A stretch of DNA of 64,000 nucleotides, from positions 42,538 through 106,537 of the forward strand of contig JANXCC010000001.1 in assembly GCA_025060395.1 (NCBI GenBank), in the 5' to 3' direction. The DNA is from Candidatus Bipolaricaulota bacterium (GTDB lineage: Bacteria; Bipolaricaulota; Bipolaricaulia; RBG-16-55-9; DRXL01). The translations under genes were made by a program, and so were the position numbers. Below, piece by piece: positions 1 through 64,000 of this stretch. Position 1 is the first letter of the stretch. Each line of letters opens with the position of its first letter. Under the pieces are notes generated by a model, which made no database searches, was not told where the DNA came from, and saw nothing but the letters and a program-made list of their open reading frames with translations.

Positions 1-44
1 ATGCTAGCCAAACTCCCCGAAAAGAGAACGATCGCTTTAGTCAC
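1..44 (-). CDS. 5' fragment of a PP-loop-like protein running off the window edge
   Basis: GTG at 44 after a G-rich SD reads (M)TKAIVLFSGSLAS, resembling the KAxVLFSGGLDS PP-loop start; only about 14 codons are visible. Confidence 0.35.
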   Translation of the reverse strand, partial: MTKAIVLFSGSLAS

Positions 45-75
45 TTCCCCATCCCTCCCCCTTTCCCCTTAGAGA

Positions 76-615
76 TCAATATATGGGTTCAAGGAGCTCG
101 TAACGCCCGTCTTTGTGGCGATGGAGGATCTGGAGTTCTTGGGTCTCCGCGTCCACAAAGATCAAAAAGTCTCTCTCGGCGCTCGATTCGAGCTGGAGGC
201 GAGCCTCCTCGAGCGTCATGGGTTTGCGCAAGTAGACTTTTGTATATGTGATACTATCTTCACTGGGCGGTTGAGCCTCAGCGATGGCCCGCTGGCGGGC
301 TTGAGCCACAGCTTGACGGGCCGGACGCTTCTCCCGTAGCTGATCTTTATACTTTTTGAGCTGTTGCTTGAGCTTATCGACGGCTTCGTCGATAGATGCG
401 TACATATCGTCGGACTCAGCGCGGGCCTTCACAACCTTGCGCTTGACCAGATGAGCCACGATCTCCACAATCTGTCGTTCTTTCTCAACGTCCATGACGA
501 TATCGACGCTGACGATGCCATCGAAGAAACGGGAGAGGGCTTCAACCTTCTCAATAGCGTACTGATTGAGCGCTTCGCTCTCGGCCATGTGGCGTTCAGA
601 GACTCGGATCTTCAT
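76..615 (-). CDS. hpf: ribosome hibernation promoting factor, long HPF
   Basis: S30AE domain (ALNQYAIEKV, DMYASIDEAVDKLKQQLKKYK) plus C-terminal KPMTLEEARLQL; start moved to MKIRV, downstream of a promoter. Confidence 0.92.
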   Translation of the reverse strand: MKIRVSERHMAESEALNQYAIEKVEALSRFFDGIVSVDIVMDVEKERQIVEIVAHLVKRKVVKARAESDDMYASIDEAVDKLKQQLKKYKDQLREKRPARQAVAQARQRAIAEAQPPSEDSITYTKVYLRKPMTLEEARLQLESSAERDFLIFVDAETQELQILHRHKDGRYELLEPIY

Positions 616-624
616 AACGGCCAT

Positions 625-653
625 ACTATAACAGACCGAGGGAGAAAAGTCAA
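625..653 (-). promoter_or_regulatory. sigma70-type promoter of hpf
   Basis: TTGACT-17nt-TATAGT with extended TG. Confidence 0.7.
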
Positions 654-736
654 GGCAGGGACGAGAGAATCTCGAACCCTCCCCTTCTAGGAGAGCCACT
701 GGAAACCCCGAGCTATCTAGGGTAATCTTATGCTAT

Positions 737-1240
737 ATGCAAGAGCGGATACGTCGAGCTACGGCAGAGGATCTGGAGAGGATCTTTGAGATCGAGCGGT
801 TTTCGTTCTCGACGCCCTGGCCACGGGAGTACTTGGCCCAGCATTTGGGAGATGACGGCTTTGTTGTGCTAGAGTACGAGGGGCAAATTGTGGGCTACAC
901 AGTCGTCGGTGTTAAAATCCCTTCGTTTTTTGAGCGCTTGGAATGGCGGACGCGCGCGCTCCTGACTGGAGAAGAGCTCAGAGAGCCCGCCCCCGTAGGG
1001 CACATTCTGAATATCGCTGTAGACCCAAGATTTCGCGGTCGGGGCTTAGGCCAGCGTCTGCTCGAATACGCTCTCGACTACTGCCGATATTTAGGAGCCA
1101 GGCACGTTGAGCTCGAGGTGCGCACAAGCAATGCTGTAGCTATTCGGCTCTATCAGAAGTACGGCTTTGTGATTCGCGAACGGCTGCCCTATTACTACAG
1201 CGATGGTGAAGACGCCTTCGTGATGGTCAGAAAACTCTAG
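737..1240 (+). CDS. rimI: ribosomal protein alanine N-acetyltransferase (GNAT)
   Basis: IERFSFSTPW, GHILNIAVDPRFRGRGLG, LEVRTSN, YYSDGEDA motifs. Confidence 0.88.
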   Translation: MQERIRRATAEDLERIFEIERFSFSTPWPREYLAQHLGDDGFVVLEYEGQIVGYTVVGVKIPSFFERLEWRTRALLTGEELREPAPVGHILNIAVDPRFRGRGLGQRLLEYALDYCRYLGARHVELEVRTSNAVAIRLYQKYGFVIRERLPYYYSDGEDAFVMVRKL

Positions 1241-1254
1241 CTAGACGCGCGTGC

Positions 1255-1881
1255 TCAACAAGAAGCTTTGATATTCTGAGCCAGATGCTTTAGTATCCGG
1301 TCCACGTCTTCAGGGATATCGATATCCCATTGGGTTGGCTCCTCGTGTGAGGAGAGCTTGAGTTTGACAGCTGTGTTCCAATATTTCTGAATGATCGTGA
1401 GTCCGCTCTCGTCGTGGCGCAAGCTTTCAAACTCACCAAAGAGTTCTCTAGGGACGGCTACGGGGCGGCCTGGAGCCCCCCTATACAAGGGAAAGCAAAG
1501 CTTCTTCGTCTTGAGAAACGCTTCGACGACCCGCGCGATCAACTCTGGGGTCATCAGGGGCATATCGCCTAGGAGCACTAGCGCTCCAGGTGCTTCTGGT
1601 GGGACGGCGGCTAGGCCAGCTTTGAGCGATTCTGCAAGGCCGCGCTCCCAGCGCGCGTTCACGACAATCTGTAGCTTTGGCGATTCCTTCAGCTCAGCGA
1701 TAGCCGCAAGAGCCTTCTCAGATTCATATCCTAAGACGAGTATGATAGGCTCGAGCAAGGTTGCTAGTGCCGTCTTGAGAGTATGATAGAGCACGGGATG
1801 ATCTCCCAGATTGAGAGAGAGCTTATTCTGCCCGAAGCGTCGTCCTGCCCCAGCAGCGAGCACGATCCCGGGAATGGCCAT
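1255..1881 (-). CDS. MobA/MocA-like NTP transferase (molybdenum cofactor cytidylyltransferase family)
   Basis: IVLAAGAGRRFGQNKL, LLGDMP, DIDIPED motifs. Confidence 0.85.
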   Translation of the reverse strand: MAIPGIVLAAGAGRRFGQNKLSLNLGDHPVLYHTLKTALATLLEPIILVLGYESEKALAAIAELKESPKLQIVVNARWERGLAESLKAGLAAVPPEAPGALVLLGDMPLMTPELIARVVEAFLKTKKLCFPLYRGAPGRPVAVPRELFGEFESLRHDESGLTIIQKYWNTAVKLKLSSHEEPTQWDIDIPEDVDRILKHLAQNIKASC

Positions 1882-1927
1882 GGTTGATTTTGATTGTAAT
1901 AGAGGGTAAGAGGACGGTGCAAGGATC

Positions 1928-1956
1928 TTGACACTTACAAGGTTTTATGTTAAATT
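1928..1956 (+). promoter_or_regulatory. sigma70-type promoter
   Basis: TTGACA-17nt-TAAATT with extended TG. Confidence 0.65.
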
Positions 1957-2015
1957 TAGCTTGGCAGGAGTAACACCGTAACAAAACTTGGGTCCCACAA
2001 AAGGGGGTGGATGCG

Positions 2016-3506
2016 ATGAGATCCCTATGGAAGTGGGTTGTCGTGCTTGTTGTTGCAGGCGGGCTTGTAGTTGGAACAGCCAACGAGCCAGTCCGCGGCC
2101 ACGAGGAGGTCCTTGAACCAGCTGTGCTCGAGGCCCAACCGGAAGCCTGGACGGCCGTGACCCTTGGAGTTTCTGGACGGAGAGCCGGTGACTTCTTCAT
2201 TGATGTCGATATAGACGTGGACCCGCGCGATCCGAATAACCCGGACGATGATAACATCTACGTTGTAGCTACGCGCGTAGAAGGGAGCGATTTCATCCTC
2301 TTCTTGTATGTCTCGAAGGACAGTGGCAAGACGTGGGTCAAGTATCGAATTAAGACATGCTCAGGAATAGAGTGTTTCCAGCCACGGGTAGCGGTCGGCT
2401 CCTTCACGGAAGCAAACATCGTGGCGGTCGGCTGGCAGGATCTGACGCCGGGGAACCTCGATGTCTTTGTGCAGGCCTTCTGTATCCCAAAGTCTCAAGC
2501 TGCTGAGGTCCCACAGCTAGTTGTCGAGAGCGCCTTGCCACAGCTGCGCTGCCCTGACAAGCCTGCACTCCAACCCGATCCCAAGCAGGAGCCGCGCGAT
2601 CCCTACGTTGAGGATACTAGCCCATTGCCTTTAATCCCGCTCACGGACGAGATGGTCAACGTCTCCAATTCCGATGCGATCTCGGGCAATCATGAGATCG
2701 GGGGTCGGGAGTGGGCCGGTAGCTGGGACTTGTCAATCAACTCTCATCCGAATTGTTTGACCAACGGCTTCCCGCTCATCTGGACCATCTGGGCTGAAGA
2801 CATCAACGCGGATATGCTCTACAGCCTCTCCAAGGATGGCCAGACTTGGAGCGCTCCAGCTAAGCTGCCTTTCGCCTCAGGTCAAACGCGCTTCCCATCG
2901 GCTTATACTGACAGGAATGGCGTGATGTACGCGGGCTCGACCCTCTCTGTTTCACCAGCGGAGGTCTACTTGACAGCCTCGGACAATTGCGGGGCGAGCT
3001 GGGGCCCGGTGGTGAATCTGAGCAGTAATCCTGGCTTCTCCGATGCTCCTCAGGTGGCTGTCACCGATGATGGGAAGGTTCATATTGTGTGGGACGATAC
3101 GACCGGGACAGCGAATGTAGATGATTTCTATACGAGCTGTACCCGCCAGGGTAATGTCCTCTCTTGCGCTCTTGCTAGGAGCATAGCTAAAGACGGGGCC
3201 TTCCCCACCCTCGCTACAGATGGAAAGGTGCTCTATATGCCCTATCGCAATACACCTGGGGGCCGGACAGCGGGTGTGGGCTTCAGCTGCTCGACTGATG
3301 GTGGCGCGACGTGGTTGCCCGCTTATGAGCTACCAGGGTCAGCAGTGGCTAGCCCAACCTTCGTCATGCCTTGGGGATATGTCCACTTCTTGATGATCAA
3401 GGCAGCAGCGGCGGGGGATCGCGTCTACGTAGTCTGGGCTCAGGCAGGAGATGCACCAACAAGGTTCCTCAACGTCCGGCTGGCGTGGCGCAAGGGTTGT
3501 GGATAG
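2016..3506 (+). CDS. secreted Asp-box/BNR beta-propeller (sialidase-fold) protein
   Basis: Signal peptide MRSLWKWVVVLVVA; Asp boxes SKDSGKTW, SKDGQTW, SDNCGASW, STDGGATW; Cys-rich. Confidence 0.75.
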   Translation: MRSLWKWVVVLVVAGGLVVGTANEPVRGHEEVLEPAVLEAQPEAWTAVTLGVSGRRAGDFFIDVDIDVDPRDPNNPDDDNIYVVATRVEGSDFILFLYVSKDSGKTWVKYRIKTCSGIECFQPRVAVGSFTEANIVAVGWQDLTPGNLDVFVQAFCIPKSQAAEVPQLVVESALPQLRCPDKPALQPDPKQEPRDPYVEDTSPLPLIPLTDEMVNVSNSDAISGNHEIGGREWAGSWDLSINSHPNCLTNGFPLIWTIWAEDINADMLYSLSKDGQTWSAPAKLPFASGQTRFPSAYTDRNGVMYAGSTLSVSPAEVYLTASDNCGASWGPVVNLSSNPGFSDAPQVAVTDDGKVHIVWDDTTGTANVDDFYTSCTRQGNVLSCALARSIAKDGAFPTLATDGKVLYMPYRNTPGGRTAGVGFSCSTDGGATWLPAYELPGSAVASPTFVMPWGYVHFLMIKAAAAGDRVYVVWAQAGDAPTRFLNVRLAWRKGCG

Positions 3507-3525
3507 AGCTTGTTGGCCATGTAGG

Positions 3526-3559
3526 GGGCACGGAAGGGTTCTTCCGTGTCCTTTTTTTT
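3526..3559 (+). terminator. intrinsic terminator
   Basis: GGGCACGGAAG-GGTT-CTTCCGTGTCC hairpin followed by T8. Confidence 0.9.
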
Positions 3560-3582
3560 GGTATAGCCGGCATTAAGAGGGC

Positions 3583-3612
3583 TTGACATTTAAAGGGCTT
3601 TTATGCTAAGAT
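3583..3612 (+). promoter_or_regulatory. sigma70-type promoter
   Basis: TTGACA-18nt-TAAGAT with extended TG; resembles the promoter at 1928. Confidence 0.65.
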
Positions 3613-3803
3613 TCCATCGAGCAGGAGCGCATGGACCAAAAAGCATCGTAAGGCCGAATAGTGTACCCTTAAAGGAGTCCTGCGCTAATGAAGTCCTGTT
3701 CTACATGAAGGGGGGGTGAGAATCACAAGGGCCAAAGACGACTTACATTCTTCTCACGGTCTCAAAGACTCAAATTCTAATCCTTTATGTGAGGTGATCA
3801 GCA

Positions 3804-5015
3804 GTGAAGTCTCTGTGGAAATGGGGAGTTGTTGCAATAGCTATTGCGCTCTTTGTGGTCTGGGGCAGCCAGGCGCAAGACTGGAAGATCCAATCGGTAG
3901 CTCAAGGGCCTGATGCTGCCAGGCAGCGTGTCTTGGAACCCGATATTGCTGTAGCGCCCGCAGGCAAGGTCTACATCAGCTATATCGATCAAAAAGCCAA
4001 TGCGATCAAGATCCTCCAGTTAGGGGGACCAACGGCCGAGCTGGTGCGTGATACGGGCCGCGTGGCCGGGACAACGGTTGCGGCTACTGATGAGCTCGTT
4101 TGTGTCTCGTGGGAGGAATTGAGCGACAGCTCCGGTGTGCACGAGATCTGGCAGGCATGCTGGAAGGCCGATCTCTCCGCTCTTGCTAGCGATCCCGTGC
4201 GCTTGTCTTCTGAAGGGATAATCGCCGGTCAGGCTAACGGGGCTGGCTGGGGTGAGTTCGGTCTGAACTTTGATAACACCTTCGCTCCTGACGGCACACT
4301 CTATGCCGTTTGGACAGAGGACTACAGCAAGCTTGTAGCAGCTAGAACTGTTGGTGGCAATGTTCAGCGCTGCGGCGATTTCCCAGCGCTACCTATCCCT
4401 GATGCTCCCAATCGTTATCCCACAATCTACGTTGACGATAAGGGTGGTGTCTGGGCTGCCGTCGGCGATGTCTCTAATCCACCCGGGCCGAACATCTGGG
4501 TCTTCTACTCCAATGATCAGTGTGCCAGCTGGAAGGGCCCTGTCGATGTCACCCCGACCGGCCTCTACAGCGATGGTGTGGGGATCGCTATCCTGGGCAC
4601 CAAGGTCTATTTCGTCTATGATGAGGACCAGGGTGCTGATCCTGGCACCGCGAACATCGACGTGACGACTTGCGATGCCACGCCTAACGGGCCGGCAAAC
4701 TGCGCGCGCAAGACTGTCCACAAGAAAGGTGGCTTCCCCCATGTCGCTACGGATGGCAAGGGGCTGTACGTCACTTCAACAAACGAGAGTGAAGTGAAGT
4801 TCAGCTACTCCTGCGATGCTGGCGAGAAGTGGGTAGAGGCGCACATTCCAAACAAGTACAACCTGGGGTTCCGCGATCCGGACTTCGGAGCGGCGCTCTC
4901 GCGCATGCGTGTGGCGACCAGCCCAGGGTCATCTGACGTCTACGTCGTGTGGTTCTGGCGTGCTGAAGGCAGGAGCAACATCATGCTCGCCTCACGCCCC
5001 AAGCCTTGCAAGTAG
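3804..5015 (+). CDS. secreted Asp-box beta-propeller protein, paralog of 2016-3506
   Basis: Signal peptide MKSLWKWGVVAIA; SNDQCASW, SCDAGEKW; shares GFP/AFP-xxATDGK and VYVVW segments with the upstream gene. Confidence 0.75.
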   Translation: MKSLWKWGVVAIAIALFVVWGSQAQDWKIQSVAQGPDAARQRVLEPDIAVAPAGKVYISYIDQKANAIKILQLGGPTAELVRDTGRVAGTTVAATDELVCVSWEELSDSSGVHEIWQACWKADLSALASDPVRLSSEGIIAGQANGAGWGEFGLNFDNTFAPDGTLYAVWTEDYSKLVAARTVGGNVQRCGDFPALPIPDAPNRYPTIYVDDKGGVWAAVGDVSNPPGPNIWVFYSNDQCASWKGPVDVTPTGLYSDGVGIAILGTKVYFVYDEDQGADPGTANIDVTTCDATPNGPANCARKTVHKKGGFPHVATDGKGLYVTSTNESEVKFSYSCDAGEKWVEAHIPNKYNLGFRDPDFGAALSRMRVATSPGSSDVYVVWFWRAEGRSNIMLASRPKPCK

Positions 5016-5035
5016 GCCACTAACGTTGGTAGCTT

Positions 5036-5070
5036 GAGGGGCTAAGCTTTCGGCTTAGCCCCTCTTTGTT
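5036..5070 (+). terminator. intrinsic terminator between convergent genes
   Basis: GAGGGGCTAAGC-TTTCG-GCTTAGCCCCTC followed by TTTGTT. Confidence 0.85.
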
Positions 5071-5168
5071 TCTTCGAAAGTGGGGAGGTCAGGCAAGCGA
5101 ATACCGTCACACGCGCTACGGGCAGCAAAGTCTTCGTTAAAGATGGCGGCTACTCGACCAATCGTGAT

Positions 5169-5435
5169 TCAAGCTTTTCGGCAGTCCGACCCGCGCACCC
5201 ATAAGTCTATAATTTTGATCATCATCTCGTCGCTGATCGGCCTAGGAATCTCCGGGCTGACCCGTCCCTGCGCAATCCATAAGTTGATCGCAATAATGAT
5301 CTCCTGATCATCAACCACAAAATCAGCGACATTGAGCCTCGCGATCAAACATGGGATAGTGCGGGACATCTCTTGTGCGGCAGCGCTCACGAGAAGGCCT
5401 AGCACGACTCCAAGCAACATCCAGCGAACTTTCAT
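5169..5435 (-). CDS. small secreted protein consisting of one duplicated-helix module (dockerin-like)
   Basis: Signal peptide ending AAAQ; VDDQEIIIAINLW...ISDEMMIKIIDLW; start overlaps the stop of the Lon-like gene. Confidence 0.7.
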   Translation of the reverse strand: MKVRWMLLGVVLGLLVSAAAQEMSRTIPCLIARLNVADFVVDDQEIIIAINLWIAQGRVSPEIPRPISDEMMIKIIDLWVRGSDCRKA

Positions 5436-7834
5436 GGTGATTTCTCTCCCTCCTCTATAGCTTCTAATCTCTTGTGAATCTCCTCGAGGCGCGCCTCGAC
5501 CAGAGCATAGAGCGTCCCCTGAGGGAATTTGCCCTCAGGGCCGCGCTCGCCAGCTTTGAGCCCAGTCAAGATCTCTAACCCCTCTTCAACAGTTCGGATG
5601 GCATAAATGTGAAACTTCCCCTCCCGCACAGCGTCGATGATCTCTTGCCGGAGCATCAAGTTATCCCGATTCTGTTCGGGGATGATGACCCCTTGATCAC
5701 CGGTCAGTCCCTGGATCTTACAGATCTTAAAAAATCCGTCGATCTTCTCGTTGACGTTGCCGATGGGCTGGATCTCACCCTTCTGATTGACTGAGCCCGT
5801 CACAGCTATGCCTTGCTTGAGAGGCACGCCCGCGATCGCTGAGATGAGCGCATATAGCTCGGCGCTCGAAGCCGAATCGCCGTCTATCTTCGTGTAGCTC
5901 TGCTCAAACGTGATGCTCGCAGAAAGACTTAACGGACGTTCTATCGCGAATTTCTCGCCGAGCCAGCCCTTTAAGATCAGGACACCCTTACTATGAATCT
6001 TCCCAGAGAGAGCGGCCTCGCGCTCGACGTTGAGCACGCCCTCCTTGCCCGTGAAGACGTTCGCCGTGATGCGTGTAGGACGCCCAAATGAGAAATCCGT
6101 CAACTGTAAGACCGAGAGACCGTTCACGCATCCGACGCGCTCTCCACGCGTGTCCACCAAGATATCCCCACGCGCGATCAGTTCGTGAATCTTCTCTTCG
6201 ATCAGGCTGTTGCGATAGTATTTCTCTTCGATGGCGCGCTCCACGTGCTCGGCTCTCACGAAGCGCGCTCCCTCACGCTCCGCCCAGTAGGAGGCTTCCC
6301 GAACTATCGTCATCAGATCGCTAAACCGGGCGGAGAGCTTCTTTTGGTCCCCTGTGAGCTCAGCGGCGTACTCTACTAAGCGCGCTAACGCCGTCTTATG
6401 GAAGTGCTTGAGCCCAGGACGCTCTCGCACTCGTGCTGCGATAAACGGCCCGAATTGCTTGATATATTTCTCATCCCAGGGGAGCTCATCGTCGAAGTCA
6501 GCCTTTACCGAGAAGAGCTTGGGAAAATCTTCATCAAACGTCTCGAGCATATAGTAGAGTTCCGGGCTACCGATCAGAATGACTTTCACGGAGAGGGGCA
6601 CTGGCTCGGGCTTGAGGCTCTCTGTGGTTGTGAATCCCAGCATCGTGGCGGGATCTTCGATCGAGATGTGCCCGCTGCGCAGGGCGATCTTGAGCGCTTC
6701 CCAGCTCATCTCGTACTTGAGGAGGTTGTCGGCGTTTAAGACCAGATAGCCGCCGTTGGCTTCGTGGAGCGAGCCGGGCTTGATCATGGTAAAATCAGCA
6801 GTCATCACGCCAAACTGCACACGCCGCTCGATCTTGCCAAAGAGATTGGTATACGTCGCGTTCTCTTGCACGACGACAGGAGCCCCTTTGGTCTTGCTAT
6901 GGTCGACCAAGACGTTCACCTTGTATCGCGTGAAGAGCTCGATCATGCCGGTGGGGATGGGGACCCCTTGGCCTTCGCCTTCGGGGGTAGGTTCGGCAAA
7001 CTCCCGAATATTCTCCAAGATATCAGCTTCGACGTCCTCGAGGAATTCGACGACGCGGGGATGCTCCTGATAACGAGTCTGTAAGCGCTGGATGAGGGGG
7101 TTCACGGTGTAGAGCGCGATGTCTCTGTCGAGCTCTTCAATAGCTTTCAGACGTTGTTCTTCAATGTTCTCGAGCTGGGTCATGGCTTCTTGGATGATCT
7201 CTTGGAGCTCTTCGCGGTAGCGCGTGATCTTATGGCGTTCTCGTTCTGGAAGGTTCAGGAAGGCATCTTCAGTGAGGGGCTTGCCGTCGTAGAGGGGGGT
7301 GGCCTGGAACCCTAGGGCTGAGAGCTGAAAGAGAAATCCGCGGCGTTGCGCTTCACGCTCGACGGCGTTGGTCACTTTGAGGCGCAGCTCATTGAACTGC
7401 TCGTCTAGGCTCTGGCGCTTCTTTCTGTATTCTTCGCTGTGGTAAGCAGCAGGGATGCGTTCGCGCAGCTTCTCTATGAGATCGTCCATATCGGCGGCGA
7501 ACCTTCGTCCCATGCCTGGGGGCAGCAGGATATATCGGGGGCAATAAGGGTCATCGAAGTTGTGGACGTAGCAGAGGTCTTGAGGTGGGGATTCCTTAAG
7601 GCTGAGTTTGTGGAGAAAGGCCTTGACGATAGAAGTTTTTCCCGTGCCAGGGCTGCCAGCAACATAGATATTGTAGCGAAAGTCTTTGATGCCCAAGCCA
7701 AGTTCGAGGGCACGTCGGGCGCGCTCCTGACCGATGACGTCATCGAGGGGTTTGCACTCGGCTGTCGTCTCGATGCCGAAGATATCAGGATCACACCGCC
7801 GGCGCAGCTCTTCCGGTGTCACCCGCTCGGCCAT
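5432..7834 (-). CDS. Lon-like protease (AAA + S16 domain, LonC/YcbZ-like architecture)
   Basis: GQERA, Walker A GSPGTGKT, PGSLHEANGGYL, catalytic DGDSASSAE, NEKIDGF. Confidence 0.9.
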   Translation of the reverse strand: MAERVTPEELRRRCDPDIFGIETTAECKPLDDVIGQERARRALELGLGIKDFRYNIYVAGSPGTGKTSIVKAFLHKLSLKESPPQDLCYVHNFDDPYCPRYILLPPGMGRRFAADMDDLIEKLRERIPAAYHSEEYRKKRQSLDEQFNELRLKVTNAVEREAQRRGFLFQLSALGFQATPLYDGKPLTEDAFLNLPERERHKITRYREELQEIIQEAMTQLENIEEQRLKAIEELDRDIALYTVNPLIQRLQTRYQEHPRVVEFLEDVEADILENIREFAEPTPEGEGQGVPIPTGMIELFTRYKVNVLVDHSKTKGAPVVVQENATYTNLFGKIERRVQFGVMTADFTMIKPGSLHEANGGYLVLNADNLLKYEMSWEALKIALRSGHISIEDPATMLGFTTTESLKPEPVPLSVKVILIGSPELYYMLETFDEDFPKLFSVKADFDDELPWDEKYIKQFGPFIAARVRERPGLKHFHKTALARLVEYAAELTGDQKKLSARFSDLMTIVREASYWAEREGARFVRAEHVERAIEEKYYRNSLIEEKIHELIARGDILVDTRGERVGCVNGLSVLQLTDFSFGRPTRITANVFTGKEGVLNVEREAALSGKIHSKGVLILKGWLGEKFAIERPLSLSASITFEQSYTKIDGDSASSAELYALISAIAGVPLKQGIAVTGSVNQKGEIQPIGNVNEKIDGFFKICKIQGLTGDQGVIIPEQNRDNLMLRQEIIDAVREGKFHIYAIRTVEEGLEILTGLKAGERGPEGKFPQGTLYALVEARLEEIHKRLEAIEEGEKSP

Positions 7835-7861
7835 CGTTCCCCCCTTGGATATACAAGGGGC

Positions 7862-8578
7862 TTAGCGAGAGACGCGGATCTCACTCTCCCCGACGACGGA
7901 AGCTACAAGGCGCGGTGAAAAGCTCGTCAGCAGCCCTTTCAGAATAAACGTGCTTGCTGAGACACTCGTCGGGACGATCAAGTCATAGATGACCGCAACC
8001 AGCTGCCCTTGGGAGAAGCGTTGAGTCCAGAGCCATTGCAGCTCGGCTTTCTTCAAGATCGCTCCGCCATTTTGGACTTCTTTCACCATCCAACCCTTGG
8101 GAGGGTCTTCGTCGAGTCCAAGCCCATTGATCGTCTGGTTGATCCTCAAGAGAATGATAATGCGCACCGTTTGTCCTGGGGTTACTATGCCACCAGGGGG
8201 CAGGGCCAACGATCGTCGCACTGTGACTGGGGCCTCAGTGACCTTCACAATCTTGCTAATTGAGCCCGTGGCACCGCGATTGTCTGTCACTCTTAGGTTG
8301 ATGCGCCATTCCCCCCCGCGGTCGAAGAGCCGCGTGATCGTCGGAACTGGCTTAGTCTCGTCGAATTTTCCGTCGCCGTTGAAGTCCCATTCGTACTTCA
8401 CGATAGATCCATCGGGATCGCGAGAGCTTGACGCGTCGAACGTCACCAGGGTATTGGTGTCAGGATTTTGGGGAGTGAAACGGAAGTCAGCGCGGGGCGG
8501 AGTGTTGCTCTGGGCTTGAGAGACGAATAGCATCCCTAAGGTTGTCAGCAGTAGCATCATCGTGAAGACGCTTCTCAT
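7862..8578 (-). CDS. secreted PKD-domain protein with C-terminal beta-sandwich module
   Basis: SD AGGAGG before MRSVF; PKD FDASSSRDPDGSIVKYEWDFNGDG; module GLGLDEDPPKGW. Confidence 0.8.
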   Translation of the reverse strand: MRSVFTMMLLLTTLGMLFVSQAQSNTPPRADFRFTPQNPDTNTLVTFDASSSRDPDGSIVKYEWDFNGDGKFDETKPVPTITRLFDRGGEWRINLRVTDNRGATGSISKIVKVTEAPVTVRRSLALPPGGIVTPGQTVRIIILLRINQTINGLGLDEDPPKGWMVKEVQNGGAILKKAELQWLWTQRFSQGQLVAVIYDLIVPTSVSASTFILKGLLTSFSPRLVASVVGESEIRVSR

Positions 8579-8656
8579 CGCACAGACCTCCTGACACAGT
8601 TTGACAGGTCTTCGGTGCCACGCTTTTTCAGCTAAACAATGCAACAGAGAACTGTC

Positions 8657-10537
8657 TCACGGCAGCGGCCCAAAGACCGATGCTCCCGTAAGCCAATACG
8701 CTATGAGCGTCTGTAATGTCTTGAGATCGATTATACCAAACTTCACCTTGCCGTCAGCTTCCCTGTTCTTAACTTCTTTGTTTTCAAGCCAGAAGAATGA
8801 GACAGCGGCCGTGATTTGTTCGAGGCTGATCGTTGTGGTCTCTAGCCAGAGATTGACCCGGGGATTGGTCGCATCACTGACGTCCATACGAGCAAAGATC
8901 ACGGGGAAGGGAAGTTTCGTGACGACCCTGATCTCGGCTTCGCCCGTTGTTGTGTGCTCGAACGCCGGCAAGGCACTGCTCACCGAGCCCGAGAGCTTTA
9001 TCACGCGGGATTCAGGGGTATCTGGCTCTGGGATGGTCAGTTCGTATTCGATAGTGCGGATGGCCCCGGCTTCGAGAACTTCCAAGAAGACCCAGAGGAC
9101 CTCCCCAGGGCTCAGGCGGCGCATGGTGGCGCTCTCGGCTGAAATGAGCGTAAACTCCAAATCTCGGTCCATATACTTGGTGAAGCGCTCCGTTACCACT
9201 AGGCCATTGATGCGATCGAGAGCTTGGATGGTGAGCTTCACCTTGACGCGCTCGCCGGGAAGGGTCTCATCGTTGGGAAGATTAGTATCGATCGTTCTTG
9301 TAGCAATCGCGCGCGGCGTAAAGATCTTAATAGTCTTAGAAGCACTGGCCTTCTCGCCATCGGTATCGGTGACTGTGAGCGTAACCGTGTAGCTACCGTC
9401 GGCGCGGTAGCTATGAGTGGGATTCTGGTCTGAAGAGCTTGTTCCGTCGCCGAAGTTCCACTCCCACGCCACGATTCCAACGTCGTCGGTCGAGCGATCG
9501 ATGAAGGCAATAGCCTCATTGGCCTTCGGCTCCGCAGGTGCAAAGTCAAAACTCGCCGAGGGCGGACGATTGCGCTCCCGCACAAATAGCGAGATAGGGC
9601 TGACCGTCGGCGTGACTACGCGTCCGCGGACGTCTACGTACGAAAAGCTCGGCTGCAGTGAGGCTCTCCCGGGCTGAGAGGCGATCACAGTGAAACTCGC
9701 CTCCCAAGATGCTCCGACGGTCAGCCCCTCAAGCTCCCACACGAGCGTCGTCGTCTTGTCAGGGTTAACTGTGACGCGGTTCGGAGCATTGAACGTCGCG
9801 ATACCGTAACTCAAAAACGCCGGCAGAACTAGCGTAATCTTAATCTGTCGTGCGACGATCTTCCTGCCCAACGCTTGGGCGATCTCTCTAGGAACTGTGT
9901 CGGTGAACTGCTCAAAGTACTGGCCTTGGGTGAGGCGGGCCAACTCGCGCAGGAGTGTTCTGTCGGGATTGCGCCCCGTCGCAATCGTAAACAGAACAAC
10001 GCCATTCTCGGCAGCGCGTTGGGCTTGGGAGAGGGGCGTGCGCCCGATGTTGAAACGCCCATCGCTGACCAAGACGATGGCCCACGACGCTTCCTCGCGC
10101 CCGTTTGTCATGAGGGCCTCGACGGCCTTGGCAATCCCTTCTCCAAGGGCGGTCTTGCCCAAGGGCTTCAGAAGCTTAAGCCCCTGGCGCACGGCTTCGT
10201 GATCGAACGTGAGCGGGACGTCCAGACGGGCTTCTGTGCCAAACGAGACCAAGCCAACCCGATCTGACGGCGTCAGCGCTTCAATGACTGCTAAACCGAT
10301 TCGCTCCATCTCGCGGATGTTGGCCGTGGCAGAGCGATCTATCACCAGGAAGAGATCAGCTGGGGTGCGCTCCCCCTGGGCAGAGATCTGTAGGGTTATC
10401 GTGCCTTCCTGGTTAACGAAGAGAGTCGATGGAGAGAAGCTTATCGTGAGCTGCACCGGCGACGTGGTCACTTGGGCCAGCCCGGTTAGCGCGAGCAGCC
10501 CAAGCATCCCTAGAGTGTAGAGCACTCGTCTCATCAT
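8657..10537 (-). CDS. secreted vWA + PKD surface protein with beta-sandwich and duplicated-helix modules
   Basis: vWA (LVIDRSAT, TALGEGI, IVLVSDG); PKD WEWNFGDG; C-terminal ISLEQITAAVSFFW...IDLKTLQTLIAYW. Confidence 0.8.
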   Translation of the reverse strand: MMRRVLYTLGMLGLLALTGLAQVTTSPVQLTISFSPSTLFVNQEGTITLQISAQGERTPADLFLVIDRSATANIREMERIGLAVIEALTPSDRVGLVSFGTEARLDVPLTFDHEAVRQGLKLLKPLGKTALGEGIAKAVEALMTNGREEASWAIVLVSDGRFNIGRTPLSQAQRAAENGVVLFTIATGRNPDRTLLRELARLTQGQYFEQFTDTVPREIAQALGRKIVARQIKITLVLPAFLSYGIATFNAPNRVTVNPDKTTTLVWELEGLTVGASWEASFTVIASQPGRASLQPSFSYVDVRGRVVTPTVSPISLFVRERNRPPSASFDFAPAEPKANEAIAFIDRSTDDVGIVAWEWNFGDGTSSSDQNPTHSYRADGSYTVTLTVTDTDGEKASASKTIKIFTPRAIATRTIDTNLPNDETLPGERVKVKLTIQALDRINGLVVTERFTKYMDRDLEFTLISAESATMRRLSPGEVLWVFLEVLEAGAIRTIEYELTIPEPDTPESRVIKLSGSVSSALPAFEHTTTGEAEIRVVTKLPFPVIFARMDVSDATNPRVNLWLETTTISLEQITAAVSFFWLENKEVKNREADGKVKFGIIDLKTLQTLIAYWLTGASVFGPLP

Positions 10538-10562
10538 CCCGCTCCTTCCGTCGGAAGCAAGC

Positions 10563-12695
10563 TTATCGCGTGGTAGCCGGCAGCGGCTGATCTACTGGTG
10601 TATCTGTCAGCCAGTACGAGACTAGGGTTTGCAGCATCCGGAAGTCTATAGTCTTGCCGCAGGTCCCGACGACTTCCTCGTCCTCGAGCCAGAGCGCAAT
10701 AGCCGTCTGAATCTGAGCGAAACTGATCTTGCTCGACAGGGAGACATCGATAGCATTCTGCTCGACGTTCAAATACGCAATAGCTACAGGGATATCTAAG
10801 CATTCCACAACGTTCACGGTGGTATCCTTGCTGACTTCGCCCTCGAAGCGCGGCGAGAAGGACTCTATGAGCCCTTGGATCGTGTAAGGGCTAATGAGCT
10901 CGTCGGTAGGCACGACCACTTCATAGAGGATGCTGCGACGTGCTCCTGCGGGGATCTTCTCTGTGAAGATCCAGGTGTTTGCGACCTGTTTGAACGCCGC
11001 GCTGACAGTTCCCTCCAAGGGGCGCACCTCCCAGCGCTCTGGAAGCTTCTCGGTGAGCGTCAGGCCAAGGATCTCTTTCTCGGCTTGGATCTCGACCCTT
11101 ACTCTGAAGACATTGCCGTTAGGGGCACGGAGATAGACCTGGAAGAACGGCAGGGGCGTCAAGATCGAGCGCATCGCTGTTCCGCCTATAGCCGTATCTT
11201 CTGGGATGGTGCGATCGACAGGCACCCCCGCTAAATGATGGGCAACGATCTGCTTGAGTACATCCACGCTCAACGGTGCCTCACACGTGCCTGGCACAGG
11301 GGTATCCTCTTGCCAGAATGCGACCGCCCGTTGCATCTGATCGAACGTGATCTCTTCTGACATTCGGAGATCGATCGTATCGGTGGCGGTATCTAAGTGA
11401 GCGATGGCGACGATCGCCGGCAAGCACCTTACAATCGAGATGCGCGAGAACGCTTCATTGGTCTCACCAAGCACGGGGATCTCTTTGATATCGGGGACGG
11501 TGCTAGAGATCCTCCCGACGATATCGAAATCTTGGGGCAGCGGCCCGCCGATCAGCTGATCGGTCTTGGGGATAGTCACGTCATAGACGATCCGACGCGT
11601 CTCGCCGCTGCGCACAATTGTGGGGAATATCCATTGGGTTTGAGCGGCTTTGAACGTCGCCCCGGCGCTGTCGATCGGGGTGACCTCCCAGTTAGCGGGG
11701 AGGTCTTCATCCAATCCTAAGCCGCTCATCGAGGTTCGGACGGTGATGGTGACCGTGACTCTGAATGTCGTTCCAGGGGCGGCGTGCGTCGTCGAGAGGG
11801 TGCGCCGCGCGAACGCGACTTCCTTCTCGACCATGATGGTCTTGGTGACCTGGCCGATAGCGCCCTTGTCGTCGGTGACGCGTAGCGTTACTCGCACTTC
11901 GCCGATTTGGGTGAATGTATATTGCACAATGGGCTTCTCGGTGGAGATCTCAAAGACGCCGTCGGAGTTGAAGTCCCATTCGTATTTGACGATCTTGCCG
12001 TCGGCCACGGTGCTGGCGCGGGCGTCGAACGTCACGGGCACGTTGACGCTCACGACTGTAGGAGAGTACGTAAAGTCGGCTTTCGGGGGCGCGCGCCGGA
12101 AAGCGCTCAGCACTAATGGTTCAGTGAGGCTGGGCAACTGAAATCTCTCTGGAGCGAGCGGATCGCCGCTGAGCACCTGCCAGCCGTCAATGCCTCGTGT
12201 GAACGTTGGGGTAATGACGATTTCGAACTCCTCGGGCAGCCCGTTGATGACGACGCCGTCGGCGCGCTCGGGCAGCCAGCGCCAGGTCATGGTGGCTACC
12301 GGCGGGTTGAACTCATAGGTGTCAGCAGGGTCATCGCGCAGGGCGATCCGTGCCGTGGGCGGCAGCCCATCGAAGCGCAGGGTTGCCTCGCCGCCCCCGA
12401 CGTTGCCCGGCTTGCTCAAGATAATTATCAGACTCAATGCGTTTGTCGTTGCATCGCGATGGAGAAAGACAATCGCTTGATTAGGGACTTCTAAGCCTGT
12501 GTTAGGCTGGTCGTTGGTGTAACGATAGAAATCTATAGCGGATCCCGGTTGGGTCAGGGGAGTGATCGGCGTGGAGAAGGCTCCTTGACGGGCTAGGAAG
12601 AACGAAGTCGTCTGTACCGTCCCTTGGCTTGCTCCGGTCACAGCAATGAGGGCCAACACTATGAGCCCACAGAGAGCTTGTCGAATGACACGCAT
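10563..12695 (-). CDS. secreted PKD protein with two tandem (beta-sandwich + duplicated-helix) units
   Basis: SD AAGGAGG before MRVIRQ; PKD YEWDFNSDG; internal duplication visible. Confidence 0.8.
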   Translation of the reverse strand: MRVIRQALCGLIVLALIAVTGASQGTVQTTSFFLARQGAFSTPITPLTQPGSAIDFYRYTNDQPNTGLEVPNQAIVFLHRDATTNALSLIIILSKPGNVGGGEATLRFDGLPPTARIALRDDPADTYEFNPPVATMTWRWLPERADGVVINGLPEEFEIVITPTFTRGIDGWQVLSGDPLAPERFQLPSLTEPLVLSAFRRAPPKADFTYSPTVVSVNVPVTFDARASTVADGKIVKYEWDFNSDGVFEISTEKPIVQYTFTQIGEVRVTLRVTDDKGAIGQVTKTIMVEKEVAFARRTLSTTHAAPGTTFRVTVTITVRTSMSGLGLDEDLPANWEVTPIDSAGATFKAAQTQWIFPTIVRSGETRRIVYDVTIPKTDQLIGGPLPQDFDIVGRISSTVPDIKEIPVLGETNEAFSRISIVRCLPAIVAIAHLDTATDTIDLRMSEEITFDQMQRAVAFWQEDTPVPGTCEAPLSVDVLKQIVAHHLAGVPVDRTIPEDTAIGGTAMRSILTPLPFFQVYLRAPNGNVFRVRVEIQAEKEILGLTLTEKLPERWEVRPLEGTVSAAFKQVANTWIFTEKIPAGARRSILYEVVVPTDELISPYTIQGLIESFSPRFEGEVSKDTTVNVVECLDIPVAIAYLNVEQNAIDVSLSSKISFAQIQTAIALWLEDEEVVGTCGKTIDFRMLQTLVSYWLTDTPVDQPLPATTR

Positions 12696-12869
12696 CGCGG
12701 CCTCCTTCTGTATCATAGCCTGTCTCAGTATAGCGAGCGATCCCTCCTGAGACAGTGATTCAAGTTACCCATTCCGCAAGCTCCCCTTGGTTTGAGCATA
12801 GCACAGCTTGTGCCCAAAGGCAAGCGGGCGTAATGGCCATCACATTCTATAAAAATTTACGGGTGCCTT

Positions 12870-13045
12870 CGAGGTCTGGGGCGACACTCGCAATGGGCGT
12901 TTGTCTGGAAGCGAAGTGCGCTCTGTCCAGATAAAACGAAGTTGGGCCCCATGCCGTGTGACAGGAGGGTCGAGGCTTTGTTCGCGGCAATCTGGCGGGC
13001 CAGATTGACGATGGCTTTTCGGATGGGGCCCAACCCAGACTATCG
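12870..13045 (+). ncRNA. candidate structured non-coding RNA, unassigned
   Basis: Nested stems including a perfect 12-bp GTTGGGCCCCAT/ATGGGGCCCAAC, CAATCTGGC/GCCAGATTG, TCTGGA/TCCAGA and outer GTCTGG/CCAGAC; no convincing ORF. Confidence 0.4.
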
Positions 13046-13120
13046 TAATTTTAGTATCAGGGATAGCCGCTCTCTCAGTCAATGAGGTCTATCAAGAGAA
13101 AACCTGAAGTTGATCAGAAC

Positions 13121-13435
13121 TCATTGGAGCTCTTGGTACAGATCGACATCGCCGTTCTTAGCGATTTGCTTGTCTTCGTAGGGAGCCCCTAAGCGCCGAT
13201 AGAACTCGTCGGCAACGTTGTGAAAGACGCCCGTCACTGTAGCGATGAGCCAGTAGCGCAGCGTGCCAAAGTGCAATTGGATGACCTTAAGCGCTAACCG
13301 CGTGCACGCGTAGTTTAGAAGCCCGGCGAATGCGGCGTCGTAGTTGTGGGCCTTTGCCTGGACGACGATTTGCTGAGCAAGTTGGTCGATGAGGGGATCC
13401 AAGGGACGACGATCTTGTTGCGTGATGTAAGGCAT
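13121..13435 (-). CDS. small conserved hypothetical protein (MPYI...PYEDxxIxxNGDV family)
   Basis: SD AAGGAGG before MPYITQQDRR; LLNY, EFYRR, PYEDKQIAKNGDV. Confidence 0.75.
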   Translation of the reverse strand: MPYITQQDRRPLDPLIDQLAQQIVVQAKAHNYDAAFAGLLNYACTRLALKVIQLHFGTLRYWLIATVTGVFHNVADEFYRRLGAPYEDKQIAKNGDVDLYQELQ

Positions 13436-13605
13436 AGAGACCTCCTTTGCAAGAGTTATTCTACCGAATGGGGGTAAGCCCAGCGATTCGCTTCTCAGAG
13501 GGAAGCGAGCCCTGTAAGAGCGTCTCTCCCAGAGCTGTCTAGCGCCCATACCCTCGATAGTGTAAAATAGCCGCCGTAAATCTAACACATAAGGAGGGTT
13601 GAACT

Positions 13606-15534
13606 ATGATCGTCAAGCTGCCCGACGGACGGATCATCGAGCACCATGGCCCTGCAGCCCTGAAGGACGTGCTCGCCACCACGGCGAAGGAGCTCCTGGC
13701 GACCACCGTCGGCGCCAAGCTTGACGGTGAAATCGTCGATTTCCATCGAGTGCTCCCGGATGACGCCACAGTCGAGCTGATCCCCCTAGATTCCCCTGAG
13801 GGAGCTTCGATCTATAGACATAGCTATTCGCATATTATGGCCCAGGCCGTGCGGCGACTCTTCCCCGGTGCAAAATTAGCTATCGGCCCAGCTATCGAAG
13901 ATGGCTTCTATTACGACTTCGATGTCGAACGCCCTTTCACACCTGAGGACCTAGAAAAGATCGAAGCCGAGATGGAGAAGATCGTCCAGGAGAATTATAA
14001 ATTTGAGAGACTCGAGATCTCTAAAGACGAAGCGCGCCATATGCTCCGGGACGAGCCGTACAAGCTTGAGCTCTTGGACGAAATCCCCGACGAGACCGTC
14101 TCGTTCTATCGCGACGGGGATTTTATAGATCTCTGTCGCGGCCCGCATATGCTCAGCACCGGCCAAGTCAAATACTTTAAGCTCTTAAACGTTGCTGGGG
14201 CGTACTGGCGCGGCGACGAGCGCAACAAGATGCTCCAACGCATCTACGGCACCGCGTTCGCGACCAAAGAAGCGTTAGAGCAATACCTACAGATGCTCGA
14301 AGAGGCTAAGAAACGCGATCACAGAAAGCTTGGCAGGGAGCTAGAGATATTCTTCTTCGATGAGGAGGTTGGGCCGGGACTGCCCTTATGGCTGCCCAAG
14401 GGCGCGATCATCATCGAAGAATTAGAGAAATTAGCGAAAGAGACTGAAGCCAAAGCTGGGTATCTGAGAGTCCGTACGCCGCACATCTGCAAAGAGTCTA
14501 TGTATCTGAAGAGCGGGCACTTGCCGTACTATCAAGAATCAATGTACCCGCCGATGGAGCTGGAGGGCGTAAGATACTATCTGAAGCCCATGAACTGCCC
14601 CCACCATCATAAGATCTTTGCTGCCGTACCCAGAAGCTATCGCGATCTCCCCCTGAGATTAGCCGAGTACGGCACGTGCTATCGCTACGAAAAGTCAGGC
14701 GAGCTCTTTGGGCTGATGCGCGTGCGCAGCATGCAAATGAACGACGCCCATATCTACTGCACGCTGGAGCAGTTTGAAGAAGAGTTTCTCGCCGTCTGCC
14801 GAATGTATCTGAATTACTTTAAGCTCTTTGGGATCGAAAAGTATCTGATGCGCTTCAGCACTCATGATCCGAAAGAGTTGGGCAAGAAGTACGTCAACGA
14901 GCCCGAACTCTGGAAGCAGACCGAAGATATGGTGCGCCGTGCGCTTAAGAACGGCGGGATCAATTACGTCGAAGTCCCAGGAGAAGCTGCCTTCTACGGG
15001 CCAAAGATCGACGTGCAGGTCTGGAGCGCCATCGGGCGCGAGTTCACCCTAGCGACCAATCAAGTCGACTTTGCTGTCCCTAGGCGCTTCGGGCTGGTCT
15101 ACAAGAACGCTCAGGGGCAAGACGAGATCCCTATCTGCATCCATCGCGCGCCATTAGGCACTCACGAGCGCTTAATCGGCTTCTTGATCGAGCATTACGC
15201 CGGAGCCTTCCCCGTATGGCTCTCCCCAGTCCAGGCCGTAGTGCTGCCTATCACTGATCGTCAGCACGAGTACGCGCAGAGGGTCCTCCACAAGCTCAAG
15301 GAGGCCAACATCCGTGCTGAGCTCGACGGTAGCAGCCATACGCTGAACTATCGCATTCGGCACCATCAATCCCAGAAGGTCCCATATATGCTTATTGTGG
15401 GGGAACGCGAGGCGCAGAGCGATCAGGTCGCGGTGCGCCTGCGCACGGGGAAGGATCTTGGGCCCAAGCCCCTCAATGAAGTCATTCAGTTAATCTGTGA
15501 GAAGATCGCTACTCGGTCGCTAGATTTGGAGTGA
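13606..15534 (+). CDS. thrS: threonine--tRNA ligase
   Basis: TGS domain, DLCRGPH, KPMNCPHH, AAFYGPKID, IHRA motifs. Confidence 0.98.
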   Translation: MIVKLPDGRIIEHHGPAALKDVLATTAKELLATTVGAKLDGEIVDFHRVLPDDATVELIPLDSPEGASIYRHSYSHIMAQAVRRLFPGAKLAIGPAIEDGFYYDFDVERPFTPEDLEKIEAEMEKIVQENYKFERLEISKDEARHMLRDEPYKLELLDEIPDETVSFYRDGDFIDLCRGPHMLSTGQVKYFKLLNVAGAYWRGDERNKMLQRIYGTAFATKEALEQYLQMLEEAKKRDHRKLGRELEIFFFDEEVGPGLPLWLPKGAIIIEELEKLAKETEAKAGYLRVRTPHICKESMYLKSGHLPYYQESMYPPMELEGVRYYLKPMNCPHHHKIFAAVPRSYRDLPLRLAEYGTCYRYEKSGELFGLMRVRSMQMNDAHIYCTLEQFEEEFLAVCRMYLNYFKLFGIEKYLMRFSTHDPKELGKKYVNEPELWKQTEDMVRRALKNGGINYVEVPGEAAFYGPKIDVQVWSAIGREFTLATNQVDFAVPRRFGLVYKNAQGQDEIPICIHRAPLGTHERLIGFLIEHYAGAFPVWLSPVQAVVLPITDRQHEYAQRVLHKLKEANIRAELDGSSHTLNYRIRHHQSQKVPYMLIVGEREAQSDQVAVRLRTGKDLGPKPLNEVIQLICEKIATRSLDLE

Positions 15535-15547
15535 GAGGAAAGGAGAG

Positions 15548-15574
15548 CCCGGCAGGAAGGGGCTTCCTGCCGGG
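15548..15574. terminator. GC-rich hairpin between convergent genes
   Basis: CCCGGCAGGAAG-GGG-CTTCCTGCCGGG perfect 12-bp stem; no U-tract. Confidence 0.6.
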
Positions 15575-15594
15575 AGGGCCTGCATCCTCCGGGC

Positions 15595-15708
15595 CTAGCG
15601 GAGGGGTAGTAGCTGAATCACAGAGAAGAACGAGACCAGCGCCATCGCTATCGTCAAGAGCGCTGAGCTTCCAAGGACGATCTGTCGCGAGCGTGAGAGC
15701 GTCTTCAT
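15595..15708 (-). CDS. 37-aa small membrane protein
   Basis: TACACT -10 box, SD AAGGGGGA, ATG; basic N-terminus followed by one hydrophobic helix. Confidence 0.5.
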   Translation of the reverse strand: MKTLSRSRQIVLGSSALLTIAMALVSFFSVIQLLPLR

Positions 15709-15797
15709 GGTTTGTATTCCCCCTTGTGCCGAGCTAAGTGTAGCGCAGCGGGGGTACAGAGTCTGTACAGGCGAAGTGAAAATTTCGTGGAAAAGGG

Positions 15798-15836
15798 AAA
15801 AAAACCCCCCTCCCGCAGCTGCGGGAGAGGGGTTTT
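15798..15836 (-). terminator. intrinsic terminator after the vWA gene
   Basis: AAAACCCCTCTCCCGC/GCGGGAGGGGGGTTTT stem with T7 on the minus strand. Confidence 0.85.
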
Positions 15837-15850
15837 GAGCCAGGAGCACT

Positions 15851-18103
15851 TCAGCGCATCAAGACGAACTTGCCTAGGAGACGACTCTGGTGTCCGTCGG
15901 GTCTTGTAATGACGAGCACATACCAATAGAGCCCATTGGCTGGGATGCGTGACCAGCGCAGGGAGAGCGTTGGCCCAGAGCTCTCTTGAGTGGTAAGCAG
16001 CCGTCCATCCAAGCCGTATACAGCAACTTTCAGGAAGCAGCTGGGACAGCCGGGCACGCTCCAGCGGAGCTCTCTAGGGGTGAAGCGCACGTTCTGTCCA
16101 GAAGCCTTTAGCTCAATGAACTCTTGAGGGCTGACGAGGCGGAAGCGCTTGCGTCGGTCAGCGAGCTTCAAGGCTGCGCGCACCTGCGAAGAGATCTTAT
16201 CGATACGGGCAATCGCGCCGTTCATCAGGACGCGCCACTGCGCAAACGCCATCAGCAGCTTATCGCGAGCACTTTGGAGCAGCTCTGCAGGCGACATCGC
16301 TGTGATGGGGTCGACGGCGAGCCCTCCGAACCCTGAGAGGCTCTCATCAGCTTCTGCAAGCAAATCGAGCGCCTCTTCGAGCATCGCTTCGATCTCATCC
16401 AACCGGTCGTTTGAGCCTTCAGCAAAGTTGAGGAACTCCTCAATAGTCTTGTGAATGCGAGTGGCGCGCTCTGTGCTGATCGTGTTGGCTTGGGTCAGCG
16501 CGTCCACTTGGGCACGTACCCCTTCGGCCCGCTGCACCAGAGACTCCATCAACAGACGAGTATCGGCAAGGGAGACGAGCAGCTCATTGACTGTCTCTTG
16601 AGTCTGGCGGATAAGCTGGCGAGCGCGCTCGTGTGCCCCAAAACTATTCAGCAAGTTGAGGGCCAAGCGTAGATCCTCAAGGGGCTTGGAGAAGCTCAAG
16701 GTGCGCCCATGCCCAATGATATCGCGCTTCATAGCGCCAAGCTCATCGCGCCCTGGTCTAGGAGGGGCGATCTTCTTGGCCTCAACAGAGACGGTACAAG
16801 AAGCACTAGCACCCTCAGGATCTCTGACGGTCAGCCTCACAGAGTACGCGCCTTCTTTGTCGGCTTGGAACGACGTGACAGCGGCTGTGGGATCGGCGAT
16901 TGCGGCCTGGCTCTCAGCAGGCTTCGTGATGAACTCCCATCGATATGTCAGATCTTTCCCCTCAGGATCGGAGGATCCGGAGCCGTCGAGGGTGACCGTC
17001 TGGCCGACGAAGACTTCTGGGGAGACAGTCCCACAGAGGGCCGTCGGCGGCTGATTGGGTGGCGGGGCTTGGGTCACTGTAATCGTCTGTTGGGCTGTTT
17101 GCGTAGCTCCCGCGCTGTCTGTGACCGTGAGCGCGATAGTGACGTTCCCCGGGGTTACCGGGCAGGTGAAGCTCACGGTGGGCCCGAGGGCATCCGGCTG
17201 CCCGTCGCCGTTGAAGTCCCATTCGTATTTAGTAATCTGGCCATCGGGATCGAAGGAACCGGAGCCATCGAGCCTGATGGTCTGCCCTGTATTACAAGAA
17301 TACGGCTGGGTATCAGGCTGACCGTCAGGGATGGGGCCGGGATCGGCCACAGGGGTCTGGTTAAGGGTAATTACTAATTTCTGTTTCAGGGCACTCTCTA
17401 GATCTGCGAACGACCTGACGATGATGACAAAGCCGTTTTGTTGCCTAGGGGGAAAGGGGGGCGCGATGCGCCCTGGTTGCGGCCAGACTAATTGGAGCAA
17501 GAAGTCTCTAAATGCCGGTTCTTCTTCAACGGTGCCGATCCCCTCGGCATCCAACTGGTCGAGCCCGGCGGCTACAGCTTCATCTCGGGCTTGGAGCGCT
17601 TGGCGTTTGGCTTCTTCAACGGGAGGGGGCATATTCGGCTGGCCATCGGTGATGATATTGAAGACCTGCTGGGCGCCAGGACGAGCCTTGGCCCCAGATA
17701 TCAGCGTAGTGGCCAGGCGAATCCCCGAGACCATGGGCGTGAGACCGCCCCCCTTAATGATAGCTCGCACCCGGGTTACTATCTCTCCAACGTTATCTGC
17801 CGTAATGACCGTCATGGGGACTTCGACGCGCGCCCCAGGAATTCGGGTCGTCGGATCCGTGATGTTAGCTGAGAACTGCACCAAACCGAACTCGACGGTG
17901 CCGTTTTGAGGCACGACGGCAGGATCAGAGATCGCATTGGCAATACCGTTGATCATGGTGATGAAATCGGCGTTCGAGATGCTGCCCGAACCGTCTATGA
18001 TGATCACGAGCTGAGTTTTGACGGTATTGGCCGGTTGAGCACTGGATAGGCTGATCCCTAGACAGAGCAGCCCCATAGTCACGAGAAACACCCTAGCGCT
18101 CAT
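15851..18103 (-). CDS. secreted vWA-PKD-PKD-helical protein with C-terminal FlgD-Ig/T9SS-CTD-like domain
   Basis: Signal peptide; MIDAS DGSGS; two PKD domains (LDGSGSFDPDG, LDGSGSSDPEG); C-terminus VYGLDGR...ANGLYWY...KFVLMR. Confidence 0.8.
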   Translation of the reverse strand: MSARVFLVTMGLLCLGISLSSAQPANTVKTQLVIIIDGSGSISNADFITMINGIANAISDPAVVPQNGTVEFGLVQFSANITDPTTRIPGARVEVPMTVITADNVGEIVTRVRAIIKGGGLTPMVSGIRLATTLISGAKARPGAQQVFNIITDGQPNMPPPVEEAKRQALQARDEAVAAGLDQLDAEGIGTVEEEPAFRDFLLQLVWPQPGRIAPPFPPRQQNGFVIIVRSFADLESALKQKLVITLNQTPVADPGPIPDGQPDTQPYSCNTGQTIRLDGSGSFDPDGQITKYEWDFNGDGQPDALGPTVSFTCPVTPGNVTIALTVTDSAGATQTAQQTITVTQAPPPNQPPTALCGTVSPEVFVGQTVTLDGSGSSDPEGKDLTYRWEFITKPAESQAAIADPTAAVTSFQADKEGAYSVRLTVRDPEGASASCTVSVEAKKIAPPRPGRDELGAMKRDIIGHGRTLSFSKPLEDLRLALNLLNSFGAHERARQLIRQTQETVNELLVSLADTRLLMESLVQRAEGVRAQVDALTQANTISTERATRIHKTIEEFLNFAEGSNDRLDEIEAMLEEALDLLAEADESLSGFGGLAVDPITAMSPAELLQSARDKLLMAFAQWRVLMNGAIARIDKISSQVRAALKLADRRKRFRLVSPQEFIELKASGQNVRFTPRELRWSVPGCPSCFLKVAVYGLDGRLLTTQESSGPTLSLRWSRIPANGLYWYVLVITRPDGHQSRLLGKFVLMR

Positions 18104-18175
18104 TGTGAGAAAACCTCCTTCGTCGATCGCGCTCTGAGGGCATTATAGCATAAGATCCTACCTGTGCAATGTAAC

Positions 18176-19348
18176 TTAGATCACGCCTGCGGCGCGACGG
18201 AGCAGCTCGGCCTTGTCGGTGCGTTCCCAGGGGACACCCAGATCGACACGCCCCATATGCCCATAAGCCGCGAGGGGCGTATAGATGGGGCGGCGCAAGT
18301 TGAGGTGCTCGATGATCGCCGCGGGGCGGAAGTCAAAATGTCTCTCGACGATTTGAGCGAGCTCACCGTTGGAGAGTTTTCCGCTCCCAAATGTATCGAT
18401 GGTGATGGCCAGAGGTCGGGGCTGCCCGATGGCATAAGCAACTTGGACTTCACACTCCGAAGCCAATCCCGCTGCCACGATATTCTTTGCAACGTAACGG
18501 GCGTAATAGCTTGCCGAACGGTCAACCTTAGTAGGGTCTTTGCCGGAGAAGGCGCCGCCACCGTGACTGCCGTAGCCGCCGTAGGTGTCGACTTCGATCT
18601 TACGTCCGGTCATGCCGGTGTCGCCGCAGGGCCCACCGATCTCAAACCGCCCCGACGGATTGACTAGAAGAACCGTGCGGGAGTCGAGCCAAGGGCCAAG
18701 CACGGGGCGAATGATCAGTTCCGTCAGATCGTGTCGGATCTGCTCTTGAGAGACGTCCCCGTCGTGTTGAGCGGAGAGCACGACGGTGTGCGCTCGGACT
18801 GGATGGCCCTTCTCGTCGTACTCGATAGTGACCTGAGATTTGCCATCGGGGCGTAGGTAGGGGAGCCTCCTGCTGCGGCGCAGCTCCGCGAGCTTCCGTA
18901 CTAACTGATGTGCGAGCATGATGGGCAGAGGCATGAGCTCCGGCGTCTCTCGACAGGCATAGCCGTACATGATCCCCTGGTCGCCAGCGCCGATGGCATC
19001 ATACGGGTCCTCTGAGGACTTCTTGATCACAGCTTGGGCAATGTCCGGCGACTGCTCGTGAATCGAGACAAGCACCCCGCAGTGATCGGCATCGAAACCG
19101 TATTCGGGTCTATCGTAGCCGATCCTCCTGATAGTCTCCCGAGCGATCTTAGCGTAGTCGACGCGAGCCGTGGTTGTGATCTCCCCAGCGATTAAGACTA
19201 AGCCGTTGGTGGTGAATGTCTCACATGCGACGCGCGCGTACGGATCTTGGGAGAGGATGGCATCGAGGATCGCATCGGAGATCGCGTCGCACATCTTATC
19301 TGGATGTCCTTCAGCTACCGACTCGGACGTGAACAGATAACTGCTCAT
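18176..19348 (-). CDS. metK: S-adenosylmethionine synthetase
   Basis: [35 protein letters not shown]. Confidence 0.98.
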
Positions 19349-19456
19349 GAGCTTCCTCCCCTTCACAGGAGCGCTTCTTCTTGGAGAAGGCCTGACGTGC
19401 TGGCTGGATTATAACACGTCCCTTGAGCCTCAGCCAGTTGTAGGGTAAGATAAGCG

Positions 19457-20254
19457 ATGCTGCCGTTTATACTCTTGGGGATTCTGCAGGGGCTCACAGA
19501 GTTTCTGCCCATCAGCAGCTCTGGGCATCTGGCGTTAGCTGAACAACTCCTTGGGGTTCGCACACCTGGGATCGTCTTTGAGATCTTTGTACACTTTGGG
19601 ACGTTGCTGTCGGTGGTGTGGGTCTTTAGAGAGAGAATCTTGCGGATAGTCCTTGCGCCCGTGGGGGGGGGGACGGAGCTCAGGCTTTTAGGGATCTTGA
19701 TCGTTGGTTCGATCCCAACAGGGGTTTTAGGGCTGGCTTTGGATTCTGTGGCTGAGGCAGCGTTTGTGCGGAGCTGGGCTGTGGGGCTGGGGTTGCTCAT
19801 CACCGCGGGTGTGCTGACTCTCGTCGAGCGTCGCGATAGTATCCAGGCAAAATCGCTCGATCAGCTGAGCTGGCGCGATGCGCTCTGGATCGGGCTGGCT
19901 CAAGGGATTGCGGTCCTACCGGGGATCTCTCGCAGCGGCAGCACAATTGCGATGGGGCTTCTCTGTGGGTTGCGTCGCCAAGATGCAGCAGAATTCTCGT
20001 TTTTGCTCTTCATCCCCGCGATATTGGGGGCCACGCTGCTGAAGCTCGCTGAAGCGCTCTCTGAACCGACAGTGCACAGCGCCCTGTGGGGCGGCTACCT
20101 TGCTGGGACGGCCGTCGCGTTGTTATCGGGCGTGATCGCGATTCGCTTCTTGATGAAGTACTTACGTGAGCGCTCCTTGACGCCCTTTGCGATCTATTGC
20201 GCTCTCCTTGGGCTTCTGGCCGTGTTATGGAGTATAGCGCGCTCGAACGCATAG
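19457..20254 (+). CDS. uppP: undecaprenyl-diphosphate phosphatase
   Basis: QGLTEFLPISSSGH, PGISRSGST. Confidence 0.95.
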   Translation: MLPFILLGILQGLTEFLPISSSGHLALAEQLLGVRTPGIVFEIFVHFGTLLSVVWVFRERILRIVLAPVGGGTELRLLGILIVGSIPTGVLGLALDSVAEAAFVRSWAVGLGLLITAGVLTLVERRDSIQAKSLDQLSWRDALWIGLAQGIAVLPGISRSGSTIAMGLLCGLRRQDAAEFSFLLFIPAILGATLLKLAEALSEPTVHSALWGGYLAGTAVALLSGVIAIRFLMKYLRERSLTPFAIYCALLGLLAVLWSIARSNA

Positions 20255-21633
20255 GCAACGCGCAGGAGCTTGCTCTCTTGAAATGCATTCGCGATGAGCT
20301 GGATCCCGAAGGGTAGGCCCTCTACTCTTCCCCCAGGGACGGAGATCGCCGGAAGGCCCGCCAAGCTCGCGGGCACAGTGAAGATATCTGAGAGATACAT
20401 GGCTAAGGGATCTTTTAGGCGCTCGCCGAGCTTAAACGCCGGCGTCGGCGAGGTCGGTGAGATGAGAATATCGACTTTCTGAAAAGCGCTCTCAAAGTCT
20501 TGACGAATGAGCGCTCGGACCCTCTGGGCCTTCCCGTACCAAGCTTCGTAGTAGCCGGCGCTGAGCGCGTACGTCCCGATCATGATTCTGCGTTTGACTT
20601 CGGGGCCAAACCCCTGACTTCGACTCTCCGCAAACATCGCGTCGACGGAGCTCTCACTCATGCGCTTGGTGTAACGCACCCCGTCAAAACGTGCCAAGTT
20701 TGCGCTGGCCTCCGACGACGAGATCAGATAATACGCGGGAATTGCATACTCGGTGTGGGGCAACGAGAGTTCTAGGATCTGCGCGCCAAGTTCACGAAAG
20801 ATTGCTATCCATGACTCGACGCACACTTTAGCCTGTCCCGAAAGCTCGACAATATATTCTCTAGGTACCCCAATGCGAAAGCCCTTGATCTCTTGACCGA
20901 GCTCTCGTGTATAGTCTTCAGGCGGGCGCTGGACGCTCGTTGAGTCGTTGTGGTCATGCCCAGCGATATAATTTAATAAGAGTGCGCAGTCGTACACGTC
21001 CTTGGTCATCGGGCCGATTTGATCGAGAGAGCTTGCAAACGCGACCAAGCCGTAGCGCGAGACCAGCCCGTAGGTGGGCTTGAGCCCTACGATCCCGCAA
21101 AACGCAGCGGGCTGGCGGATGGAACCGCCTGTGTCAGATCCCAGGGCGCAGATCGCTTCGTGAGCTGCGACGGCGGCCGCCGAGCCCCCCGATGATCCCC
21201 CAGGAACTCGCTCTAGATCATGGGGATTGCGTGTAGGGAAGAACGCGCTGTTCTCGGTAGACGAGCCCATCGCAAATTCATCTAGATTCGTCTTGCCCAA
21301 GATCGTCGCGCCGGCGTCCTTCAGTCTCTTTATAACTGTGGCGTCGAAGATCGGCTGGAAGTTCTCTAAAAAACGCGAAGCGCAGGTCGTCTTGAGCTCC
21401 TTGGTCACGATATTGTCTTTGACGGCGATGGGTATCCCCTTGAGGGGCTTATCGCACAAGCGCTCGCATTCTGCAAGCAGGCGCTCTTGAGGCGCTACCG
21501 AGATATAGGCTCGAATCTGAGGTTCTCTCTCGGCAATCGCAGCATAGAGATCGCTGATGACGTCGCGGGGTTGGATCTCGTTCTTCTCGATGAGGGCAAG
21601 CAGTTCATGTAAAGGCTTCTCGTTGAGATTCAT
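20194..21633 (-). CDS. gatA: Asp/Glu-tRNA amidotransferase subunit A
   Basis: KTNLDEFAMGSSTENS, PGGSSGGS, GSDTGGSIRQP, EVKRRIMIG; the longer ORF start runs through the tRNA, so the start was moved to MNLNEK. Confidence 0.95.
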   Translation of the reverse strand: MNLNEKPLHELLALIEKNEIQPRDVISDLYAAIAEREPQIRAYISVAPQERLLAECERLCDKPLKGIPIAVKDNIVTKELKTTCASRFLENFQPIFDATVIKRLKDAGATILGKTNLDEFAMGSSTENSAFFPTRNPHDLERVPGGSSGGSAAAVAAHEAICALGSDTGGSIRQPAAFCGIVGLKPTYGLVSRYGLVAFASSLDQIGPMTKDVYDCALLLNYIAGHDHNDSTSVQRPPEDYTRELGQEIKGFRIGVPREYIVELSGQAKVCVESWIAIFRELGAQILELSLPHTEYAIPAYYLISSSEASANLARFDGVRYTKRMSESSVDAMFAESRSQGFGPEVKRRIMIGTYALSAGYYEAWYGKAQRVRALIRQDFESAFQKVDILISPTSPTPAFKLGERLKDPLAMYLSDIFTVPASLAGLPAISVPGGRVEGLPFGIQLIANAFQESKLLRVAYAFERAILHNTARSPRRAQ

Positions 21634-21637
21634 AACG

Positions 21638-21672
21638 AAAAAAGCTCCCAGCTCCTCGCGCAACTGAGAACT
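21638..21672 (-). terminator. terminator after tRNA-Leu
   Basis: AGTTCTCAGTT/AGCTGGGAGCT stem followed by a T run on the minus strand. Confidence 0.6.
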
Positions 21673-21690
21673 CACACTCATCGTGTGTCG

Positions 21691-21776
21691 TGCCGAGGGA
21701 GGGATTTGAACCCTCACGGGATGAAACTCCCCTACGGTCCTGAGCCGTAGGCGTCTGCCAATTCCGCCACCTCGGC
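21691..21776 (-). tRNA. tRNA-Leu(CAG); CCA not encoded
   Basis: GCCGAGG acceptor stem, anticodon loop CTCAGGA, long variable arm, GGTTCAAATCC T-arm. Confidence 0.95.
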
Positions 21777-21810
21777 CTATATTTCTGCCAGCTATTGGCT
21801 GGCAAAGGAT

Positions 21811-21839
21811 ATTGTACTGTGGCCGATTTGGCTTGTCAA
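21811..21839 (-). promoter_or_regulatory. tRNA-Leu promoter
   Basis: TTGACA-17nt-TACAAT. Confidence 0.8.
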
Positions 21840-21864
21840 CCGATTTCACGCTATACTGATCTTT

Positions 21865-22758
21865 ATGGGCGACGAATGCTTTGTCATTGTCAATCTGCTG
21901 GCGGGGCGGGGGCGATGTCGGCGACTCTGGCCCGCGATTAAGCACGCCTTGCAGCACTCTAAGCTTTCATTTCGCTATGCTTTCACTGAGGCTCCCGGAG
22001 CAGCGATCGCCGTTGCTCAGCGCGTTGCGCGAGATTTTCCGACCGTCGTCGCCGTCGGTGGAGACGGCACGATCCACGAGGTTGCTACGGGCTTAATGGG
22101 TACTTCCGCAAAGCTTGGGATCATTCCTGCAGGCACAGGAAATGATTTCGTCAAGATGCTCGGCATCCCTCCCAAGGATCCGTTGGGGGCTATTCCCATC
22201 CTGGAAGCGGGACACACGAAGCGTGTAGACGTTGGTCGTGTGGGTGAGCGCTACTTTGTCAACGGGCTTGGGCTCGGCTTGGATGGAGCGGTGGCCTGGC
22301 GAGTCTTTCACAGCTGGCGCTGGCCCTGGCTTGCTCACTGGATCTATCTCTATGCTGCTGTGCGGGAGGCCCTCTTCTTCCGAAGCAGCACGCTCTCTGT
22401 CTCCGCTCCAAGCTGGGAGTGCTCCGGCACGCTCATGATGCTTGGCGTGTGTAATGGGCGGTACCTTGCCGGCGATTTTCGGCTCGCGCCGCATGCCGAG
22501 ATCGATGATGGGCTCTTTGATGTCTATCTGATCGCAGACATGCCCCCATTGAGGAGAATCTTGCAGATTCCCAAGGCACGTCGTGGGGAGCATCTTAGGC
22601 TTCCGGAGGTGCAACTCCACCGTGCTCCATGGGTCGAGATCTCTTCAAAAAGCCCGCTCTTGGGACATCTCGATGGGGAGCCTATAGAGTTTCCTCCAGG
22701 GAAGCTTCGCGTTGAGCTGCTGCCCAAAGCACTAGAAGTGATCGTACGCTGCTCGTGA
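21865..22758 (+). CDS. diacylglycerol/lipid kinase family (YegS/BmrU)
   Basis: AVGGDGT, PAGTGNDF, DDGLFD, LDGE. Confidence 0.9.
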   Translation: MGDECFVIVNLLAGRGRCRRLWPAIKHALQHSKLSFRYAFTEAPGAAIAVAQRVARDFPTVVAVGGDGTIHEVATGLMGTSAKLGIIPAGTGNDFVKMLGIPPKDPLGAIPILEAGHTKRVDVGRVGERYFVNGLGLGLDGAVAWRVFHSWRWPWLAHWIYLYAAVREALFFRSSTLSVSAPSWECSGTLMMLGVCNGRYLAGDFRLAPHAEIDDGLFDVYLIADMPPLRRILQIPKARRGEHLRLPEVQLHRAPWVEISSKSPLLGHLDGEPIEFPPGKLRVELLPKALEVIVRCS

Positions 22759-22814
22759 GCTTGATTTTCGCTGACTGAAGGCTAGCGAGGGTGTACAATC
22801 CAGACGGAGTCTAG

Positions 22815-22889
22815 TGGAGCGGGCGACGGGATTCGAACCCGCGACACCCGGCTTGGGAAGCCGGTACTCTACCGCTGAGCTACGCCCGC
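22815..22889 (-). tRNA. tRNA-Gly(CCC)
   Basis: GCGGGCG acceptor stem, anticodon loop TTCCCAA, GGTTCGAATCC, encoded CCA. Confidence 0.96.
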
Positions 22890-22900
22890 GTAGCTGATTT

Positions 22901-22929
22901 ATTATAGACACCCTTGGGTTGCTTGTCAA
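22901..22929 (-). promoter_or_regulatory. tRNA-Gly promoter
   Basis: Perfect TTGACA-17nt-TATAAT. Confidence 0.85.
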
Positions 22930-22956
22930 TACCCCCTTGCTTACAATTATAACCCC

Positions 22957-24453
22957 ATGCGTATTCTTATTCGGTTCTCTGGGGAGATCACGGTGAAGAA
23001 ACGCCGCACGCGCGCCCGCTTCTTAGAACGCTTGGCTATGAACGTCCAGGATGCCCTGCAGACGACAGAGATGCCCTTTACTTTCTTAGATGAGGGCAAT
23101 CGCTTCCTAGTAGACTCAGACTCCCCTCATGCTTTGGCGCTCTTATCTTGTATCTTTGGGGTGCAGTCGCTCTCGATTGTCGAGCGTCGCTCGTTCAAGA
23201 TGCTCGACGATATTCTCAAAGCTGGCACAGAGCTCTATAGCTCTGCTGTTGCTGGGAAGCGCTTTGCCGTGCGCGCGCGACGTCTTCTCCAAGGGCGGCA
23301 TCTCCCGTTCTCGTCGCTCGATATCGAGCGTGAGCTTGGGGCAGCTTTGCGCCCCTACGCCGCTGGAGTCAATTTAGAGAGCCCTGAGATCACGATCTTT
23401 GTCGAGGTTCGAGCTCATGAAGCTGATTTCTTCACCGAGAAGCTCGCTGGGCCTGGGGGATTGCCTTTAGGCACCGCGGGTAGGAGCATCGCGCTGCTTT
23501 CGGGGGGATTCGATTCGGCGGTTGCCAGTTGGCTGATGCTCAAGCGCGGCGTCGCTTTAGATTATCTCTTTTGTCGGCTGGGAGGCAGTCTTCACGAGCA
23601 CGGCGCCCTCCAGGTCGCAAAGGTACTCGCCGATCGCTGGAGCTATGGGAGCTTTCCCAAACTCTATTCGGTCAATTTTGAGCCAATTGTCGCACATATC
23701 CAGCAGCGCGTGCACCCCTGCTATTGGCAAGTGATCTTAAAGCGCTTCATGTACCGGGCTGCCGAGCGCTGCGCCCGACGGTTCCATCTCCTTGGGATCG
23801 TCACCGGAGAGTCTATCGGGCAAGTCTCGTCACAGACCTTGCAGAACTTAGCCGTGATCTCCCAAGCGACAGCTCTACCCCTGTGGCGCCCTCTGATTGG
23901 GCTTAACAAAGACGAGATCATTGCTCTGGCGCGCCGCATCGGCACGTATGAGTACTCTGCAGCCGTCGCGGAGTATTGTGCGATCTTGCCCAAGCGTCCC
24001 GTGACGGCAGCATCGCTCTCTGACGTGCTCGCTGAAGAAGAGAAGCTCGATATGGAGGTTCTCGATCGGGCTCTCGAGGAGATGCGCGTCTACGATCTGC
24101 GGCGCGTAGTGCTCAGCGAGCTAGAGCTTCCTGCCATAGAGATCGAGGAGATCCCTGATGGTGCTGTCGTCGTCGACCTGAGATCGCCGCAGAGCTATCG
24201 CGCATGGCACTATCCCGGGGCGATCTTCAAAGACTTCTTGACTGCTCTTAAAGAGTACCCAGCGTGGGACAGAACGAAGGTCTATGTGCTCTACTGCGAG
24301 CTGGGGCTCAAGAGCGCTCATTTAGCTGAGCAGATGCGCCAGGCAGGATTCCAAGCGTTTCACTTTAAGGGGGGATGGTCCAAGCTTGTGCAGTATGCGT
24401 TGGAGCGCGGGCTGATTCCCCCAGAGATCTTGCCCTCCAGCGCCTGGGCTTAG
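22957..24453 (+). CDS. thiI: tRNA 4-thiouridine synthase with C-terminal rhodanese domain
   Basis: THUMP domain, LLSGGFDS PP-loop, TGESIGQVSSQT, rhodanese LYCELG. Confidence 0.93.
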   Translation: MRILIRFSGEITVKKRRTRARFLERLAMNVQDALQTTEMPFTFLDEGNRFLVDSDSPHALALLSCIFGVQSLSIVERRSFKMLDDILKAGTELYSSAVAGKRFAVRARRLLQGRHLPFSSLDIERELGAALRPYAAGVNLESPEITIFVEVRAHEADFFTEKLAGPGGLPLGTAGRSIALLSGGFDSAVASWLMLKRGVALDYLFCRLGGSLHEHGALQVAKVLADRWSYGSFPKLYSVNFEPIVAHIQQRVHPCYWQVILKRFMYRAAERCARRFHLLGIVTGESIGQVSSQTLQNLAVISQATALPLWRPLIGLNKDEIIALARRIGTYEYSAAVAEYCAILPKRPVTAASLSDVLAEEEKLDMEVLDRALEEMRVYDLRRVVLSELELPAIEIEEIPDGAVVVDLRSPQSYRAWHYPGAIFKDFLTALKEYPAWDRTKVYVLYCELGLKSAHLAEQMRQAGFQAFHFKGGWSKLVQYALERGLIPPEILPSSAWA

Positions 24454-25613
24454 GATTTTTTAAGTATTTCTATGGGCAGGAGCCTGCGGCCCCCAATGAA
24501 TTCTAGCGCCGCTCCGCCGCCCGTCGAACAGTAGATATTCTTTGCATGAGCTAAACCCGCTTGATGCAGAGCTGCCGCTGTATCCCCGCCACCGATGATC
24601 GCAAACGCTTCGGATGCTGCGATAGCCTGAGCAACGGCGCGCGTGCCCGCATCATAGGGAGGCTCTTCAAACTTGCCCAACGGGCCAGCCCAGACAATCG
24701 TCTTGGCACGCCTCACTTGCTCTTGGAAGAGCCTGATCGTCTGTGGGCCGATGTCCCATGCCTGCCAACCATCGGGAATCGCATCCGCGGGCACCAGAGC
24801 GCGCTCGCCCCCACGCCCCACGTGCGCATCCACAGGCAGAATTAGCTCTGTCTCTGGAACGCGCTGCAGAAACTGACGCGCCTCGTCGAGCATCTTCTCG
24901 TCGACCAGAGAGCTGCCCACACGGCCCCCTCGAGCTTTGATCACGGTAAACGCCACCGCACCTCCAATCAAAAAGGCCTCGACCTTCCCGAGGAGATCTT
25001 TGAGCACCCCGATCTTGTCGGAGAGCTTCGCACCCCCAACGATAGCAATGAATGGTCGTGCCGGGTTCTCTGTGGCGCGGCTGAGCATAGTGACCTCGCG
25101 CTCAAGCAGCAGCCCTGCCGCTGCCGGTAGAAACTTCGCTACCCCATAAGTGCTCGCATGCGCCCGATGCGCCGCGCCAAACGCATCGTTCACATAACAG
25201 TCTGCAAGCCGAGCCAGCTCTCTCGCAAACCCTTCGTCATTGGCTTCTTCTTGGGGGTAGAACCGCACGTTCTCTAGGAGAACTATATCTCCGGGCCGCA
25301 TTTGGGAGAGAACGCGAGAGACCTCTGGCCCAATACAGTCGTTGAGTTTGGTGACGGGACGACCGAGAAGCTCTGCGAGGCGTCGGGCTATAGGATCGAG
25401 GCGCAGTTCTGGGACGACCTTGCCAGCAGGCCGCCCCAAGTGTGAGAGTAAAATAATCTTCGCCTGGTGGGTAAGCAGATACTCTAGAGTAGGGAGGCTC
25501 TCACGGAGGCGTGCGTCATCGAGAATCCGTTCCCCTTGCAAGGGGACGTTATAGTCGACTCGAACCAGGACGCGCCTTCCTGCGACCTCAAGGTCGCGTA
25601 GAGTCCTTAGCAT
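24450..25613 (-). CDS. pgk: phosphoglycerate kinase
   Basis: RVDYNVP, SHLGRP, NDAFGAAHRAHAS, STGGGA. Confidence 0.97.
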   Translation of the reverse strand: MLRTLRDLEVAGRRVLVRVDYNVPLQGERILDDARLRESLPTLEYLLTHQAKIILLSHLGRPAGKVVPELRLDPIARRLAELLGRPVTKLNDCIGPEVSRVLSQMRPGDIVLLENVRFYPQEEANDEGFARELARLADCYVNDAFGAAHRAHASTYGVAKFLPAAAGLLLEREVTMLSRATENPARPFIAIVGGAKLSDKIGVLKDLLGKVEAFLIGGAVAFTVIKARGGRVGSSLVDEKMLDEARQFLQRVPETELILPVDAHVGRGGERALVPADAIPDGWQAWDIGPQTIRLFQEQVRRAKTIVWAGPLGKFEEPPYDAGTRAVAQAIAASEAFAIIGGGDTAAALHQAGLAHAKNIYCSTGGGAALEFIGGRRLLPIEILKKS

Positions 25614-25615
25614 CC

Positions 25616-26134
25616 CTAGACTCCGCCTTCGGAGACGAATCTCTTGAAGTCAGCGAGCCTCATCTCACTCTCGACAAAAGTCCGAAAGCGATCTGGAGAG
25701 AAGTCTTTGGAATCTCGCTCGTCCTCGAGAATGGGCATCTCCACGGCGGCCACTTGGAAGACTTCCTCGGAGACGTAGATTGGACTCCCCAATCTCAGAG
25801 CGATCGCAATCGAGTCCGAAGGCCGTGCGTCGATCTCGATGGTCTTGCCCAAGTGGTCCCGGATATGTAGCGTGGCAAAGTAGGTCGAGTCTTGAATGCT
25901 ATCGATGACCACCATGTCGAGATCTCCTCCAAGGCCCTTGAGGATCGCTTTGATCAAGTCGTGAGCGAGAGGGCGGGGGAACTCGCGCTGATGGAGGACC
26001 ATGGCGATAGAGGTGGCTTCAGGCTGCCCGATCCAGACAGGCACAACCTTGTTCGACTGTAGATCGCGCAGCAGCAGCACCGGCATGTTCTGCGTCGGAT
26101 CCATCACCAGCGCCTTGACTTCGACTTCACGCAT
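25616..26134 (-). CDS. bifunctional nuclease family (DUF151)
   Basis: PVWIGQPEA, RPLAHDL, IDARPSDSIAIA. Confidence 0.92.
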   Translation of the reverse strand: MREVEVKALVMDPTQNMPVLLLRDLQSNKVVPVWIGQPEATSIAMVLHQREFPRPLAHDLIKAILKGLGGDLDMVVIDSIQDSTYFATLHIRDHLGKTIEIDARPSDSIAIALRLGSPIYVSEEVFQVAAVEMPILEDERDSKDFSPDRFRTFVESEMRLADFKRFVSEGGV

Positions 26135-26281
26135 GGCATAACCTCCTCTCAGGCTTCTCTGGCCACGCTGATTATAACACGCTTGCCTGCCTTTGACAAA
26201 ATGGTGTAGATCACTCTCCTACCTTGGCGATGAGAGAGAGGATCTTGTCAGGCTATATCTTATTCAGATATACTAACTTGC

Positions 26282-28114
26282 ATGTGCGGGATCGTAGGCT
26301 ATGTGGGGCAGCGTCCGGCCAAAGAGCTCTTACTTGAGGCCCTCAAGCACTTGGAATATCGTGGCTATGATTCCGCAGGGATCGCCCTTCTGGAAGGCAA
26401 TCAGCTCTTCTTAGCTAAGCGTGCCGGGAAGGTGAGTGAGCTCGCTGAACTTGTCAGCAAGAAGAGCTCCCAGGCTACTGTCGGGCTGGGACACACCCGC
26501 TGGGCTACTCATGGCCCACCAACTGACTCGAATGCCCACCCCCACTGCGATTGTCACCAGAAGATCGCAGTCATCCATAACGGGATTATAGAGAACTACC
26601 TGCCCTTCAAGGAGGAGCTGCAGGCCCGCGGCCATCTCTTTCGCTCGCAAACTGACTCCGAAGTCATCGCCCATCTCATTGAAGAACACTATGATGGGAC
26701 CAATCTCCTGGAAGCCGTAAAGCGAGCGCTGCACCCGTTGCGCGGTGCTTATGCCATTGCTGTACTAGCTGCCGACTCGCCCGATGAAGTCGTGGTGGCA
26801 CGTCAAGGCAGCCCGCTTGTGCTTGGCTTGGGCCAGAACGAGAATTTCGCGGCTTCAGATATCCCCACCCTGCTTGCCTTCACCAAGACCGTAGTCTTTC
26901 TCAATGACGGCGAATTGGCTGTGCTCCGTCGCCACGGAGTTGAGCTCGTTGACCGCGAGGGTCGGCAAATCTATCGAGAACCCCAGCAGATCGAGTGGAA
27001 CGCAGTTACGGCATACAAGCAAGGCTACAAACACTTTATGCTCAAGGAGATTCATGAGCAGCCCCTTGCTTTCGCTAACACTCTACAAAATCGCTATGAA
27101 CTAGGGACAGGCAGAATCATACTCCCTGAATTGCACACCCTAACCGATAAGATCCACCAAGTCCAGATGGTCTACCTGACCGCGATGGGGACGGCCTACT
27201 ATGCCGGGTTGGTAGCCAAATATTTGTGGCGCGAGTTCTTTAAGATCCCCATTGCCGTAGAACTTGCCTCAGAGTTTCGCTACAGCAAGCCTTATCTTGA
27301 CGAACATACGCTCGTCATAGCGATCTCGCAGTCTGGGGAGACGGCCGATACCCTGGGAGCTGTTCGCGAAGCCCGCGCGCGCGGCGCTCCCGTCATCGCG
27401 ATAGTCAACGTCGCGGGAGCCACGCTAACCCGTGAGTCGGACGCGACGCTCTACACCCACGCCGGTCCAGAGATCAGCGTTGCCTCGACGAAGGCATTCG
27501 TCGCACAATTAGCCGCGCTCAATCTCTTGGGATTCTTTATTGCTCAGCAGCGGGGCTGGCTCTCCACCGGGCAGACGCGCCCAGCCATCGAGAGCATGGC
27601 CCGTGGACCGACGCTCATCGAACAGCTCCTACAGAAAGAGCATGAGATCGCACGGCTTGCCCAAATCTTCTACGAAAAAGAGCACTTTCTCTTTCTCGGC
27701 AGAGATCTCCTCTACCCCATCGCTCTTGAGGGGGCGCTCAAGCTCAAAGAGATCTCGTATATCCATGCCGAGGGCTACGCCGCTGGGGAGCTCAAGCACG
27801 GCCCTATCGCGCTTATCGACGCTCAGATGCCCACCGTCGTGCTCGTCACCAAAGAGAGCGTTTATGAGAAAGTCTTCTCAAATATTGAGGAAGTCAAAGC
27901 GCGGCGAGGCATCGTCATCACCGTGACGGACTCTCTCAACAGAGAGATCGAGCACGTCTCGGACTTTATTATAGAAATTCCCCAGAGCTCACGGTGGCTC
28001 GTGCCGATATTGTTTGTCGTGCCGTTGCAGCTCTTTGCGTATCATATAGCAGACCTGCGGGGCACCGATATAGATCAGCCGAGAAATCTAGCCAAGAGCG
28101 TCACCGTGGAGTAA
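26282..28114 (+). CDS. glmS: glutamine--fructose-6-phosphate transaminase
   Basis: MCGIVG, HTRWATHG, QSGETADT, QPRNLAKSVTVE. Confidence 0.98.
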   Translation: MCGIVGYVGQRPAKELLLEALKHLEYRGYDSAGIALLEGNQLFLAKRAGKVSELAELVSKKSSQATVGLGHTRWATHGPPTDSNAHPHCDCHQKIAVIHNGIIENYLPFKEELQARGHLFRSQTDSEVIAHLIEEHYDGTNLLEAVKRALHPLRGAYAIAVLAADSPDEVVVARQGSPLVLGLGQNENFAASDIPTLLAFTKTVVFLNDGELAVLRRHGVELVDREGRQIYREPQQIEWNAVTAYKQGYKHFMLKEIHEQPLAFANTLQNRYELGTGRIILPELHTLTDKIHQVQMVYLTAMGTAYYAGLVAKYLWREFFKIPIAVELASEFRYSKPYLDEHTLVIAISQSGETADTLGAVREARARGAPVIAIVNVAGATLTRESDATLYTHAGPEISVASTKAFVAQLAALNLLGFFIAQQRGWLSTGQTRPAIESMARGPTLIEQLLQKEHEIARLAQIFYEKEHFLFLGRDLLYPIALEGALKLKEISYIHAEGYAAGELKHGPIALIDAQMPTVVLVTKESVYEKVFSNIEEVKARRGIVITVTDSLNREIEHVSDFIIEIPQSSRWLVPILFVVPLQLFAYHIADLRGTDIDQPRNLAKSVTVE

Positions 28115-28166
28115 GAGCCCCCAAGCCCTTTCCTGTGTCAGGGGTGAGGGAAAGGAGGCAAGCTGT

Positions 28167-30083
28167 ATGACGCACAAGTTCGCCTGGATTCCGCCAAAAG
28201 AGTACATCGAGCGCAGCAACATCTGGCGCTTTATGCAGAAGCACCGGGTCAAAGACTATCAGGAGCTTGTCCGGCGCTCCATTGACGAGCCCGAATGGTT
28301 CTGGGACGCCGTTGTCACAGATCTCCAGATCGAGTTCTTTAGCCCTTACACAAAAGTCTTAGATGTCTCCCAAGGGATTCCCTGGGCCAAATGGTTCGTC
28401 GGTGGGAAGATCAACATCGCCCATAATTGCGTCGAGAAGCACGCCCGTGCTCGCCCCAAGAAGATCGCGCTCATCTGGGAAGGGGAAGACGGCTCCGTCC
28501 GACATGTCACATACCAAGAGCTCGCCGAGCAGACGAATCGTATAGCTCATACGCTCAAGGAGATGAGCATAGCCAAAGGGGATCGAGTTGGGATCTTCAT
28601 GCCTATGATTCCGGAGACGGTCATGGCGCTGATGGCCTGTGCTAAGCTTGGGGCAATCTTCACTCCGATCTTCTCGGGCTTTGGCGCTCAGGCTGTGGCT
28701 GCTCGGCTGAACGACTGCGAAGCAAAGCTCTTGATAACTGCGGAAAGCTTCGCCCGCAAGGGCGCGCGGATCGAGATGGGGAAGATCGCTCGTGAAGCTG
28801 CTCAGCTCTGCCCCACAGTGAAAGATATACTCGTCTTTGAAGGCTCGAAGGTCCGCGTAGGAGCAGAGACTTATGAGCTTACGCACTTGCAAACCCGTGA
28901 ATTGCCCACGGAGCAGACAGATGCTGAAGACCCGTTTATGATTATCTATACGTCTGGGACGACCGGCCGCCCTAAGGGCGCTGTACACGTCCACGGAGGA
29001 TTTCTAGTCAAGATCGCTCAAGAAGTCGCCTACCAGGTCGATCTGCAAGAAGAAGATGTTCTCTACTGGGTGACGGACATGGGTTGGATCATGGGGCCGT
29101 GGGAGGTTGTAGGCGGACTTGCTCTGGGAGGCACTGTCTTTCTCTATGAAGGCGCGCCAGATTACCCTAGCGCTGACAGACTCTGGGCCATGGTCGAGCG
29201 CCATAGGATCTCGATCTTAGGGGTCTCGCCCACGCTCATTCGGGCTCTCATGAAGTTCGGTACGGACCCCGTCCGTAGCCATGATCTGTCGAGCTTAAGA
29301 ATCTTAGCTTCGACAGGGGAGCCGTGGAATCCCGATCCGTGGTGGTGGCTCTTCGAGCATGTGGGACAGAGACGATGCCCGATCATCAATCTCTCTGGAG
29401 GCACAGAAGTCGGGGCCTGTTTCTTATCACCTTTGCCGATTATGCCGCTCAAACCCTGCACGCTGGGGGGACCGGCGCTGGGGATGGATATTGACGTCTT
29501 CGATGCTGAAGGCAGGCCGCTGCGCGGCGGGGTGGGGGAGTTAGTCTGTAAAAAGCCCTGGCCAGGGATGACCCGCGGCATCTGGAAAGACCCGGAGAGA
29601 TACCTACAGACCTACTGGTCGCGCTGGCCGAATATCTGGGTACATGGGGACTGGGCGTCCATAGATGAAGACGGCTTCTGGTACCTACATGGGCGCAGTG
29701 ATGACACTATTAAGATTGCGGGCAAGCGTCTAGGTCCGGCGGAGATCGAGTCTATTCTGGTGAGCCATCCCGCGGTGGCAGAGTCAGCAGCCATCGGAGC
29801 GCCGCACGAGCTGAAAGGCGAGGCGATTTGGTGCTACGTCGTCTTAAGGCCGGGGTATGAGCCCAGCGACGCGTTGCGAAGAGAGCTGCGCGAGCGAGTC
29901 ATAGAAGCCCTAGGGAAGTCGTTTGCGCCGGAGCAGATCAAGTTTGTCGGGGAGCTGCCCAAGACGCGCAACGCGAAGATCTTGCGTCGTGCGATTCGGG
30001 CCGTAGCGCTGGGGCAAGAGCCGGGAGATCTATCGAATTTGGAAAACCCGCAAGCACTCGAAGAGATTGCCCGGGCAAGGTAG
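28167..30083 (+). CDS. acetate--CoA ligase family AMP-forming synthetase
   Basis: YTSGTTGRPKG, GRSDDTIKIAGKRLG, LPKTRNAKILRR; substrate uncertain. Confidence 0.88.
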   Translation: MTHKFAWIPPKEYIERSNIWRFMQKHRVKDYQELVRRSIDEPEWFWDAVVTDLQIEFFSPYTKVLDVSQGIPWAKWFVGGKINIAHNCVEKHARARPKKIALIWEGEDGSVRHVTYQELAEQTNRIAHTLKEMSIAKGDRVGIFMPMIPETVMALMACAKLGAIFTPIFSGFGAQAVAARLNDCEAKLLITAESFARKGARIEMGKIAREAAQLCPTVKDILVFEGSKVRVGAETYELTHLQTRELPTEQTDAEDPFMIIYTSGTTGRPKGAVHVHGGFLVKIAQEVAYQVDLQEEDVLYWVTDMGWIMGPWEVVGGLALGGTVFLYEGAPDYPSADRLWAMVERHRISILGVSPTLIRALMKFGTDPVRSHDLSSLRILASTGEPWNPDPWWWLFEHVGQRRCPIINLSGGTEVGACFLSPLPIMPLKPCTLGGPALGMDIDVFDAEGRPLRGGVGELVCKKPWPGMTRGIWKDPERYLQTYWSRWPNIWVHGDWASIDEDGFWYLHGRSDDTIKIAGKRLGPAEIESILVSHPAVAESAAIGAPHELKGEAIWCYVVLRPGYEPSDALRRELRERVIEALGKSFAPEQIKFVGELPKTRNAKILRRAIRAVALGQEPGDLSNLENPQALEEIARAR

Positions 30084-30162
30084 CCTCGATAAGTCATATT
30101 TGAAAAGGCCGGCCTGCATACGTATAATCAACTATTATACACTTGAAGCCCGAGGAGGTTTG

Positions 30163-30585
30163 ATGAGCACGAAACGCTTTGTGCTACTTTTGATTCCGGC
30201 CCTGGCTCTCGTCCTCGCAGGATGTCCGAAGATTATCTCAGGGGTCAATATTCGCATTGAAGAGATCGATGCGAGCTGTCGGGGAGCTCAGTTTGCGGCC
30301 CTGGCCTTTCAAAACGATGCAGCCATTGGCCGATTCGAGATGCGTGTGACGCATAAGCTCCAAGCGGAGTTCATCATCCCCGAAGGGGTCGCCCAGCGCA
30401 TCGACTTCAACCAGCCTGTCTACCTACGTATCTATATGGTTGGCGGGGATGCTTTTGAGTGCGTTATCGCTGGCAAGGTCTTAAGCTTCCGGGGTGTGCT
30501 CAAGCGCCATGGCACCGACCCGCGCACAGGCAATCCCGTCTACGTGCTGAAATTCTACGAAGACTTTAAGATCGAGCACCGGTAA
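30163..30585 (+). CDS. hypothetical lipoprotein
   Basis: SD GAGGAGG; lipobox LAGC after a hydrophobic leader. Confidence 0.7.
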   Translation: MSTKRFVLLLIPALALVLAGCPKIISGVNIRIEEIDASCRGAQFAALAFQNDAAIGRFEMRVTHKLQAEFIIPEGVAQRIDFNQPVYLRIYMVGGDAFECVIAGKVLSFRGVLKRHGTDPRTGNPVYVLKFYEDFKIEHR

Positions 30586-30631
30586 CTCTGCTTATCCAGT
30601 CTTTCTCAGTGATATACACTACATTCATCTC

Positions 30632-30661
30632 TTGACATCGTTCTCATTTTTACACTATAAT
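30632..30661 (+). promoter_or_regulatory. promoter of the pilus-like operon
   Basis: TTGACA-18nt-TATAAT. Confidence 0.75.
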
Positions 30662-30698
30662 ATGTCTGCTGTAAAAAGCTCGATAAAAGGAGGTAGTG

Positions 30699-31223
30699 AT
30701 GCATCCCGCAAGATCAATAGCAATTGTCTTGCTCGCTTTGGCAATAGGGTGGGCCAGCGGTCTTTCTCAGACCTCGCAAACCGTCACGGTTACCGTCAAT
30801 CAGTCGCTCTATTTGGACTGCTCTGCTGCCGTAGCGATCAATTATACCGTTACCCAAACCGACATCGAAGGGCCTCAGCCGTTCACTATCGGGACATGGG
30901 GTTGTAACGTCGATTCGCTGACAAACTTCGAACTCAGTGCCAATATGACCATGACCTCTACCGCTGACATTGTCAACGCGAGCGCGGACGACTTCTCCGC
31001 AACATGCACCTCAGCAAGCGGTGGTGGCAGCCCTAGCTGCGGCCCGGGGGGCACGTTCGGGCCGATCACCCTAGGTAGCGGTGGCAACACCGCCGGAACC
31101 CCAGGCGCTGACTTCAGTGGAAACGTCCGACTCAACGTAAGCGACTGGGATGTCCGAGCTATCCCGCCCAGCCGCAGCGTCAGCGGAGTGATTAACTACT
31201 CAGTCACGGACTCAACGCCATAG
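30699..31223 (+). CDS. secreted pilin-like subunit 1
   Basis: Signal peptide; QTVTVTVNQSLYLDC...NTAGTPGADF...GVINYSVTDSTP; 4 Cys. Confidence 0.65.
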   Translation: MHPARSIAIVLLALAIGWASGLSQTSQTVTVTVNQSLYLDCSAAVAINYTVTQTDIEGPQPFTIGTWGCNVDSLTNFELSANMTMTSTADIVNASADDFSATCTSASGGGSPSCGPGGTFGPITLGSGGNTAGTPGADFSGNVRLNVSDWDVRAIPPSRSVSGVINYSVTDSTP

Positions 31224-31258
31224 CAGACGACAAAAATTTGGCAAAGGAGGCCTGCATC

Positions 31259-31813
31259 ATGATCAGAAAGCTGCTCGTCGCGGCGCTTGGTGGAGTATTG
31301 GGGCTCTCCCTCTCAGCGGGGCTTGTCGCTCAACAAAACGTCACAATCGAGATTGGACAGTCGCTCTACTTGGACTGTGTGCCGCCGGATCAGCCTGGAG
31401 ATATTTATTACGTCGTCTTGCAGAGCGATATTGAAGCGCCACAGCCCATTGATATCGGCGACTGGGGCTGTAATGTCGATGCCGTAACGCAGTATAGACT
31501 TAACTCTCAGTTCACGTCGTTCTCTGCGCCCTTTGTCGTCAACGCTGATACCTCAGACTTCACCGCTGACTGCGATACAGCTGACGACTATGGGGTGTGC
31601 GCGCCCAACTCGTCTCTGACCCTTGGGGACGTCGACCCCAACACGCGGCGCGGCATAGGCTACAACACCGCTGGGACAAACGGGGCAGACTTTGCTGGGG
31701 ATGTCTTCGTGAACATGGGGGTTGGCCCTGGGGGCTGGGACGTCATGTCTTCGCAGCTCCCGGTCTACGTGACCGGAATCATTACCTACACAGTGACGGA
31801 TACTACTCCCTAG
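31259..31813 (+). CDS. secreted pilin-like subunit 2
   Basis: Paralog: QSLYLDC, DWGCNVD, NTAGTNGADF, GIITYTVTDTTP. Confidence 0.65.
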   Translation: MIRKLLVAALGGVLGLSLSAGLVAQQNVTIEIGQSLYLDCVPPDQPGDIYYVVLQSDIEAPQPIDIGDWGCNVDAVTQYRLNSQFTSFSAPFVVNADTSDFTADCDTADDYGVCAPNSSLTLGDVDPNTRRGIGYNTAGTNGADFAGDVFVNMGVGPGGWDVMSSQLPVYVTGIITYTVTDTTP

Positions 31814-31853
31814 CTCGCGGCCTTTCGCTATTATTTGGGGATGGGAGAGCTCT

Positions 31854-32381
31854 ATGAAGAAAAGGGCGAAGGCCGCTGGAGCTATGGCGCTAGTGATAGC
31901 CTTGCTCGGCTGGGGGAGCCTAGCCCAGACGAGCCAGAACGTGCGCGTGACGCTCGTCATCCCTCAGCCGCTCTTTATTGCCGCCGTGATCCCCTCTATC
32001 ACGGCAGAGATCACCTTGCGAGAGGTCGAAGGGCCACAGCCGTTCAAGATCGGCGACTGGCACGTCAATATCGACGCGCTCACGCCGTATAGACTCAATT
32101 CGTCGATCGTGACTATAGATACGAATATCTTCGACGCTGGCCCAGAGGACTTTCTCACCGACTGTGATTTTGCCGATGACTTCGGCGAGTGTACCGATAG
32201 GACTTCGCTGTCGGAGCCCGATCCCCAGAATCGTCGCGGCTCCGGACAGAACACCGCAGGCTTAGATGGTGCAGACTTTATGGGCGAGATCTTCTTAGAT
32301 ATTCGATCCTGGGATGTCAGCAAACTGCCAGGATTTTATATCGGCGTCATTCTCTTCACGACAACGGACATAACTCCGTAG
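31854..32381 (+). CDS. secreted pilin-like subunit 3
   Basis: Paralog: EGPQPF, DWHVNID, NTAGLDGADF, GVILFTTTDITP. Confidence 0.65.
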   Translation: MKKRAKAAGAMALVIALLGWGSLAQTSQNVRVTLVIPQPLFIAAVIPSITAEITLREVEGPQPFKIGDWHVNIDALTPYRLNSSIVTIDTNIFDAGPEDFLTDCDFADDFGECTDRTSLSEPDPQNRRGSGQNTAGLDGADFMGEIFLDIRSWDVSKLPGFYIGVILFTTTDITP

Positions 32382-32390
32382 GAGACAACG

Positions 32391-33323
32391 ATGAACCTCT
32401 TCCGAGCTATAGGGACTCTTGTCCTAGCTGTCACACTCGGGAGTCTATTAGTGCAAGCCGTCTCCCAAGGGCCAAACTATGCTAGCACGTATGCAGCCAC
32501 AGGGTGGTCTAACGCCAGCGCTGCTGTAGGAACTCCAGACAACACATGTGCCGAACGCACTGGAGCTGGCGGCGGCTCTCTCGATCTGACGGGCTTTGGT
32601 TTCACCATCCCCGATGCAGCCGTCATCCAGGGCATCACGGTGGAAGTCGACATGGCCGCGACCACGTCAAATGAAGGGGTCCGCGTGCGCTTGCTCAAGG
32701 GCGGGTCTCCCGTGGGCAATACCCAAGATATCTACGGCATCGCGGGGCAGACCGGCTGTAGCACAAGCGCTTTCCGTACTGTAGGCGGCCCTACAGATCT
32801 GTGGGGGACTTCATGGACTGCTGCTGATATCAATAGTGCGAACTTCGGGGTGCGCTTGTCCAAGCTCGGCTCTACAAACACTGCGTATGTTGACGCCGTG
32901 CGCATCACCATCGAATACCAAGACGTGATGACTGTCTCGGTGATCTCTGGTACAGCGCTCTCGGCCAACGTCACGAGCGCTTCCCAAGTTGAGAACGGCA
33001 TCGTGCCGTTCATCGGCCAGACAACGCTCCAAGTCGTCGCGACGCGCAACTGGCGCGTCTGCGCCAAGGTCAATGCTTATAGCTATCCCCCTGGCGCCGA
33101 TGATCCCACTGCTAATGCTCTGCAGATCAGAGATTATCTAGGCAATTGGCAACCTGGCGGCTCAAGCGTCGTCGTCGGCCAGGGGGCTCCTACGCCCGCC
33201 GGAGGCATCACCGTGACTGTCGATCAACGTGTACTCTTAGCAAGCTTTGGCGACGGCAAGATCGGTCCATATCAGTTTAATCTTGATTACTCGATCGACG
33301 GCCAAGGCGTGCCCTGTCCGTAA
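32391..33323 (+). CDS. secreted two-domain protein, putative tip adhesin
   Basis: Signal peptide; N-terminal beta domain (GFGFTIP...GGPTDLWGTSWT) plus C-terminal pilin-sized beta domain ending GPYQFNLDYS. Confidence 0.55.
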   Translation: MNLFRAIGTLVLAVTLGSLLVQAVSQGPNYASTYAATGWSNASAAVGTPDNTCAERTGAGGGSLDLTGFGFTIPDAAVIQGITVEVDMAATTSNEGVRVRLLKGGSPVGNTQDIYGIAGQTGCSTSAFRTVGGPTDLWGTSWTAADINSANFGVRLSKLGSTNTAYVDAVRITIEYQDVMTVSVISGTALSANVTSASQVENGIVPFIGQTTLQVVATRNWRVCAKVNAYSYPPGADDPTANALQIRDYLGNWQPGGSSVVVGQGAPTPAGGITVTVDQRVLLASFGDGKIGPYQFNLDYSIDGQGVPCP

Positions 33324-33333
33324 AGGAGCGTGA

Positions 33334-34149
33334 GTGTTCATGCGAAAGATTCTCTTGAGTTTCGTGCTCATAGTAGCAAGCGGGCTGCTGGCGCAAGGCC
33401 AGATTGGGATCTCTACGCTCAGTATAGATATAAATCTGCCCCCTGGCGGGAGCTTCACCGGCGGGTTTGAAGTCATCAACAACAGCAATCAGCCACGCGA
33501 GTTTACCGTCGAACTCAAAGACTATGATAGAAATATCGAGGGTGGCTTGGTTTTGCTGAACTCTGGGACGCATCCGCGCTCGCTCGCCAAGTTCTTATCG
33601 TTTACGCCGGCGCGGTTTACGCTGGCACCCAAGCAGAAACAAGTCATCACATTTAAGGTCGAGATTCCCACAACGGAGCGCGGGCCACACTGGGCAGCTC
33701 TGGCTATAACCAGCCCGGCACCATCGTCGGGCGCGCAGCCGCCGCCCCCAGCCGGACAGCAGCCGTCTATCCCAGTCACCATCGGGACAGCCGAACAGTT
33801 TATCGTCAAGATTCGGCACACCGATCCAACGAACGCTGTCAATCGCGGACGGATTCTCAGCGTCCAAGCACTGCTGCCAGAGCGCGATAAACCCTTGCGC
33901 ATCGTCGTCGAGTACGAGAACACCGGAACGACGTTCCAAGTCGTCAAGACTCAGCTGCGCATCGTGAACGCCAAGGGCGAGGTCGTGGTCCAGAAGAAGG
34001 GGGAGGATATGGCCGTGCTCCCTGGCGGTAAGCAACGGCTAGAAATCCCCGTGACGGAAAGACTGGCGCCGGGAACGTACTTAGCGCTCGTCATCATTGA
34101 CTTTGGCGGTGATGTCTTGGTTGCCGGGCAAGTGCGGTTCAAGCTCTAA
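33334..34149 (+). CDS. putative pilus assembly chaperone (PapD-like, two Ig domains)
   Basis: Signal peptide; VINNS...FTPARFTLAPKQKQ, YENTGTT, VLPGGKQ, PGTYLALVIIDFG. Confidence 0.6.
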   Translation: MFMRKILLSFVLIVASGLLAQGQIGISTLSIDINLPPGGSFTGGFEVINNSNQPREFTVELKDYDRNIEGGLVLLNSGTHPRSLAKFLSFTPARFTLAPKQKQVITFKVEIPTTERGPHWAALAITSPAPSSGAQPPPPAGQQPSIPVTIGTAEQFIVKIRHTDPTNAVNRGRILSVQALLPERDKPLRIVVEYENTGTTFQVVKTQLRIVNAKGEVVVQKKGEDMAVLPGGKQRLEIPVTERLAPGTYLALVIIDFGGDVLVAGQVRFKL

Positions 34150-34169
34150 AAGCAGCGAGGGAAGGTAAT

Positions 34170-37100
34170 ATGATACGCGGAGCGTGTACGGGGCTTACAC
34201 TTGCGGTTCTGAGTGTTTTGATAGCTCTTGCTCAAGGGCAACCCCTGGAGCTGATCGCGCCGCCGACACGCTCGGCTCTACCTGGAGATATCATCACTCT
34301 CACCTTTGTGGCGATCAACCGCGGGACGACCTCAGATACATATCTATTCTCGGTTGAAGCCCCGCGAGGTTTCCAGATCCTTGGGGCTTTGCCTCCCATC
34401 ACGATCGCCCCTGGCACCCAGGAGCCGGTCTTCGTCACGCTGCTTATTGCCCAAGAGACGCCCGCGGGAACGTACACAATTGGGCTCGAAGCTGTTTCTC
34501 AAAGCGATCCGGCAATCCGAGCACGTGCTCAGACAGCGATCACGGTTGAGAAGACCACAGGGGTCATCGTGCGCGCTCCCGCTTCTCAAGAAGTCGATCC
34601 CGGCGCCGAAGTGATTCTGACGTTCAGCGTGACCAATCGGGGCAACGTCATAGACGCTTTTCGCCTGGACGCGTTCACGCCGCGAGGCTTTCTCACCGTT
34701 GTTGAGCCAAGACTTGTCGAGTTGCTCCCCGGTGAGACCCGCTCGGTTCTCGTTACTGTCAGGATCCCTCAAGATGCCTCGCCGGGATTTGAGCCGGTCA
34801 CACTCACAGCGATTTCATTGCGCCATGAAGGAATTCAAGCTTATGGAGCCGCGACGCTCATCATTCTGCCTCCAGAGGCTGCTAAGGTCCCTACAGCACT
34901 CTATTTGCTTGCCCCAGCAGAGTTCTCTGTAGGAGCGAACGCTTCCTTGAGCAGCGGTGCCCTGAGCTCTCTCATCTCGTTTCTCACCTATACGACGCTG
35001 CCAGAAGAGCAACGCTTCAGCCTAAAGATCACGGTCTCGGATATCGTGCGATCCCAGATCCCTTCGGGGTTACCTATCAGTGTGAAGGAGTTTCTCTTTA
35101 CATCCCAACGCGAGACGTTCTTTGCCCAGCTGGGCGATCTCCCGCAATCGCCCCTCATCTATAATCTGTTACCGCGTCGTGGCGTCGAGGTGGGGTTTAC
35201 AGATCTCTTCTCGCTCGTGGCGACGTTTGAAGATCACGATGGGGACTTCTTCCAAGAACAACGTGCCATGGCTTTGAACTTCAATGGGGCGAGCGTCCGA
35301 GCGTCGCTAGCGCGGCTGAGCGTCTCCGGGGCTACCCCATATGTGCTGACAGCAGCCAACTTCCGGAGCGGCGTGCTCTCCGTCGAGGGAGCTGTCGCCG
35401 AAGTGAGCGCAGGCCTACGGCGCATGGTCTTCCTGCGCGCGGCGCCGTCGTTCTTTGGGGTAACGCTTGGGGGAGAGTACCTGCGCGTTGAGCCGGATTT
35501 CCCAAGTCTCATCAGCGTTCCTGCGGTCATAGCTGACACTCAAATCTGGACGCTCTTTGGCAACGGGAGCATCGGGGCACTAGGGGTGAACGTGCTCGTC
35601 TCGGGCAAGAGAACTGATCTCTTCAACGATCCCGCTGTGCAAGAGATCACTGCCATAACATCCCAGGGACGCCTGGTCGTACGAAGCTTTCTGCCAGGGT
35701 GGCCTAGTGTGTTCTTCGATATCAAATTCATCTCGCGACGCAGCAACGATCCGCCGTTCCCTTCCATCAGCACTGACGAAGATATCAAATCTCTCACAAT
35801 CGCCGACATTGCCAGCCCAGTTAGCTATATTTTGACATTCCAAAGCAATCTCTTTCGGGATAATCTCGCCCCCGCCAATAACACCGATACGTTTGAACTC
35901 ATCAGTGTGCTCATCACTCGTCCGTTGTTGGGCGTTGAAGGGCTCTCCCTCAACTTAAGCGTGAAGAGCACCTTCCAAGTCGCCCCCACTACGAACACGA
36001 TACTTGATCACCAAGTAGCGTTCATCGGGCGGATAGCGTTCACGACCGCGCGCGTCTCCGCGTTCTTGTTATTAGGGGTCAATAGCAATCTACTCTACCC
36101 GTTCTTGTCGAGTTACTTTGGCTCGTTCAGCGCGACGCTCTTTGGGCCGGTGAGCACCTCATTCGGCTTTGCATTCACGGAGCCGTCCTCGTTGAGCTTT
36201 AATATTGAGATACGCACGAAGTTTGCAATGCCCTTTGAGTCTGTGATAATTAAAGGTCGCGTCGAGGGCTATCTGTATATAGACATCAATAATAACGGCC
36301 AACACGACCCCGGCGAGCCCGGCGTCACAGACGCCCTCTTGCGCTTAGACAATCAGTTGGCCCGCACTGACGCCCAAGGATACTTCCGGTTCCCGCCTGT
36401 TGATCCTGGTTCTTATAAAGTCGAGATCGCACGGGCCCCCTTGGGATTAGTAACTACTGTTCCCACTCCGATCCCAGTCACTGTAGCTATCGGACAGATC
36501 GTTACCCTGGAGATCCCTATGCGCTCGGTGGGTATTATCCGCGGCCGAGTCTTCGACGACAAGAACCGCAACGGCAAGCCCGATCCCGACGAGCGCGGCT
36601 TAGCCAACGTACGGGTCTTTGCCATCGGCACGACAAGCGCTGAGGTTCGCTCCAGCGCCGATGGCCAATATCTCCTCCAAGTCTCGCCGGGAGATTACAC
36701 GGTGACAGTCGATCGCACAACACTGCCTAAGCGCTATGAGCTCACGACGCCGCCCAGCGTAACTGTCACGGTACAGACGGGCCAGACCGTCACTGTAGAC
36801 TTTGGAGCCTATGAAGTCCCCCGCCCAGTGCTCTTCGCACCGATAGCCGACTTCACGTTCACGCCCGCGCAACCAAGAGTCGGCGAGCGCGTTATCTTTG
36901 ACGCTTCAGCGTCGACGGACAGCGACGGCCAGATCGTCCGATACGAGTGGGACTTCACCGGCGATGGCACGGTCGACGCCATGGGTAAGATCGTCGAGTG
37001 GGTCTTCACAAGCGCCGGAGATTTTCCTGTCAAGCTCACCGTCACGGACAACGACACGCTGCAGAACTCTATCACTAAGATCGTACCCGTGCGGCCATGA
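34170..37100 (+). CDS. large exported protein: NEW3-like Ig x2, beta-rich core, SdrD-B-like x2, PKD; putative usher/assembly platform
   Basis: NRGTTSDTY and TNRGNVIDAF Ig repeats; long amphipathic beta-strand region; YIDINNNGQHDPGEPG and FDDKNRNGKPDPDERG; PKD YEWDFTGDG. Confidence 0.6.
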   Translation: MIRGACTGLTLAVLSVLIALAQGQPLELIAPPTRSALPGDIITLTFVAINRGTTSDTYLFSVEAPRGFQILGALPPITIAPGTQEPVFVTLLIAQETPAGTYTIGLEAVSQSDPAIRARAQTAITVEKTTGVIVRAPASQEVDPGAEVILTFSVTNRGNVIDAFRLDAFTPRGFLTVVEPRLVELLPGETRSVLVTVRIPQDASPGFEPVTLTAISLRHEGIQAYGAATLIILPPEAAKVPTALYLLAPAEFSVGANASLSSGALSSLISFLTYTTLPEEQRFSLKITVSDIVRSQIPSGLPISVKEFLFTSQRETFFAQLGDLPQSPLIYNLLPRRGVEVGFTDLFSLVATFEDHDGDFFQEQRAMALNFNGASVRASLARLSVSGATPYVLTAANFRSGVLSVEGAVAEVSAGLRRMVFLRAAPSFFGVTLGGEYLRVEPDFPSLISVPAVIADTQIWTLFGNGSIGALGVNVLVSGKRTDLFNDPAVQEITAITSQGRLVVRSFLPGWPSVFFDIKFISRRSNDPPFPSISTDEDIKSLTIADIASPVSYILTFQSNLFRDNLAPANNTDTFELISVLITRPLLGVEGLSLNLSVKSTFQVAPTTNTILDHQVAFIGRIAFTTARVSAFLLLGVNSNLLYPFLSSYFGSFSATLFGPVSTSFGFAFTEPSSLSFNIEIRTKFAMPFESVIIKGRVEGYLYIDINNNGQHDPGEPGVTDALLRLDNQLARTDAQGYFRFPPVDPGSYKVEIARAPLGLVTTVPTPIPVTVAIGQIVTLEIPMRSVGIIRGRVFDDKNRNGKPDPDERGLANVRVFAIGTTSAEVRSSADGQYLLQVSPGDYTVTVDRTTLPKRYELTTPPSVTVTVQTGQTVTVDFGAYEVPRPVLFAPIADFTFTPAQPRVGERVIFDASASTDSDGQIVRYEWDFTGDGTVDAMGKIVEWVFTSAGDFPVKLTVTDNDTLQNSITKIVPVRP

Positions 37101-37822
37101 GGAAGGGCGTGCTCGTCGCACTTGGCGTGCTCGTTGGTGTCCTTGGAGCTTGGTGGATCTGGCAAAGATCTTCCTTCCAACACGAAGAGAGTTCAGGCCC
37201 CCTGAGGGTCTTCCCGACAAAGATCAGAGTAGATGGTAACCCCGATGATTTTGTGACTCTTGTCTTTATGCTACACAATCTCAGCGATCAAGAGCACTCT
37301 TATGAGCTACGCGCGGAAGTGCCTCCAGGATGGCAACTGCTTGAGGCACTCCGGGCTATCGCCGTTAGTCCTCAAGCCCAACACGAGGTCTTTTTCACCG
37401 TGCAGATCCCGCCGGGGACACCGCCCGGTCGCTATACCCTTGGCCTCTATGCTGCTAGCGGGGTGGACTTCGCTGTCGGAAGGGCGCAGGTTATCGTGAG
37501 GGCCCGCGAACGACTCAAGCTCTCACTTGCTTCGGCAGATTTACTCGTCCGTCCTAGCGAAGAGAAATCGATCACCTTGACAGTGACCAACCGAGGGAAT
37601 ATTCCAGCTCGAGCGACAGTAGCGGTGGCGACAGCCCCTCTCGGGTGGCAGTTTCAGCTGCAAGAGAGTGCTCTGACCCTCGCTCCACGTGAGAGCAAGA
37701 CCGTAGAGCTGAGGGTCAAACCCTTGCCCGGAGTAGAGCTAGCGCCAGGACGATTCACCGTGCAGGCGATCTCTCCCTCAGCACGCGATGAGCTCTCAGT
37801 GACCGTTGTCCTTGTGCCGTAG
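37097..37822 (+). CDS. membrane-anchored protein with two NEW3-like Ig domains
   Basis: N-terminal TM helix; PPGW, VTNRGN, PLGW; start overlaps the upstream stop (ATGA). Confidence 0.65.
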   Translation: MRKGVLVALGVLVGVLGAWWIWQRSSFQHEESSGPLRVFPTKIRVDGNPDDFVTLVFMLHNLSDQEHSYELRAEVPPGWQLLEALRAIAVSPQAQHEVFFTVQIPPGTPPGRYTLGLYAASGVDFAVGRAQVIVRARERLKLSLASADLLVRPSEEKSITLTVTNRGNIPARATVAVATAPLGWQFQLQESALTLAPRESKTVELRVKPLPGVELAPGRFTVQAISPSARDELSVTVVLVP

Positions 37823-37892
37823 CCCTCCGTTGAATATCGCTCATGAAAGTGCTAGAATGAAGCCGAGAGCACGGTGACGAGGAGGATGTAGG

Positions 37893-40061
37893 TTGTTTCC
37901 CCATGACGACGAACAACAGAGGCGAGTGCGGAATCTCCGGAATATTGCCCTGGTGATGATCGTGATCATCTTCGCTGTGATCTTATTACAATCGTTCTTT
38001 GGAAGCCCTGATTCTGCGGAGAAGCAGATTCGATACTCAGAATTTCTTGCGCTGCTGCAAGCAGGTCAGGTCACCACGGTGACCCTGGAAGGGACGTCCT
38101 TTGTGACCGTATCGGGGCGTGTGCGACCTGTGAGCGCTCTTGCGGAAAATCCCTTCATAGCCGATCTGGATGCACGAAGGAGCCAAGAGCATCAACGGAA
38201 GGAAAAGATCGAGGCTTTGCAAGACCATCAGAGTCGGCGCTTGGCCTGGATCATGGCTTTGCGCTCGGAGCTGCCTTATCCTCTGCTCTCCACGGCTCAA
38301 ACGATCCAGCGCCAGCTTCTAGGGCTTGCGGTGCGCCATGCTGAGGTCGCGCGTGCCCTCGAGGCTCTCGTGCAGGCTCGCAAGCAGAAAGCCGACGAGA
38401 TCAGTGCCTTGACCCAGGGGATCTTAGGGAGAGCCGAGCGCTTCCGCACGAAGGCCGCCCTCACGGACGTCTTGCAAGAATTGAGACAGCACAAGATCGA
38501 CTACGACTACAAAGAGACCGGAGACTCCTCATGGATCTTCTCGGTCTTGCTCTCGCTCTTGCCGCTCTTGATTATCGCGTTGCTCTGGTACGGGATGATG
38601 CGGCGGATGCAAGGCGAGGGCAGCAGCGCGTTAAACTTCGGGCGCAGCCAGGCCAAATTAGTCACCAAAGAGTACTCACGGGTCACCTTTGACGATGTTG
38701 CTGGTATCGACGAAGTCAAAGAAGAAGTCCAGGAGATCGTAGATTATCTGAAAGACCCGCAAAAATTTACGCGCATCGGCGCGCAGATCCCCAAGGGCGT
38801 TCTGTTAGTTGGCCCGCCGGGGACGGGCAAGACGCTCCTGGCGCGCGCCATTGCCGGCGAGGCTGATGTGCCCTTCTTCTCGATCTCGGGTTCGGACTTT
38901 GTCGAGATGTTTGTGGGCGTCGGGGCTGCCCGCGTGAGGGATCTGTTTCGCAGGGCTAAGGAGGAAGCGAAGGGCAAGCGCGGCGTGATCATCTTCATCG
39001 ACGAGATCGACGCGGTAGGCCGGAAGCGCGGGGCGGGGATCGGGGGGGGTCACGACGAGCGGGAACAGACGTTGAACCAGCTGCTCTCAGAGATGGATGG
39101 CTTTGAGAAGAACGAGCACGTGATCATCTTAGCCGCGACCAATAGACCCGATATTCTCGATCCCGCGCTCTTGCGCCCCGGACGCTTCGATAGAAAGATC
39201 ACGGTGCCGCCGCCGGACTCCAAGGGCCGCGAGGCTATTTTGAAAGTCCACACGCGCAACAAGAAGCTGGCTCCCGATGTCGACTTGAAGGTCTTAGCGC
39301 GGCGTACCCCAGGTTTTGTCGGGGCAGACTTAGAGAATCTCTGTAACGAAGCGGCGCTTCTTGCTGCCCGACGGAACAAAGAATTTATAGATATGAAGGA
39401 CTTCGAGGACGCGATCGACCGGGTGATCGCGGGGATCGAGCGCAAGGGAAGGCTCTTAAGCGAGGAAGAGAAAGTGAAGATCGCCTATCATGAAGCGGGG
39501 CACGCCCTACTGGGCAAGCTTCTGCCCAAGGCCGATCCCGTCCACAGAATCTCGATTGTTCCTCGCGGGGAGGCCCTGGGATATACGCTGCAGCTCCCGC
39601 TCAACGACAAGTATCTCTTCACCAAAGAAGAGCTGCTGGATCGCATCACCGGGATCTTGGGGGGCCGCGCTGCTGAAGAACTCATCTTCAACGAGATCTC
39701 CACGGGAGCCTATGATGATCTCAAGAAGGCCACAGAGATTGCCAAGCGCATGGTGGTCAGCTATGGCATGAGCGAGCGGGTGGGCCCTATCAATCTCGGT
39801 CAAGAGAACGGGAACGTCTTCCTCGGAGTTGATCTGGTCTTGAACCGCGAGCACAGCGAGAAGATGCTCTCCCTGGCCGACGAGGAGATCAAGAACATCA
39901 TCGAGTCGTGCTATAAGCGCGCCAAGGAGTTGCTGCAGCGCAACCTCCAAGCGTTGCACAAGCTGGCTCGCAGGCTCCTGGAGGTCGAGGTGCTTGAGGG
40001 GGAGCAGCTCGACGCGCTCCTGAAGGACTCGCTCGTGCTCCCGGCCCCAACTCCAGCCTAG
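37893..40061 (+). CDS. ftsH: ATP-dependent zinc metalloprotease FtsH
   Basis: Two TM helices, [28 protein letters not shown]. Confidence 0.97.
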
Positions 40062-40079
40062 CTCCCGGCAGAGAGACCG

Positions 40080-41273
40080 ATGGCCTCGATGCCCCCGAGT
40101 CCCCTCATAAGGAAGCGCCTCGCGATCTTAGGTTCGACCGGCTCGGTTGGGTCGCAGACGCTCGCCGTCGTCGAAGCTCTCACTCGAGCCGGGCATGCTT
40201 TTTCGGTGGTAGCCCTGGCAGCAGGCAAGAATTTAGAGCTTCTGGCAGCCCAAGCTCAGCGCTTCCAGCCAAAACTAATCGCCATCGAGCGCGCAAAAGA
40301 CCTGAGCAAGTTGCGACGGCTCGTGGGGACTTTCTGGAGTGGGGAGATCGTCGTCGGCGAGGAGGGACTAATTGCTGCAGCTACTCACCCTGATGCCGAT
40401 CTTATCGTCAACGCCCTGGTCGGCGCCCTGGGGTTGATCCCGACTCTTGAGGCCCTCAAAGCCAAGAAAATCGTCGCACTAGCGAACAAAGAGTCCCTGG
40501 TCATCGGTGGGCATCTCGTGCACGGCGTACAGTCCAAGCGAAGCCTGATCCCCATAGACAGCGAGCACAGCGCGCTCTTCCAGCTCATGCACTCTCTCCA
40601 CCCTAGCGAGATCGAGAGAATTATTCTGACGGCGTCGGGTGGGCCGTTTCGCACTCGTCCGTTAGATTCTTTCGCGCAGATCACGGTAGCAGAAGCCCTG
40701 CAGCACCCCACCTGGCAGATGGGCAAGCGAATCACTATAGATTCAGCGACGCTCGTCAACAAAGCCTTCGAAGTGATCGAAGCCCATTGGCTCTTTGATC
40801 TACCTTATGAAAAAATCTCGGTGCTCATCCATCCGCAGAGCGTTGTGCACGGCTTGGTCGAGCTGACCGATGGCAGCATCCTTGCTCATCTGAGCACGAC
40901 GGATATGAAGCTACCCATTCAGTATGCCCTCACATACCCGGAGCGCGTTCCATCGTCAGTAGCGAGACTAGACTTAGTCAAACAGAAGCTCGAATTTGCG
41001 CCGGTGGGGCGGGAGCGCTATCCGGCATTTTGGCTGGTGTGCGAGGCCGGGCAGCGCGGCGGGACGTTCCCTGCCGTGGCGAACGCTGCCGACGAAGTCT
41101 TCGTACAGAGATTCTTAAAGAACGAGATTCCGTTTGTGGGAATCGCTCGAGGCATAGAGCGAGTGCTTGCGGAGCATGAGGGCGTGCCTACCCCTGCTCT
41201 TGAAGAGATTCTTGAAGCCGATCGGTGGGCGCGCCAGCGAGCTAGCGAATTCCCTCCAAATTCGCTATCATAA
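40080..41273 (+). CDS. dxr: 1-deoxy-D-xylulose-5-phosphate reductoisomerase
   Basis: LGSTGSVG, LANKESLV, PIDSEHSA, HPTWQMGKRITIDSAT. Confidence 0.96.
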   Translation: MASMPPSPLIRKRLAILGSTGSVGSQTLAVVEALTRAGHAFSVVALAAGKNLELLAAQAQRFQPKLIAIERAKDLSKLRRLVGTFWSGEIVVGEEGLIAAATHPDADLIVNALVGALGLIPTLEALKAKKIVALANKESLVIGGHLVHGVQSKRSLIPIDSEHSALFQLMHSLHPSEIERIILTASGGPFRTRPLDSFAQITVAEALQHPTWQMGKRITIDSATLVNKAFEVIEAHWLFDLPYEKISVLIHPQSVVHGLVELTDGSILAHLSTTDMKLPIQYALTYPERVPSSVARLDLVKQKLEFAPVGRERYPAFWLVCEAGQRGGTFPAVANAADEVFVQRFLKNEIPFVGIARGIERVLAEHEGVPTPALEEILEADRWARQRASEFPPNSLS

Positions 41274-41280
41274 TAAAGCT

Positions 41281-42468
41281 ATGGAGAACGCGCGCAAGTG
41301 GTTTGCTGTCTCGGCTGTGTTGTTGCTCCTTTTGGTCTTTACGATCGCCCTTGCAAACTACAATCAAGAGTGGAAGAGGTACCAACGGGCGTATCTGATC
41401 AAAGTCTTCACGGAGAAGGCCTTGGCGGAGAAGGGCTCGCTCTCACTTCTCGATCAGATCGCGATTGCTGTGAGCGCCGAAGCCAATCTTCAGATAAAGA
41501 AGGTCGTCACGGAAGTGGGGCGCAGTGCCGATCTGTGTATGACGTGTCACATCAACGTCGGTGTTCCCGGCTTTGCCCAAGAACCCTTGAAAGATCTCTT
41601 AGAGACCCATAAGAATTTGAAGATCATCGAGCAGTTGCCGTTCGATCAAGTCGGCTGTACCGCATGTCATGGGGGCAACTCTCTAGCGCTGACTTCTGAG
41701 CTCGCTCATCACGAGATGCGCTCGCGCTTTGCCCAGATTTTTGAAGAATCTATCGAGAAGTTGCGCTCGGAACGCTGGGCGGAGCGCCAGCAGGGTATTG
41801 AACGAATTCGCTGGATGACCGCGAACGACTTTGGATTTGTCTTTAACGCCCCGAAGGAGAAACGCGAGGAAGCGATCGCTCGGATTCTCGCGTGGTGGCA
41901 ACTCCACAAAGACACGTTCTTGGTCGAGGGCTTTGGGGAGCGGAGCTCGCCGTTCCGCACAGAAAATCCTCAGGCCAAAGTAATCGAAGCCCGCACCGAC
42001 GTCTCGATCGCTGGGGAACCGTTGCAATTTGTCGGCTCAGCAACATGCGTAGCGTGTCATGGGCATCCCGAGATCAGCGATGCCTACATTCCTGAGTCGA
42101 GCAAGCGTCACGTCGAGCTCTGGTTCCGCCCGGAGTTTATGACCAGCACAAACATTGAAGCATTCAAAGAGCACCCGTTCATAGACGAACAGACCCTCAA
42201 GACCATGGACGTGACGTGCGAGGCGTGTCACGGTCCAGGGAGCGAGTACACGAAGCTGATGCAGAAGGGGATGGCGCTCGAAGCCTTGGGGCAGAGCGTG
42301 GAAGCCGCGGCCTTGATCGCCAAGGGCAAGGAGATCGCGCGCGCCAATGCCCGCACAATCATCAGCGAGCACGACCCGGCAACAGGCTACTCCCGCGTCT
42401 GGGCGATCTTCGAGCGCCTCATCGAAAAGGCATTGGCAGCCCAAGGACAGAACCGCCCTACAGAATAA
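41281..42468 (+). CDS. membrane-anchored tetraheme cytochrome c
   Basis: N-terminal TM helix, QEWKRYQ; CxxCH x4 (CMTCH, CTACH, CVACH, CEACH). Confidence 0.88.
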   Translation: MENARKWFAVSAVLLLLLVFTIALANYNQEWKRYQRAYLIKVFTEKALAEKGSLSLLDQIAIAVSAEANLQIKKVVTEVGRSADLCMTCHINVGVPGFAQEPLKDLLETHKNLKIIEQLPFDQVGCTACHGGNSLALTSELAHHEMRSRFAQIFEESIEKLRSERWAERQQGIERIRWMTANDFGFVFNAPKEKREEAIARILAWWQLHKDTFLVEGFGERSSPFRTENPQAKVIEARTDVSIAGEPLQFVGSATCVACHGHPEISDAYIPESSKRHVELWFRPEFMTSTNIEAFKEHPFIDEQTLKTMDVTCEACHGPGSEYTKLMQKGMALEALGQSVEAAALIAKGKEIARANARTIISEHDPATGYSRVWAIFERLIEKALAAQGQNRPTE

Positions 42469-42484
42469 AAATAAATGCCAGGAT

Positions 42485-42539
42485 TTGACTTTCGCACAGA
42501 TCTTTCTTACAATGAACTCGGAGTATTTTACTCGGAATT
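42485..42539 (+). promoter_or_regulatory. promoter with Rrf2/IscR-like operator
   Basis: TTGACT-17nt-TACAAT followed by GAGTA-TTT-TACTC inverted repeat. Confidence 0.6.
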
Positions 42540-42551
42540 TGAGGTCCTCCT

Positions 42552-42962
42552 ATGAGGGTGACGCGCAAGAGCGATTATGGGCTCCGGGCGCTTTGTACCT
42601 TGGCTCGGCATTATAATCGCGAACCGGTCTCGATTGGGCAGCTCTCGGCAGAGCACAAGATTCCTGAGCCGTTCCTCGAGAAGATCATGCAGGAGTTACG
42701 CGAGCATGGGTTAGTCGAAGCAACCCACGGGCGGGGCGGAGGATATCTGCTGAAGAAGCGTCCGTCACAGATCTCTCTCCGGGAGATCGTGCAAGCTCTC
42801 GATGGACCAATCGCGCTCGTGACGTGTCTCGATCCCAGCTTAAAATGCGCTATCGAAGATGGCTGTCCCACCAGTCCCATCTGGGAGATCGTGAATCATC
42901 AGCTTGAAGAGTATTTGGCATCGCTCACGCTGAGCGATGTCATGAAACTGCAGGGTGAGTGA
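42552..42962 (+). CDS. Rrf2 family transcriptional regulator (IscR-like, 3 Cys)
   Basis: DYGLRAL, FLEKI, GRGGGY, CLDPSLKCAIEDGCP. Confidence 0.92.
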   Translation: MRVTRKSDYGLRALCTLARHYNREPVSIGQLSAEHKIPEPFLEKIMQELREHGLVEATHGRGGGYLLKKRPSQISLREIVQALDGPIALVTCLDPSLKCAIEDGCPTSPIWEIVNHQLEEYLASLTLSDVMKLQGE

Positions 42963-42971
42963 GGCCCCGTC

Positions 42972-44015
42972 ATGGATCTCAGCGAGCGTGCTCTTGAAGT
43001 CTTGCGCCAGATCGAGATCCCTCGGACTCGCCGGCCCTTGGGTGATCTCATCGAAGATCTCTCCATTGATGGAGGGTCTGTCCATGTGCGGATGAGGCTC
43101 GCTCCTGCCTATGCCTCCAAATCTCAGCTTACCTCGTGGGTCGAGCAAGCTCTTAAGGCCATCCCCGGGGTCGAGAGGGTGCAGGTCGAGTTCGTCCAGA
43201 CTCAGCGCCCGCGCCCGAGGGTGCTCACCCAGAAGGTGCGCTTCCCTCAGATCGCACGGATTCTCGTAGTCTTCAGTGGCAAGGGTGGGGTGGGCAAGAG
43301 TACCGTCAGTGTGAATCTGGCGGTAGCGCTTGCGCAGCAGGGAGCGCGAGTGGGGCTCTTTGACGCCGACGTGCATGGCCCCAATATCCCTACTCTTCTA
43401 GGGCTGACCGAGCCCCCTGTGGTGAAGGAGGGCAAACTCCTCCCGATCTTCAAACACGGGGTTCACGCGATCTCGATTGGCTTATTAGTCGGAGGAGGAG
43501 ATCCGCTCATCTGGCGCGGCCCGATGATATCCAAGGCGATTCGTGAACTTTTAGAGAGCACGGCCTGGCCAGAGCTAGACTATCTGATTGTCGACATGCC
43601 TCCAGGAACAGGAGATGCGCAGCTAGGGTTGGCGCAAGACGTGGAGCTGACAGGTGCCATTGCCGTGACGACCCCCCAGGAAGTGGCGCTCTCCGATGTG
43701 CGTCGAGGCATAGGCGCGTTCTTCAAGCTCCATGTGCCCGTCCTTGGGATCATCGAGAATATGGCGTATTATCTCTGTCCCAAGTGCGGGCATCGAGAAT
43801 ATATCTTCGGTCAAGGCGGCGGTGAGGCCGAAGCCCGGCGACAGAAGATTCCGCTCCTCGGGCAGATCCCGCTAGATCCGAAGCTGCGCGAGGGCGGTGA
43901 CGCCGGTATGCCCATCGTGATCGCTCATCCGTCGTCACCTGCGGCGCAAGAGTTCGGCAAGATCGCTGAGAGGCTCATGAGATATTTTGCTCTCAGTCAA
44001 GGAGAGCAGCAATGA
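42972..44015 (+). CDS. apbC: Mrp/ApbC (NBP35) Fe-S cluster carrier ATPase
   Basis: SGKGGVGKST, DADVHGP, WRGPM, DMPPGTGD, ENMAYYLCPKCG. Confidence 0.93.
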   Translation: MDLSERALEVLRQIEIPRTRRPLGDLIEDLSIDGGSVHVRMRLAPAYASKSQLTSWVEQALKAIPGVERVQVEFVQTQRPRPRVLTQKVRFPQIARILVVFSGKGGVGKSTVSVNLAVALAQQGARVGLFDADVHGPNIPTLLGLTEPPVVKEGKLLPIFKHGVHAISIGLLVGGGDPLIWRGPMISKAIRELLESTAWPELDYLIVDMPPGTGDAQLGLAQDVELTGAIAVTTPQEVALSDVRRGIGAFFKLHVPVLGIIENMAYYLCPKCGHREYIFGQGGGEAEARRQKIPLLGQIPLDPKLREGGDAGMPIVIAHPSSPAAQEFGKIAERLMRYFALSQGEQQ

Positions 44016-44341
44016 AGGAGGAGGTGACTCTCTATATGTCTCCTGACGAGATCCGCGAAGTGATTCGGGAGAACGTCTTCGACCCCGAGTTGGGCTACAA
44101 TGTCGTGGATCTGGGGTTGCTTTACGACGTCGAAGTCCGCGGTGACAAAGATGTCCGCCTCGAGATGACGCTGACGACTGTGGGCTGCCCGCTCTACGAG
44201 CAGATCCAAGCCGATTGCGAGCGCGCTATCAAAGAGCACTTCGGCGAAGACGTCAACGTCGAGGTCGACTTCGTCTTCGATCCCCCATGGACCCCAGAGA
44301 TGATGTCAGAAGAGATCCGCGCGGAGATGGGTTTCATCTAA
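44012..44341 (+). CDS. DUF59/SufT-like Fe-S maturation protein
   Basis: DPELGYNVVDLGL, MTLTTVGCP, FDPPWTPEMM. Confidence 0.92.
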   Translation: MKEEVTLYMSPDEIREVIRENVFDPELGYNVVDLGLLYDVEVRGDKDVRLEMTLTTVGCPLYEQIQADCERAIKEHFGEDVNVEVDFVFDPPWTPEMMSEEIRAEMGFI

Positions 44342-44974
44342 ATGGCTCTCTGTGTGTACTGTGCCAAGAAGGCGGGCAAACGCTCATGCCCAGCGCTGGG
44401 AGGCCTCATCTGTCCCAGCTGTTGTGGACACCATCGAGGTATCGCGATCAGTTGTCCCGTTAGTTGCAAGTATCTCAAGACCCACGAGAGCTATCAACGG
44501 GTCCGCCTAGCGGAAGAGTTCCACGCGCTCTGGGTTGAGAAGACGGAACCGCTCTATAAGGCCGGCAAGGAGCGCTCAATCGATCTTCTAGTATGGATAG
44601 AGATGCTGATCTATCAGTTCTATCGTGAGCGCGCGTTGGGCACAGACAGCGAAGTCGTCGAGGCCCTTGAATTTTTGCGACGTCGGTTCAGTTCGTTGAT
44701 AATCGTCGAAGCCGGAGGTACGACCTTAGCCAAGCATCTGTGGGAAGGACTCCAAGAGTTTCTCAAGAGAGAGTCGTTCCCTGCAGAAGCGGTCTCTGAG
44801 GTTCTCGAGAAGAGCCTTGAGATCTTTCGGGCGTATGTAGACCCTGCACAACCACGAAGGTATTTGCACGGGATGTTGGGCCATGTCGAGCGATATTTTA
44901 CGCTCCCTGACGAGTTGAAAGGAAGTCCGTCGCTAATTGCTACCCCGCAGATCGTCACGCCCAAGATGTCTTAG
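44342..44974 (+). CDS. hypothetical protein with Cys-rich N-terminal metal-binding domain
   Basis: CVYC...CPALGGLICPSCCG...CPVSCKYL; start abuts the upstream stop. Confidence 0.7.
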   Translation: MALCVYCAKKAGKRSCPALGGLICPSCCGHHRGIAISCPVSCKYLKTHESYQRVRLAEEFHALWVEKTEPLYKAGKERSIDLLVWIEMLIYQFYRERALGTDSEVVEALEFLRRRFSSLIIVEAGGTTLAKHLWEGLQEFLKRESFPAEAVSEVLEKSLEIFRAYVDPAQPRRYLHGMLGHVERYFTLPDELKGSPSLIATPQIVTPKMS

Positions 44975-44981
44975 CGAACGG

Positions 44982-46025
44982 CTATTTCCAAGGGAGGACC
45001 CACTCCCACTGCGGACCGCGGAAGTACTGCCCGATAATGATTAGCACGATTATGGCTCCAACGACGAGCGTAAAGAGTGCGGTGGTGACGGGGCGATCTC
45101 GCAGCCGGCGTCCCACGGGTTTGCTCTTGTCTTTGCGCCAAAACTCGAGATAGGGCTCAATATACGGAATAGCCATCAAGAAGAGCACAAGGAGCGCAGG
45201 GATGATCACTCCGCCAATTGCTACGCTCGTCAACGGCCCAATATTAGGGGAGATCGCCAGGAGCTCTTGAATCCCCACGAAGTACCACGGGGCTTTTTCA
45301 GGGTTAGGCGTGAACGATGGGGTTGCCGGCTCTTCCAGCGGGGCATCGCGGAAGACAGAGTAGATCCCTAAGCCCGCTATTAAGAAGAACAGCACGGTGA
45401 ACGCCACATAAAGAAAGTATGGGTAGGTGATAATCTCTTCTTCTTCGGCGGGCAGGCGCTTCGCAAACGCTTCTAAAATCTTCTCGATCTTCTCACCGGT
45501 CAGCTCAGGGATCTCTTGAGCTCTGTGGTCCTTGCCGATATAGCTGAAGACGGCATAGAGCACCTCGAAATCGTTAGGATCGCCACCGCCCTCTAAGAGC
45601 GACTCCGTGCGATTACTTAAATCTTTTAGTCTCTTGACAGTGATCTTCTGGGTGGAGGGCAGCTCGCTCAAGGGGATCTTTTCGGCCGCATAGGCGAGGA
45701 CAGTACGCACCAGCTCCGGTTCAATCTGAATCGCTTCAGCAACCTCATAGCCAGGGACTTCGACTTCAATATCTTGATTGACAGAGATCTGGCACGAGAG
45801 TCTCCAGCCCTTGGCAAGTTGCTCTTCCCCTAAGACTTCTTTCTCGTTTTGGTTGGGGTCTCCACCGCCCTTGAGGACGCGCACAGCACACGTTGAGCAT
45901 TGCCCCTGGCCTCCACAGGTTGCCGGGAGCTGATCATCATAGCGCTGCTCTTTCAAGAGCTGCAAGAGATTGGTCCCAGGGCGAACGTCGAGCTCTTTTT
46001 GTCCTAGAATGACGACCTTGGGCAT
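44982..46025 (-). CDS. petD: [2Fe-2S] ferredoxin fused to cytochrome b6f-type subunit IV (cytochrome b C-terminal part)
   Basis: CGGQGQCSTC...LSCQ; then APLEEPA...TPNPEKAPWYFVGIQELL, IPYIE and three TM helices. Confidence 0.85.
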   Translation of the reverse strand: MPKVVILGQKELDVRPGTNLLQLLKEQRYDDQLPATCGGQGQCSTCAVRVLKGGGDPNQNEKEVLGEEQLAKGWRLSCQISVNQDIEVEVPGYEVAEAIQIEPELVRTVLAYAAEKIPLSELPSTQKITVKRLKDLSNRTESLLEGGGDPNDFEVLYAVFSYIGKDHRAQEIPELTGEKIEKILEAFAKRLPAEEEEIITYPYFLYVAFTVLFFLIAGLGIYSVFRDAPLEEPATPSFTPNPEKAPWYFVGIQELLAISPNIGPLTSVAIGGVIIPALLVLFLMAIPYIEPYLEFWRKDKSKPVGRRLRDRPVTTALFTLVVGAIIVLIIIGQYFRGPQWEWVLPWK

Positions 46026-46026
46026 A

Positions 46027-46665
46027 TCAGCTGACCCTCACTCCTACTTCAGCTGCTGCTTGTCGGAGTCTCTCGAGAACGGGCTTACCGCCAGGATAGC
46101 AACCATCGAGCTTGGCCTTTCCTGCTGCCAGCGCTTCAGCGAACTCTTCGCAAGTCGGGTAGCCACAGGCCGAGCAATCGAATCCGGGGAGGACTGCGCG
46201 CAGCTTAGCCGCTGCCGGTGAGAGCGCCGGGGCCTTCGGAGCCTCTTCGACAGCCTTACCTTCGACCTTGGGCCAAGACATCACTAAGGGCTTAAAGAGC
46301 TCAATTGTGAGATCGTTCTTCACCGAGATCTGGCATGAGAGGACCCAGCCCTCCTTGCGCAATTTGTCGCTTAATGGGCCGAGCATCGCCGGGGTGATCT
46401 GCTCAGGCTTAAGCCCGTCTAAGACTTTGACACGACACGTCGCGCACGTACCTTTGCCGCCACACTGAGCAAACAGATCGTACCCCGCTTTCTTGAGGGA
46501 TTGCATCAGATTTTGTTCTAACGGCAAGACCAGCTCATTGCCATCATTTACTATCTTGACTTTCGCTTCACCCTCAACCGTAAGCAGGTTCTTCACTACC
46601 CCTAAGATGACAGCGACGGAGATGGCCATGAGAGCCATCGTCGCTACGGGCACAAGGTAGACCAT
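46027..46665 (-). CDS. membrane-anchored NqrF-like [2Fe-2S] domain + RnfB-like Fe-S domain chimera
   Basis: TM helix; CGGKGTCATC...LSCQ; LPGFDCSACGYPTCEEFA...CYPGG. Confidence 0.85.
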   Translation of the reverse strand: MVYLVPVATMALMAISVAVILGVVKNLLTVEGEAKVKIVNDGNELVLPLEQNLMQSLKKAGYDLFAQCGGKGTCATCRVKVLDGLKPEQITPAMLGPLSDKLRKEGWVLSCQISVKNDLTIELFKPLVMSWPKVEGKAVEEAPKAPALSPAAAKLRAVLPGFDCSACGYPTCEEFAEALAAGKAKLDGCYPGGKPVLERLRQAAAEVGVRVS

Positions 46666-46666
46666 C

Positions 46667-47263
46667 TTAGCCTCCAAAGTCACGAATGTTAATCATCCCT
46701 GAGAACCCTACGAAGCTCATGGCCATTAACCCTGCGATGATGAGGGCGATCCCTGGGCCTTTAAGCCCTTCAGGGATGGGGGCGAATCGCAGGCGTTCTC
46801 TAATAGCAGCCATAAGGATAATCGCGAGCGCCCAGCCAACTCCACCACCAAACCCGTAGGCCACGCTTTGCATGAAGCCCAGATTCCACGTGGCAATCGC
46901 GAAGAGCACCCCGCCTAAGATCGCGCAATTGACCGTGATCAACGGCAAGAAGATCCCCAGCGAGCTATACAGCGCTGGGAGGAAGCGCTTCATGAACATC
47001 TCCACAACCTGAACCAAGAACGCGATCGTGACAATATAGACGATGAGCGACAGATACCCTACGCCCAACGGATCGAGCACGAAGTGCTTAATGAGCCAGT
47101 TAGCAGGCAAGGTCATCGTCAGCACGAAGATGACCGCCATGCCCATCCCTGACGCCGACGCGTACTCCCCTGATACCCCAATAAACGGGCAGATCCCCAG
47201 AAACGTCGTCAGCAGAATATTATTCGTTAAGATCGCACCCAGCACGATGAGGAAGATGTCCAT
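46667..47263 (-). CDS. rnfA: Rnf subunit A (NqrE family)
   Basis: FLGICPF, GMGMAV, FLPLITVNCAILG, MSFVGF. Confidence 0.93.
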   Translation of the reverse strand: MDIFLIVLGAILTNNILLTTFLGICPFIGVSGEYASASGMGMAVIFVLTMTLPANWLIKHFVLDPLGVGYLSLIVYIVTIAFLVQVVEMFMKRFLPALYSSLGIFLPLITVNCAILGGVLFAIATWNLGFMQSVAYGFGGGVGWALAIILMAAIRERLRFAPIPEGLKGPGIALIIAGLMAMSFVGFSGMINIRDFGG

Positions 47264-47266
47264 ATC

Positions 47267-47950
47267 TTAGGAGCCACCTCCGATCTGCCCGCCTGGCGAG
47301 AAGTGCTTGACGATCCCAACGTACAGCCCGACAACCAAGAATGCCCCGGCGGGGATGATCATGATGACCCAGGGGGTCCAGCCGCTGAAAATCTGAATGC
47401 CAAAGAGACTGCCAAAGCCCAGCAGCTCACGGATAATCCCTAGAAGCGTCAACGACATTGTGAATCCCAGGCCGACTCCCAAAGCATCGAGCGCTGAGAG
47501 CCCAGGGCTGTTCTGGCTCGCAAACGCTTCAGCACGCCCTAACACAAAGCAGTTTGTAATAATTAACGGGACATACGGGCCCAAGGCTGCCGACAGCGGC
47601 GGCAGATACGCCCGCAAGAAGATATCGACGATCGTAACCCAGAACGCAATGATGATCATGTACGCTGGGAGTCGCACCTCCGCAGGGATGAGGGTGCGTA
47701 GAGCTGCCACCGTAACACTGGAAGCAACGGTCGCGACCAGCGTTGCCAGCCCCTGCGCCATGCCGTTGATGGCCATGTTCGTAGCGCCCATAGTGGGACA
47801 CATCGCCAAGATCATTCGGAATGTCGGATTATCATCCCAGATGTCACGAACTAACTCTTTCCACCCCTTGGTCTGGGGCAGCCGCTGCGTTAATGGGATC
47901 GCTGGAGCTGATGCTTGTTGCATCGTCGTTGTCTTCACTTCTGCCGCCAT
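47267..47950 (-). CDS. rnfE: Rnf subunit E (NqrD family)
   Basis: LAMCPT, VRLP, PLIITNCFVLGRAEAFA, IRELLGFG, PAGAF. Confidence 0.93.
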   Translation of the reverse strand: MAAEVKTTTMQQASAPAIPLTQRLPQTKGWKELVRDIWDDNPTFRMILAMCPTMGATNMAINGMAQGLATLVATVASSVTVAALRTLIPAEVRLPAYMIIIAFWVTIVDIFLRAYLPPLSAALGPYVPLIITNCFVLGRAEAFASQNSPGLSALDALGVGLGFTMSLTLLGIIRELLGFGSLFGIQIFSGWTPWVIMIIPAGAFLVVGLYVGIVKHFSPGGQIGGGS

Positions 47951-47983
47951 CTGCCTCAACTCCTTCTGGCCGGCTTTGGCCAC

Positions 47984-48016
47984 AAAAAGCATACTATAAT
48001 AGTCTGCTTTTTTCAA
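47984..48016 (-). promoter_or_regulatory. AT-rich palindrome containing a putative internal promoter
   Basis: Minus strand TTGAAA-17nt-TATGCT overlapping an AAAAAGCA.ACTAT.ATAGT.TGCTTTTT inverted repeat. Confidence 0.45.
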
Positions 48017-48022
48017 GGCTCG

Positions 48023-48718
48023 CTACCGGCGCTCTTTTTGCACGATCTTGCGTAGGTTCGCGATCGCCTGGTTCAGCAGATCCCGCACGGTCGTCGACGT
48101 ATACGTCGCCCCGGTGATCGCGTCGAATTGATTAGGAGCCTTAGGGGTGTTGGGATCACGGAACTTGACGAATTCGATCCTAGGATCAGGCTTGATCCCC
48201 TTGAACTGGCTCCAGAACTGTTCTTCAGTCATGCGGAAGCCCAGTCCTGGGGTCTCCCCGATCTCGAAGGTGACGACGTGAGCCCCGATAATCTCAGAGA
48301 GATCAGGCTTGAGGGCGACTTGCATCGCGACCAGCCCCTGAAAGCCGCTCCCCGCAATGCGGATCACATAAGCCATTAGATCCCCACCGATCTTGTCTTT
48401 GTAGACCTTCCAATAGGTGAAGCTGTCCGTCTTGATCTCTTCAATATGCTCTTTGAAATACTGATCGACCTGGGCGGCGGAGAGCTTGGGCAATCCCTCG
48501 GCGGGAAAGAGCTCTTCGGCGGTGTACAGCCCTACAGCCACGAGAATACTCGATCTCAACCGAGCTTTGGCGTTCGCTTCGATGGTCGCTTTGGTCACTT
48601 CGTTGACAAGAGCAAGCAGCCCGCCGGCGATCGCCGCGATCGCCGTCAGCACGATGATCATGCGCCACTCGTGCGGCCCGATCAGCTTCTTCTGCTTCTT
48701 GGGAGCTTGCTGTGCCAT
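48023..48718 (-). CDS. rnfG: Rnf subunit G (FMN-binding)
   Basis: N-terminal TM helix, GSGFQG, ETPGLG, FMNylation motif DAITGATYTS. Confidence 0.92.
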   Translation of the reverse strand: MAQQAPKKQKKLIGPHEWRMIIVLTAIAAIAGGLLALVNEVTKATIEANAKARLRSSILVAVGLYTAEELFPAEGLPKLSAAQVDQYFKEHIEEIKTDSFTYWKVYKDKIGGDLMAYVIRIAGSGFQGLVAMQVALKPDLSEIIGAHVVTFEIGETPGLGFRMTEEQFWSQFKGIKPDPRIEFVKFRDPNTPKAPNQFDAITGATYTSTTVRDLLNQAIANLRKIVQKERR

Positions 48719-48722
48719 GGAA

Positions 48723-49841
48723 TCACCTCTTTTGGATCGCGGGAGCGGAGAAGCTCTTTGGGATTGTGAATCTGTCGAGCAACGGCGTGAACATATTGCC
48801 AATCAAGATAGAGAACGTCACCCATTCGGCGTAGCCGGTCAGCCCACGTCCTAGGACCGTCAGCACACCGAGCATCATCCCGAAGATCCAACGGCCACGG
48901 ACGGTCATAGGGCTGGTGACAGGATCAGTCGCATTGAGAAATGCCGCAAAGAGCAAGCCTCCTGACAACATCGTGTAGAGGCCATCGGGGAATCTAGAGG
49001 GATCGACGAAGTGGAGGAACTGTGAGGTTAGCCCGGCGCTCACGATCATCACAATCGAAACGCGCCAATCGATGACTCGTGCCTGCAGCAGATACAAGCC
49101 GCTCAAGAGCACGAGCATGGCTGAAGTGGCCCCTAGGACGTCTGCGCGTCCAAACCCTGTCACGAGCGTAAACAGATCGGGATTGGCAAGAGCAGGATCC
49201 CTGAAGGCTCCCAGAGGGGTTGCCTTAGCAATAGCATCGAGCCCCTTGACCGACTCCGGCGACCAATGTAAAAAGCCCCCAAGCCCATCGGTTAGGGGAT
49301 TGAAGGGTACATACCAGAAGTTGGTCATTGCTGCGGGAAACGCTAATAACAAGAAGGCTCGCCCGCTGATCGCCGGGTTGAAGATATTGTAGCCTGAGCC
49401 CCCAAAGAGCTCTTTGATCCCAATAGCAAAGGCAATCCCCACCGCAACCATCCAGAAAGGCAGCGTTGGGGGCAACGAGAGCGCGTAGAGCATACACGTC
49501 ACTAGGAGCCCCTCGGTAATCTCATGGCGACGAATAGCACAGAACGTAAGCTCTACAGCAATCCCCACAAGATACGTTACGATGATGATCGCTAGCGAGC
49601 GCCAGCCGTAAAAGTATATGCTGGCCAAGACCAAGGGGATGCACGCCAGGAGCGGTGCGCCCATATAGCGTTGCATCCCGATTGCATCGCGGATATAGGG
49701 AGCTTGACGAGCAGCCTTCTCGCTGCCGCCGAAGATCGCGTCCTTAATGCCCTCGACGATAATAGCCAAACCCTCACGACGGCGTGCTACCAAGTCTTGA
49801 TGAATTCTTTCGAACAGCTCGTAGATTCTGTCCTGAAGCAT
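48723..49841 (-). CDS. rnfD: Rnf subunit D (NqrB family)
   Basis: KELFGGSGYNIFNPA, FMNylation site KATPL, ATDPVTSP. Confidence 0.93.
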   Translation of the reverse strand: MLQDRIYELFERIHQDLVARRREGLAIIVEGIKDAIFGGSEKAARQAPYIRDAIGMQRYMGAPLLACIPLVLASIYFYGWRSLAIIIVTYLVGIAVELTFCAIRRHEITEGLLVTCMLYALSLPPTLPFWMVAVGIAFAIGIKELFGGSGYNIFNPAISGRAFLLLAFPAAMTNFWYVPFNPLTDGLGGFLHWSPESVKGLDAIAKATPLGAFRDPALANPDLFTLVTGFGRADVLGATSAMLVLLSGLYLLQARVIDWRVSIVMIVSAGLTSQFLHFVDPSRFPDGLYTMLSGGLLFAAFLNATDPVTSPMTVRGRWIFGMMLGVLTVLGRGLTGYAEWVTFSILIGNMFTPLLDRFTIPKSFSAPAIQKR

Positions 49842-49854
49842 ATTCTACTCCTCT

Positions 49855-51282
49855 CTAGGCAGCTTCAGCCAGGATCTTACGCTTGCCTTCACGAATCTGC
49901 TCCAACAGCGGGATCTTGCTGGGACAGACATACGCGCACAGGCCACACTCAATACACGCAAAGAGATCCATGTCCTGGGCTTCGCTCAAGAGCCCATGGG
50001 CGGAGTATTCCCCAAGCAACGCCGGCATGAGATTCTGGGGACATACATCGACACAGAAGCCGCACCTGACGCACGGCCTAGGATTACCGTTCAAGCTTGT
50101 GGTTGCGCGTTTGTAGCGAACCCAGGGCACGCTTAGATAAACGCCGGTGAACGAGTCGCGATCAAATCCTGGGCCAGCCACGGGAAAGAGCTCACGCTCG
50201 GCTTCTCGTAACACGATGACCGCGGAAATCTCTTTAGTAATCGGGGTATTGAGATCGTCCTGGGCCTGCCCGCGCAGGACGCTCCCCAGGACAATCCGCC
50301 CATTACACTTCGTATTATTATTCTCCAACAGATTGCTTAAAGGCGTACCCACGCGCACCCGATAGTTCCCTGGCTCTTGAATAGCTGAGCCAGCCACTGA
50401 AACGACGCGCTCGACGAACGGCTTACCCTCGACGACGGCCTCGTAGGCCGCTACACACTGCTGGACGTCTTGCACGACGCAGCCAACGTCGGTCGCGTAG
50501 CCCCGCTGGGGCAGGAGCACCCCCAGGAGGGTGCGAATGAGCACGGCATCGTCATGCTGGGGATATTTGGGGCGCAATTGGTGAATCGTGCACCAATCAT
50601 AGTATTCCAAGCGCTCGATCAGCTCTTCGTAGATCCTGGGTTTGTTATACCCAAGCCCAATATGTACCTGAACGTTACCCAGGGCTTGGCGCAGGATCTT
50701 CATCCCGTTTACGAACTTGTCGAACTCTTCATAGAGCAACTGATCGGTGGCTTCGCAGAACGGCTCGGTCTCGACGGCATTAATGATGAGATAGCGAATC
50801 TTCTCAGGGGTGGTGAACGCCGAGTGATAGGCGGTAGGGAAGCCAGCTTGGCCACCGGCTGTGACCCCTGCTTCGTAGAGAATTCTTCCTAGCTCTTCTG
50901 GGGAGAGCCTCTCGTAGTTAGCGGGAGGGTTGAGCTTGGCCCAATCGTCCTTGCCGTCGGACTCGATGTGGACGCAGAGCGTCTCACCTCCTAGGGGGTG
51001 AGGGCGCTTGTCGATCTTGACGACCCTGCCCGAGATGCTCGCGTGGACAGGGGTTGAAGGCTTCTTGGGATTGGGCTCAGCCCGCCCGATTATCTGCCCT
51101 GTCTTGACGCGGTCGCCCTCCTTGACGACAGGAGCCACTTCGGCGGAAAACCCCTGACGCAAAGGGATGATCACTCTTTGGGGTGTCGGCGCTGTTTTTA
51201 ATCTCTTGCCGCGCGGTGTCCCCTCAAAGAGCCCAAAGTAGTGGCCACCTTTAAAGGTCTTCAGAGATCCCAAGACGGCCAT
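49855..51282 (-). CDS. rnfC: RnfC-like subunit with degenerate FMN/NAD motifs and two [4Fe-4S] clusters
   Basis: FKGG, VKEGDRVKTGQ, PVHASISG, AGFPT, CVRCGFCVDVCP, CIECGLCAYVCPS. Confidence 0.88.
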   Translation of the reverse strand: MAVLGSLKTFKGGHYFGLFEGTPRGKRLKTAPTPQRVIIPLRQGFSAEVAPVVKEGDRVKTGQIIGRAEPNPKKPSTPVHASISGRVVKIDKRPHPLGGETLCVHIESDGKDDWAKLNPPANYERLSPEELGRILYEAGVTAGGQAGFPTAYHSAFTTPEKIRYLIINAVETEPFCEATDQLLYEEFDKFVNGMKILRQALGNVQVHIGLGYNKPRIYEELIERLEYYDWCTIHQLRPKYPQHDDAVLIRTLLGVLLPQRGYATDVGCVVQDVQQCVAAYEAVVEGKPFVERVVSVAGSAIQEPGNYRVRVGTPLSNLLENNNTKCNGRIVLGSVLRGQAQDDLNTPITKEISAVIVLREAERELFPVAGPGFDRDSFTGVYLSVPWVRYKRATTSLNGNPRPCVRCGFCVDVCPQNLMPALLGEYSAHGLLSEAQDMDLFACIECGLCAYVCPSKIPLLEQIREGKRKILAEAA

Positions 51283-51284
51283 TG

Positions 51285-52043
51285 CTAACGTCGCTTCCTT
51301 TCTTCAGTCCAGTAGGGCTTGCTGTACTCGTCCTTGCGGATCCTCCAGAAATGGAACGCTATGAGGAAGATCGTAATCATGGGCAACACAAAGACGTGAA
51401 GCACATACCAACGCAGGAGCGCCGGCTGCCACAGGTCTGTGCCGCCTAGCAGAATCTCCTGGACATACGGCCCCACAACGGGCACCCCAGCGGCAATGTT
51501 GCTAGCGATCTTGGCGGCATAATAGCCCAGCTGATCCCACGGCAGAATATACCCGCTAAAGGCAAAGAGAACCGTAATCACCAGGAGCAGCACCCCGATG
51601 ACCCAATTGAATTCCCTGGGCTTCTGATACGATCCGGTGAAGAAGACCCGCAGCATATGGAAGAAGACGGCAAAGACCATCAGCTCCGCAGCCCACTTGT
51701 GCATATTGCGCATAAATCTGCCCAAAGGAACTACGTTGATGATCTCCCGGACAGAGTCATAAGCGCGCTCGACCGAGGGCACGTAATAGAACATCAAGAA
51801 GCCACCAGTGATAGCCAAGATAAGGAAGAGCCAGGTGCTGATAACCCCCATCCAGACCCAGTTATAACTGAGTCTCGCTGATTCTTTATGAATCTTAGCG
51901 GGGAGAATATGTACGAAGAAGTTGCGGCGATTCATGGCGAGTCGGTCGGCTTCGGTCTGAGGTAATCCCTCACGACGGAAGATCGAGAGCCAGACTCGCG
52001 AGCGTCGGATGCCCTGTAAGATTAGAAGGATCTTGTCGATCAT
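51285..52043 (-). CDS. petB: cytochrome b6-type (split cytochrome b, N-terminal four-helix part)
   Basis: Four heme His ligands (MHKW, FHML, LHVF, FHFW); PREFNW, GYILPWDQ. Confidence 0.93.
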   Translation of the reverse strand: MIDKILLILQGIRRSRVWLSIFRREGLPQTEADRLAMNRRNFFVHILPAKIHKESARLSYNWVWMGVISTWLFLILAITGGFLMFYYVPSVERAYDSVREIINVVPLGRFMRNMHKWAAELMVFAVFFHMLRVFFTGSYQKPREFNWVIGVLLLVITVLFAFSGYILPWDQLGYYAAKIASNIAAGVPVVGPYVQEILLGGTDLWQPALLRWYVLHVFVLPMITIFLIAFHFWRIRKDEYSKPYWTEERKRR

Positions 52044-52603
52044 GAGAACTTGATGTCGCTCCCGTCGGGTGTGGGACCTTCGATCTCTTGGCCTTCAACC
52101 GTGAGATACCAGGTAGAAGGGACAGTCTGAGCGTTGTCGACCTGAAGGCGTCCATCGGGCGTCAGGGATAGCCTGTAGAATGGTAACGGCTTAGGAGCCG
52201 GTCCCCCGAGCACCCGCCCATCACGCGCAAAGACGCTCCCATGACAAGGACAGACAGCGTGCACCACAGGATATTCTCGGGTTGGTGGCCCAAACGGCTT
52301 ATAGCTGCACCCCAGATGGGTGCAAGTCATAGAGAGTGCTTGGAAGCCTAAGGGTGTTCGGAATATCAGGACCCTCTTGGCTTCGATAGGACGCATCTCC
52401 CCGACTTGATAATCACTGGGACGTCCCACTATGAAAGTTGTTGTGGGCTCGTAGGTAAGTCGTGGTTTGAGATAGAAGGGGATACCTTGGGCTATGCCTC
52501 CAAGGGCCAGAGCGAGCGATCCCCACCCTAGCCATCCTAAGAAGCGTCGCCGCGTCAACGACCCTATGGGAAGCTCGATAGTCGAATCTCTCTCGGCTTC
52601 CAT
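52040..52603 (-). CDS. petC: Rieske [2Fe-2S] protein with Tat signal-anchor
   Basis: LTRRRFL, CTHLGC, CPCHGS, GPAPKPL. Confidence 0.93.
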   Translation of the reverse strand: MEAERDSTIELPIGSLTRRRFLGWLGWGSLALALGGIAQGIPFYLKPRLTYEPTTTFIVGRPSDYQVGEMRPIEAKRVLIFRTPLGFQALSMTCTHLGCSYKPFGPPTREYPVVHAVCPCHGSVFARDGRVLGGPAPKPLPFYRLSLTPDGRLQVDNAQTVPSTWYLTVEGQEIEGPTPDGSDIKFS

Positions 52604-52650
52604 CAAGCCACCCTTCTCCTTCACATTGCAGCCGCACTGTCGTGTGCCGC

Positions 52651-52679
52651 ATTATAGCAAGGGCTCTACGTCCTGTCAA
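52651..52679 (-). promoter_or_regulatory. promoter of the Rieske/cytochrome b-Rnf operon
   Basis: Perfect TTGACA-17nt-TATAAT with extended TG. Confidence 0.85.
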
Positions 52680-52755
52680 ACGGTGAGCTTGAGGCATAGC
52701 TTGATGACATGCGTCATGTGAGGGTCCTCCTCCTTTTTGCTATGATATCATATTG

Positions 52756-53350
52756 ATGTTTACCGGGATCATCATCGACACGGGCGAGGTCGTGTATGCC
52801 AGCTCGCATCGCCTGACCGTGAGCACCCCTAGGCTCTTTAAGGAGCTAGAGATCGGACGGAGTATCGCGGTCAACGGCGTATGCTTGACTATTATTGAGC
52901 TTACCCCAGCGTCAGAGAGCTTTTCAGCGGAGCTCAGCCCCGAGACGCTTGCGCGCACGAACTTGGGGTTGCTGCGGCGCGGCGATCTCGTCAATTTGGA
53001 ACTGCCCTTGAGGCTTTCGGATCGTCTCGATGGGCACTTCGTGCTGGGGCACGTCGACACTGTTGGGGAGGTCGTCTCGATCTCCCGGAAAGAGAAGGGC
53101 GCGGTCTTCCGTTTTCGGGTCGACGCAAGATACTCGCCCTACCTCATCGAGAAAGGCTCGATCGCCCTCGATGGGATCAGCTTGACGATCTTTAATATTC
53201 GCAACGGGGAGTTCGACGTCGCGGTCATTCCCCACACGCTAGAGCAGACGAATCTACGCACGCGGCGTCCGGGGGATAAGATCAACGTTGAGTTCGATGT
53301 GCTGGGGAAATACATAGAGAAATTGTTCCAAGACAAAGGAGGCCAGCGAG

Positions 53351-53364
<14 letters not shown>
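52756..53364 (+). CDS. ribE: riboflavin synthase (alpha chain)
   Basis: [37 protein letters not shown]. Confidence 0.96.
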
Positions 53365-54566
<1,202 letters not shown>

Positions 54567-54577
<11 letters not shown>

Positions 54578-54986
54578 GATCGCGATCGTCGTCAGTCAGT
54601 TTAATAAAGAGATCACCCAAGAGCTGCTCAAGGCTGCGCAAGAAGAGCTTCAGCGAGCTGGGGTCGCGGAGATTGATGTCTTTTGGGTGCCGGGGGCGTT
54701 TGAGTTGCCCGCAACGGTGAAGCGTTTAGCTCAAGTGGGGCGCTATGATGGGATTCTGCCGCTGGGGTGCGTGATCAAGGGGGAGACCGCGCACTTTGAG
54801 CATATCGCTCGGGCAGTCGCTGATGGACTCATGCGCGTGACGCTCGAATGTGATACTCCCATAGTCTTTGGGGTGCTGACGCCGTACACCGAAGAGCAGG
54901 CGTGGGCGCGGATCTACAAAGGCGCTGAAGTCGCCAAGAGCCTAATAGAACTGATTCATCTTCGGCGGAAGCTGAGATCTGCCTAG
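54567..54986 (+). CDS. ribH: 6,7-dimethyl-8-ribityllumazine synthase
   Basis: [24 protein letters not shown]. Confidence 0.95.
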
Positions 54987-55045
54987 ACGGGTCCTGCTTA
55001 TTCACGGCAAGCTCACCCCTCTCTATGAGAGCATAGAGAGCCACA

Positions 55046-55393
55046 GTGAAGATTCTTCTCGAAAGTCTCTTCGCTCTGTGCTACAATAATCTTTGGGTGA
55101 TCATTGTGATAGCAGCGAAAGATCGTCAGGTGCTTCAGATGCTCGACACGCTCGGTGCGCCTCATAATAGCGATCTCGCGACGCGCACCGAGAGATTGCT
55201 GAACACCTTAGGTGTCTGGGAGGTCGCGCATCGACTGCGTTCTGCTTGTGCCGAGTACCCGCGCGAAGCTCAGGCGTTTTTAGAGTATCTGGCCCAGATC
55301 AACCCTGCCGCCGCTGATAGAATTCAAATATTGCTCACAGCCACCAAGGGCGAAGACAAAGAGCTCGTTAGGCGCGAGTTCGGCGCAGAATAA
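55046..55393 (+). CDS. hypothetical helical protein (start uncertain)
   Basis: ORF fills the gap upstream of the hydrolase gene; no motif recognised. Confidence 0.45.
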   Translation: MKILLESLFALCYNNLWVIIVIAAKDRQVLQMLDTLGAPHNSDLATRTERLLNTLGVWEVAHRLRSACAEYPREAQAFLEYLAQINPAAADRIQILLTATKGEDKELVRREFGAE

Positions 55394-55411
55394 ATCTTGA
55401 AGGAGGTCCCT

Positions 55412-56086
55412 ATGCAAATTACGTTCATTGGTCATGCCGCCGTCGAGATCAGAACCAACAAACACTCGATCTTGATCGATCCGTTCATCACTGGCAACCC
55501 CGTCGCAAAACACAAGCCTGAAGACTTCAAGCCCGACGCAATCTTGCTCACTCACGGCCACGCCGATCATTTGGGCGATGCCGTATCGATCAGCCAGCGC
55601 ACCGGTGCGCCGATCATCGCGATCTTTGAGTTGGCAACGTACTGTCAGTCCCAAGGGGCAAAAGCCGTCGGGATGAACATCGGCGGCCCAAGCCGCTTCG
55701 AGTTCGGAACCGTCCAATTAACCCCAGCAATCCATAGCTCCAGCCACAACGGACATTACTTGGGAGAACCCTGTGGGATAGTCCTCACGACCCTAGAGAA
55801 CACAAAGATCTACCACGCGGGCGATACTGCGCTCTTTGGCGACATGGCCCTCATCGGAAAACTCGGATTAGATATAGCTTTCTTGCCCATCGGGAGTTAC
55901 TATACGATGGACCCCGACGCGGCTGCTGAAGCCGTCCAGTTGCTCAAACCCAAGATCGTCATCCCGATTCACTATAATACCCTGCCGGCAATCACCCAAG
56001 ATCCCCACAGATTCAAGACGATGGTCGAGTCACGGACTCAAACACAAGTCATTATCATGCGTCCCGGTGAGAGCGTGACTGTTTAA
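55412..56086 (+). CDS. metal-dependent hydrolase, metallo-beta-lactamase fold (UPF0173-like)
   Basis: IDPFITGNP, THGHADH, YHAGDT, PIHYNT. Confidence 0.92.
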   Translation: MQITFIGHAAVEIRTNKHSILIDPFITGNPVAKHKPEDFKPDAILLTHGHADHLGDAVSISQRTGAPIIAIFELATYCQSQGAKAVGMNIGGPSRFEFGTVQLTPAIHSSSHNGHYLGEPCGIVLTTLENTKIYHAGDTALFGDMALIGKLGLDIAFLPIGSYYTMDPDAAAEAVQLLKPKIVIPIHYNTLPAITQDPHRFKTMVESRTQTQVIIMRPGESVTV

Positions 56087-56131
56087 CGGGAATGGCCGAC
56101 TGTTATTGAAAATCTGTGACGGCTGTCGCCC

Positions 56132-56215
56132 TTGACAGGGGAGGGTCCCTGCCCCATAATAGCCCTGGGAGTGTAGCGCGCATCACGTTGCGACACGCCG
56201 CAGATACGCTATAAT
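56132..56215 (+). promoter_or_regulatory. tandem promoters upstream of nrdJ
   Basis: TTGACA-17nt-CATAAT and TTGCGA-16nt-TATAAT. Confidence 0.55.
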
Positions 56216-56321
56216 CTACATAGGAAGGGGCTTTCCCAGCCGAATCGGCCCACCTAGGTGTGCGACCGATACGAGGCTCAAGCGATCATCGCGGCGTCAC
56301 GCAGAAGGGGGAAAATCCGAA

Positions 56322-58643
56322 ATGGTACAGGAGATCAGCACGGCCAAGACCACCGCGATTGCTCCGGAGACCATTGAGTTCTTCGGAGGCGATGAACTCC
56401 GCATCCGATGCTTTTTAGATAAATACGCCCTGCGCGATCTGTCGGGAAAGATCATCGAGAAGACGCCCTTGGAGATGTGGGAACGCGTAGCCCGTGAGAT
56501 AGCATCTGTCGAGACGGACGCGAAGAAGCGCCGCGAGTGGGAGAAGAGATTCTATTGGCTCTTAGAAGACTTCCGCTTCATTCCTGGCGGGCGGATTATG
56601 TTTGGTGCAGGGCAGCCACGCCGCGCTACACTTTTGAACTGCTACGTGATCCCAATCAAAGAAGACTCTATTGAAGGGATCTTCGAGTGGTGCAAAGAAG
56701 CCGCGCGCACATACTCTTTCGGCGGTGGCGTGGGAACCGATATCTCCATTCTGAGGCCCAAGGGCACTCCCGTCAACAATTCGGCGATCTACTCTTCGGG
56801 ATCTGTGAGCTTCATGGAACTCTTCTCTACGACGACGGGCACGATCGGCCAAGCGGGGCGGAGGGGCGCTCTGATGATCACGATTAGCGTTGATCATCCT
56901 GACATCTTGGATTTTATCGAGATCAAGAACGATCCGGAGCGCCGCAGAGTCCAGTATGCGAACATCAGCGTGCGTGTGACCGACGAATTTATGAGGGCCG
57001 TTGAGCGCGACGCCAACTTCCTGCTACGCTACGAGAGCGACAGGGTCGGGCGCATAGAGAAGCATGTGCGGGCGCGGGAGATCTGGGAGAAGCTCGTGAA
57101 GAACGCCTGGGCGAGCGCTGAGCCGGGTGTGATCTTCTGGGACACGATCAAGCGCGAGTCGACCACAGAGTACAACGGCATGGAAGTGATCACGACCAAC
57201 CCCTGCAGCGAGATCCCCCTGGAAGCTTACGGGGCATGCTGCTTGGGCAATATTAACCTATCAAAGTTTGTGCTGGACAGCTTCACACCCAAGGCGCGCA
57301 TGGACTGGGTCAATCTCGAGAAAGCCCTGCGCTACGCAGTGCGCTTCCTGGATAATGTCCTCGACTATAACGTCGACAAGCACCCATTGCCGGCCCAGCG
57401 CGAGGCGTCGCTGCGCTCGCGCAGAATCGGGGTCGGCTTTACCGGCTTTGGAGACATGCTCATCAAGCTCAATTTAAAGTACGATACCGAAGAGGCGATC
57501 GAATTTACGGATAAGCTCTTTGAGCGCATCAAGCATATCGTCTATGACGAGAGCACTGAGTTGGCCGTCGAGAAGGGGACCTTCCCGGCATTCGACTGTG
57601 AGAAGCATCTGAAGAGCGCGTTCATTAGGCGTCTGGATGCGTCCCTCATAGAGAAGATCAAGAAGAACGGGCTGCGGAACGCGGCACTTCTGACGGTGCC
57701 ACCGGTTGGCTCTGGCTCAGTGCTTGCGGGATGTTCTTCGGGAATCGAGCCGATCTTCTCGCTCAGCTATGTGCGCAAGTCCAAGTCGCTCAGCAAGGAC
57801 GAATTTGAAGTGAGCCACCCCTTGGTGCGTGAGTACATGGAGAAGATGAGGCTCTCAAATCTCCAAGAGCTCCCCAAGACCTTCGTCACGGCGCACGAGA
57901 TCGAACCCATTATGAGAGTTCGCATGCAAGCGACGATTCAAAAGCACATTGATCACGCGATCTCCAGCACGGTCAACCTGGCCAAGGACGTCTCACCGGA
58001 GACGATCGGGGATATCTATTTCGAGGCTTGGAAGGCCGGTTGCAAGGGGATCACGGTCTACAGGGAGGGCTCGCGCGAGGGCATTCTCTTGACGAAAGAA
58101 GCAGCCAAGGAGAGCGAAAAACCCGCGCGCGCGACGCTGGCTCCGCGCCCGCGCCCCAAGGTCGTCAAGGGTAAGACCTACCGAATGAAGACGGAGCTGG
58201 GCACGGTCTTCATAACGGTCAACGAAGACGATGAAGGGATCTTTGAGGTCTTCGTGCAGGGGCTAGGGAAGTCTGGCACGTCCACGGCGGCGTTCACTGA
58301 AGCGATTGGGCGCTTGATCTCGCTCGCCTTGCGATCAGGAGTCAAGCCCAGCGCGATCATCGATCAACTTAGTTTGATTCGCGGCTCACGCCCCGTAGTA
58401 CAAGAGGACGGCACAGTCGTCTTCTCCGTGCCCGATGCGGTTGCCAAAGCCATCGCAGAGTACCTGCGCGGTGGTGAGCAATTGACGCTCATAGAGGGAG
58501 TGAAACCGAGACCAGTACCTCCTCCCTCCAATGGCCATGACACTAAGCGGGACGTCGAACTCTGTCCCAGCTGCGGCGGGGTCTTAATCTTCACTAATGG
58601 CTGCTACATCTGCAGCGACTGCGGTTTCTCGGAATGTGATTGA
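56322..58643 (+). CDS. nrdJ: class II (adenosylcobalamin) ribonucleotide reductase with C-terminal TSCPD/Zn-ribbon region
   Basis: PGGRI, LLNCY, RRGALM, TNPCSE, GCKGITVYR, CPSCG...CSDCGFSEC; no beta subunit nearby. Confidence 0.93.
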   Translation: MVQEISTAKTTAIAPETIEFFGGDELRIRCFLDKYALRDLSGKIIEKTPLEMWERVAREIASVETDAKKRREWEKRFYWLLEDFRFIPGGRIMFGAGQPRRATLLNCYVIPIKEDSIEGIFEWCKEAARTYSFGGGVGTDISILRPKGTPVNNSAIYSSGSVSFMELFSTTTGTIGQAGRRGALMITISVDHPDILDFIEIKNDPERRRVQYANISVRVTDEFMRAVERDANFLLRYESDRVGRIEKHVRAREIWEKLVKNAWASAEPGVIFWDTIKRESTTEYNGMEVITTNPCSEIPLEAYGACCLGNINLSKFVLDSFTPKARMDWVNLEKALRYAVRFLDNVLDYNVDKHPLPAQREASLRSRRIGVGFTGFGDMLIKLNLKYDTEEAIEFTDKLFERIKHIVYDESTELAVEKGTFPAFDCEKHLKSAFIRRLDASLIEKIKKNGLRNAALLTVPPVGSGSVLAGCSSGIEPIFSLSYVRKSKSLSKDEFEVSHPLVREYMEKMRLSNLQELPKTFVTAHEIEPIMRVRMQATIQKHIDHAISSTVNLAKDVSPETIGDIYFEAWKAGCKGITVYREGSREGILLTKEAAKESEKPARATLAPRPRPKVVKGKTYRMKTELGTVFITVNEDDEGIFEVFVQGLGKSGTSTAAFTEAIGRLISLALRSGVKPSAIIDQLSLIRGSRPVVQEDGTVVFSVPDAVAKAIAEYLRGGEQLTLIEGVKPRPVPPPSNGHDTKRDVELCPSCGGVLIFTNGCYICSDCGFSECD

Positions 58644-58716
58644 GCTGCTTTCGGTGCTGGTGGGAGGCCCTCATCCTCTAAAATTATAAGGGGGATGAGG
58701 GCTGCAAATCTTCTCT

Positions 58717-59520
58717 ATGCCTGAGCTTCCCGAAGTTGAAACGCTTCGTCGTGCCTTGGCCAGAGAGCTTGAAGGATGCAGACTGAAAGCGCTAAAAATT
58801 TATGAGCCGCGTCTGCTCCAGAATACCTCGGAGCAGGAACTGCAGCAAGTGCTTATAGGTAGTCGTTTGCGCGCGGTGAAGCGTCGTGCGAAGTTCCTGC
58901 TCTTCGATTTCGGAAGGCATACAGCTATCCTACACTTGCGCATGACAGGCTGGCTTGCGCTCCATCCTATAGCGAACCCGCGTTTCTGCTTTGAGTTTGT
59001 CGAAAACAAAACCCTCTATCTTCACGATACGCGGCGCTTGGCGACGCTCTATCTGGTGCCAAGCACGCGTGTCAACAAGCTTCCCCCGCTCTGCAAGCTT
59101 GGTATTGAGCCATTCCAGCCTAGCTACACCTTTGAGAATTTCATCGCGCTCTTGCAGACAGACCAAGAGATCAAAAGGCTCCTCCTTGATCAACGCAAGA
59201 TCGCAGGGATTGGGAATATCTACGCCTGCGAAGCGCTCTTTGCTAGCAAGATTCATCCCCAGCGTCCGGCTAAGAGCCTCTCTCGTTTGGAAGCACGAAG
59301 GCTCTTTACTCAGATCGATAAGATTCTTATGCGCGCGCTTGCAGAGCAGGGAACTTCGGTGAGAACATATAGAGGGCTGATGGGTGAACCCGGGGGCTTT
59401 CAAAATTTTTTGAAAGTCTATGATCGCGCAGGCAAGCCGTGTGTACGCTGCCGCGCGAAGATCGTGCGCATCATGCAGAGCGGGCGAGGGACGTACTTCT
59501 GCCCACACTGCCAAAAATAA
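58717..59520 (+). CDS. mutM: formamidopyrimidine-DNA glycosylase
   Basis: MPELPEVE, HLRMTG, LLDQRKIAGIGNIY, Zn finger CVRC...CPHCQ. Confidence 0.96.
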   Translation: MPELPEVETLRRALARELEGCRLKALKIYEPRLLQNTSEQELQQVLIGSRLRAVKRRAKFLLFDFGRHTAILHLRMTGWLALHPIANPRFCFEFVENKTLYLHDTRRLATLYLVPSTRVNKLPPLCKLGIEPFQPSYTFENFIALLQTDQEIKRLLLDQRKIAGIGNIYACEALFASKIHPQRPAKSLSRLEARRLFTQIDKILMRALAEQGTSVRTYRGLMGEPGGFQNFLKVYDRAGKPCVRCRAKIVRIMQSGRGTYFCPHCQK

Positions 59521-59523
59521 GAA

Positions 59524-59551
59524 CGCCCTCACCCTTATCGAGTGAGGGCGT
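59524..59551. terminator. hairpin between convergent genes
   Basis: ACGCCCTCAC/GTGAGGGCGT stem. Confidence 0.6.
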
Positions 59552-59569
59552 GTCTTTGGCAGACTCTTC

Positions 59570-61705
59570 TTATCTAAGATCTATGTACGCGATATCGCCA
59601 CACAAGGTCACTGTCTTGCCCGCTGATATGTCGTACTCCGTACGCGTGCTACCGTCGGCGAGAGTCATGCGGATACGTTGAGCCTCCGCGCTGTTATTCG
59701 TGTAAACGAAGCAACCATCGGTGCTGCGCTCGCTCCGCGCCCACGCTGATGGATTGGCAAACTCTACTTTGCTGAGGATGAGAGCGATCAGCTCTCCTGT
59801 GGGAGCACCCTCGGTGATCTGAATCTCGATAGGGACGGAGAACGGGCTGTTCTGCGCCCTCTCAGCCGTGATGGTGATCTCGCTCTGGTGCGTCCCTACG
59901 GCTAACCCAGCAGTATCCACGCTCACGTGGAGGACGGCTTGCCCGATCCCTTGAGTCGCCGAGAGCTTCACGAAAGCCGCCTGCGCTTGCGCTGTCCAGA
60001 TGAGATCGCCCGCGCCTAGGTTCGCGATCTCTAAGAGTTGCGGGGCAGGAGCCGGACCGTTCGCTTGCGCCACGAACTTCAGCTTCTCCGGAAAGACCCC
60101 AATGATCACGTCAGCAGGCTTTTCTTCTTGGAGCGGCTCACCAAGAGCGATACGCCCAAGCCCATACGTGTTATCCGGGCCATCGTCGCCACGATCAACG
60201 GCACGCGACGCGAGAAAGTCCGCGATCTCCTTGGGACCCCACTGAGGCCGAGCGCTCTTAACGAGGGCGGCAGCACCAGCGACGTGAGGACTAGCAGCAG
60301 ACGTCCCAAAGAACTGGCGAAAGCTCACGGTGCGCACGCCATCAGGGGCAACGAAATCGGGCTTGATCCTCCCATCCTTTGTCGGCCCGCGTGAGCTGTA
60401 GCGTCGCGCAGAATCGTTGCGAAAATCCACAGCGCCGACGCTGTACGCACTGGGAGATATGGCCGGTTCAAAGATCCCGACGCTCCCTTCCCAAACCGCG
60501 TACTCCGGCTCGAACTCCACGACCGTGAGATCCAACCGCGCCGTAGGCTTGGTCGCTGAACGCTGTCGAATCTTGAGATGATAGCGTCCTGACTCCCGCG
60601 GAGTGAAGATGAGTAAGCGCGAGGGCCAGCCCAGACGCAGTTGCCCTCCGCTGGAACGACGCCGATCCGCGTCATCGAAGAGAAGCAGTTCATAATTCTC
60701 GGTCGCTTGGCCACACTTGTCCTCCCAGCCCAGCACAGCGATAACCCTGCTCCCCTCTTGAGCCTCGACCTCGATGGTGAGCCCTTCATCGTCTCCTAAG
60801 AAGTTATGGAATCCATCTCTGTCGGGATCGTCGAAGATCCCCTGCCAATGCTCCGTCGCATGGTTGCCCACGGAGACCGCCCAAAAGATCCCTGCATCTC
60901 GAGCCTTCTTGACGATGGGCTCGATGAGTCCCGTCCCCTCCCAGGGACAGCCCGTCCCTAAGAAGTTAAACGACGTATTGATCACGTGCACGCCCTCGGA
61001 GATCAGAAAATCTATAGCTCGCCCCAGCTGAACGTCCGAGTCGAAGTTCACCAGATAGAATGTGGCCTCAGGGACTAGATCGTAGACGATCTCCGCTACG
61101 GCAGTGCCATGGCGCTGATTGGCTTCGATATTTTCTTCGCGGGTGAACGAGCGCACGATGACGCGCTCGGCCGGAGGCAGCTCGCTCCCCAAGAGTCGCT
61201 TATAGCCCATAAAGCCAGCATCAATAATAGCGACCTTTACCCCTTGGCCCTTGATCCCGGCTTCATGCCACAAATTGGCCCCGATGACCCGCACGCCCTC
61301 ACTGACAGAGCCGCCTTGCTCCCAAAGGGGCACAAATGGTGTGCGCACCCAGGAGACAGAGCTCAGCTCAGCGAGCGCGTTCACAGCTTTTATCGGCACA
61401 AACGCTTGGACGAGATTCTCATAGACAGCCTCGACATGCCCACCGAGCATTGCCACACGGGCTTGAATACCCTGCACCTCAGACGCCTCAGTCGCTTCGA
61501 GCACGAGGCGCACCTTACCGGCCTTTAAGTCTTCGGGATTGTTGGCCGGCAGCGAGGGAAGCTCCAATCCCGACTCGAACGCCGTCAAGCTCTCAGCTAA
61601 GAGCTCTTGGATCTTGAGCGAGCGCCCCTCGTGCGCCTGATAATTAGGGAAGACAACAGCCGACATCGCAATGAGCAGAACCCCAAGAGCAAAAACTCTT
61701 CTCAT
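59570..61705 (-). CDS. secreted S8 subtilisin-like serine protease with BACON-like C-terminal domain
   Basis: Catalytic triad motifs IIDAGF, HGTAVA, GTSAASP; SSRGPTKDGRIKPD; SD AAGGAG before MRRVFA. Confidence 0.92.
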   Translation of the reverse strand: MRRVFALGVLLIAMSAVVFPNYQAHEGRSLKIQELLAESLTAFESGLELPSLPANNPEDLKAGKVRLVLEATEASEVQGIQARVAMLGGHVEAVYENLVQAFVPIKAVNALAELSSVSWVRTPFVPLWEQGGSVSEGVRVIGANLWHEAGIKGQGVKVAIIDAGFMGYKRLLGSELPPAERVIVRSFTREENIEANQRHGTAVAEIVYDLVPEATFYLVNFDSDVQLGRAIDFLISEGVHVINTSFNFLGTGCPWEGTGLIEPIVKKARDAGIFWAVSVGNHATEHWQGIFDDPDRDGFHNFLGDDEGLTIEVEAQEGSRVIAVLGWEDKCGQATENYELLLFDDADRRRSSGGQLRLGWPSRLLIFTPRESGRYHLKIRQRSATKPTARLDLTVVEFEPEYAVWEGSVGIFEPAISPSAYSVGAVDFRNDSARRYSSRGPTKDGRIKPDFVAPDGVRTVSFRQFFGTSAASPHVAGAAALVKSARPQWGPKEIADFLASRAVDRGDDGPDNTYGLGRIALGEPLQEEKPADVIIGVFPEKLKFVAQANGPAPAPQLLEIANLGAGDLIWTAQAQAAFVKLSATQGIGQAVLHVSVDTAGLAVGTHQSEITITAERAQNSPFSVPIEIQITEGAPTGELIALILSKVEFANPSAWARSERSTDGCFVYTNNSAEAQRIRMTLADGSTRTEYDISAGKTVTLCGDIAYIDLR

Positions 61706-61760
61706 GTACTTCAACTCCTTGTTGTACTATAAAATTCGCCGTTATTATACCAAAAGAATG

Positions 61761-62201
61761 TCATCTGTTGTCGAGCTTAGGCCGCAGAGGCAATCGAATA
61801 AACTCAATATGCGGGTGTTTCGCCAGTTTGAGCAACGCCTTGATGGGAACGAGCGCTTGCAGCTGATTCTCATAGTCGGCTTCTACGGTGCCGTCGAGCG
61901 CCTCTACGGCCCAGCGCAGCTCTTCCAACGCTTCGGGGCTGACGGCCTCAATTACGACGACGACCTTGCCGTCTTTCACGTCTTGCTCAAAGCCATGTTC
62001 TTTAGAGAACAGAGCGGGATCGGGAGCGGAGATCAACAAGACTAAGCGCTCTTGCAGCCTGGGATAATCATCAGGGTTGAGGATCACCCTGGGCTCTGCT
62101 GGGGATGGCGTTGGGCTAGGACGCGTCGAGATGTACCACAACGCCCCGATAATGAGCACAAGCCCGATGAGTACCACAAAAAAACTCGCAGTCTTCTGCA
62201 T
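61761..62201 (-). CDS. membrane-anchored stand-alone subtilase propeptide homolog
   Basis: TM helix + Pro linker + domain aligning to the adjacent protease prodomain (GKV...IEA...VEAxYEN..QA.VPIKA). Confidence 0.75.
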   Translation of the reverse strand: MQKTASFFVVLIGLVLIIGALWYISTRPSPTPSPAEPRVILNPDDYPRLQERLVLLISAPDPALFSKEHGFEQDVKDGKVVVVIEAVSPEALEELRWAVEALDGTVEADYENQLQALVPIKALLKLAKHPHIEFIRLPLRPKLDNR

Positions 62202-62227
62202 AGAGGACCTCCTCTGATCGATGAGGG

Positions 62228-63541
62228 TTAGACCTTGCGCACAATGAGCTTGCCGTTCTCCAGGCGCTCGACGCGCACAGATTCACCGGGCTTGATTGGG
62301 GCATCTAGTGCTGTCGCTAACCAATACTCACCTTGGACAAAGACCATCCCTGTAGGGTTGAGCTCGTCACGAGCCGTGCCCACTGCTCCGATCATCCCTT
62401 CCTTGCCAGTGGCCACAGGCTTACGCTGAATCAATAGCCCCTTGGTCACCATGAAGACAAAGAGCGCTGTGATCGCCCCAACGGTCACAAAGATATTGAT
62501 AGGAGAGATGCTGATCGCTGGGGCTTCAAAGCTCTCGATATCAAAGAGCATAAACGACCCGATCAACAGCGAGATCACGCCGCCCACCGTCAGCGCCAAG
62601 TGCGTCGATGCGAAGACATCAATGACCATTAAAGCCACACCCAAGAGAATGAACGCCAAGCCCACAACGTTAAACGGCAAGACCTGCAAGCCTAACAACG
62701 CTAGTAAGAGACAGATGGCCCCGCCGATTCCCACCCCAAACCCCGGCGTGAAGAACTCCGCGACTAGGGCGTAAATCCCTATCGTCAACAACAGATAGAC
62801 GACATTCGGATCGGCTAGGTAGTTCATCACTTGCTCTTTGAGAGTGCGCTCATAGACCTTGATGGGCACCCCTAAGGTATGGAGCTGGATCGTCTGGCCG
62901 TCGCGCTGGAATTGATAGCCATCGAGACGGTTCAGCAACTCTTCACGGCTGTTTGCAATTAAGTTGATGATATTATGCTCGAGCGCTTCGCGAGCTGTCA
63001 GTGACTTACCCTCCAACACGAACTTTTCTGCCCACTCCTTGGATCGCCCGCGCTTCTCAGCTATTTTTCGCGCCTCCGAGGCGACAAACTCCATGATTTT
63101 CTTGCGCGCGGGATCGTCTTGGTTGGGCTGGTCGCCCTCGCTTGGTGCGAGGGAGACCGGCGTCGAAGAACCGATGTTCGTCCCCTCGGCCATCGCTGCG
63201 ATGTCAGCAGCCAGTGTGATGAACGCCCCAGCAGAGGCTGCGCGCGCTCCCCCTGGCCCAACCCAAATCACTATAGGAATGGGAGCATTCAAGATCGCCG
63301 TGACCATATCTTTAGTAGATTCTAAGAGCCCGCCAGGAGTGTCTAGGCGAACGACTAGGAACGAAGCGCCATCGCGGTGTGCTTCGGTGATGACGCGCAG
63401 CAGAAAGTCCTTCGTGATGGGATTGATGGAGCTGTTAAGTTCTGCGTAAGCGATGAACGACGGAGGATCTTGGGGCTGGCCCAGGGCAAGGGCGGCTCCC
63501 AATCCCAGCGAACATATGGCGAGTGCCCATCGGTAGCACAT
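62228..63541 (-). CDS. nfeD: NfeD long form (membrane-bound serine protease domain, TM region, OB-fold)
   Basis: LDTPGGL, AASAGAFI, TNIGSSTP, GKEGMIG, VQGEYW. Confidence 0.92.
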   Translation of the reverse strand: MCYRWALAICSLGLGAALALGQPQDPPSFIAYAELNSSINPITKDFLLRVITEAHRDGASFLVVRLDTPGGLLESTKDMVTAILNAPIPIVIWVGPGGARAASAGAFITLAADIAAMAEGTNIGSSTPVSLAPSEGDQPNQDDPARKKIMEFVASEARKIAEKRGRSKEWAEKFVLEGKSLTAREALEHNIINLIANSREELLNRLDGYQFQRDGQTIQLHTLGVPIKVYERTLKEQVMNYLADPNVVYLLLTIGIYALVAEFFTPGFGVGIGGAICLLLALLGLQVLPFNVVGLAFILLGVALMVIDVFASTHLALTVGGVISLLIGSFMLFDIESFEAPAISISPINIFVTVGAITALFVFMVTKGLLIQRKPVATGKEGMIGAVGTARDELNPTGMVFVQGEYWLATALDAPIKPGESVRVERLENGKLIVRKV

Positions 63542-63549
63542 AGAAGAGT

Positions 63550-63908
63550 TGGTGGAGGTGGCGGGAGTTGAACCCGCGTCCGAAGATGCTTTCGTTCGGC
63601 ATCTACAGGCTTAGTTCGGTGTTTTGCTTTAGGATTAGCCGCTCCCACCGAACAGGATCGGCTGATCCGAGCTCCATGTAGAGATTCCCGCACGCCCTGG
63701 AGCCGAGCGCGCGGTCAGCCCGTCTTGTCCCTCCCTCACGTGGGCCGACGGGCGGAGCCCTCGTGAGAGATGCTTCCCTTTAGTTCAGAGAAGCAGTGGC
63801 ATAAGCAAACGAGTTGGCACTTTTTGGCCAACGGCCGTTTTGAGGAGGTGGCCGCAACCTCCGCCTGCAGCCTCCCTGCCGCATCTCCGTCGAATCCAGT
63901 GCACCCCC
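63550..63908 (-). ncRNA. ssrA: tmRNA
   Basis: 5' GGGGGTG...GGATTCGAC; 3' GGGTTCAACTCCCGCCACCTCCACCA with G3.U wobble; about 359 nt; internal tag ORF. Confidence 0.95.
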
Positions 63909-63942
63909 ACTTGTCAAAGACCATGCGCTCTGGCGCTTTATA

Positions 63943-63970
63943 ATTATAGCAAAAAGTCAAGGAGTTTCAA
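63943..63970 (-). promoter_or_regulatory. tmRNA promoter
   Basis: TTGAAA-16nt-TATAAT with extended TG. Confidence 0.55.
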
Positions 63971-64000
63971 AGCCTTTGCTCATCACCGGGGCAAGATCGC

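Follow-up and report, generated by a model that had tools for sequence, protein, structure and literature searches.

The locus of interest lies in a 64,000-nucleotide stretch of DNA (the window) from a Candidatus Bipolaricaulota bacterium, and consists of an operon of seven co-directional open reading frames (ORFs; genes A–G) on the + strand, 3' of a promoter and with intergenic gaps of −4 to 40 nt. The features are as follows, with positions counted from the first letter of the window:

30163..30585, + strand: lipoprotein gene upstream of the operon (lipobox LAGC); a promoter-like site of its own lies at 30100–30128
30632..30661, + strand: sigma-70-type promoter, TTGACA-18 nt-TATAAT, matching 12/12 consensus positions
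30696..31223, + strand: pilin A, 175 aa, with a signal peptide; a member of the pilin profile
31238..31813, + strand: pilin B, 191 aa counted from TTG
31854..32381, + strand: pilin C, 175 aa; the copy used for modelling
32391..33323, + strand: D, candidate tip subunit, 310 aa
33334..34149, + strand: E, candidate periplasmic two-domain chaperone, 271 aa
34170..37100, + strand: F, candidate outer-membrane platform/usher, 976 aa
37097..37822, + strand: G, membrane-anchored Ig protein, 241 aa

An initial annotation of this DNA had proposed a chaperone-usher-like pilus operon behind one strong promoter. The promoter sequence bears this out; the region contains nine promoter-like sites, compared with 3.5 ± 2.2 in shuffled sequences. 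The genes annotated after the pilins—a two-domain D, a two-Ig E, the large F and a membrane-anchored Ig protein, G—are all present as ORFs where they had been placed. With regard to start codons, ATG 30699, the likely start of gene A, suits GGAGG (30689–30693) better than GTG 30696 does, and the true start of pilin B may be internal Met 8.

All seven operon proteins have an N-terminal hydrophobic segment, that of G without an obvious cleavage site. The annotated lack of sortase, LPxTG and prepilin signals is borne out within the material covered: neither motif occurs in the seven operon proteins, LPxTG is absent from all eight proteins checked, and there is no sortase in the genome (87.9% complete). 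Pfam and NCBIfam revealed no enzyme domains in the operon proteins, and no family for the upstream lipoprotein. The host is diderm, and its genome has an Omp85/BamA gene. Its phylum, the Bipolaricaulota, is double-membraned and—a first cultured strain aside—mostly uncultivated.

The same order of all seven genes is kept in 7 of 26 related loci, which excludes chance; in six of these seven fully syntenic loci, the upstream lipoprotein gene again lies 5' of gene A. An F-like ORF is found in 23 of the 26 loci (downstream and on the same strand in 20), and distant loci carry divergent tandem pilin paralogues 5' of E that match the A/B/C family (hhalign 96.7%, E 3.5e-10). Across the phylum, the E family is present in 148 of 184 genomes, and in 66 of the 71 that are of high quality. 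A single-protein query with the F barrel region detects it in only 14 of 184 genomes; the E–F pairing is seen at the level of loci.

The candidate pilins A–C and subunit D

Alignment confirms that A, B and C are three tandem, paralogous secreted proteins: B and C share 45% and 37% identity with A, 48 of 193 columns are invariant, and a search of the own genome gives 44% identity between B and C. The mature proteins are ~150 aa long. Each has its annotated N-terminal strand (VTVTV, VTIEI and VRVTLVI). In pilin A, the strand reads TVTVTV and the C-terminal strand GVINYSVTDSTP; in pilin C, the N-terminal donor-strand candidate comprises residues 29–36 and the C-terminal strand residues 160–172. 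The amphipathic N-terminal strand is conserved throughout the pilin family. Of the motifs said to be shared, WxxNxD, NTAGxxGADF and the terminal GxIx[YF]xxTDxTP occur in all three proteins, while EGPQP reads EAPQP in B. The annotation of an unrecognised pilin family stands: none of the three belongs to a Pfam or NCBIfam family, and of 1.84 billion proteins, only 11 representatives match the pilin profile.

The AF2 model of pilin C (pLDDT 85.4, pTM 0.75) has a pilin fold, shown here in silico. Its nearest Foldseek matches are chaperone-usher-type pilins, as the initial annotation had led us to expect: FimA monomers come first (E 4.7e-4, prob 1.00), and after them FimF, PapE, PapA, CS20, archaeal bundling pili and TasA. 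In VIA, the model matches best with self-complemented FimA (6erj_B; Z 8.3, rmsd 3.5, 132 aligned, model residues 25–173). This is a middling match, with TM-scores of 0.36–0.44 and with Z values of 7–8 being, by the tool's own note, common for unrelated models. Donor-strand-complemented pilins align to the model only from residue 38–41 on, which suggests that the modelled N-terminal strand lies in the protein's own groove, like that of monomeric FimA.

Sequence comparisons with known families gave nothing significant. With hhalign, the pilins match a profile of 12 WxL proteins at Prob 2.4% (C-terminal strand only) and the Fim pilins at Prob 2.2%, and the WxL domain PF13731 occurs neither in A, B, C or D nor elsewhere in the genome.

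In subunit D, a signal peptide precedes two domains, one of ~150 aa at the N-terminus and one of the pilin family at the C-terminus (~171–310). No Pfam family matches D, and the N-terminal domain has no known family. The family of the C-terminal domain matches the distant pilins (hhalign Prob 99.1%, E 4.4e-19) and, less strongly, the A/B/C family (Prob 87.6%, E 3.5e-6). From this layout, which is that of a tip adhesin, we infer that D is the tip subunit.

The chaperone candidate E and its predicted complex with pilin C

The E-family profile matches 15 WxLIP (DUF916/DUF3324) proteins over both domains (hhalign Prob 98.7%, E 1.8e-16, 216 columns), and the match persists when signal peptides are removed (Prob 98.2%, E 3e-14). 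The same profile matches EfmWxLIP1 in the PDB (9i1y, 9i25; E 1.1e-3). At the level of Pfam the relationship is faint: E scores 15.5 bits against PF06030, under the cut-off of 27.3, and does not match PF11797; in a test of both families, 9 of 26 E-family members reach E ≤ 0.1. A C-terminal transmembrane anchor was looked for in E and not found. Hydrophobic windows are limited to the signal peptide and residues 249–267, which contain D, G, G and D, and the protein ends in a beta-hairpin, DFGGDVLVAGQVRFKL. By sequence comparison, E is thus clearly a remote WxLIP homologue that lacks the membrane anchor, the homology being, like the pilin fold, shown in silico.

PapD-family membership was considered for E and rejected. 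The E family matches PapD-like chaperones at 84.6% (hhalign) with signal peptides included, but at only 12.2% on mature regions, compared with 98.2% for WxLIP. PapD_N (PF00345) is matched by E at no E ≤ 1 and by nothing in the genome; 2 of 26 E-family members match it, at best with 0.035.

The pairing of mature E with mature pilin C was modelled, and an interface was predicted: ipSAE is 0.88 in three of three runs, compared with 0.02 for the best control, in a setting where the predictor may recall solved chaperone–subunit complexes. The ipSAE mark was calibrated on solved complexes (reached by 116 of 157) and mismatched pairs (reached by 2 of 215), a calibration that is rough with our own alignments. 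Contact agreement across the runs is at least 89%, and partner pLDDT at least 83. The residue pairs of lowest error extend from E148:C162 up to E157:C170 and have a positive slope; therefore, the E strand and the pilin's C-terminal strand pair in parallel. Pilin C residues 25–36 lie outside the predicted interface. In the model, this is the geometry of donor-strand complementation, and to that extent the interface geometry is shown in silico. The donor-strand candidate in E, residues 146–157, is followed by conserved Arg161, and both strand and Arg are kept in 23 of 26 family members.

A precedent for such a role is WxLIP/ElrE, described as a donor-strand-complementing pilus chaperone in bioRxiv 10.64898/2026.10.17.759780. 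In the Elr/WxL pilus (Enterococcus faecalis; Csc clusters, Bacillota), the chaperone is homologous to E over both domains and, in the ElrE–ElrD pair as described there, a chaperone strand runs parallel to the pilin C-terminal strand while the N-terminal strand stays free, as predicted here. Both systems combine tandem small pilins with a larger subunit containing a pilin module. The TDxTP end of the pilins resembles the WxL C-terminus (e.g., LTWELTDAP), a resemblance that is not significant (Prob 2.4%). The differences are several. According to the same preprint, 96.7% of WxL chaperones have the C-terminal membrane helix that E lacks, and a screen for WxL operons at Pfam gathering thresholds retrieved Bacillota only; E falls under the Pfam thresholds, the pilins are not WxL domains, and there is no LPxTG subunit or sortase. 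Further, the host is diderm and the operon includes a candidate outer-membrane barrel protein.

The candidate barrel protein F, its relative G and a possible assembly route

F comprises a signal peptide, two NEW3-type Ig domains (25–232), a beta-barrel-like middle of ~450 aa (~244–690) and, by Pfam, two SdrD_B/CarboxypepD_reg domains followed by a PKD domain. Its neighbours in the Atlas are outer-membrane barrel clusters (0.90–0.92), and the AF2 model shows ~25 long strands, with pLDDT of 30–65 in the middle. FimD and PapC are among its Foldseek matches (E 5.2e-12 to 2.6e-9), and the best 50 contain no other barrel protein; these usher matches have TM 0.15–0.20 and rmsd > 23 Å on a low-confidence barrel. 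In VIA, porins (Z 13.4) score no worse than FimD (Z 11.5). The Usher family (PF00577) has no match in F or the genome, F matches FimD at hhalign Prob 1%, and no plug domain is recognised in F. For the protein annotated as beta-rich, the analysis points to a large barrel, modelled with low confidence, with Ig-like domains to either side; an Usher signature is missing. Judged by its modelled structure and by analogy, F has about an even chance of being an usher.

G has an N-terminal membrane anchor and two NEW3-type Ig domains (Pfam NPCBM_assoc, 3.7e-14). It is 35% identical to F residues 38–198 (over 162 aa, E 2e-21), and the G family matches the F N-terminus at hhalign 99.7%; at the sequence level, G is a paralogue of the N-terminal module of F.

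Taken together, we think it probable that the operon builds a chaperone-assisted donor-strand-exchange pilus in a diderm bacterium. In the proposed route, (i) pilins A, B and C and subunit D would be exported by Sec, (ii) soluble, periplasmic E would capture each subunit, its strand 146–157 lying parallel to the subunit's C-terminal strand so as to complete the Ig fold by donor-strand complementation, and leaving the subunit's amphipathic N-terminal strand free, and (iii) the incoming subunit would displace the E strand with its own N-terminal strand, joining subunits head to tail by donor-strand exchange. D, with a pilin domain behind its extra N-terminal domain, would sit at the tip; F, its outer-membrane barrel flanked on either side by Ig-like modules in the periplasm, would probably serve as the platform for assembly and the pore for export; and G, an inner-membrane-tethered copy of the F N-terminal module, may have an accessory role. 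The parts of the annotated divergent donor-strand-exchange fibre system that can be tested in silico (fold, E–pilin interface, D, F barrel) are favoured; polymerisation by donor-strand exchange is what we infer from them.

The leading rival concerns the exit. E could act as chaperone of a donor-strand fibre while F is an outer-membrane (toga) anchor or adhesin, the fibre being periplasmic, within the toga or exported in another way. The low-confidence barrel, matched by porins as well as by ushers and without plug domain or Usher signature, leaves room for this, and neither Pam nor Elr pili depend on a pore (bioRxiv 10.64898/2026.03.03.709456 and 10.64898/2026.10.17.759780). We nonetheless consider it unlikely, given the F-like ORF in 23 of 26 E-holding loci across deep divergence, an order of Ig-like modules, barrel and Ig-like modules that parallels ushers, and FimD and PapC as sole barrel proteins among the best 50 Foldseek matches. 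Less likely again is that no fibre forms, with E and A/B/C/D decorating the envelope as stable heterodimers. Such a static complex would agree with the assembly that was modelled, an E–pilin heterodimer only, and with the older platform model of WxL–WxLIP clusters (summarised in bioRxiv 10.64898/2026.10.17.759780; see also PMC10599100). It sits poorly with a conserved N-terminal amphipathic strand outside the E interface, with three or more pilin paralogues in tandem and a two-domain subunit of tip-like build, and with the polymerisation shown for the homologous WxL system in the first of these sources (bioRxiv 10.64898/2026.10.17.759780).

Two further readings concern the kind of system. NEW3, PKD, SdrD_B and CarboxypepD_reg domains are frequent in glycan-processing surface proteins, and the operon might encode a polysaccharide-binding or nutrient-capture apparatus in which the small proteins bind carbohydrate and F is a porin–adhesin fusion; with no enzyme domains in the operon, and with pilin-fold matches and parallel strand complementation by E that would not be expected of it, we regard this as very improbable. 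That the operon is a classical PapD and Usher system, merely divergent, is barely credible: the FimA-like fold, the two E members that touch PapD_N and the 84.6% match obtained with signal peptides speak for it, but that match collapses on mature regions, neither the proteins nor the genome have a match to PapD_N or Usher, and E is clearly a WxLIP homologue. The annotated chaperone-usher likeness is refined on two counts: the chaperone is WxLIP-related rather than PapD-like, and an usher role for F would rest on analogy and on the low-confidence barrel model.

Under the preferred reading, a chaperone-assisted pilus, the operon resembles chaperone-usher systems in its FimA-like Ig pilins, soluble periplasmic two-domain chaperone, predicted parallel donor-strand complementation, two-domain tip-like subunit and a ~900–1000-aa protein with a barrel between beta-sandwich modules, and differs in that no component falls by sequence into the PapD_N, Usher or fimbrial families. 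We found no published description of the operon, whose most likely product is a thin fibre on the surface, made of strand-swapping subunits. A pilus route combining a WxLIP-related helper with an outer-membrane barrel of a new kind would be new in print for double-membraned bacteria. In the first Bipolaricaulota strain to be cultured, pili have reportedly been observed at the ends of the toga. More tentatively, and with somewhat less than an even chance, the operon may represent a diderm, pore-equipped branch of a WxLIP-chaperone pilus superfamily, with F founding a non-homologous usher family and the fibres being those toga-end pili. If so, chaperone-guided donor-strand exchange would be one old principle spanning monoderms and diderms, rather than separate PapD/usher and Bacillota WxL inventions.

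Donor-strand-exchange pilins outside Proteobacteria and Bacillota are also described for the Pam pilus of CPR bacteria, where a single operon encodes a tip pilin together with two-domain chaperones resembling FimC/PapD (bioRxiv 10.64898/2026.03.03.709456). By this description, Pam is set apart: its chaperones and RbmA-like terminator are membrane-anchored, the host is monoderm, no trans-envelope machinery is proposed, and the pilins carry an extra nine-strand N-terminal sandwich.

A final comparison concerns the TLP-1a/b pond fibrils (CryoSeek), donor-strand-exchange fibres of secreted, Ig-like protomers whose assembly genes are given as unknown (PMC11494351); a UniProt entry from 'F. bacterium' served as the basis of the published model. 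TLP-1 protomers are larger, as described there, and their strand exchange links n with n+4. Two pilin profiles (A4 and A6) and two single pilins gave no sequence match to 9ikj or 9ikk at E ≤ 10. Any relation to pilin C is at the level of the fold only, with Z 7.1 and 6.9 for 9ikj and 9ikk (128–129 aligned), weaker than the FimA match at Z 8.3.

Layout of the operon

The locus consists of seven same-direction ORFs, A–G, located between acs and ftsH and separated by intergenic gaps of -4 to 40 nt. A GGAGG stands before the first gene, A. The features of the operon and of the lipoprotein gene directly 5' of it are as follows (window positions):

30100–30128, promoter-like site of the lipoprotein gene itself (11/12)
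30163–30585, lipoprotein gene (lipobox LAGC; no known family)
30632–30661, promoter TTGACA-18-TATAAT, 5' of the operon (12/12 positions match)
30696–31223 (+), A, pilin-like protein
31238–31813 (+), B, pilin-like protein
31854–32381 (+), C, pilin-like protein
32391–33323 (+), D, two-domain candidate tip subunit
33334–34149 (+), E, two-Ig-domain chaperone candidate
34170–37100 (+), F, 976-aa probable barrel protein, platform/usher candidate
37097–37822 (+), G, Ig protein with a putative membrane anchor

All seven proteins begin with a hydrophobic, signal-like segment; that of G looks like an uncleaved anchor. None of the seven carries an LPxTG or prepilin motif, and sortase, Usher, PapD_N and WxL gave no match across the host genome, an incomplete assembly (1.70 Mb in 86 contigs, 87.9% complete) in which an Omp85/BamA gene is present. 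Named homologues assign this genome to Candidatus Bipolaricaulota (Acetothermia). The gene set, the promoter and the motifs shared by A, B and C, all listed in the initial annotation, were found again, and its statement that sortase, LPxTG and prepilin signals are missing agrees with these searches.

Among 26 related loci, retrieved via one E motif, seven preserve the complete gene set in the original order, and six of those seven also keep the lipoprotein gene directly upstream. Because of this conserved position, the lipoprotein may be an eighth component of the system.

Pilin-like fold and the chaperone candidate

A, B and C are paralogous: B and C are 45% and 37% identical to A, and 48 of 193 alignment columns are invariant. 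No Pfam or NCBIfam family was matched by these proteins or by D, and no PDB chain matches the pilins in sequence. Searches with the pilin sequences return a tiny family, with 10 clusters in a word-based search and 11 pilin-profile matches at E <= 1e-3 among 1.84 billion representatives in a full HMMER pass. Judged from gene position and profiles, the family is wider than such plain searches suggest. In distant loci with an E homologue, four to seven tandem small secreted paralogues lie immediately upstream of E, with an alternating N-terminal strand, GGN[TS]EGG in place of the window's NTAG, and a C-terminal ...VTE/VTD strand. A Pfam family was found in none of the 14 scanned; the pilin HMM matches the paralogues weakly, each time at the position just upstream of E, and profile–profile comparison with the window pilins gives Prob 96.7% (E 3.5e-10, 169 columns). 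In the pilin-family alignment (A4), both C104 and C113 of pilin C (window 31854–32381) are invariant or nearly so. This points to a loop disulfide that the family has conserved, in a protein that would be periplasmic or extracellular and whose host is an anaerobic thermophile.

An AF2 model of pilin C (17-row alignment; pLDDT 85.4, pTM 0.75) was compared with known structures by Foldseek, a check proposed in the initial annotation. FimA monomers rank top (E 4.7e-4, prob 1.00, TM 0.36–0.44), followed by FimF, PapE, PapA, CS20, archaeal bundling pili and TasA. The nearest folds are those of FimA-type chaperone-usher pilins; alignment to self-complemented FimA with VIA-align gives Z 8.3 (rmsd 3.5, 132 residues), a value that barely exceeds the Z common for unrelated models. 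Since FimA aligns over model residues 25–173, while donor-strand-complemented pilins align only from residue 38–41 onward, the modelled pilin appears to tuck its own N-terminal strand into its own groove, as monomeric FimA does.

The pilin–chaperone modelling that had also been proposed yielded a predicted interface, rather than a chaperone candidate without one. The complex of mature E with mature pilin C reached an ipSAE of 0.88 in three runs, as compared with 0.02 for the best control. Among solved complexes 116 of 157 attain this ipSAE mark, as do 2 of 215 mismatched pairs; these counts are only approximate for predictions with our own alignments, and the score for E with pilin C can be inflated by likeness to solved complexes. 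Between runs, 89% or more of the contacts agree, and the partner pLDDT is 83 or higher. The contacts of lowest error run from E148:C162 through E157:C170, a parallel pairing; pilin C residues 25–36 are not part of the interface. E is thereby predicted to complement the pilin groove, in the geometry of chaperone-usher donor-strand complementation. Of 26 family members, 23 conserve both the E strand and the Arg after it. This Arg aligns with an Arg of WxLIP (the DUF916/DUF3324 chaperone), and may have a part in binding the invariant pilin C-terminus.

Taken alone, E matches Pfam WxLIP_PGBD below threshold (E 0.018; 15.5 bits vs the 27.3 cut-off). WxLIP_PGBD is found at E <= 0.1 in 9 of 26 E-family members and PapD_N in 2 of 26, and the E-family profile matches PDB entry EfmWxLIP1 (E 1.1e-3). 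The reference sets for hhalign were (i) from Bacilli-like genomes, 15 genuine DUF916 proteins together with 12 WxL proteins encoded near them, and (ii) from E. coli K-12, 11 PapD-like chaperones.

Profile–profile comparison (hhalign) of chaperone families, with signal peptides included and on mature regions only
E family vs WxLIP: with signal peptides, Prob 98.7%, E 1.8e-16, 216 columns, both domains; mature only, 98.2%, E 3e-14
E family vs PapD-like: with signal peptides, 84.6%; mature only, 12.2%
WxLIP vs PapD-like: with signal peptides, 29.8%; mature only, 0.7%

By these comparisons E is a remote WxLIP homologue and does not belong to the PapD family.

Many genomes of the phylum hold two to seven E-family copies. 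Some matches span only profile positions 85–274, within open frames of 380–500 aa, and point to variant chaperone architectures.

Candidate tip and platform proteins

Whole D gives no match to the pilin profile; the relation is visible only with an alignment of the family of its C-terminal domain. In profile–profile comparison that family matches the distant pilins at Prob 99.1% (E 4.4e-19) and the window pilins at 87.6% (E 3.5e-6). By these comparisons the C-terminal domain of D is a member of the pilin superfamily, so that D has the predicted architecture of a FimH-/PapG-type tip subunit: an extra N-terminal domain, then a pilin domain. An Atlas search with D gave low scores (0.78; the cluster at rank 18, scoring 0.76, contains WxL) and carries no weight as evidence.

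Pfam assigns F two NEW3-type Ig domains, two SdrD_B/CarboxypepD_reg domains and one PKD domain, around an unassigned middle (about 240–690). The middle is likely a barrel: its language-model neighbours are outer-membrane barrel clusters (scores 0.90–0.92), and the full-length AF2 model (pLDDT 63.7) places about 25 long strands there, at pLDDT 30–65. Foldseek with this model retrieves FimD (E 5.2e-12) and PapC (2.6e-9) amid multi-Ig proteins, at TM 0.15–0.20. VIA gives Z 13.4 at rmsd 10.5 for residues 244–685 against porins, and Z 11.5 at rmsd 23.7 for residues 250–882 against FimD. No sequence relation to ushers was found by Pfam or hhalign, or in the search of the host genome. F is a candidate usher on these models, and offers a possible new usher family. 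Its architecture is kept in seven distant F-like proteins; a single-protein query with the barrel has matches in 14 of 184 genomes, each of them from the family-level group of the window, and this query detects it in no others.

G is 35% identical to the N-terminal module of F (E 2e-21; hhalign 99.7%), and by this similarity is a membrane-anchored paralogue of that module. Similarity between E and G is weak in both BLASTP and hhalign. The G family matches WxLIP at 85.7%, confined to one Ig domain; we read this as a common Ig type and rejected G as a WxLIP chaperone homologue.

Relation to known pilus systems and distribution

The FimA-like fold, the predicted E–pilin interface and the absence of a Pfam or NCBIfam family support the divergent donor-strand-exchange fibre system, with an unrecognised pilin family, put forward in the initial annotation. 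The models support a variant of the chaperone-assisted donor-strand pilus that combines (i) a WxLIP-type chaperone, (ii) this pilin family and (iii) a candidate new usher. The operon would work like classical chaperone-usher systems, yet belongs to them by no sequence criterion, and its membership of the WxL system is partial, by way of the chaperone only.

According to the available text of an October 2026 preprint, the pili built by WxL clusters assemble by donor-strand exchange, with a DUF916/DUF3324 chaperone held in the membrane and with anchoring by sortase, and a screen at Pfam gathering thresholds found operons in Bacillota only (10.64898/2026.10.17.759780). The operon described here would escape a screen of the kind set out in that text. 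The geometry reported there for ElrE with ElrD, chaperone and pilin of the Elr pilus of Enterococcus faecalis, is the one predicted for E with pilin C. In contrast to the WxLIPs described, E has no C-terminal membrane helix, and the 87.9%-complete host genome gives no sortase match. A related logic is reported, in the accessible part of the source, for the Pam pilus of monoderm CPR bacteria (10.64898/2026.03.03.709456). TLP-1 pond fibrils (CryoSeek), in our comparisons, resemble the pilins at fold level only, with no sequence match found.

A WxLIP-type chaperone, just reported in the available preprint text as confined to Bacillota, is now placed in a double-membraned bacterium. Here it is soluble and encoded beside a candidate outer-membrane barrel protein, which makes the relation of Gram-positive WxL to Gram-negative chaperone-usher pili directly testable. 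Pfam WxLIP_PGBD (DUF916) also exceeds its cut-off in a control genome, that of Thermotoga maritima, which is likewise a diderm with a toga, so DUF916 proteins are not limited to Bacillota.

Bipolaricaulota (Acetothermia, OP1) are widespread and deep-branching, and all members were uncultivated until recently. The accessible portion of the report on the phylum's first closed genome states that genes for fimbriae, pili and surface adhesins are all absent from it (Hao et al. 2018, PMC6092417). The first cultured strain bears pili at its toga ends, with no genes named for them in the available text (bioRxiv 10.1101/2025.11.21.689855); the operon is a concrete gene candidate for these pili. We found no prior description of it in the literature on WxL/WxLIP or on Bipolaricaulota/Acetothermia pili, chaperone-usher or donor strand.

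Within the phylum, 148 of 184 genomes encode the E family (66 of the 71 that are of high quality), as do 48 of 54 genera; genomes labelled Fraserbacteria or Thermotogota proved to belong to Bipolaricaulota. An F-like ORF is present in 23 of the 26 loci, downstream on the same strand in 20; BLASTP found none in the other three. Three E–F-type loci (L017, L023, L025) come from genomes outside the 184, labelled Deltaproteobacteria, Cloacimonadota and Bacillota, and comparison with the genome listing indicates that their hosts lie outside the phylum. For two of them the contig is short, and mis-binning is possible. The L023 proteins are rich in Lys/Ile/Asn, as expected of a low-GC host, and simple mis-binning of that locus is less credible for this reason.

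In two loci from MAGs (L009, 5205–5936 and 8800–11710; L014, 8843–11725), homologues of pilin A and/or F are broken into two overlapping or adjacent ORFs, by either frameshifts or assembly errors. L013 (1866–8756) retains the gene set in a rearranged operon: its F- and G-like genes are upstream of the pilin-D-E block and on the other strand.

What the first reader, a model, noticed from the sequence alone, without database searches (positions are those of the whole stretch)
44982..52679. Rnf genes nested inside a split Rieske/cytochrome b operon: candidate Rnf-bc hybrid respiratory complex
Seen: one consensus promoter heads petC(Rieske)-petB-rnfC-rnfD-rnfG-rnfE-rnfA-(NqrF/RnfB chimera)-(Fd-petD). 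Gaps are 13 nt or less except one of about 70 nt, and the two halves of cytochrome b bracket the whole Rnf block. Established: PetB and subunit IV must co-assemble and are normally adjacent; canonical Rnf couples ferredoxin to NAD+ and has no quinol-oxidising module. Inference: the products form one machine linking the quinone pool/cytochrome c with the ion-translocating Rnf flavin/Fe-S wire, for example quinol-based bifurcation plus ion-driven uphill ferredoxin reduction, or ferredoxin-to-quinone respiration. I know of no description of this arrangement but could not search the literature.
Basis: partly seen in the sequence, partly recalled or inferred. Interest (0 to 1): 0.93.

Follow-up and report, generated by a model that had tools for sequence, protein, structure and literature searches.

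The report
Rnf genes inside a cytochrome b operon
A hot-spring bacterium of the phylum Bipolaricaulota keeps the genes of an Rnf-type ion pump nested between the two halves of a cytochrome b complex, with extra iron-sulfur domains that look built to wire the two into one respiratory machine.

Summary
One perfect sigma-70 promoter heads nine tightly packed minus-strand genes. They are Rieske, cytochrome b6, RnfC, RnfD, RnfG, RnfE, RnfA, an NqrF/RnfB chimera, and a [2Fe-2S]-ferredoxin fused to subunit IV.

The nesting is not chance or misassembly. It recurs in 26 Bipolaricaulota species, and none of 54 loci from other phyla has it. Relatives supply natural deletions:
- Form B lacks RnfG/E/A.
- One congener, form C, lacks Rieske, b6 and Fd-subunit IV together.

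A co-fold with controls places the conserved cytoplasmic linker of Fd-subunit IV on the flavin domain of RnfC (0.67, 0.00, 0.67; best control 0.00).

Best reading: the RnfC flavin is a junction joining NAD(H), the ion-coupled Rnf wire to ferredoxin, and haem b/menaquinone. This gives cells that lack a complex I NADH module an NADH/ferredoxin entry into an oxygen-terminated chain. The direction of electron flow is inferred, not shown. The APWY quinol-site motif leaves reverse operation open.

A 2012 paper noted the cluster in one sentence; later work read it as plain Rnf. It is a new variant of a known kind. The closest concept is the NAD(P)-linked Rieske/cytochrome b complexes proposed in anammox bacteria.

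The parts
52651..52679 (-). Sigma-70-type promoter TTGACA-N17-TATAAT with TG extension
   Evidence: 12 of 12 matches. Sequence read. The same promoter is kept in G008 directly ahead of rnfC.
52040..52624 (-). Rieske [2Fe-2S] protein. Likely ATG start at 52603. Carries the twin-arginine motif RRRF and the cluster boxes CTHLGC and CPCHGS.
51285..52043 (-). Cytochrome b6-type subunit with four helices. All four haem-ligand His are kept. Trp stands at the position of the haem cn Cys (residue number recalled).
   Evidence: ExtP-like, 258 bits; b6 subfamily, 202 bits; alignment to solved b6 chains, E 2.5e-48.
49855..51282 (-). RnfC with a NuoF-like flavin/NADH domain (GGQAGFPT, NAVETEP), two 4Fe-4S motifs, and a 37-residue insert ahead of the cluster domain.
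   Evidence: Predicted docking surface for Fd-subunit IV.
48723..49841 (-). RnfD with the flavinylation Thr in LDAIAKATPL.
48023..48802 (-). RnfG. Likely ATG start at 48718. Flavinylation motif DAITGATYTS.
47267..48016 (-). RnfE
46667..47263 (-). RnfA
46027..46683 (-). Fd-RnfBN, made of a TM helix, an NqrF-like [2Fe-2S] domain and the RnfB-type first 4Fe-4S domain. It has no polyferredoxin. The 212-aa form starts at 46665.
44982..46025 (-). Fd-subunit IV, made of a [2Fe-2S] domain (1-92), a conserved helical linker (about 100-190) and three TM helices with the Qo motif APWY.

Best explanation
The operon encodes an integrated respiratory assembly found only in Bipolaricaulota. It consists of an Rnf-type module (RnfCDGEA plus a chimeric RnfB) wired on the cytoplasmic side to a b6-type, APWY-motif Rieske/cytochrome b menaquinol module.

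The wire is a pair of paralogous NqrF-like [2Fe-2S] domains. One replaces the polyferredoxin of RnfB. The other is fused to the N-terminus of subunit IV, through a helical linker that docks on the NuoF-like flavin domain of RnfC.

The RnfC flavin would then be a three-way junction between:
- NAD(H);
- the Na+/H+-coupled Rnf wire to low-potential Fe-S/ferredoxin;
- [2Fe-2S] to haem b to menaquinone.

Preferred direction: NADH and reduced ferredoxin feed menaquinone and, through the Rieske centre, a chain that ends in a haem-copper oxidase.

Shown: gene content, cofactor motifs, conservation, natural deletion forms, co-occurrence patterns. Predicted: the RnfC to Fd-subunit IV contact. Inferred: the electron path, the direction, and the junction role of the flavin.
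For: 1. Conservation. All 20 Bipolaricaulota loci with enough sequence have Rnf genes between b6 and Fd-subunit IV. All 54 loci from other phyla have plain adjacent b6 and subunit IV genes and no Rnf.

2. Co-fold. Scores were 0.67, 0.00 and 0.67 over three runs, with the best of three controls at 0.00. Replacing RnfC abolishes the score. The tool states that 58 of 80 solved complexes and 2 of 110 mismatched pairs reached the mark, and that these counts hold only roughly for my own alignments. The contact uses the most conserved linker residues, R132, D135, R139 and G146-D149.

3. Topology. The N-terminus of subunit IV and RnfC are both cytoplasmic. This follows from homology and from the positive loop at 294-311.

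4. The two Fer2 domains are 49% identical, E 1e-15.

5. Form B keeps RnfC and RnfD with the Pet genes although RnfG/E/A are gone.

6. In G008, Rieske, b6 and Fd-subunit IV are all missing from the same locus. That genome also gave no cytochrome b and no COX1. Four of 18 otherwise invariant interface positions of its RnfC are changed, against 19 of 263 elsewhere.

7. COX1 was found in 25 of 27 genomes with Fd-subunit IV and in 2 of 14 without it.

8. No NuoF reached its cut-off in any of 41 genomes, and 10 of 16 form-A genomes gave no NuoH. MenA, ApbE and haem O synthase are present in G000.

9. Cofactor motifs are intact.
Against: - One of three co-fold runs scored 0.00, and the tool reports contact agreement between runs of 'at least 0%'. 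The job had three chains and used my own 19-row alignments, unlike the calibration.
- The modules are separable. G008 keeps RnfCDGEA-FdB open, with dN/dS of 0.02-0.08, like its kin (dS is saturated). Form B drops the pump core.
- No c-type cytochrome lies in the operon, so the acceptor of the Rieske centre is unknown.
- The haem cn cysteine is absent, so injection in the manner of b6f cyclic flow is not available.
- The APWY motif is linked in print to reverse operation (PMC4122944, section 13 and passages).
- The co-occurrence counts are phylogenetically dependent.
- NDH-2 was not searched.
- No expression data are available.
- Cofactor distances were not obtained.
Confidence: 0.5

Rival explanations
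1. Same integrated assembly, running the other way. Menaquinol is oxidised at the Qo site. One electron goes to the Rieske centre and a high-potential acceptor. The other passes through the b haems and the subunit IV [2Fe-2S] to the RnfC flavin and reduces NAD+. The Rnf core, driven by ion influx, can then lift electrons further to ferredoxin.
For: - The Qo motif is APWY. Kao and Hunte place such cytochromes in an uncharacterised clade that they associate with reverse operation.
- The anammox precedent pairs a b6-type complex with an n-side NAD(P) reductase (PMC12954380, sections 3 and 13 read).
- A link at the RnfC end makes the NADH-to-ferredoxin direction of Rnf compatible with ion influx.
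- The genome carries Wood-Ljungdahl-type corrinoid proteins that need reduced ferredoxin (FeS-domain hits; identity inferred).
Against: - With menaquinone at about -70 mV, the Rieske acceptor must sit well above +170 mV, before the cost of crossing the membrane is counted (own arithmetic).
- The Rieske box is CPCHGSVF, with Phe where high-potential centres carry Tyr (recalled).
- NuoF-like genes that may belong to bifurcating hydrogenases (about 500 bits, below the NuoF cut-off, identity inferred) could make NADH and ferredoxin from H2 without this route; they were found in 17 of 41 genomes, G000 among them, and in 6 of the 16 form-A genomes.
- No high-potential reductase or multihaem subunit lies in the operon, unlike in anammox.
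Confidence: 0.2
2. Two independent complexes that merely share a transcript. One is an Rnf variant using soluble ferredoxin through its unusual RnfB. The other is an ordinary menaquinol:cytochrome c oxidoreductase whose subunit IV carries a ferredoxin domain for its own purposes.
For: - Form C (G008) keeps the Rnf genes without any Pet gene, under purifying selection.
- Form B drops RnfG/E/A.
- Operons often combine functionally related but physically separate complexes.
Against: - The nested order is kept in 20 of 20 complete loci over protein identities down to about 50%.
- RnfC and RnfD are retained with the Pet genes after the loss of the pump core. They would then have no known partner.
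- The co-fold predicts a specific RnfC to subunit IV contact, with controls at 0.00.
- G008 RnfC has lost its GGQAGFPTA loop and shows changes at the interface.
Confidence: 0.2
3. Flavin-based bifurcation at RnfC. NADH oxidation sends one electron downhill to menaquinone through the subunit IV [2Fe-2S] and haem b, and one uphill through the Rnf wire to ferredoxin.
For: The predicted position of a [2Fe-2S] domain beside a NuoF-like flavin domain that also has a 4Fe-4S exit. This resembles the layout of NuoF/HydB-type bifurcating enzymes (recalled).
Against: - No cofactor distances were obtained.
- Canonical RnfC is not known to bifurcate.
- Form B lacks the uphill wire yet keeps RnfC and Fd-subunit IV.
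Confidence: 0.07

Closest known systems
Canonical Rnf complex (RnfCDGEAB), as in Acetobacterium woodii, Clostridium tetanomorphum and Azotobacter vinelandii (solved structures 9eri, 7zc6, 8ahx)
   Same: Subunits C, D, G, E and A are in the same order. The RnfC flavin/NADH loop and two 4Fe-4S motifs are kept, as are the flavinylation threonines in D and G.
   Different: - RnfB lacks all polyferredoxin domains and carries an NqrF-like [2Fe-2S] domain instead.
- RnfC has a 37-residue insert.
- The operon is bracketed by Rieske/b6 and Fd-subunit IV.
- Hybrid RnfC forms its own clade (100/100), apart from the canonical RnfC of class relatives G037 and G039.
NAD(P)-oxidoreductase-containing Rieske/cytochrome b complexes of Kuenenia stuttgartiensis (Kuste4569-4574, Kustd1480-1485), proposed and not yet shown to work
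   Same: A b6-type cytochrome plus a subunit IV-like protein, with an NAD(P)-linked Fe-S/flavin module modelled on the negative side (PMC12954380, sections 3 and 13).
   Different: - There the module is an FAD-type reductase, multihaem c subunits are present, and haem cN is modelled.
- Here the module is RnfC/RnfD with a whole Rnf pump, no c-type subunit lies in the operon, and there is no haem cn cysteine.
Na+-NQR of Vibrio cholerae
   Same: The TM helix plus [2Fe-2S] domain of NqrF is the best structural and sequence match for both Fer2 domains. The membrane core is homologous.
   Different: There is no FAD/NADH domain on the NqrF-like protein. The A-position subunit is a true RnfC with Fe-S clusters. 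Rnf models outscore Nqr models.
Methanosarcina acetivorans Rnf with the multihaem cytochrome MmcA
   Same: An Rnf complex that has gained a cytochrome partner to reach a membrane carrier (only the abstract start was seen in the search listing, 10.1101/2022.07.20.500911).
   Different: The partner there is a c-type multihaem protein, not a Rieske/cytochrome b complex.
Cytochrome b6f with bound FNR/ferredoxin in cyclic electron flow
   Same: Plant-type [2Fe-2S] chemistry is brought to the n-side of a b6/subunit IV core (PMC5600118, passages).
   Different: The ferredoxin domain here is covalently fused to subunit IV. There is no haem cn cysteine. The carrier is menaquinone, not plastoquinone.

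Membership tests
Rnf complex | Six subunits C, D, G, E, A and B encoded together | tested here: inconclusive
   C, D and E are above their NCBIfam cut-offs. G (83.2 against 102) and A (220 against 229.3) fall below but are the best hits. B reaches 47.5 bits against TIGR01944, below the 68.7 cut-off.
Rnf complex | RnfB with an N-terminal cluster domain plus 4Fe-4S ferredoxin domains that take electrons from ferredoxin | tested here: not met
   Only PF04060 and Fer2 are found, with no Fer4 domain. A canonical RnfB with Fer4 domains exists in relative G037.
Rnf complex | Covalent-FMN threonines in RnfD and RnfG, with ApbE present | tested here: met
   Alignments to solved RnfD and RnfG. ApbE at 245.9 bits in G000.
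Rnf complex | RnfC with a flavin/NADH site and two 4Fe-4S clusters | tested here: met
   Motif residues are invariant in 19 sequences. One Gly of the loop is Gln.
Rnf complex | Ion-translocating ferredoxin:NAD+ oxidoreductase activity | not testable with these tools
   Needs biochemistry.
Na+-NQR | NqrF with FAD- and NADH-binding domains, and NqrA without Fe-S clusters | tested here: not met
   The NqrF-like protein ends after the FeS domain at 218 aa. The A-position protein carries two 4Fe-4S motifs.
b6f-type Rieske/cytochrome b complex | Split cytochrome b (four-helix b6 plus subunit IV) with four haem-ligand His | tested here: met
   The subunit IV part matches ExtQ (E 1.8e-12) and TIGR01156 (E 0.0027).
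b6f-type Rieske/cytochrome b complex | Rieske protein with CTHLGC and CPCHGS boxes and Tat export | tested here: met
   Sequence; RRRF motif.
b6f-type Rieske/cytochrome b complex | Covalent haem cn on a conserved Cys of b6 | tested here: not met
   The alignment starts one residue after that Cys, and the query has Trp there. The residue number is recalled.
b6f-type Rieske/cytochrome b complex | A c-type cytochrome subunit encoded with the complex | tested here: not met
   None among the nine genes. A c-type cytochrome ORF lies 2.5 kb away at 41167-42468 on the other strand.
APWY clade of cytochrome b (Kao and Hunte 2014) | Qo motif APWY | tested here: met
   PEKAPWYF is invariant in 10 of 11 sequences, with one KSPWYF. 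The pattern FTPNPEKA also hit Acidobacteriota, Desulfobacterota, Nitrospirota and others.
APWY clade of cytochrome b (Kao and Hunte 2014) | Placement inside that clade on a cytochrome b tree | not tested
   No cytochrome b tree was built. The paper's supplementary table S3 could not be opened.

The most novel reading that the evidence does not exclude
The RnfC flavin is a true energy-converting junction. The assembly couples three redox pools (NAD(H), ferredoxin, menaquinone) and two kinds of membrane energisation (the Rnf ion pump and the Q cycle) in one particle. It could then make reduced ferredoxin and NADH from menaquinol when an oxidant is present, or bifurcate NADH between menaquinone and ferredoxin. 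That would be a third route to low-potential electrons, besides soluble flavin-based bifurcation and plain reverse Rnf.
Probability: 0.2. Interest if true: 0.95.

Novelty: new variant of a known kind. Interest (0 to 1): 0.78.

Why it matters
Genome papers on Bipolaricaulota (Acetothermia, OP1) model their 'Rnf' as the ordinary ferredoxin:NAD+ pump of acetogens (PMC9586279, passages). In G000 the only Rnf A/E genes found in the 88%-complete assembly lie in this hybrid operon, and no canonical RnfB was found. Those energy budgets may therefore rest on a misread enzyme.

If the assembly is real, three things follow:
- It is a second, independent case of an NAD(H) module bolted to the negative side of a Rieske/cytochrome b complex. 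The natural deletion series (forms A, B, C) could be used to test the contested anammox idea.
- It bears on the old question of what quinones and cytochromes do in acetogens.
- It gives the uncharacterised APWY clade of cytochrome b a tractable context.

Tried and rejected
- Misassembly or chance: rejected. The same order occurs in independently assembled genomes of 26 species.
- Link at the RnfB end, my first model: dropped. With NADH entering at RnfC, it would force the pump to import ions during a downhill reaction. In the co-fold's best run all listed confident contacts were between RnfC and Fd-subunit IV.
- G008 as proof that the Rnf part works alone: weakened. Its RnfC has lost the GGQAGFPTA loop. 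dN/dS is still low, but dS exceeds 1, so the ratio is rough.
- Canonical RnfB elsewhere in G000: not found. The other two FeS-domain hits lie in 495-aa and 638-aa frames.
- Second Rnf locus in G000: not found in the 88%-complete assembly.
- Fold search of the Fd-subunit IV model (mean pLDDT 66): only the Fer2 domain matched, NqrF first. Nothing matched the linker.
- Atlas search of the linker (95-198): no feature hit, only small unnamed helical proteins by structure.
- PDB sequence search did not reach solved subunit IV chains at E 0.01.
- Expression: no RNA holder listed.
- Dibrova 2017 (PMC5600118): 0 occurrences of Rnf, Acetotherm or OP1. Kao and Hunte 2014: 0 occurrences of Rnf, Acetotherm or OP1.
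- Searches for a prior description. One search (RnfC + RnfD + Rieske + cytochrome b + operon) returned 0 papers. Only PMC3267732 mentions the cluster. The library holds open papers only.
- Supplements were closed. Table S3 of PMC4122944 and Dataset S2 of PMC9586279 may bear on clade membership and on how the genes were annotated.
- NDH-2, hydrogenases and the Wood-Ljungdahl genes were not searched systematically.

Full report
THE OBSERVATION

The region holds nine co-directional ORFs on the minus strand. Pfam and NCBIfam identify them, in order, as:
1. Rieske
2. a b6-type cytochrome b
3. RnfC
4. RnfD
5. RnfG
6. RnfE
7. RnfA
8. a protein with a plant-type Fer2 domain followed by the RnfB-type 'FeS' domain
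9. a protein with a Fer2 domain followed by a subunit IV/ExtQ-like membrane part

RnfC, RnfD and RnfE exceed NCBI's curated Rnf cut-offs. RnfG and RnfA fall just short, but Rnf is still their best family, and Rnf models outscore Nqr models throughout.

A 12-of-12 promoter with a TG extension lies at 52679-52651. It is the only perfect match in 44000-53500. The junctions are an overlap or gaps of 1 to 13 nt. The exception is RnfG/RnfE, about 70 nt with an ATG start or 6 nt with the TTG.

COFACTORS

- Cytochrome b6 aligns to solved b6 chains (E 2.5e-48) and keeps all four haem-ligand histidines. At the residue just before the alignment, where b6 carries the haem cn cysteine (position recalled), it has Trp.
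- The Rieske protein has an RRRF Tat motif and the CTHLGC and CPCHGS boxes.
- RnfC aligns to A. woodii RnfC (217 bits). It keeps both 4Fe-4S motifs and the NuoF-like loops GGQAGFPT and NAVETEP. These are invariant or nearly so in 19 sequences spanning forms A and B.
- RnfD and RnfG keep the flavinylation threonines, and the genome encodes ApbE.
- The eighth protein matches V. cholerae NqrF residues 8-127, the TM helix plus [2Fe-2S] domain (E 1.3e-10). It also matches the first cluster domain of solved RnfB chains. It has no Fer4 domain.
- Both Fer2 domains keep four cysteines. They are 49% identical to each other, closer than either is to NqrF (about 31%).
- The subunit IV part has three predicted helices and the motif PEKAPWYF. 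This is the Qo motif APWY.

WHOSE GENOME, AND HOW WIDE

The window lies in an 88%-complete, 1.70-Mb assembly. Hot-spring metagenome runs hold the stretch. Record titles of close relatives name Candidatus Bipolaricaulota or Acetothermia. Some are titled Fraserbacteria or Thermotogae but count as the same genus or order in the genome search.

A scan of one genome per species for Fd-subunit IV returned 80 loci.
- 26 loci, all of this group, match from residue 1 on, Fer2 domain included (24 over the full length; in L047 and L048 the two halves are separate ORFs).
- In all 26, Fd-RnfBN sits directly upstream.
- All 20 loci with enough upstream sequence have RnfC and RnfD between b6 and Fd-RnfBN.
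- The other 54 loci match only the subunit IV part. They come from Acidobacteriota, Ignavibacteria, Desulfobacterota, Nitrospirota, Acidimicrobiia and others. They have b6 immediately upstream and no RnfD/G/E/A.
- Four of those 54 have a short ferredoxin-type hit to RnfC residues 404-464 only.

The chimeric RnfB family is small, with 55 clusters at E 1e-5 or better in the 5.8-billion-protein collection. 54 of the 55 have the Fer2 plus FeS architecture (the weakest has Fer2 only), and the ones that carry a source name are called 'ferredoxin', '2Fe-2S protein' or 'NqrF'.

THREE NATURAL FORMS

Among the 41 related genomes, 27 have Fd-subunit IV.

Form A is the nine-gene form, as in the window. 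It occurs in 16 of them, judged by the presence of RnfA/E.

Form B occurs in 11. It reads Rieske, b6, RnfC, RnfD, Fd-RnfBN with a longer membrane N-terminus, Fd-subunit IV. RnfG, RnfE and RnfA are absent.

G014 is intermediate. An ORF after RnfD carries a clear remnant of the RnfA C-terminus fused to an extra Fer2 domain, and a TM-less Fer2-FeS protein follows. Form B therefore derives from form A by deletion.

On an RnfC tree the hybrid proteins form one clade (100/100), apart from the canonical RnfC of class relatives G037 and G039.
- The family f2 and f3 form-B sequences form one clade (97/97), sister to a form-A sequence.
- G014 groups with family f1 form A, though weakly (81/33).
- The pump core was thus probably lost twice.

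G037 has an ordinary apbE-rnfCDGEAB operon with a Fer4-type RnfB.

Form C is G008, a congener that is 90% complete, on a 114-kb contig with no masked bases. It has the same promoter, the same riboflavin synthase gene upstream and the same 210-aa ORF downstream. Only RnfC, D, G, E, A and Fd-RnfBN remain. Rieske, b6 and Fd-subunit IV are all gone.
- G008 gave no cytochrome b and no COX1 anywhere, but it keeps MenA.
- Its RnfC lacks the nine residues of the GGQAGFPTA loop.
- Four of 18 positions that are both in the predicted interface and invariant in nine Pet-containing kin are changed, against 19 of 263 elsewhere.
- Its six genes show dN/dS of 0.02-0.08 against the window, like Pet-containing kin at 0.01-0.13. 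dS exceeds 1, so this is rough.

A PREDICTED PET-RNF CONTACT

I co-folded three chains, each as a 19-row alignment: RnfC, the soluble part of Fd-RnfBN (38-218), and the cytoplasmic part of Fd-subunit IV (1-200) as the scored partner.

- The scores were 0.67, 0.00 and 0.67. The best of three controls was 0.00, including a control with RnfC replaced.
- The partner pLDDT was at least 73.
- The tool reports run-to-run contact agreement of 'at least 0%'.
- The tool's calibration is 58 of 80 solved complexes and 2 of 110 mismatched pairs reaching the mark. It warns that these counts hold only roughly for my alignments and for a three-chain job.

The confident contacts are between RnfC residues 121-127, 185-192, 202-204, 220-230 and 284-285 and subunit IV residues 8, 10, 28-32 and 125-151.

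The stretch 125-151 holds most of the conserved linker positions (R132, D135, R139, G146-D149). No relative of the linker with a known function was found, and no like complex is solved as far as the searches show. This supports binding but does not show it.

GENOMIC PHYSIOLOGY

- G000 has MenA (121.9 bits, cut-off 102), haem O synthase and a COX1.
- It also has a second, conventional Rieske/cytochrome b cluster with multihaem c-type cytochromes beside a CRP/FNR regulator.
- COX1 was found in 25 of the 27 genomes with Fd-subunit IV and in 2 of the 14 without. Both of those two are 69-70% complete.
- No NuoF reached its cut-off in any of the 41 genomes. The hits of about 500 bits lie in long frames typical of hydrogenase- or formate-dehydrogenase-linked homologues; that last point is inferred.
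- NuoH of 400 bits or more was found in 10 of 11 form-B genomes, with the eleventh a fragment, and in none of 16 form-A genomes. Ten of the form-A genomes gave no NuoH at all.
- These counts are not phylogenetically independent. At best they represent two contrasts.

HOW IT MOST LIKELY WORKS

In both Rnf and Na+-NQR, electrons that run from the B/F subunit through A/E and G to D drive ion export (established knowledge, recalled). A cytochrome b link at the RnfB end would therefore make NADH-to-quinone flow import ions, which is implausible. The co-fold instead puts the subunit IV [2Fe-2S] arm on RnfC.

That yields a coherent scheme in which the RnfC flavin connects three routes:
- NAD(H);
- the ion-coupled Rnf wire, whose far end (Fd-RnfBN) meets ferredoxin;
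- the path from [2Fe-2S] through haem b to menaquinone at the n-side site.

Running forward, reduced ferredoxin pumps ions on its way to the flavin. Electrons at NADH level then enter menaquinone, and the Rieske/Qo side passes them on toward the oxidase.

Form B keeps exactly the parts needed for the NAD(H)-to-quinone link and loses the ferredoxin-linked pump. It does so in genomes that have a high-scoring Nuo membrane arm and no NuoF above the cut-off. Form C loses the quinone link together with the rest of the aerobic chain. All of this fits the scheme, but none of it proves it.

I put the integrated assembly with forward flow at about 0.5. The same assembly running in reverse is about 0.2. 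That reverse scheme is quinol bifurcation to NAD+ and, with ion influx, on to ferredoxin. Mere co-transcription of two separate complexes is about 0.2.

The APWY motif argues for reverse operation. Its clade is uncharacterised and has been associated with reverse operation (PMC4122944).

COMPARISON WITH WHAT IS KNOWN

Takami et al. 2012 wrote that rnfCDGEAB of Ca. [quoted passage not shown] In the passages shown they counted eight genes and did not mention the split cytochrome b, the ferredoxin fusions or the chimeric RnfB.

Colman et al. 2022 treat the Acetothermia Rnf as the canonical pump. 'Rieske' occurs 0 times in their main text.

The nearest concept is the pair of Kuenenia Rieske/cytochrome b complexes with NAD(P) reductase modules, proposed to make NAD(P)H by quinol bifurcation (PMC12954380). 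This is therefore a new variant of a known, still hypothetical, kind. Its NAD(H) module is RnfC/RnfD, and it carries a whole Rnf pump.

Noticed in passing
window 52753-54986 (+): A riboflavin biosynthesis operon lies divergently next to the promoter of this flavin-rich operon. Its genes are riboflavin synthase, fused DHBP synthase/GTP cyclohydrolase II, and lumazine synthase. The same neighbour is kept in G008.
   Followed up: partly
window 42552-44341 (+): An Rrf2-family regulator, an Mrp/NUBPL-type Fe-S carrier ATPase and a small FeS_assembly_P protein lie just downstream, convergent with the operon. These may supply cofactors for its many clusters.
   Followed up: no
window 44342-44974 (+): A 210-aa ORF with a cysteine-rich N-terminus and no Pfam match abuts the end of the operon. 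An ORF of the same length sits at the same place in G008.
   Followed up: no
window 41167-42468 (+): A 433-aa ORF gives several weak c-type cytochrome hits. It is a candidate acceptor for the Rieske centre, since the operon has no c-type subunit.
   Followed up: no
L103 (G000 contig C4, 10750-17743): A second, conventional Rieske/cytochrome b cluster is followed by several multihaem c-type cytochromes and a formate-dehydrogenase-gamma-like cytochrome b. A CRP/FNR regulator lies next to it.
   Followed up: partly
L106 (G008) 12018-13406 (-): RnfC of the Pet-less congener lacks the nine-residue GGQAGFPTA flavin loop and two further residues nearby. The gene is nevertheless open, with low dN/dS.
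   Followed up: partly
L114 (G039 contig C37) 171-7527: A five-gene Rnf/Nqr-like cluster has no B/F subunit: an RnfC-like 505-aa protein, then proteins of 363, 204, 199 and 198 aa. It sits between ubiE and a polyprenyl synthase on one side and a UbiA/MenA-type prenyltransferase on the other. This may be a separate quinone-linked Rnf relative.
   Followed up: no
L047, L048 (G032, G030): The ferredoxin-linker part and the subunit IV part are separate ORFs, about 200 and 162 aa, instead of one fusion.
   Followed up: no
G000 C66:68558-69268 and most relatives: A second, shorter RnfC-like paralogue (about 365 aa, about 140 bits, matching model positions 115-357) is present in nearly every genome searched, whatever the operon form.
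   Followed up: no

Follow-up and report, generated by a model that had tools for sequence, protein, structure and literature searches.

A cytochrome b subunit IV with an N-terminal [2Fe-2S] ferredoxin domain, encoded beside Rnf-type genes in Bipolaricaulota

To our knowledge, Rieske/cytochrome b complexes are normally fed by quinol only. The entry of electrons from ferredoxin at the cytoplasmic or stromal face of cytochrome b6f, in cyclic electron flow, has been debated for decades. Proposed ferredoxin/FNR input at the stromal side of cytochrome b6f is summarized in the available portion of PMC5600118. The available text of Kao and Hunte 2014 (PMC4122944) describes an APWY clade of Rieske/cytochrome b complexes, as well as a PDWF-FeS clade (Alicycliphilus, Magnetospirillum, Turneriella) in which cytochrome b is fused to iron-sulfur/flavin modules. 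A Rieske/cytochrome b-rnfCDGEAB cluster in Ca. Acetothermum autotrophicum is reported in one sentence of the accessible text of Takami 2012 (PMC3267732).

The cluster of Rieske, cytochrome b and rnf genes is therefore already known from Takami 2012. The fusion of a ferredoxin domain to subunit IV, with which the operon described here ends, was not found described in the literature searched; the supplements of Kao and Hunte 2014 and Takami 2012, which may list genes, were outside that search. Searches for Acetothermia with Rnf and Rieske retrieved no literature, and those for Rieske/cytochrome b/Rnf operons retrieved only Takami 2012 as relevant. Rnf is mentioned and Rieske never in the available text of Colman 2022, and neither Rnf nor Acetotherm occurs in the text of Dibrova 2017. 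It is proposed here, with a probability of roughly 0.55, that the tethered ferredoxin serves as a cytoplasmic electron port of cytochrome b6, linking haem bH to an Rnf-derived iron-sulfur/NAD(H) module.

The fusion protein and its operon

The window, the whole stretch of 64,000 nucleotides that was analyzed, comes from a hot-spring bacterium of the candidate phylum Bipolaricaulota. It includes an operon of nine genes in the order Rieske, cytochrome b6, RnfC-D-G-E-A, RnfB' and, as the last, the fusion gene. The intergenic spacing across the nine genes is -4 to 13 bases, with a gap of 4 between RnfD and RnfG. The features are listed below by their positions in the window.

52040..52624 (-): Rieske iron-sulfur protein with a twin-arginine leader and CTHLGC and CPCHGS boxes (PF00355, NCBIfam Rieske models)
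51285..52043 (-): four-helix cytochrome b6 with four invariant haem-ligand histidines (PF00033, ExtP and cytochrome b6 models, alignment)
49855..51282 (-): RnfC, with a Nuo51-type FMN/NADH domain and two 4Fe-4S motifs (TIGR01945, 343.9 bits, cut-off 245.95; PF01512, Fer4 families)
48723..49841 (-): RnfD (TIGR01946, 249.6 bits, cut-off 207)
48023..48802 (-): RnfG, FMN-binding (PF04205, TIGR01947)
47267..48016 (-): RnfE (PF02508, 189 bits; NF009070, 207.5 bits, cut-off 184)
46667..47263 (-): RnfA (PF02508, 192 bits; TIGR01943, 220 bits)
46027..46683 (-): RnfB', with an N-terminal transmembrane helix, an NqrF-like [2Fe-2S] domain and an RnfB-type [4Fe-4S] domain (PF04060), without polyferredoxin
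44982..46025 (-): whole fusion gene, ferredoxin, helical domain and subunit IV (open reading frame with ATG start, 347 aa)
45744..46025 (-): [2Fe-2S] ferredoxin domain of NqrF type, residues 1-94 (ligands Cys37, 43, 46 and 78)
45462..45719 (-): orphan helical domain, residues 103-188, about 95 aa (AlphaFold2)
44985..45437 (-): subunit IV part, residues 197-347, with three transmembrane helices (hydropathy, profiles, PDB sequence matches)
45282..45293 (-): Qo motif APWY, residues 245-248, at the PEWY position (PDB alignments)
41167..42468 (+): membrane-anchored tetrahaem cytochrome c with four CxxCH motifs (sequence; weak cytochrome c family matches)

The sequence-only reading had divided the fusion protein into a ferredoxin, a helical linker of about 100 aa and a subunit IV with three transmembrane helices, and Pfam and NCBIfam matches, AlphaFold2 and hydropathy agree with this anatomy. 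The AlphaFold2 model of the whole protein has a pTM of 0.37 and does not fix the relative placement of the domains.

Pfam Fer2 (PF00111) matches residues 8-82 of the ferredoxin domain with 46 bits against a cut-off of 21, and the top NCBIfam match is the ferredoxin part of NqrF. The ligands Cys37, Cys43, Cys46 and Cys78 are invariant in an alignment of 42 full-length relatives, and all four are in register with Vibrio NqrF chains. Among solved structures, the mobile ferredoxin domain of NqrF is the nearest: it is the top structural match with VIA (7xk3_F, Z 13.6, rmsd 2.8, 94 residues aligned) and is among the top sequence matches (E 3.6e-10), after the ISC-like ferredoxin 3ah7. The protein is not an NqrF, as only positions 41-122 of TIGR01941 match (61.5 bits, cut-off 295) and the Pfam search found no flavin-domain family in it. 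Within the genome, the closest paralogue of the domain is the Fer2 domain of RnfB' (49% identity over 75 residues).

The linker is predicted by AlphaFold2 to contain helices at residues 103-116, 130-138, 140-144, 150-165, 168-171 and 177-188, followed by an acidic tether of low confidence (residues about 189-200). Modelled by itself, the helical domain reaches a pLDDT of 81.7 and a pTM of 0.74. It matches no family in the Pfam search, and neither Foldseek with the isolated model (best E 0.37) nor VIA-align (best Z 5.5) revealed a matching fold. The ESM Atlas search returned just small helical proteins without names, plus weak rows resembling helix-hairpin-helix or copper-storage proteins. Judged by these comparisons of sequence and predicted model, the domain appears to be novel.

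The subunit IV part has hydrophobic windows at residues 197-226, 261-295 and 310-338, and AlphaFold2 places its helices at 200-225, 267-293 and 312-334; these correspond to the transmembrane helices E, F and G of a subunit IV, in that order. When residues 195-347 were compared with PDB sequences by phmmer, seven matches emerged at E<=10, all of them to b6f subunit IV or mitochondrial cytochrome b and all weak (best E 0.04). In these alignments, A245-P-W-Y248 falls on P-E-W-Y of b6f subunit IV and chicken cytochrome b, bearing out the earlier assignment of APWY to the Qo position. P246, W247 and Y248 are invariant among 42 sequences, and A245 is present in at least 90% of them. APWY on a split cytochrome b is the motif that marks the APWY clade in the available text of Kao and Hunte 2014. 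The NCBIfam model of ExtQ (NF040970) matches residues 202-346 (E 1.8e-12, 47.7 bits) below its 150-bit cut-off; QcrB C-terminal and b6f subunit IV profiles of NCBIfam also match, TIGR01156 with 17.6 bits against a cut-off of 127. Pfam PF00032 does not match the fusion protein at E<=0.01; its nearest database matches carry this family. The low scores with these curated models count against the assignment; a profile built from the family itself, on the other hand, picks up numerous subunit IV proteins and C-terminal parts of cytochrome b, with E-values of 1e-19 to 1e-30. The co-encoded four-helix cytochrome b6 (PF00033) and Rieske protein (PF00355) provide the genetic context of a subunit IV. 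A four-helix cytochrome b6 requires a subunit IV, and the fusion gene is the only one detected in the genome with the fusion protein as query.

No hydrophobic window precedes residue 197 in the hydropathy profile and the first ferredoxin strand begins right at the N-terminus in the AlphaFold2 model, as anticipated by the earlier statement that a signal peptide is absent. By homology to subunit IV, the N-terminal ferredoxin is predicted to be cytoplasmic. The loop between the second and third transmembrane helices contains eight Lys/Arg residues, which agrees with this placement, and the predicted topology matches the cytoplasmic N-terminus of subunit IV that the sequence-only reading took as established.

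RnfC, RnfD, RnfE, RnfA and RnfG are all present, as in an Rnf complex. RnfC, RnfD and RnfE score above the curated cut-offs, and RnfA and RnfG are slightly under the TIGR cut-offs but over those of Pfam. For RnfG, the ATG at 48718 is the more probable start, since the tblastn alignments with relatives begin only at residue 27-28. The B subunit differs from the canonical RnfB with polyferredoxin: only PF04060 and PF00111 were found in RnfB', which reaches 47.5 bits with the rnfB model, short of the 68.7 required. Thus, the operon is Rnf-like with a non-canonical B subunit. Eight cysteines of RnfB' are invariant among 17 sequences.

The cytochrome b6 contains no cysteine, and therefore no covalent haem ci. 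The idea that the tether substitutes for this haem was dropped, as its absence is not specific; of the 50 cytochrome b6 homologues that come nearest outside the phylum, just 3 retain a C-x-G-G motif at the haem ci place.

Conservation, gene order and natural variants

Among 41 related genomes, the fused full-length gene was found in 25, with 53-91% identity, and two adjacent genes were found in its place in two (G030 and G032, of one genus). The fusion is conserved over a lineage of order-to-class level. Of 85 database matches, 53 cover at least 97% of the query with lengths of about 334-357 aa, and in 10 the N-terminal part is a separate protein of 199-208 aa. These separate forms could suggest that a frameshift, a misassembly or a gene-calling error had merged two genes. 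The stop-free single frame in 25 genomes at the identities given above argues against such an artefact, as does a 23-kb metagenomic contig from an independent study, which spans 44900-46800 with 86 substitutions and no gaps. Contigs of run X4 span the stretch only in part and are neutral on this point. The sequencing runs listed for this DNA are ten hot-spring DNA metagenomes, with none of RNA among them. An artefact is refuted by the conserved frame and the gap-free contig, and its probability is negligible; nor are the homologues always split. One further protein (P0138), with three matched stretches, was considered as a second kind of fusion and turned out to be a triple ferredoxin repeat without subunit IV.

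In the database and profile searches, full-length relatives were found from Bipolaricaulota only. Outside the phylum, the profile search retrieves only subunit IV and C-terminal parts of cytochrome b; the nearest of these relatives (Geobacter and others) show 39-45% identity and have the K-A-P-W-Y-F motif. A cytochrome b6 homologue is present at 50 of 56 loci outside the phylum, and in the rows inspected it ends just ahead of the subunit IV match. This adjacency indicates that the rnf genes were inserted within a bc operon.

Gene order is stable across the related loci. RnfB' is directly upstream of the fusion gene at all 24 loci. Cytochrome b6 is upstream of RnfC at all 18 loci that extend that far, and Rieske at 17 of these; at the exception, L017, the contig starts inside cytochrome b6. 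The tetrahaem cytochrome c is directly upstream of Rieske at two loci (L028 and L032).

Natural variants of this arrangement are informative about function. The first is a reduced form. RnfA/E were found nowhere in 11 of the 27 genomes with the fusion gene (0 of 5 in a separate check), and RnfG is absent from the examined loci of this form, which keeps RnfC, RnfD, RnfB' and the fusion gene beside Rieske and cytochrome b6. Thus, the "Rnf" of these 11 genomes cannot be an ion pump. In G014, a C-terminal remnant of RnfA is fused to a copy of RnfB', which indicates that the reduced form was derived from the full form by deletion.

The second variant is found in a congener whose genome is 90% complete (G008). 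Its syntenic locus has RnfC-D-G-E-A-B' but no gene for Rieske, cytochrome b6, the fusion protein or the tetrahaem cytochrome c, and a genome-wide search found no cytochrome b6, cytochrome c homologue or COX1. This pattern indicates joint loss of the gene set. The Rnf module with the same RnfB' is therefore independent of the tether there, RnfB' must have another redox partner, and the operon could represent co-regulation only.

This genome speaks for a reading in which the ferredoxin is not wired to Rnf and either receives electrons from a soluble partner (a ferredoxin, a flavodoxin or a dehydrogenase that binds the helical domain) or serves in regulation or assembly. The helical domain matches no fold or family in the searches above and might be where such a partner docks, and the contact of the ferredoxin with cytochrome b6, RnfB' and RnfC is postulated. 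Under this reading it is hard to explain why RnfC, RnfD and RnfB' are kept only inside the bc operon in the 11 genomes without RnfA/E, and the position of RnfB' immediately upstream at every locus also counts against it. It is considered rather unlikely. The link of the tethered ferredoxin to the Rnf module is supported because genes of the bc complex flank the rnf genes on both sides within a single tight operon, RnfB' is invariably adjacent, and the reduced-form genomes retain the set.

The distribution of respiratory genes follows that of the fusion gene. Counted over related genomes, in which the events are not independent, all 27 genomes with the fusion gene have a homologue of the tetrahaem cytochrome c and 26 of them have COX1; among the 14 genomes without it, the numbers are 1 and 2. 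Searches for NuoH were negative for 10 of the 16 full-operon genomes and positive for all 11 with reduced operons. The genome of the window itself encodes a MenA-type prenyltransferase and an aa3 oxidase.

Possible routes of electrons

The fusion gene is best read as encoding the subunit IV of a Rieske/cytochrome b6 complex of the split APWY type. To the cytoplasmic N-terminus of this subunit, an NqrF-type [2Fe-2S] ferredoxin, as a tethered domain, and the novel helical domain have been added. The ferredoxin may shuttle single electrons between haem bH at the Qi face and the cytoplasmic iron-sulfur chain of the Rnf-derived module, which would consist of RnfB', with its paralogous [2Fe-2S] and [4Fe-4S] clusters, and RnfC, with FMN, an NADH site and two [4Fe-4S] clusters. 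A tethered carrier between the b-haem chain and Rnf had been suggested from the sequence alone; operon structure, synteny and the reduced-form genomes speak for it, and physical contact, cluster-to-haem distance and direction of flow did not gain such support. When a complex of cytochrome b6, the complete fusion protein and two haems was modelled with residues 41-218 of RnfB' as partner, the ipSAE values were 0.00 and 0.00 (mark 0.32), which speak neither for nor against binding.

The direction of electron flow is most likely inward. Electrons from NADH via RnfC, or from reduced ferredoxin via RnfB', would reach the tethered ferredoxin and pass through haem bH to menaquinone at Qi. Menaquinol would be oxidized at Qo, and its electrons would proceed via Rieske and the tetrahaem cytochrome c (41167-42468), a candidate acceptor of the Rieske protein, to the aa3-type oxidase. 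Rnf run backwards consumes the ion gradient. With the full operon, transfer from NADH to RnfB' by the canonical path needs a reversed Rnf, which counts against the route from NADH to the tether in this form.

Flow in the outward direction would begin with bifurcation at Qo, where one electron takes the path via Rieske and cytochrome c to the oxidase, and the low-potential one passes via bL and bH to the tethered ferredoxin, RnfB', RnfC and finally NAD+. The architecture and synteny fit this equally well, and a high-potential sink, a haem-copper oxidase, exists in 26 of 27 genomes. A similar scheme has been proposed for anammox Rieske/cytochrome b complexes bearing NAD(P)H-oxidoreductase subunits. 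The standard potentials are about -74 mV for menaquinone and about -320 mV for NAD+; this gap would have to be overcome, and transfer from Qo to the cytoplasm would oppose the membrane potential. In the full operon, the step from RnfB' to RnfC also pumps ions outward, raising the energy cost, and the genomes with reduced operons all have NuoH, and hence no obvious need for such an NADH-making device. Outward flow is regarded as quite unlikely.

Confurcation at a reversed Qo site would reduce menaquinone with two electrons of different origin, a low-potential one delivered from the tether via bH and bL and a high-potential one supplied by cytochrome c via Rieske. The presence of the APWY motif in subunit IV is in favor of this, since reverse operation is proposed for APWY complexes, on the example of the p-cresol cluster of Geobacter, in the available text of Kao and Hunte 2014, which treats these complexes as uncharacterised; the reverse operation is itself a proposal there. 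A periplasmic donor enzyme was not found in or beside the operon, and the co-occurrence with terminal oxidase suits forward quinol oxidation better. Confurcation is likewise regarded as quite unlikely.

The inward reading can be extended, tentatively and with some doubt, to a "Rnf-bc" supercomplex of Bipolaricaulota, in which a tethered [2Fe-2S] chain formed by RnfB' and the subunit IV ferredoxin may hard-wire the Rnf-derived NAD(H)/ferredoxin module to haem bH. As part of the same tentative view, RnfB', with its transmembrane helix, Fer2 and 4Fe-4S domains, would stand between Rnf and Na+-NQR in evolution.

Significance and comparison with known systems

If the proposed port is real, Rnf and the bc complex, both ancient machines of energy conversion, would be coupled in a new way, and the much-discussed entry of ferredoxin electrons at the n-side of b6-type complexes would exist in nature in a covalent form. 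A covalently tethered n-side ferredoxin, co-encoded with an NADH-binding iron-sulfur module, would offer a defined system for expression, structure and kinetics. The "Rnf" of Bipolaricaulota/Acetothermia needs to be re-read in metabolic reconstructions of deep-branching acetogens, and RnfB', as a hybrid of RnfB and NqrF, is relevant to the origin of Na+-NQR.

The cluster of Takami 2012 belongs to the same phylum and likewise brings together six rnf genes, Rieske and cytochrome b. Its main text, as available, counts eight genes, mentions neither a subunit IV nor a ferredoxin fusion, and takes Rnf as an ordinary ferredoxin:NAD+ pump. The PDWF-FeS clade of Kao and Hunte 2014 shares the joining of a cytochrome b with a Qo motif to a ferredoxin-type module. 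Compared by its description in the available text, it is a different clade with a different Qo motif and different fused domains (4Fe-4S/MvhD, or ferredoxin plus flavin reductase), and that description mentions no Rnf genes. The chloroplast proposal for cyclic flow, as outlined in the available portion of PMC5600118, also places a [2Fe-2S] ferredoxin at the n-side of a b6-type complex. There, the ferredoxin is soluble and enters via haem cn, whereas here it is covalently tethered and cytochrome b6 has no cysteine for a covalent haem.

The PetD protein of cytochrome b6f and the split Rieske-cytochrome b systems (the APWY clade in the available text of PMC4122944; Geobacter ExtQ, NF040970) share with the fusion protein three transmembrane helices and a conserved ef-loop with the Qo motif in the PEWY register, and their partner genes are likewise a four-helix cytochrome b6 and Rieske. 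The fusion protein differs from them in its N-terminal extension of about 200 aa, composed of the [2Fe-2S] ferredoxin and the helical domain, and in scoring under the curated cut-offs of both ExtQ and PetD. Its gene is separated from cytochrome b6 by the rnf genes instead of being adjacent to it.

The ferredoxin domain itself is most comparable to NqrF of Na+-NQR (PDB 7xk3, 8a1t), in which the four cysteines align and the ferredoxin is a membrane-tethered, mobile one-electron carrier. Unlike NqrF, the fusion protein has no FAD/NADH domain, and its membrane anchor is the C-terminal subunit IV instead of an N-terminal helix.

The ferredoxin-subunit IV fusion

The fusion of a [2Fe-2S] ferredoxin with a cytochrome subunit IV is genuine and lineage-specific, and it is encoded inside a Rieske/cytochrome b6 operon interleaved with rnf genes. 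The fusion gene is the ninth and final gene of a minus-strand cluster.

Features of the operon and its neighbourhood (window coordinates)
Operon gene 1, minus strand: Rieske protein, twin-arginine leader, CTHLGC and CPCHGS boxes
Operon gene 2, minus strand: cytochrome b6, four helices, four invariant histidines, no cysteines
Operon genes 3-7, minus strand: RnfC, RnfD, RnfG, RnfE and RnfA
48023-48802, minus strand: longest RnfG ORF, TTG start, 80-base overlap with RnfD
46027-46683, minus strand: RnfB' (the name given here to a non-canonical RnfB), 218 aa; N-terminal helix, NqrF-like [2Fe-2S] domain, RnfB-type PF04060 [4Fe-4S] domain
44982-46025, minus strand: fusion ORF, ATG start, 347 residues
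41167-42468, plus strand: membrane-anchored cytochrome c, four CxxCH motifs

The sequence-only reading had described a ferredoxin domain, a helical linker and a three-helix subunit IV with APWY at the PEWY (Qo) position and no signal peptide, and all of these parts were borne out. The ferredoxin domain was recognized at residues 8-82 with Pfam (PF00111, 46 bits; cut-off 21), and the ferredoxin portion of NqrF is the top NCBIfam match of the protein. Its nearest solved structure is Vibrio NqrF (7xk3_F, Z 13.6, rmsd 2.8, 94 residues), where the ferredoxin domain is mobile and the cysteines pair with all four of the fusion protein's ferredoxin. The C-terminal 145 residues match ExtQ, a subunit-IV-like protein of Geobacter, with the E-value 1.8e-12 in NCBIfam; weaker matches are to b6f subunit IV and to actinobacterial QcrB in its C-terminal half. 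When residues 195-347 were compared by phmmer with the sequences of all PDB chains (E ≤ 10), seven weak matches were returned (best E 0.04), each of them either mitochondrial cytochrome b or subunit IV of b6f; in these alignments A-P-W-Y (residues 245-248) pairs with P-E-W-Y. In the AlphaFold2 model, built from a 42-sequence alignment, residues 1-94 adopt a ferredoxin fold, residues 103-188 are helical and three long helices span 200-225, 267-293 and 312-334; the mean pLDDT is 71.5 and the pTM 0.37, which leaves the relative placement of the domains undefined. Hydropathy indicated three membrane windows, the earliest from residue 197, so that none precedes the subunit IV part. Eight Lys/Arg residues in the loop following the second membrane helix and the orientation known for subunit IV place the N-terminal 200 residues in the cytoplasm.

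A sequencing error as the origin of the fusion was rejected. A full-length match in a single stop-free frame was found in 25 of 41 genomes, which are the window's own and 40 relatives (53-100% identity), and a 23-kb contig from a separate hot-spring study spans 44900-46800 with 86 substitutions and no insertions or deletions. Nor are the homologs always split: only two of the 41 genomes, both from one genus, have a pair of neighbouring genes instead (about 200 and 162 aa). In a collection of 5.8 billion proteins, 53 of 85 matches are proteins of about 334-357 aa covering at least 97% of the query, and 10 are stand-alone N-terminal parts of 199-208 aa. Only two representatives in a library of 1.84 billion score below 1e-30: a fusion of full length and a split-off N-terminal part; the remaining matches listed there cover the subunit IV part only, except for one triple-ferredoxin protein. 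The related records are titled Candidatus Bipolaricaulota, Acetothermia and Fraserbacteria, with two labelled "uncultured Thermotogae" and one "uncultured bacterium". Beyond these records, the subunit IV part alone matches proteins from Geobacter, Gemmatimonadota, Myxococcota and others.

Gene order and the non-canonical RnfB'

Intergenic gaps in the nine-gene operon range from -4 to 13 bases, with the ATG at 48718 taken, by manual correction, as the start of RnfG. This start is likelier than the TTG, because relatives align only from residue 27-28 onward. The operon includes the sole Rnf of the 88%-complete genome. The ORF at 44342-44974 (plus strand) converges on the fusion gene with 7 bases between the ORF ends, and this pairing is kept across the genus; it encodes a conserved protein of 210 aa that is rich in cysteine at its N-terminus and has no family match.

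In each of the 24 related loci RnfB' immediately precedes the fusion gene, and cytochrome b6 lies ahead of RnfC in all 18 loci with a contig long enough. The Rieske gene is also present in 17 of these 18; the contig of the other, L017, starts within cytochrome b6. Outside Bipolaricaulota, 50 of 56 loci yielded a cytochrome b6 homologue, and in the rows inspected its end immediately precedes the subunit IV match. The rnf genes of Bipolaricaulota are therefore inserted in a bc operon that is contiguous elsewhere.

Canonical RnfB contains 4Fe-4S ferredoxin repeats, whereas RnfB' has none. All eight cysteines of RnfB' are invariant among 17 sequences, and its ferredoxin domain is the nearest paralogue of the one on subunit IV, the two being 49% identical across 75 residues. 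Its database relatives include PF00111 in 55 of 55 cases and also PF04060 in 54; the few that are named belong to Bipolaricaulota/Acetothermia. In L028 (9777-9911) and L032 (9812-9955), loci from two distant genomes with the full operon, an extra short PF04060-like stretch lies between RnfB' and the fusion gene.

Natural variants and co-occurrence

One variant is a reduced operon that lacks RnfG, RnfE and RnfA. It retains Rieske, cytochrome b6, RnfC, RnfD and the fusion gene, along with a longer RnfB' that has about four helices at its N-terminus. RnfA/E (PF02508) was not found genome-wide in 11 of 27 fusion-bearing genomes, among them all five genomes (85-94% complete) of a dedicated check. 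In the RnfA/E-less genomes, RnfC, RnfD and RnfB' persist solely beside the bc genes. The genome G014 (L099, 8400-9773) keeps a remnant of the RnfA C-terminus joined to one RnfB' copy, which is a TM-[2Fe-2S] protein; next come another copy, soluble and of the form [2Fe-2S]-[4Fe-4S], and the fusion gene, giving three consecutive ferredoxin domains. Deletion from the full operon therefore gave rise to the reduced one.

The genome G008, from the same genus and 90% complete, has a matching neighbourhood (L100, G008:C4:10000-29999) with RnfC-D-G-E-A-B' and without Rieske, cytochrome b6, the fusion gene and the four-haem cytochrome c. The losses are clean and lie at three separate places of the otherwise syntenic locus. 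Genome-wide, neither cytochrome b6, a homologue of that cytochrome c nor COX1 was found in G008, and a MenA-type gene is present. Since G008 keeps RnfB' without the fusion gene, RnfB' has some partner besides the subunit IV-linked ferredoxin.

Phylogenetic profiles over the 41 genomes, whose kinship means that the counts are not independent events, revealed the cytochrome c homologue in all 27 genomes that carry the fusion gene and in 1 of the 14 that do not (G002, which has the operon's cytochrome b6), and COX1 in 26 of 27 (one match weak) and 2 of 14, respectively. The single COX1 miss among fusion-bearing genomes is a 61%-complete genome. NuoH was found in 6 of 16 full-operon genomes versus 11 of 11 reduced-operon genomes. 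Within the window's genus the search missed it in 11 of 14 genomes, four of them 91-96% complete.

The window's genome has a NuoH fragment, a MenA-type prenyltransferase, haem O synthase and an aa3-type oxidase. It also has another Rieske/cytochrome b cluster (L093, G000:C4:15000-32000, about 5100-14700); its cytochrome b (323 aa) has a PPWY-type motif, several multihaem cytochromes c lie downstream, and an NrfA-like protein and a Crp/Fnr regulator adjoin it. The cytochrome c at 41167-42468 is likely to be the c1/f-equivalent of the Rieske/cytochrome b6 complex; its gene is immediately upstream of Rieske in L028 and L032.

Proposed wiring and known systems

The fusion protein is predicted to be the subunit IV partner of the four-helix cytochrome b6, with its ferredoxin in the cytoplasm. 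The rnf genes interrupt the cytochrome b6-subunit IV pair, and RnfC, RnfD and RnfB' are kept only in the bc operon when RnfA/E is absent; both observations argue that these three proteins cooperate with the bc complex and are more than mere neighbours. The proposal that the tethered ferredoxin connects the b-haem chain to the Rnf module thus gains comparative-genomic support, while the contact and the direction are what we infer. The simplest wiring would be a chain from RnfC (FMN and two [4Fe-4S]) through RnfB' ([4Fe-4S] and [2Fe-2S]) and the subunit IV [2Fe-2S] to haem bH.

Inward flow is favoured: electrons from NADH or reduced ferredoxin would pass to haem bH and menaquinone at Qi, followed by the usual Qo turnover to Rieske, the tetrahaem cytochrome c and the oxidase. 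This is because the fusion gene co-occurs with the oxidase and cytochrome c, NuoH is absent from most full-operon genomes, and transfer from menaquinol at Qo to NAD+ across the membrane is uphill by standard potentials and in the full form would also pump ions. On the canonical path, electrons running from RnfC to RnfB' go in the ion-consuming direction; in the full form, therefore, RnfB' would be reduced by ferredoxin, or RnfC would reach RnfB' directly.

Literature searches, supplements aside, turned up no description of the ferredoxin-subunit IV fusion. One sentence reports rnfCDGEAB clustered with Rieske and cytochrome b in Ca. Acetothermum autotrophicum, and the main text includes neither subunit IV nor the ferredoxin fusion (Takami 2012, PMC3267732). 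Acetothermia Rnf was handled as a standard pump, and Rieske is never mentioned in the portions of that paper covered here (Colman 2022). The idea of ferredoxins feeding haem cn of b6f is summarised in Dibrova 2017 (PMC5600118). An APWY clade of split cytochromes b was defined with no member characterised and with reverse operation proposed, and in another clade cytochromes b are fused to ferredoxin/flavin or 4Fe-4S/MvhD modules (Kao and Hunte 2014, PMC4122944). The N-terminus of RnfB' resembles that of NqrF, a TM helix followed by a [2Fe-2S] domain, and RnfB' may represent an intermediate form linking RnfB and NqrF.
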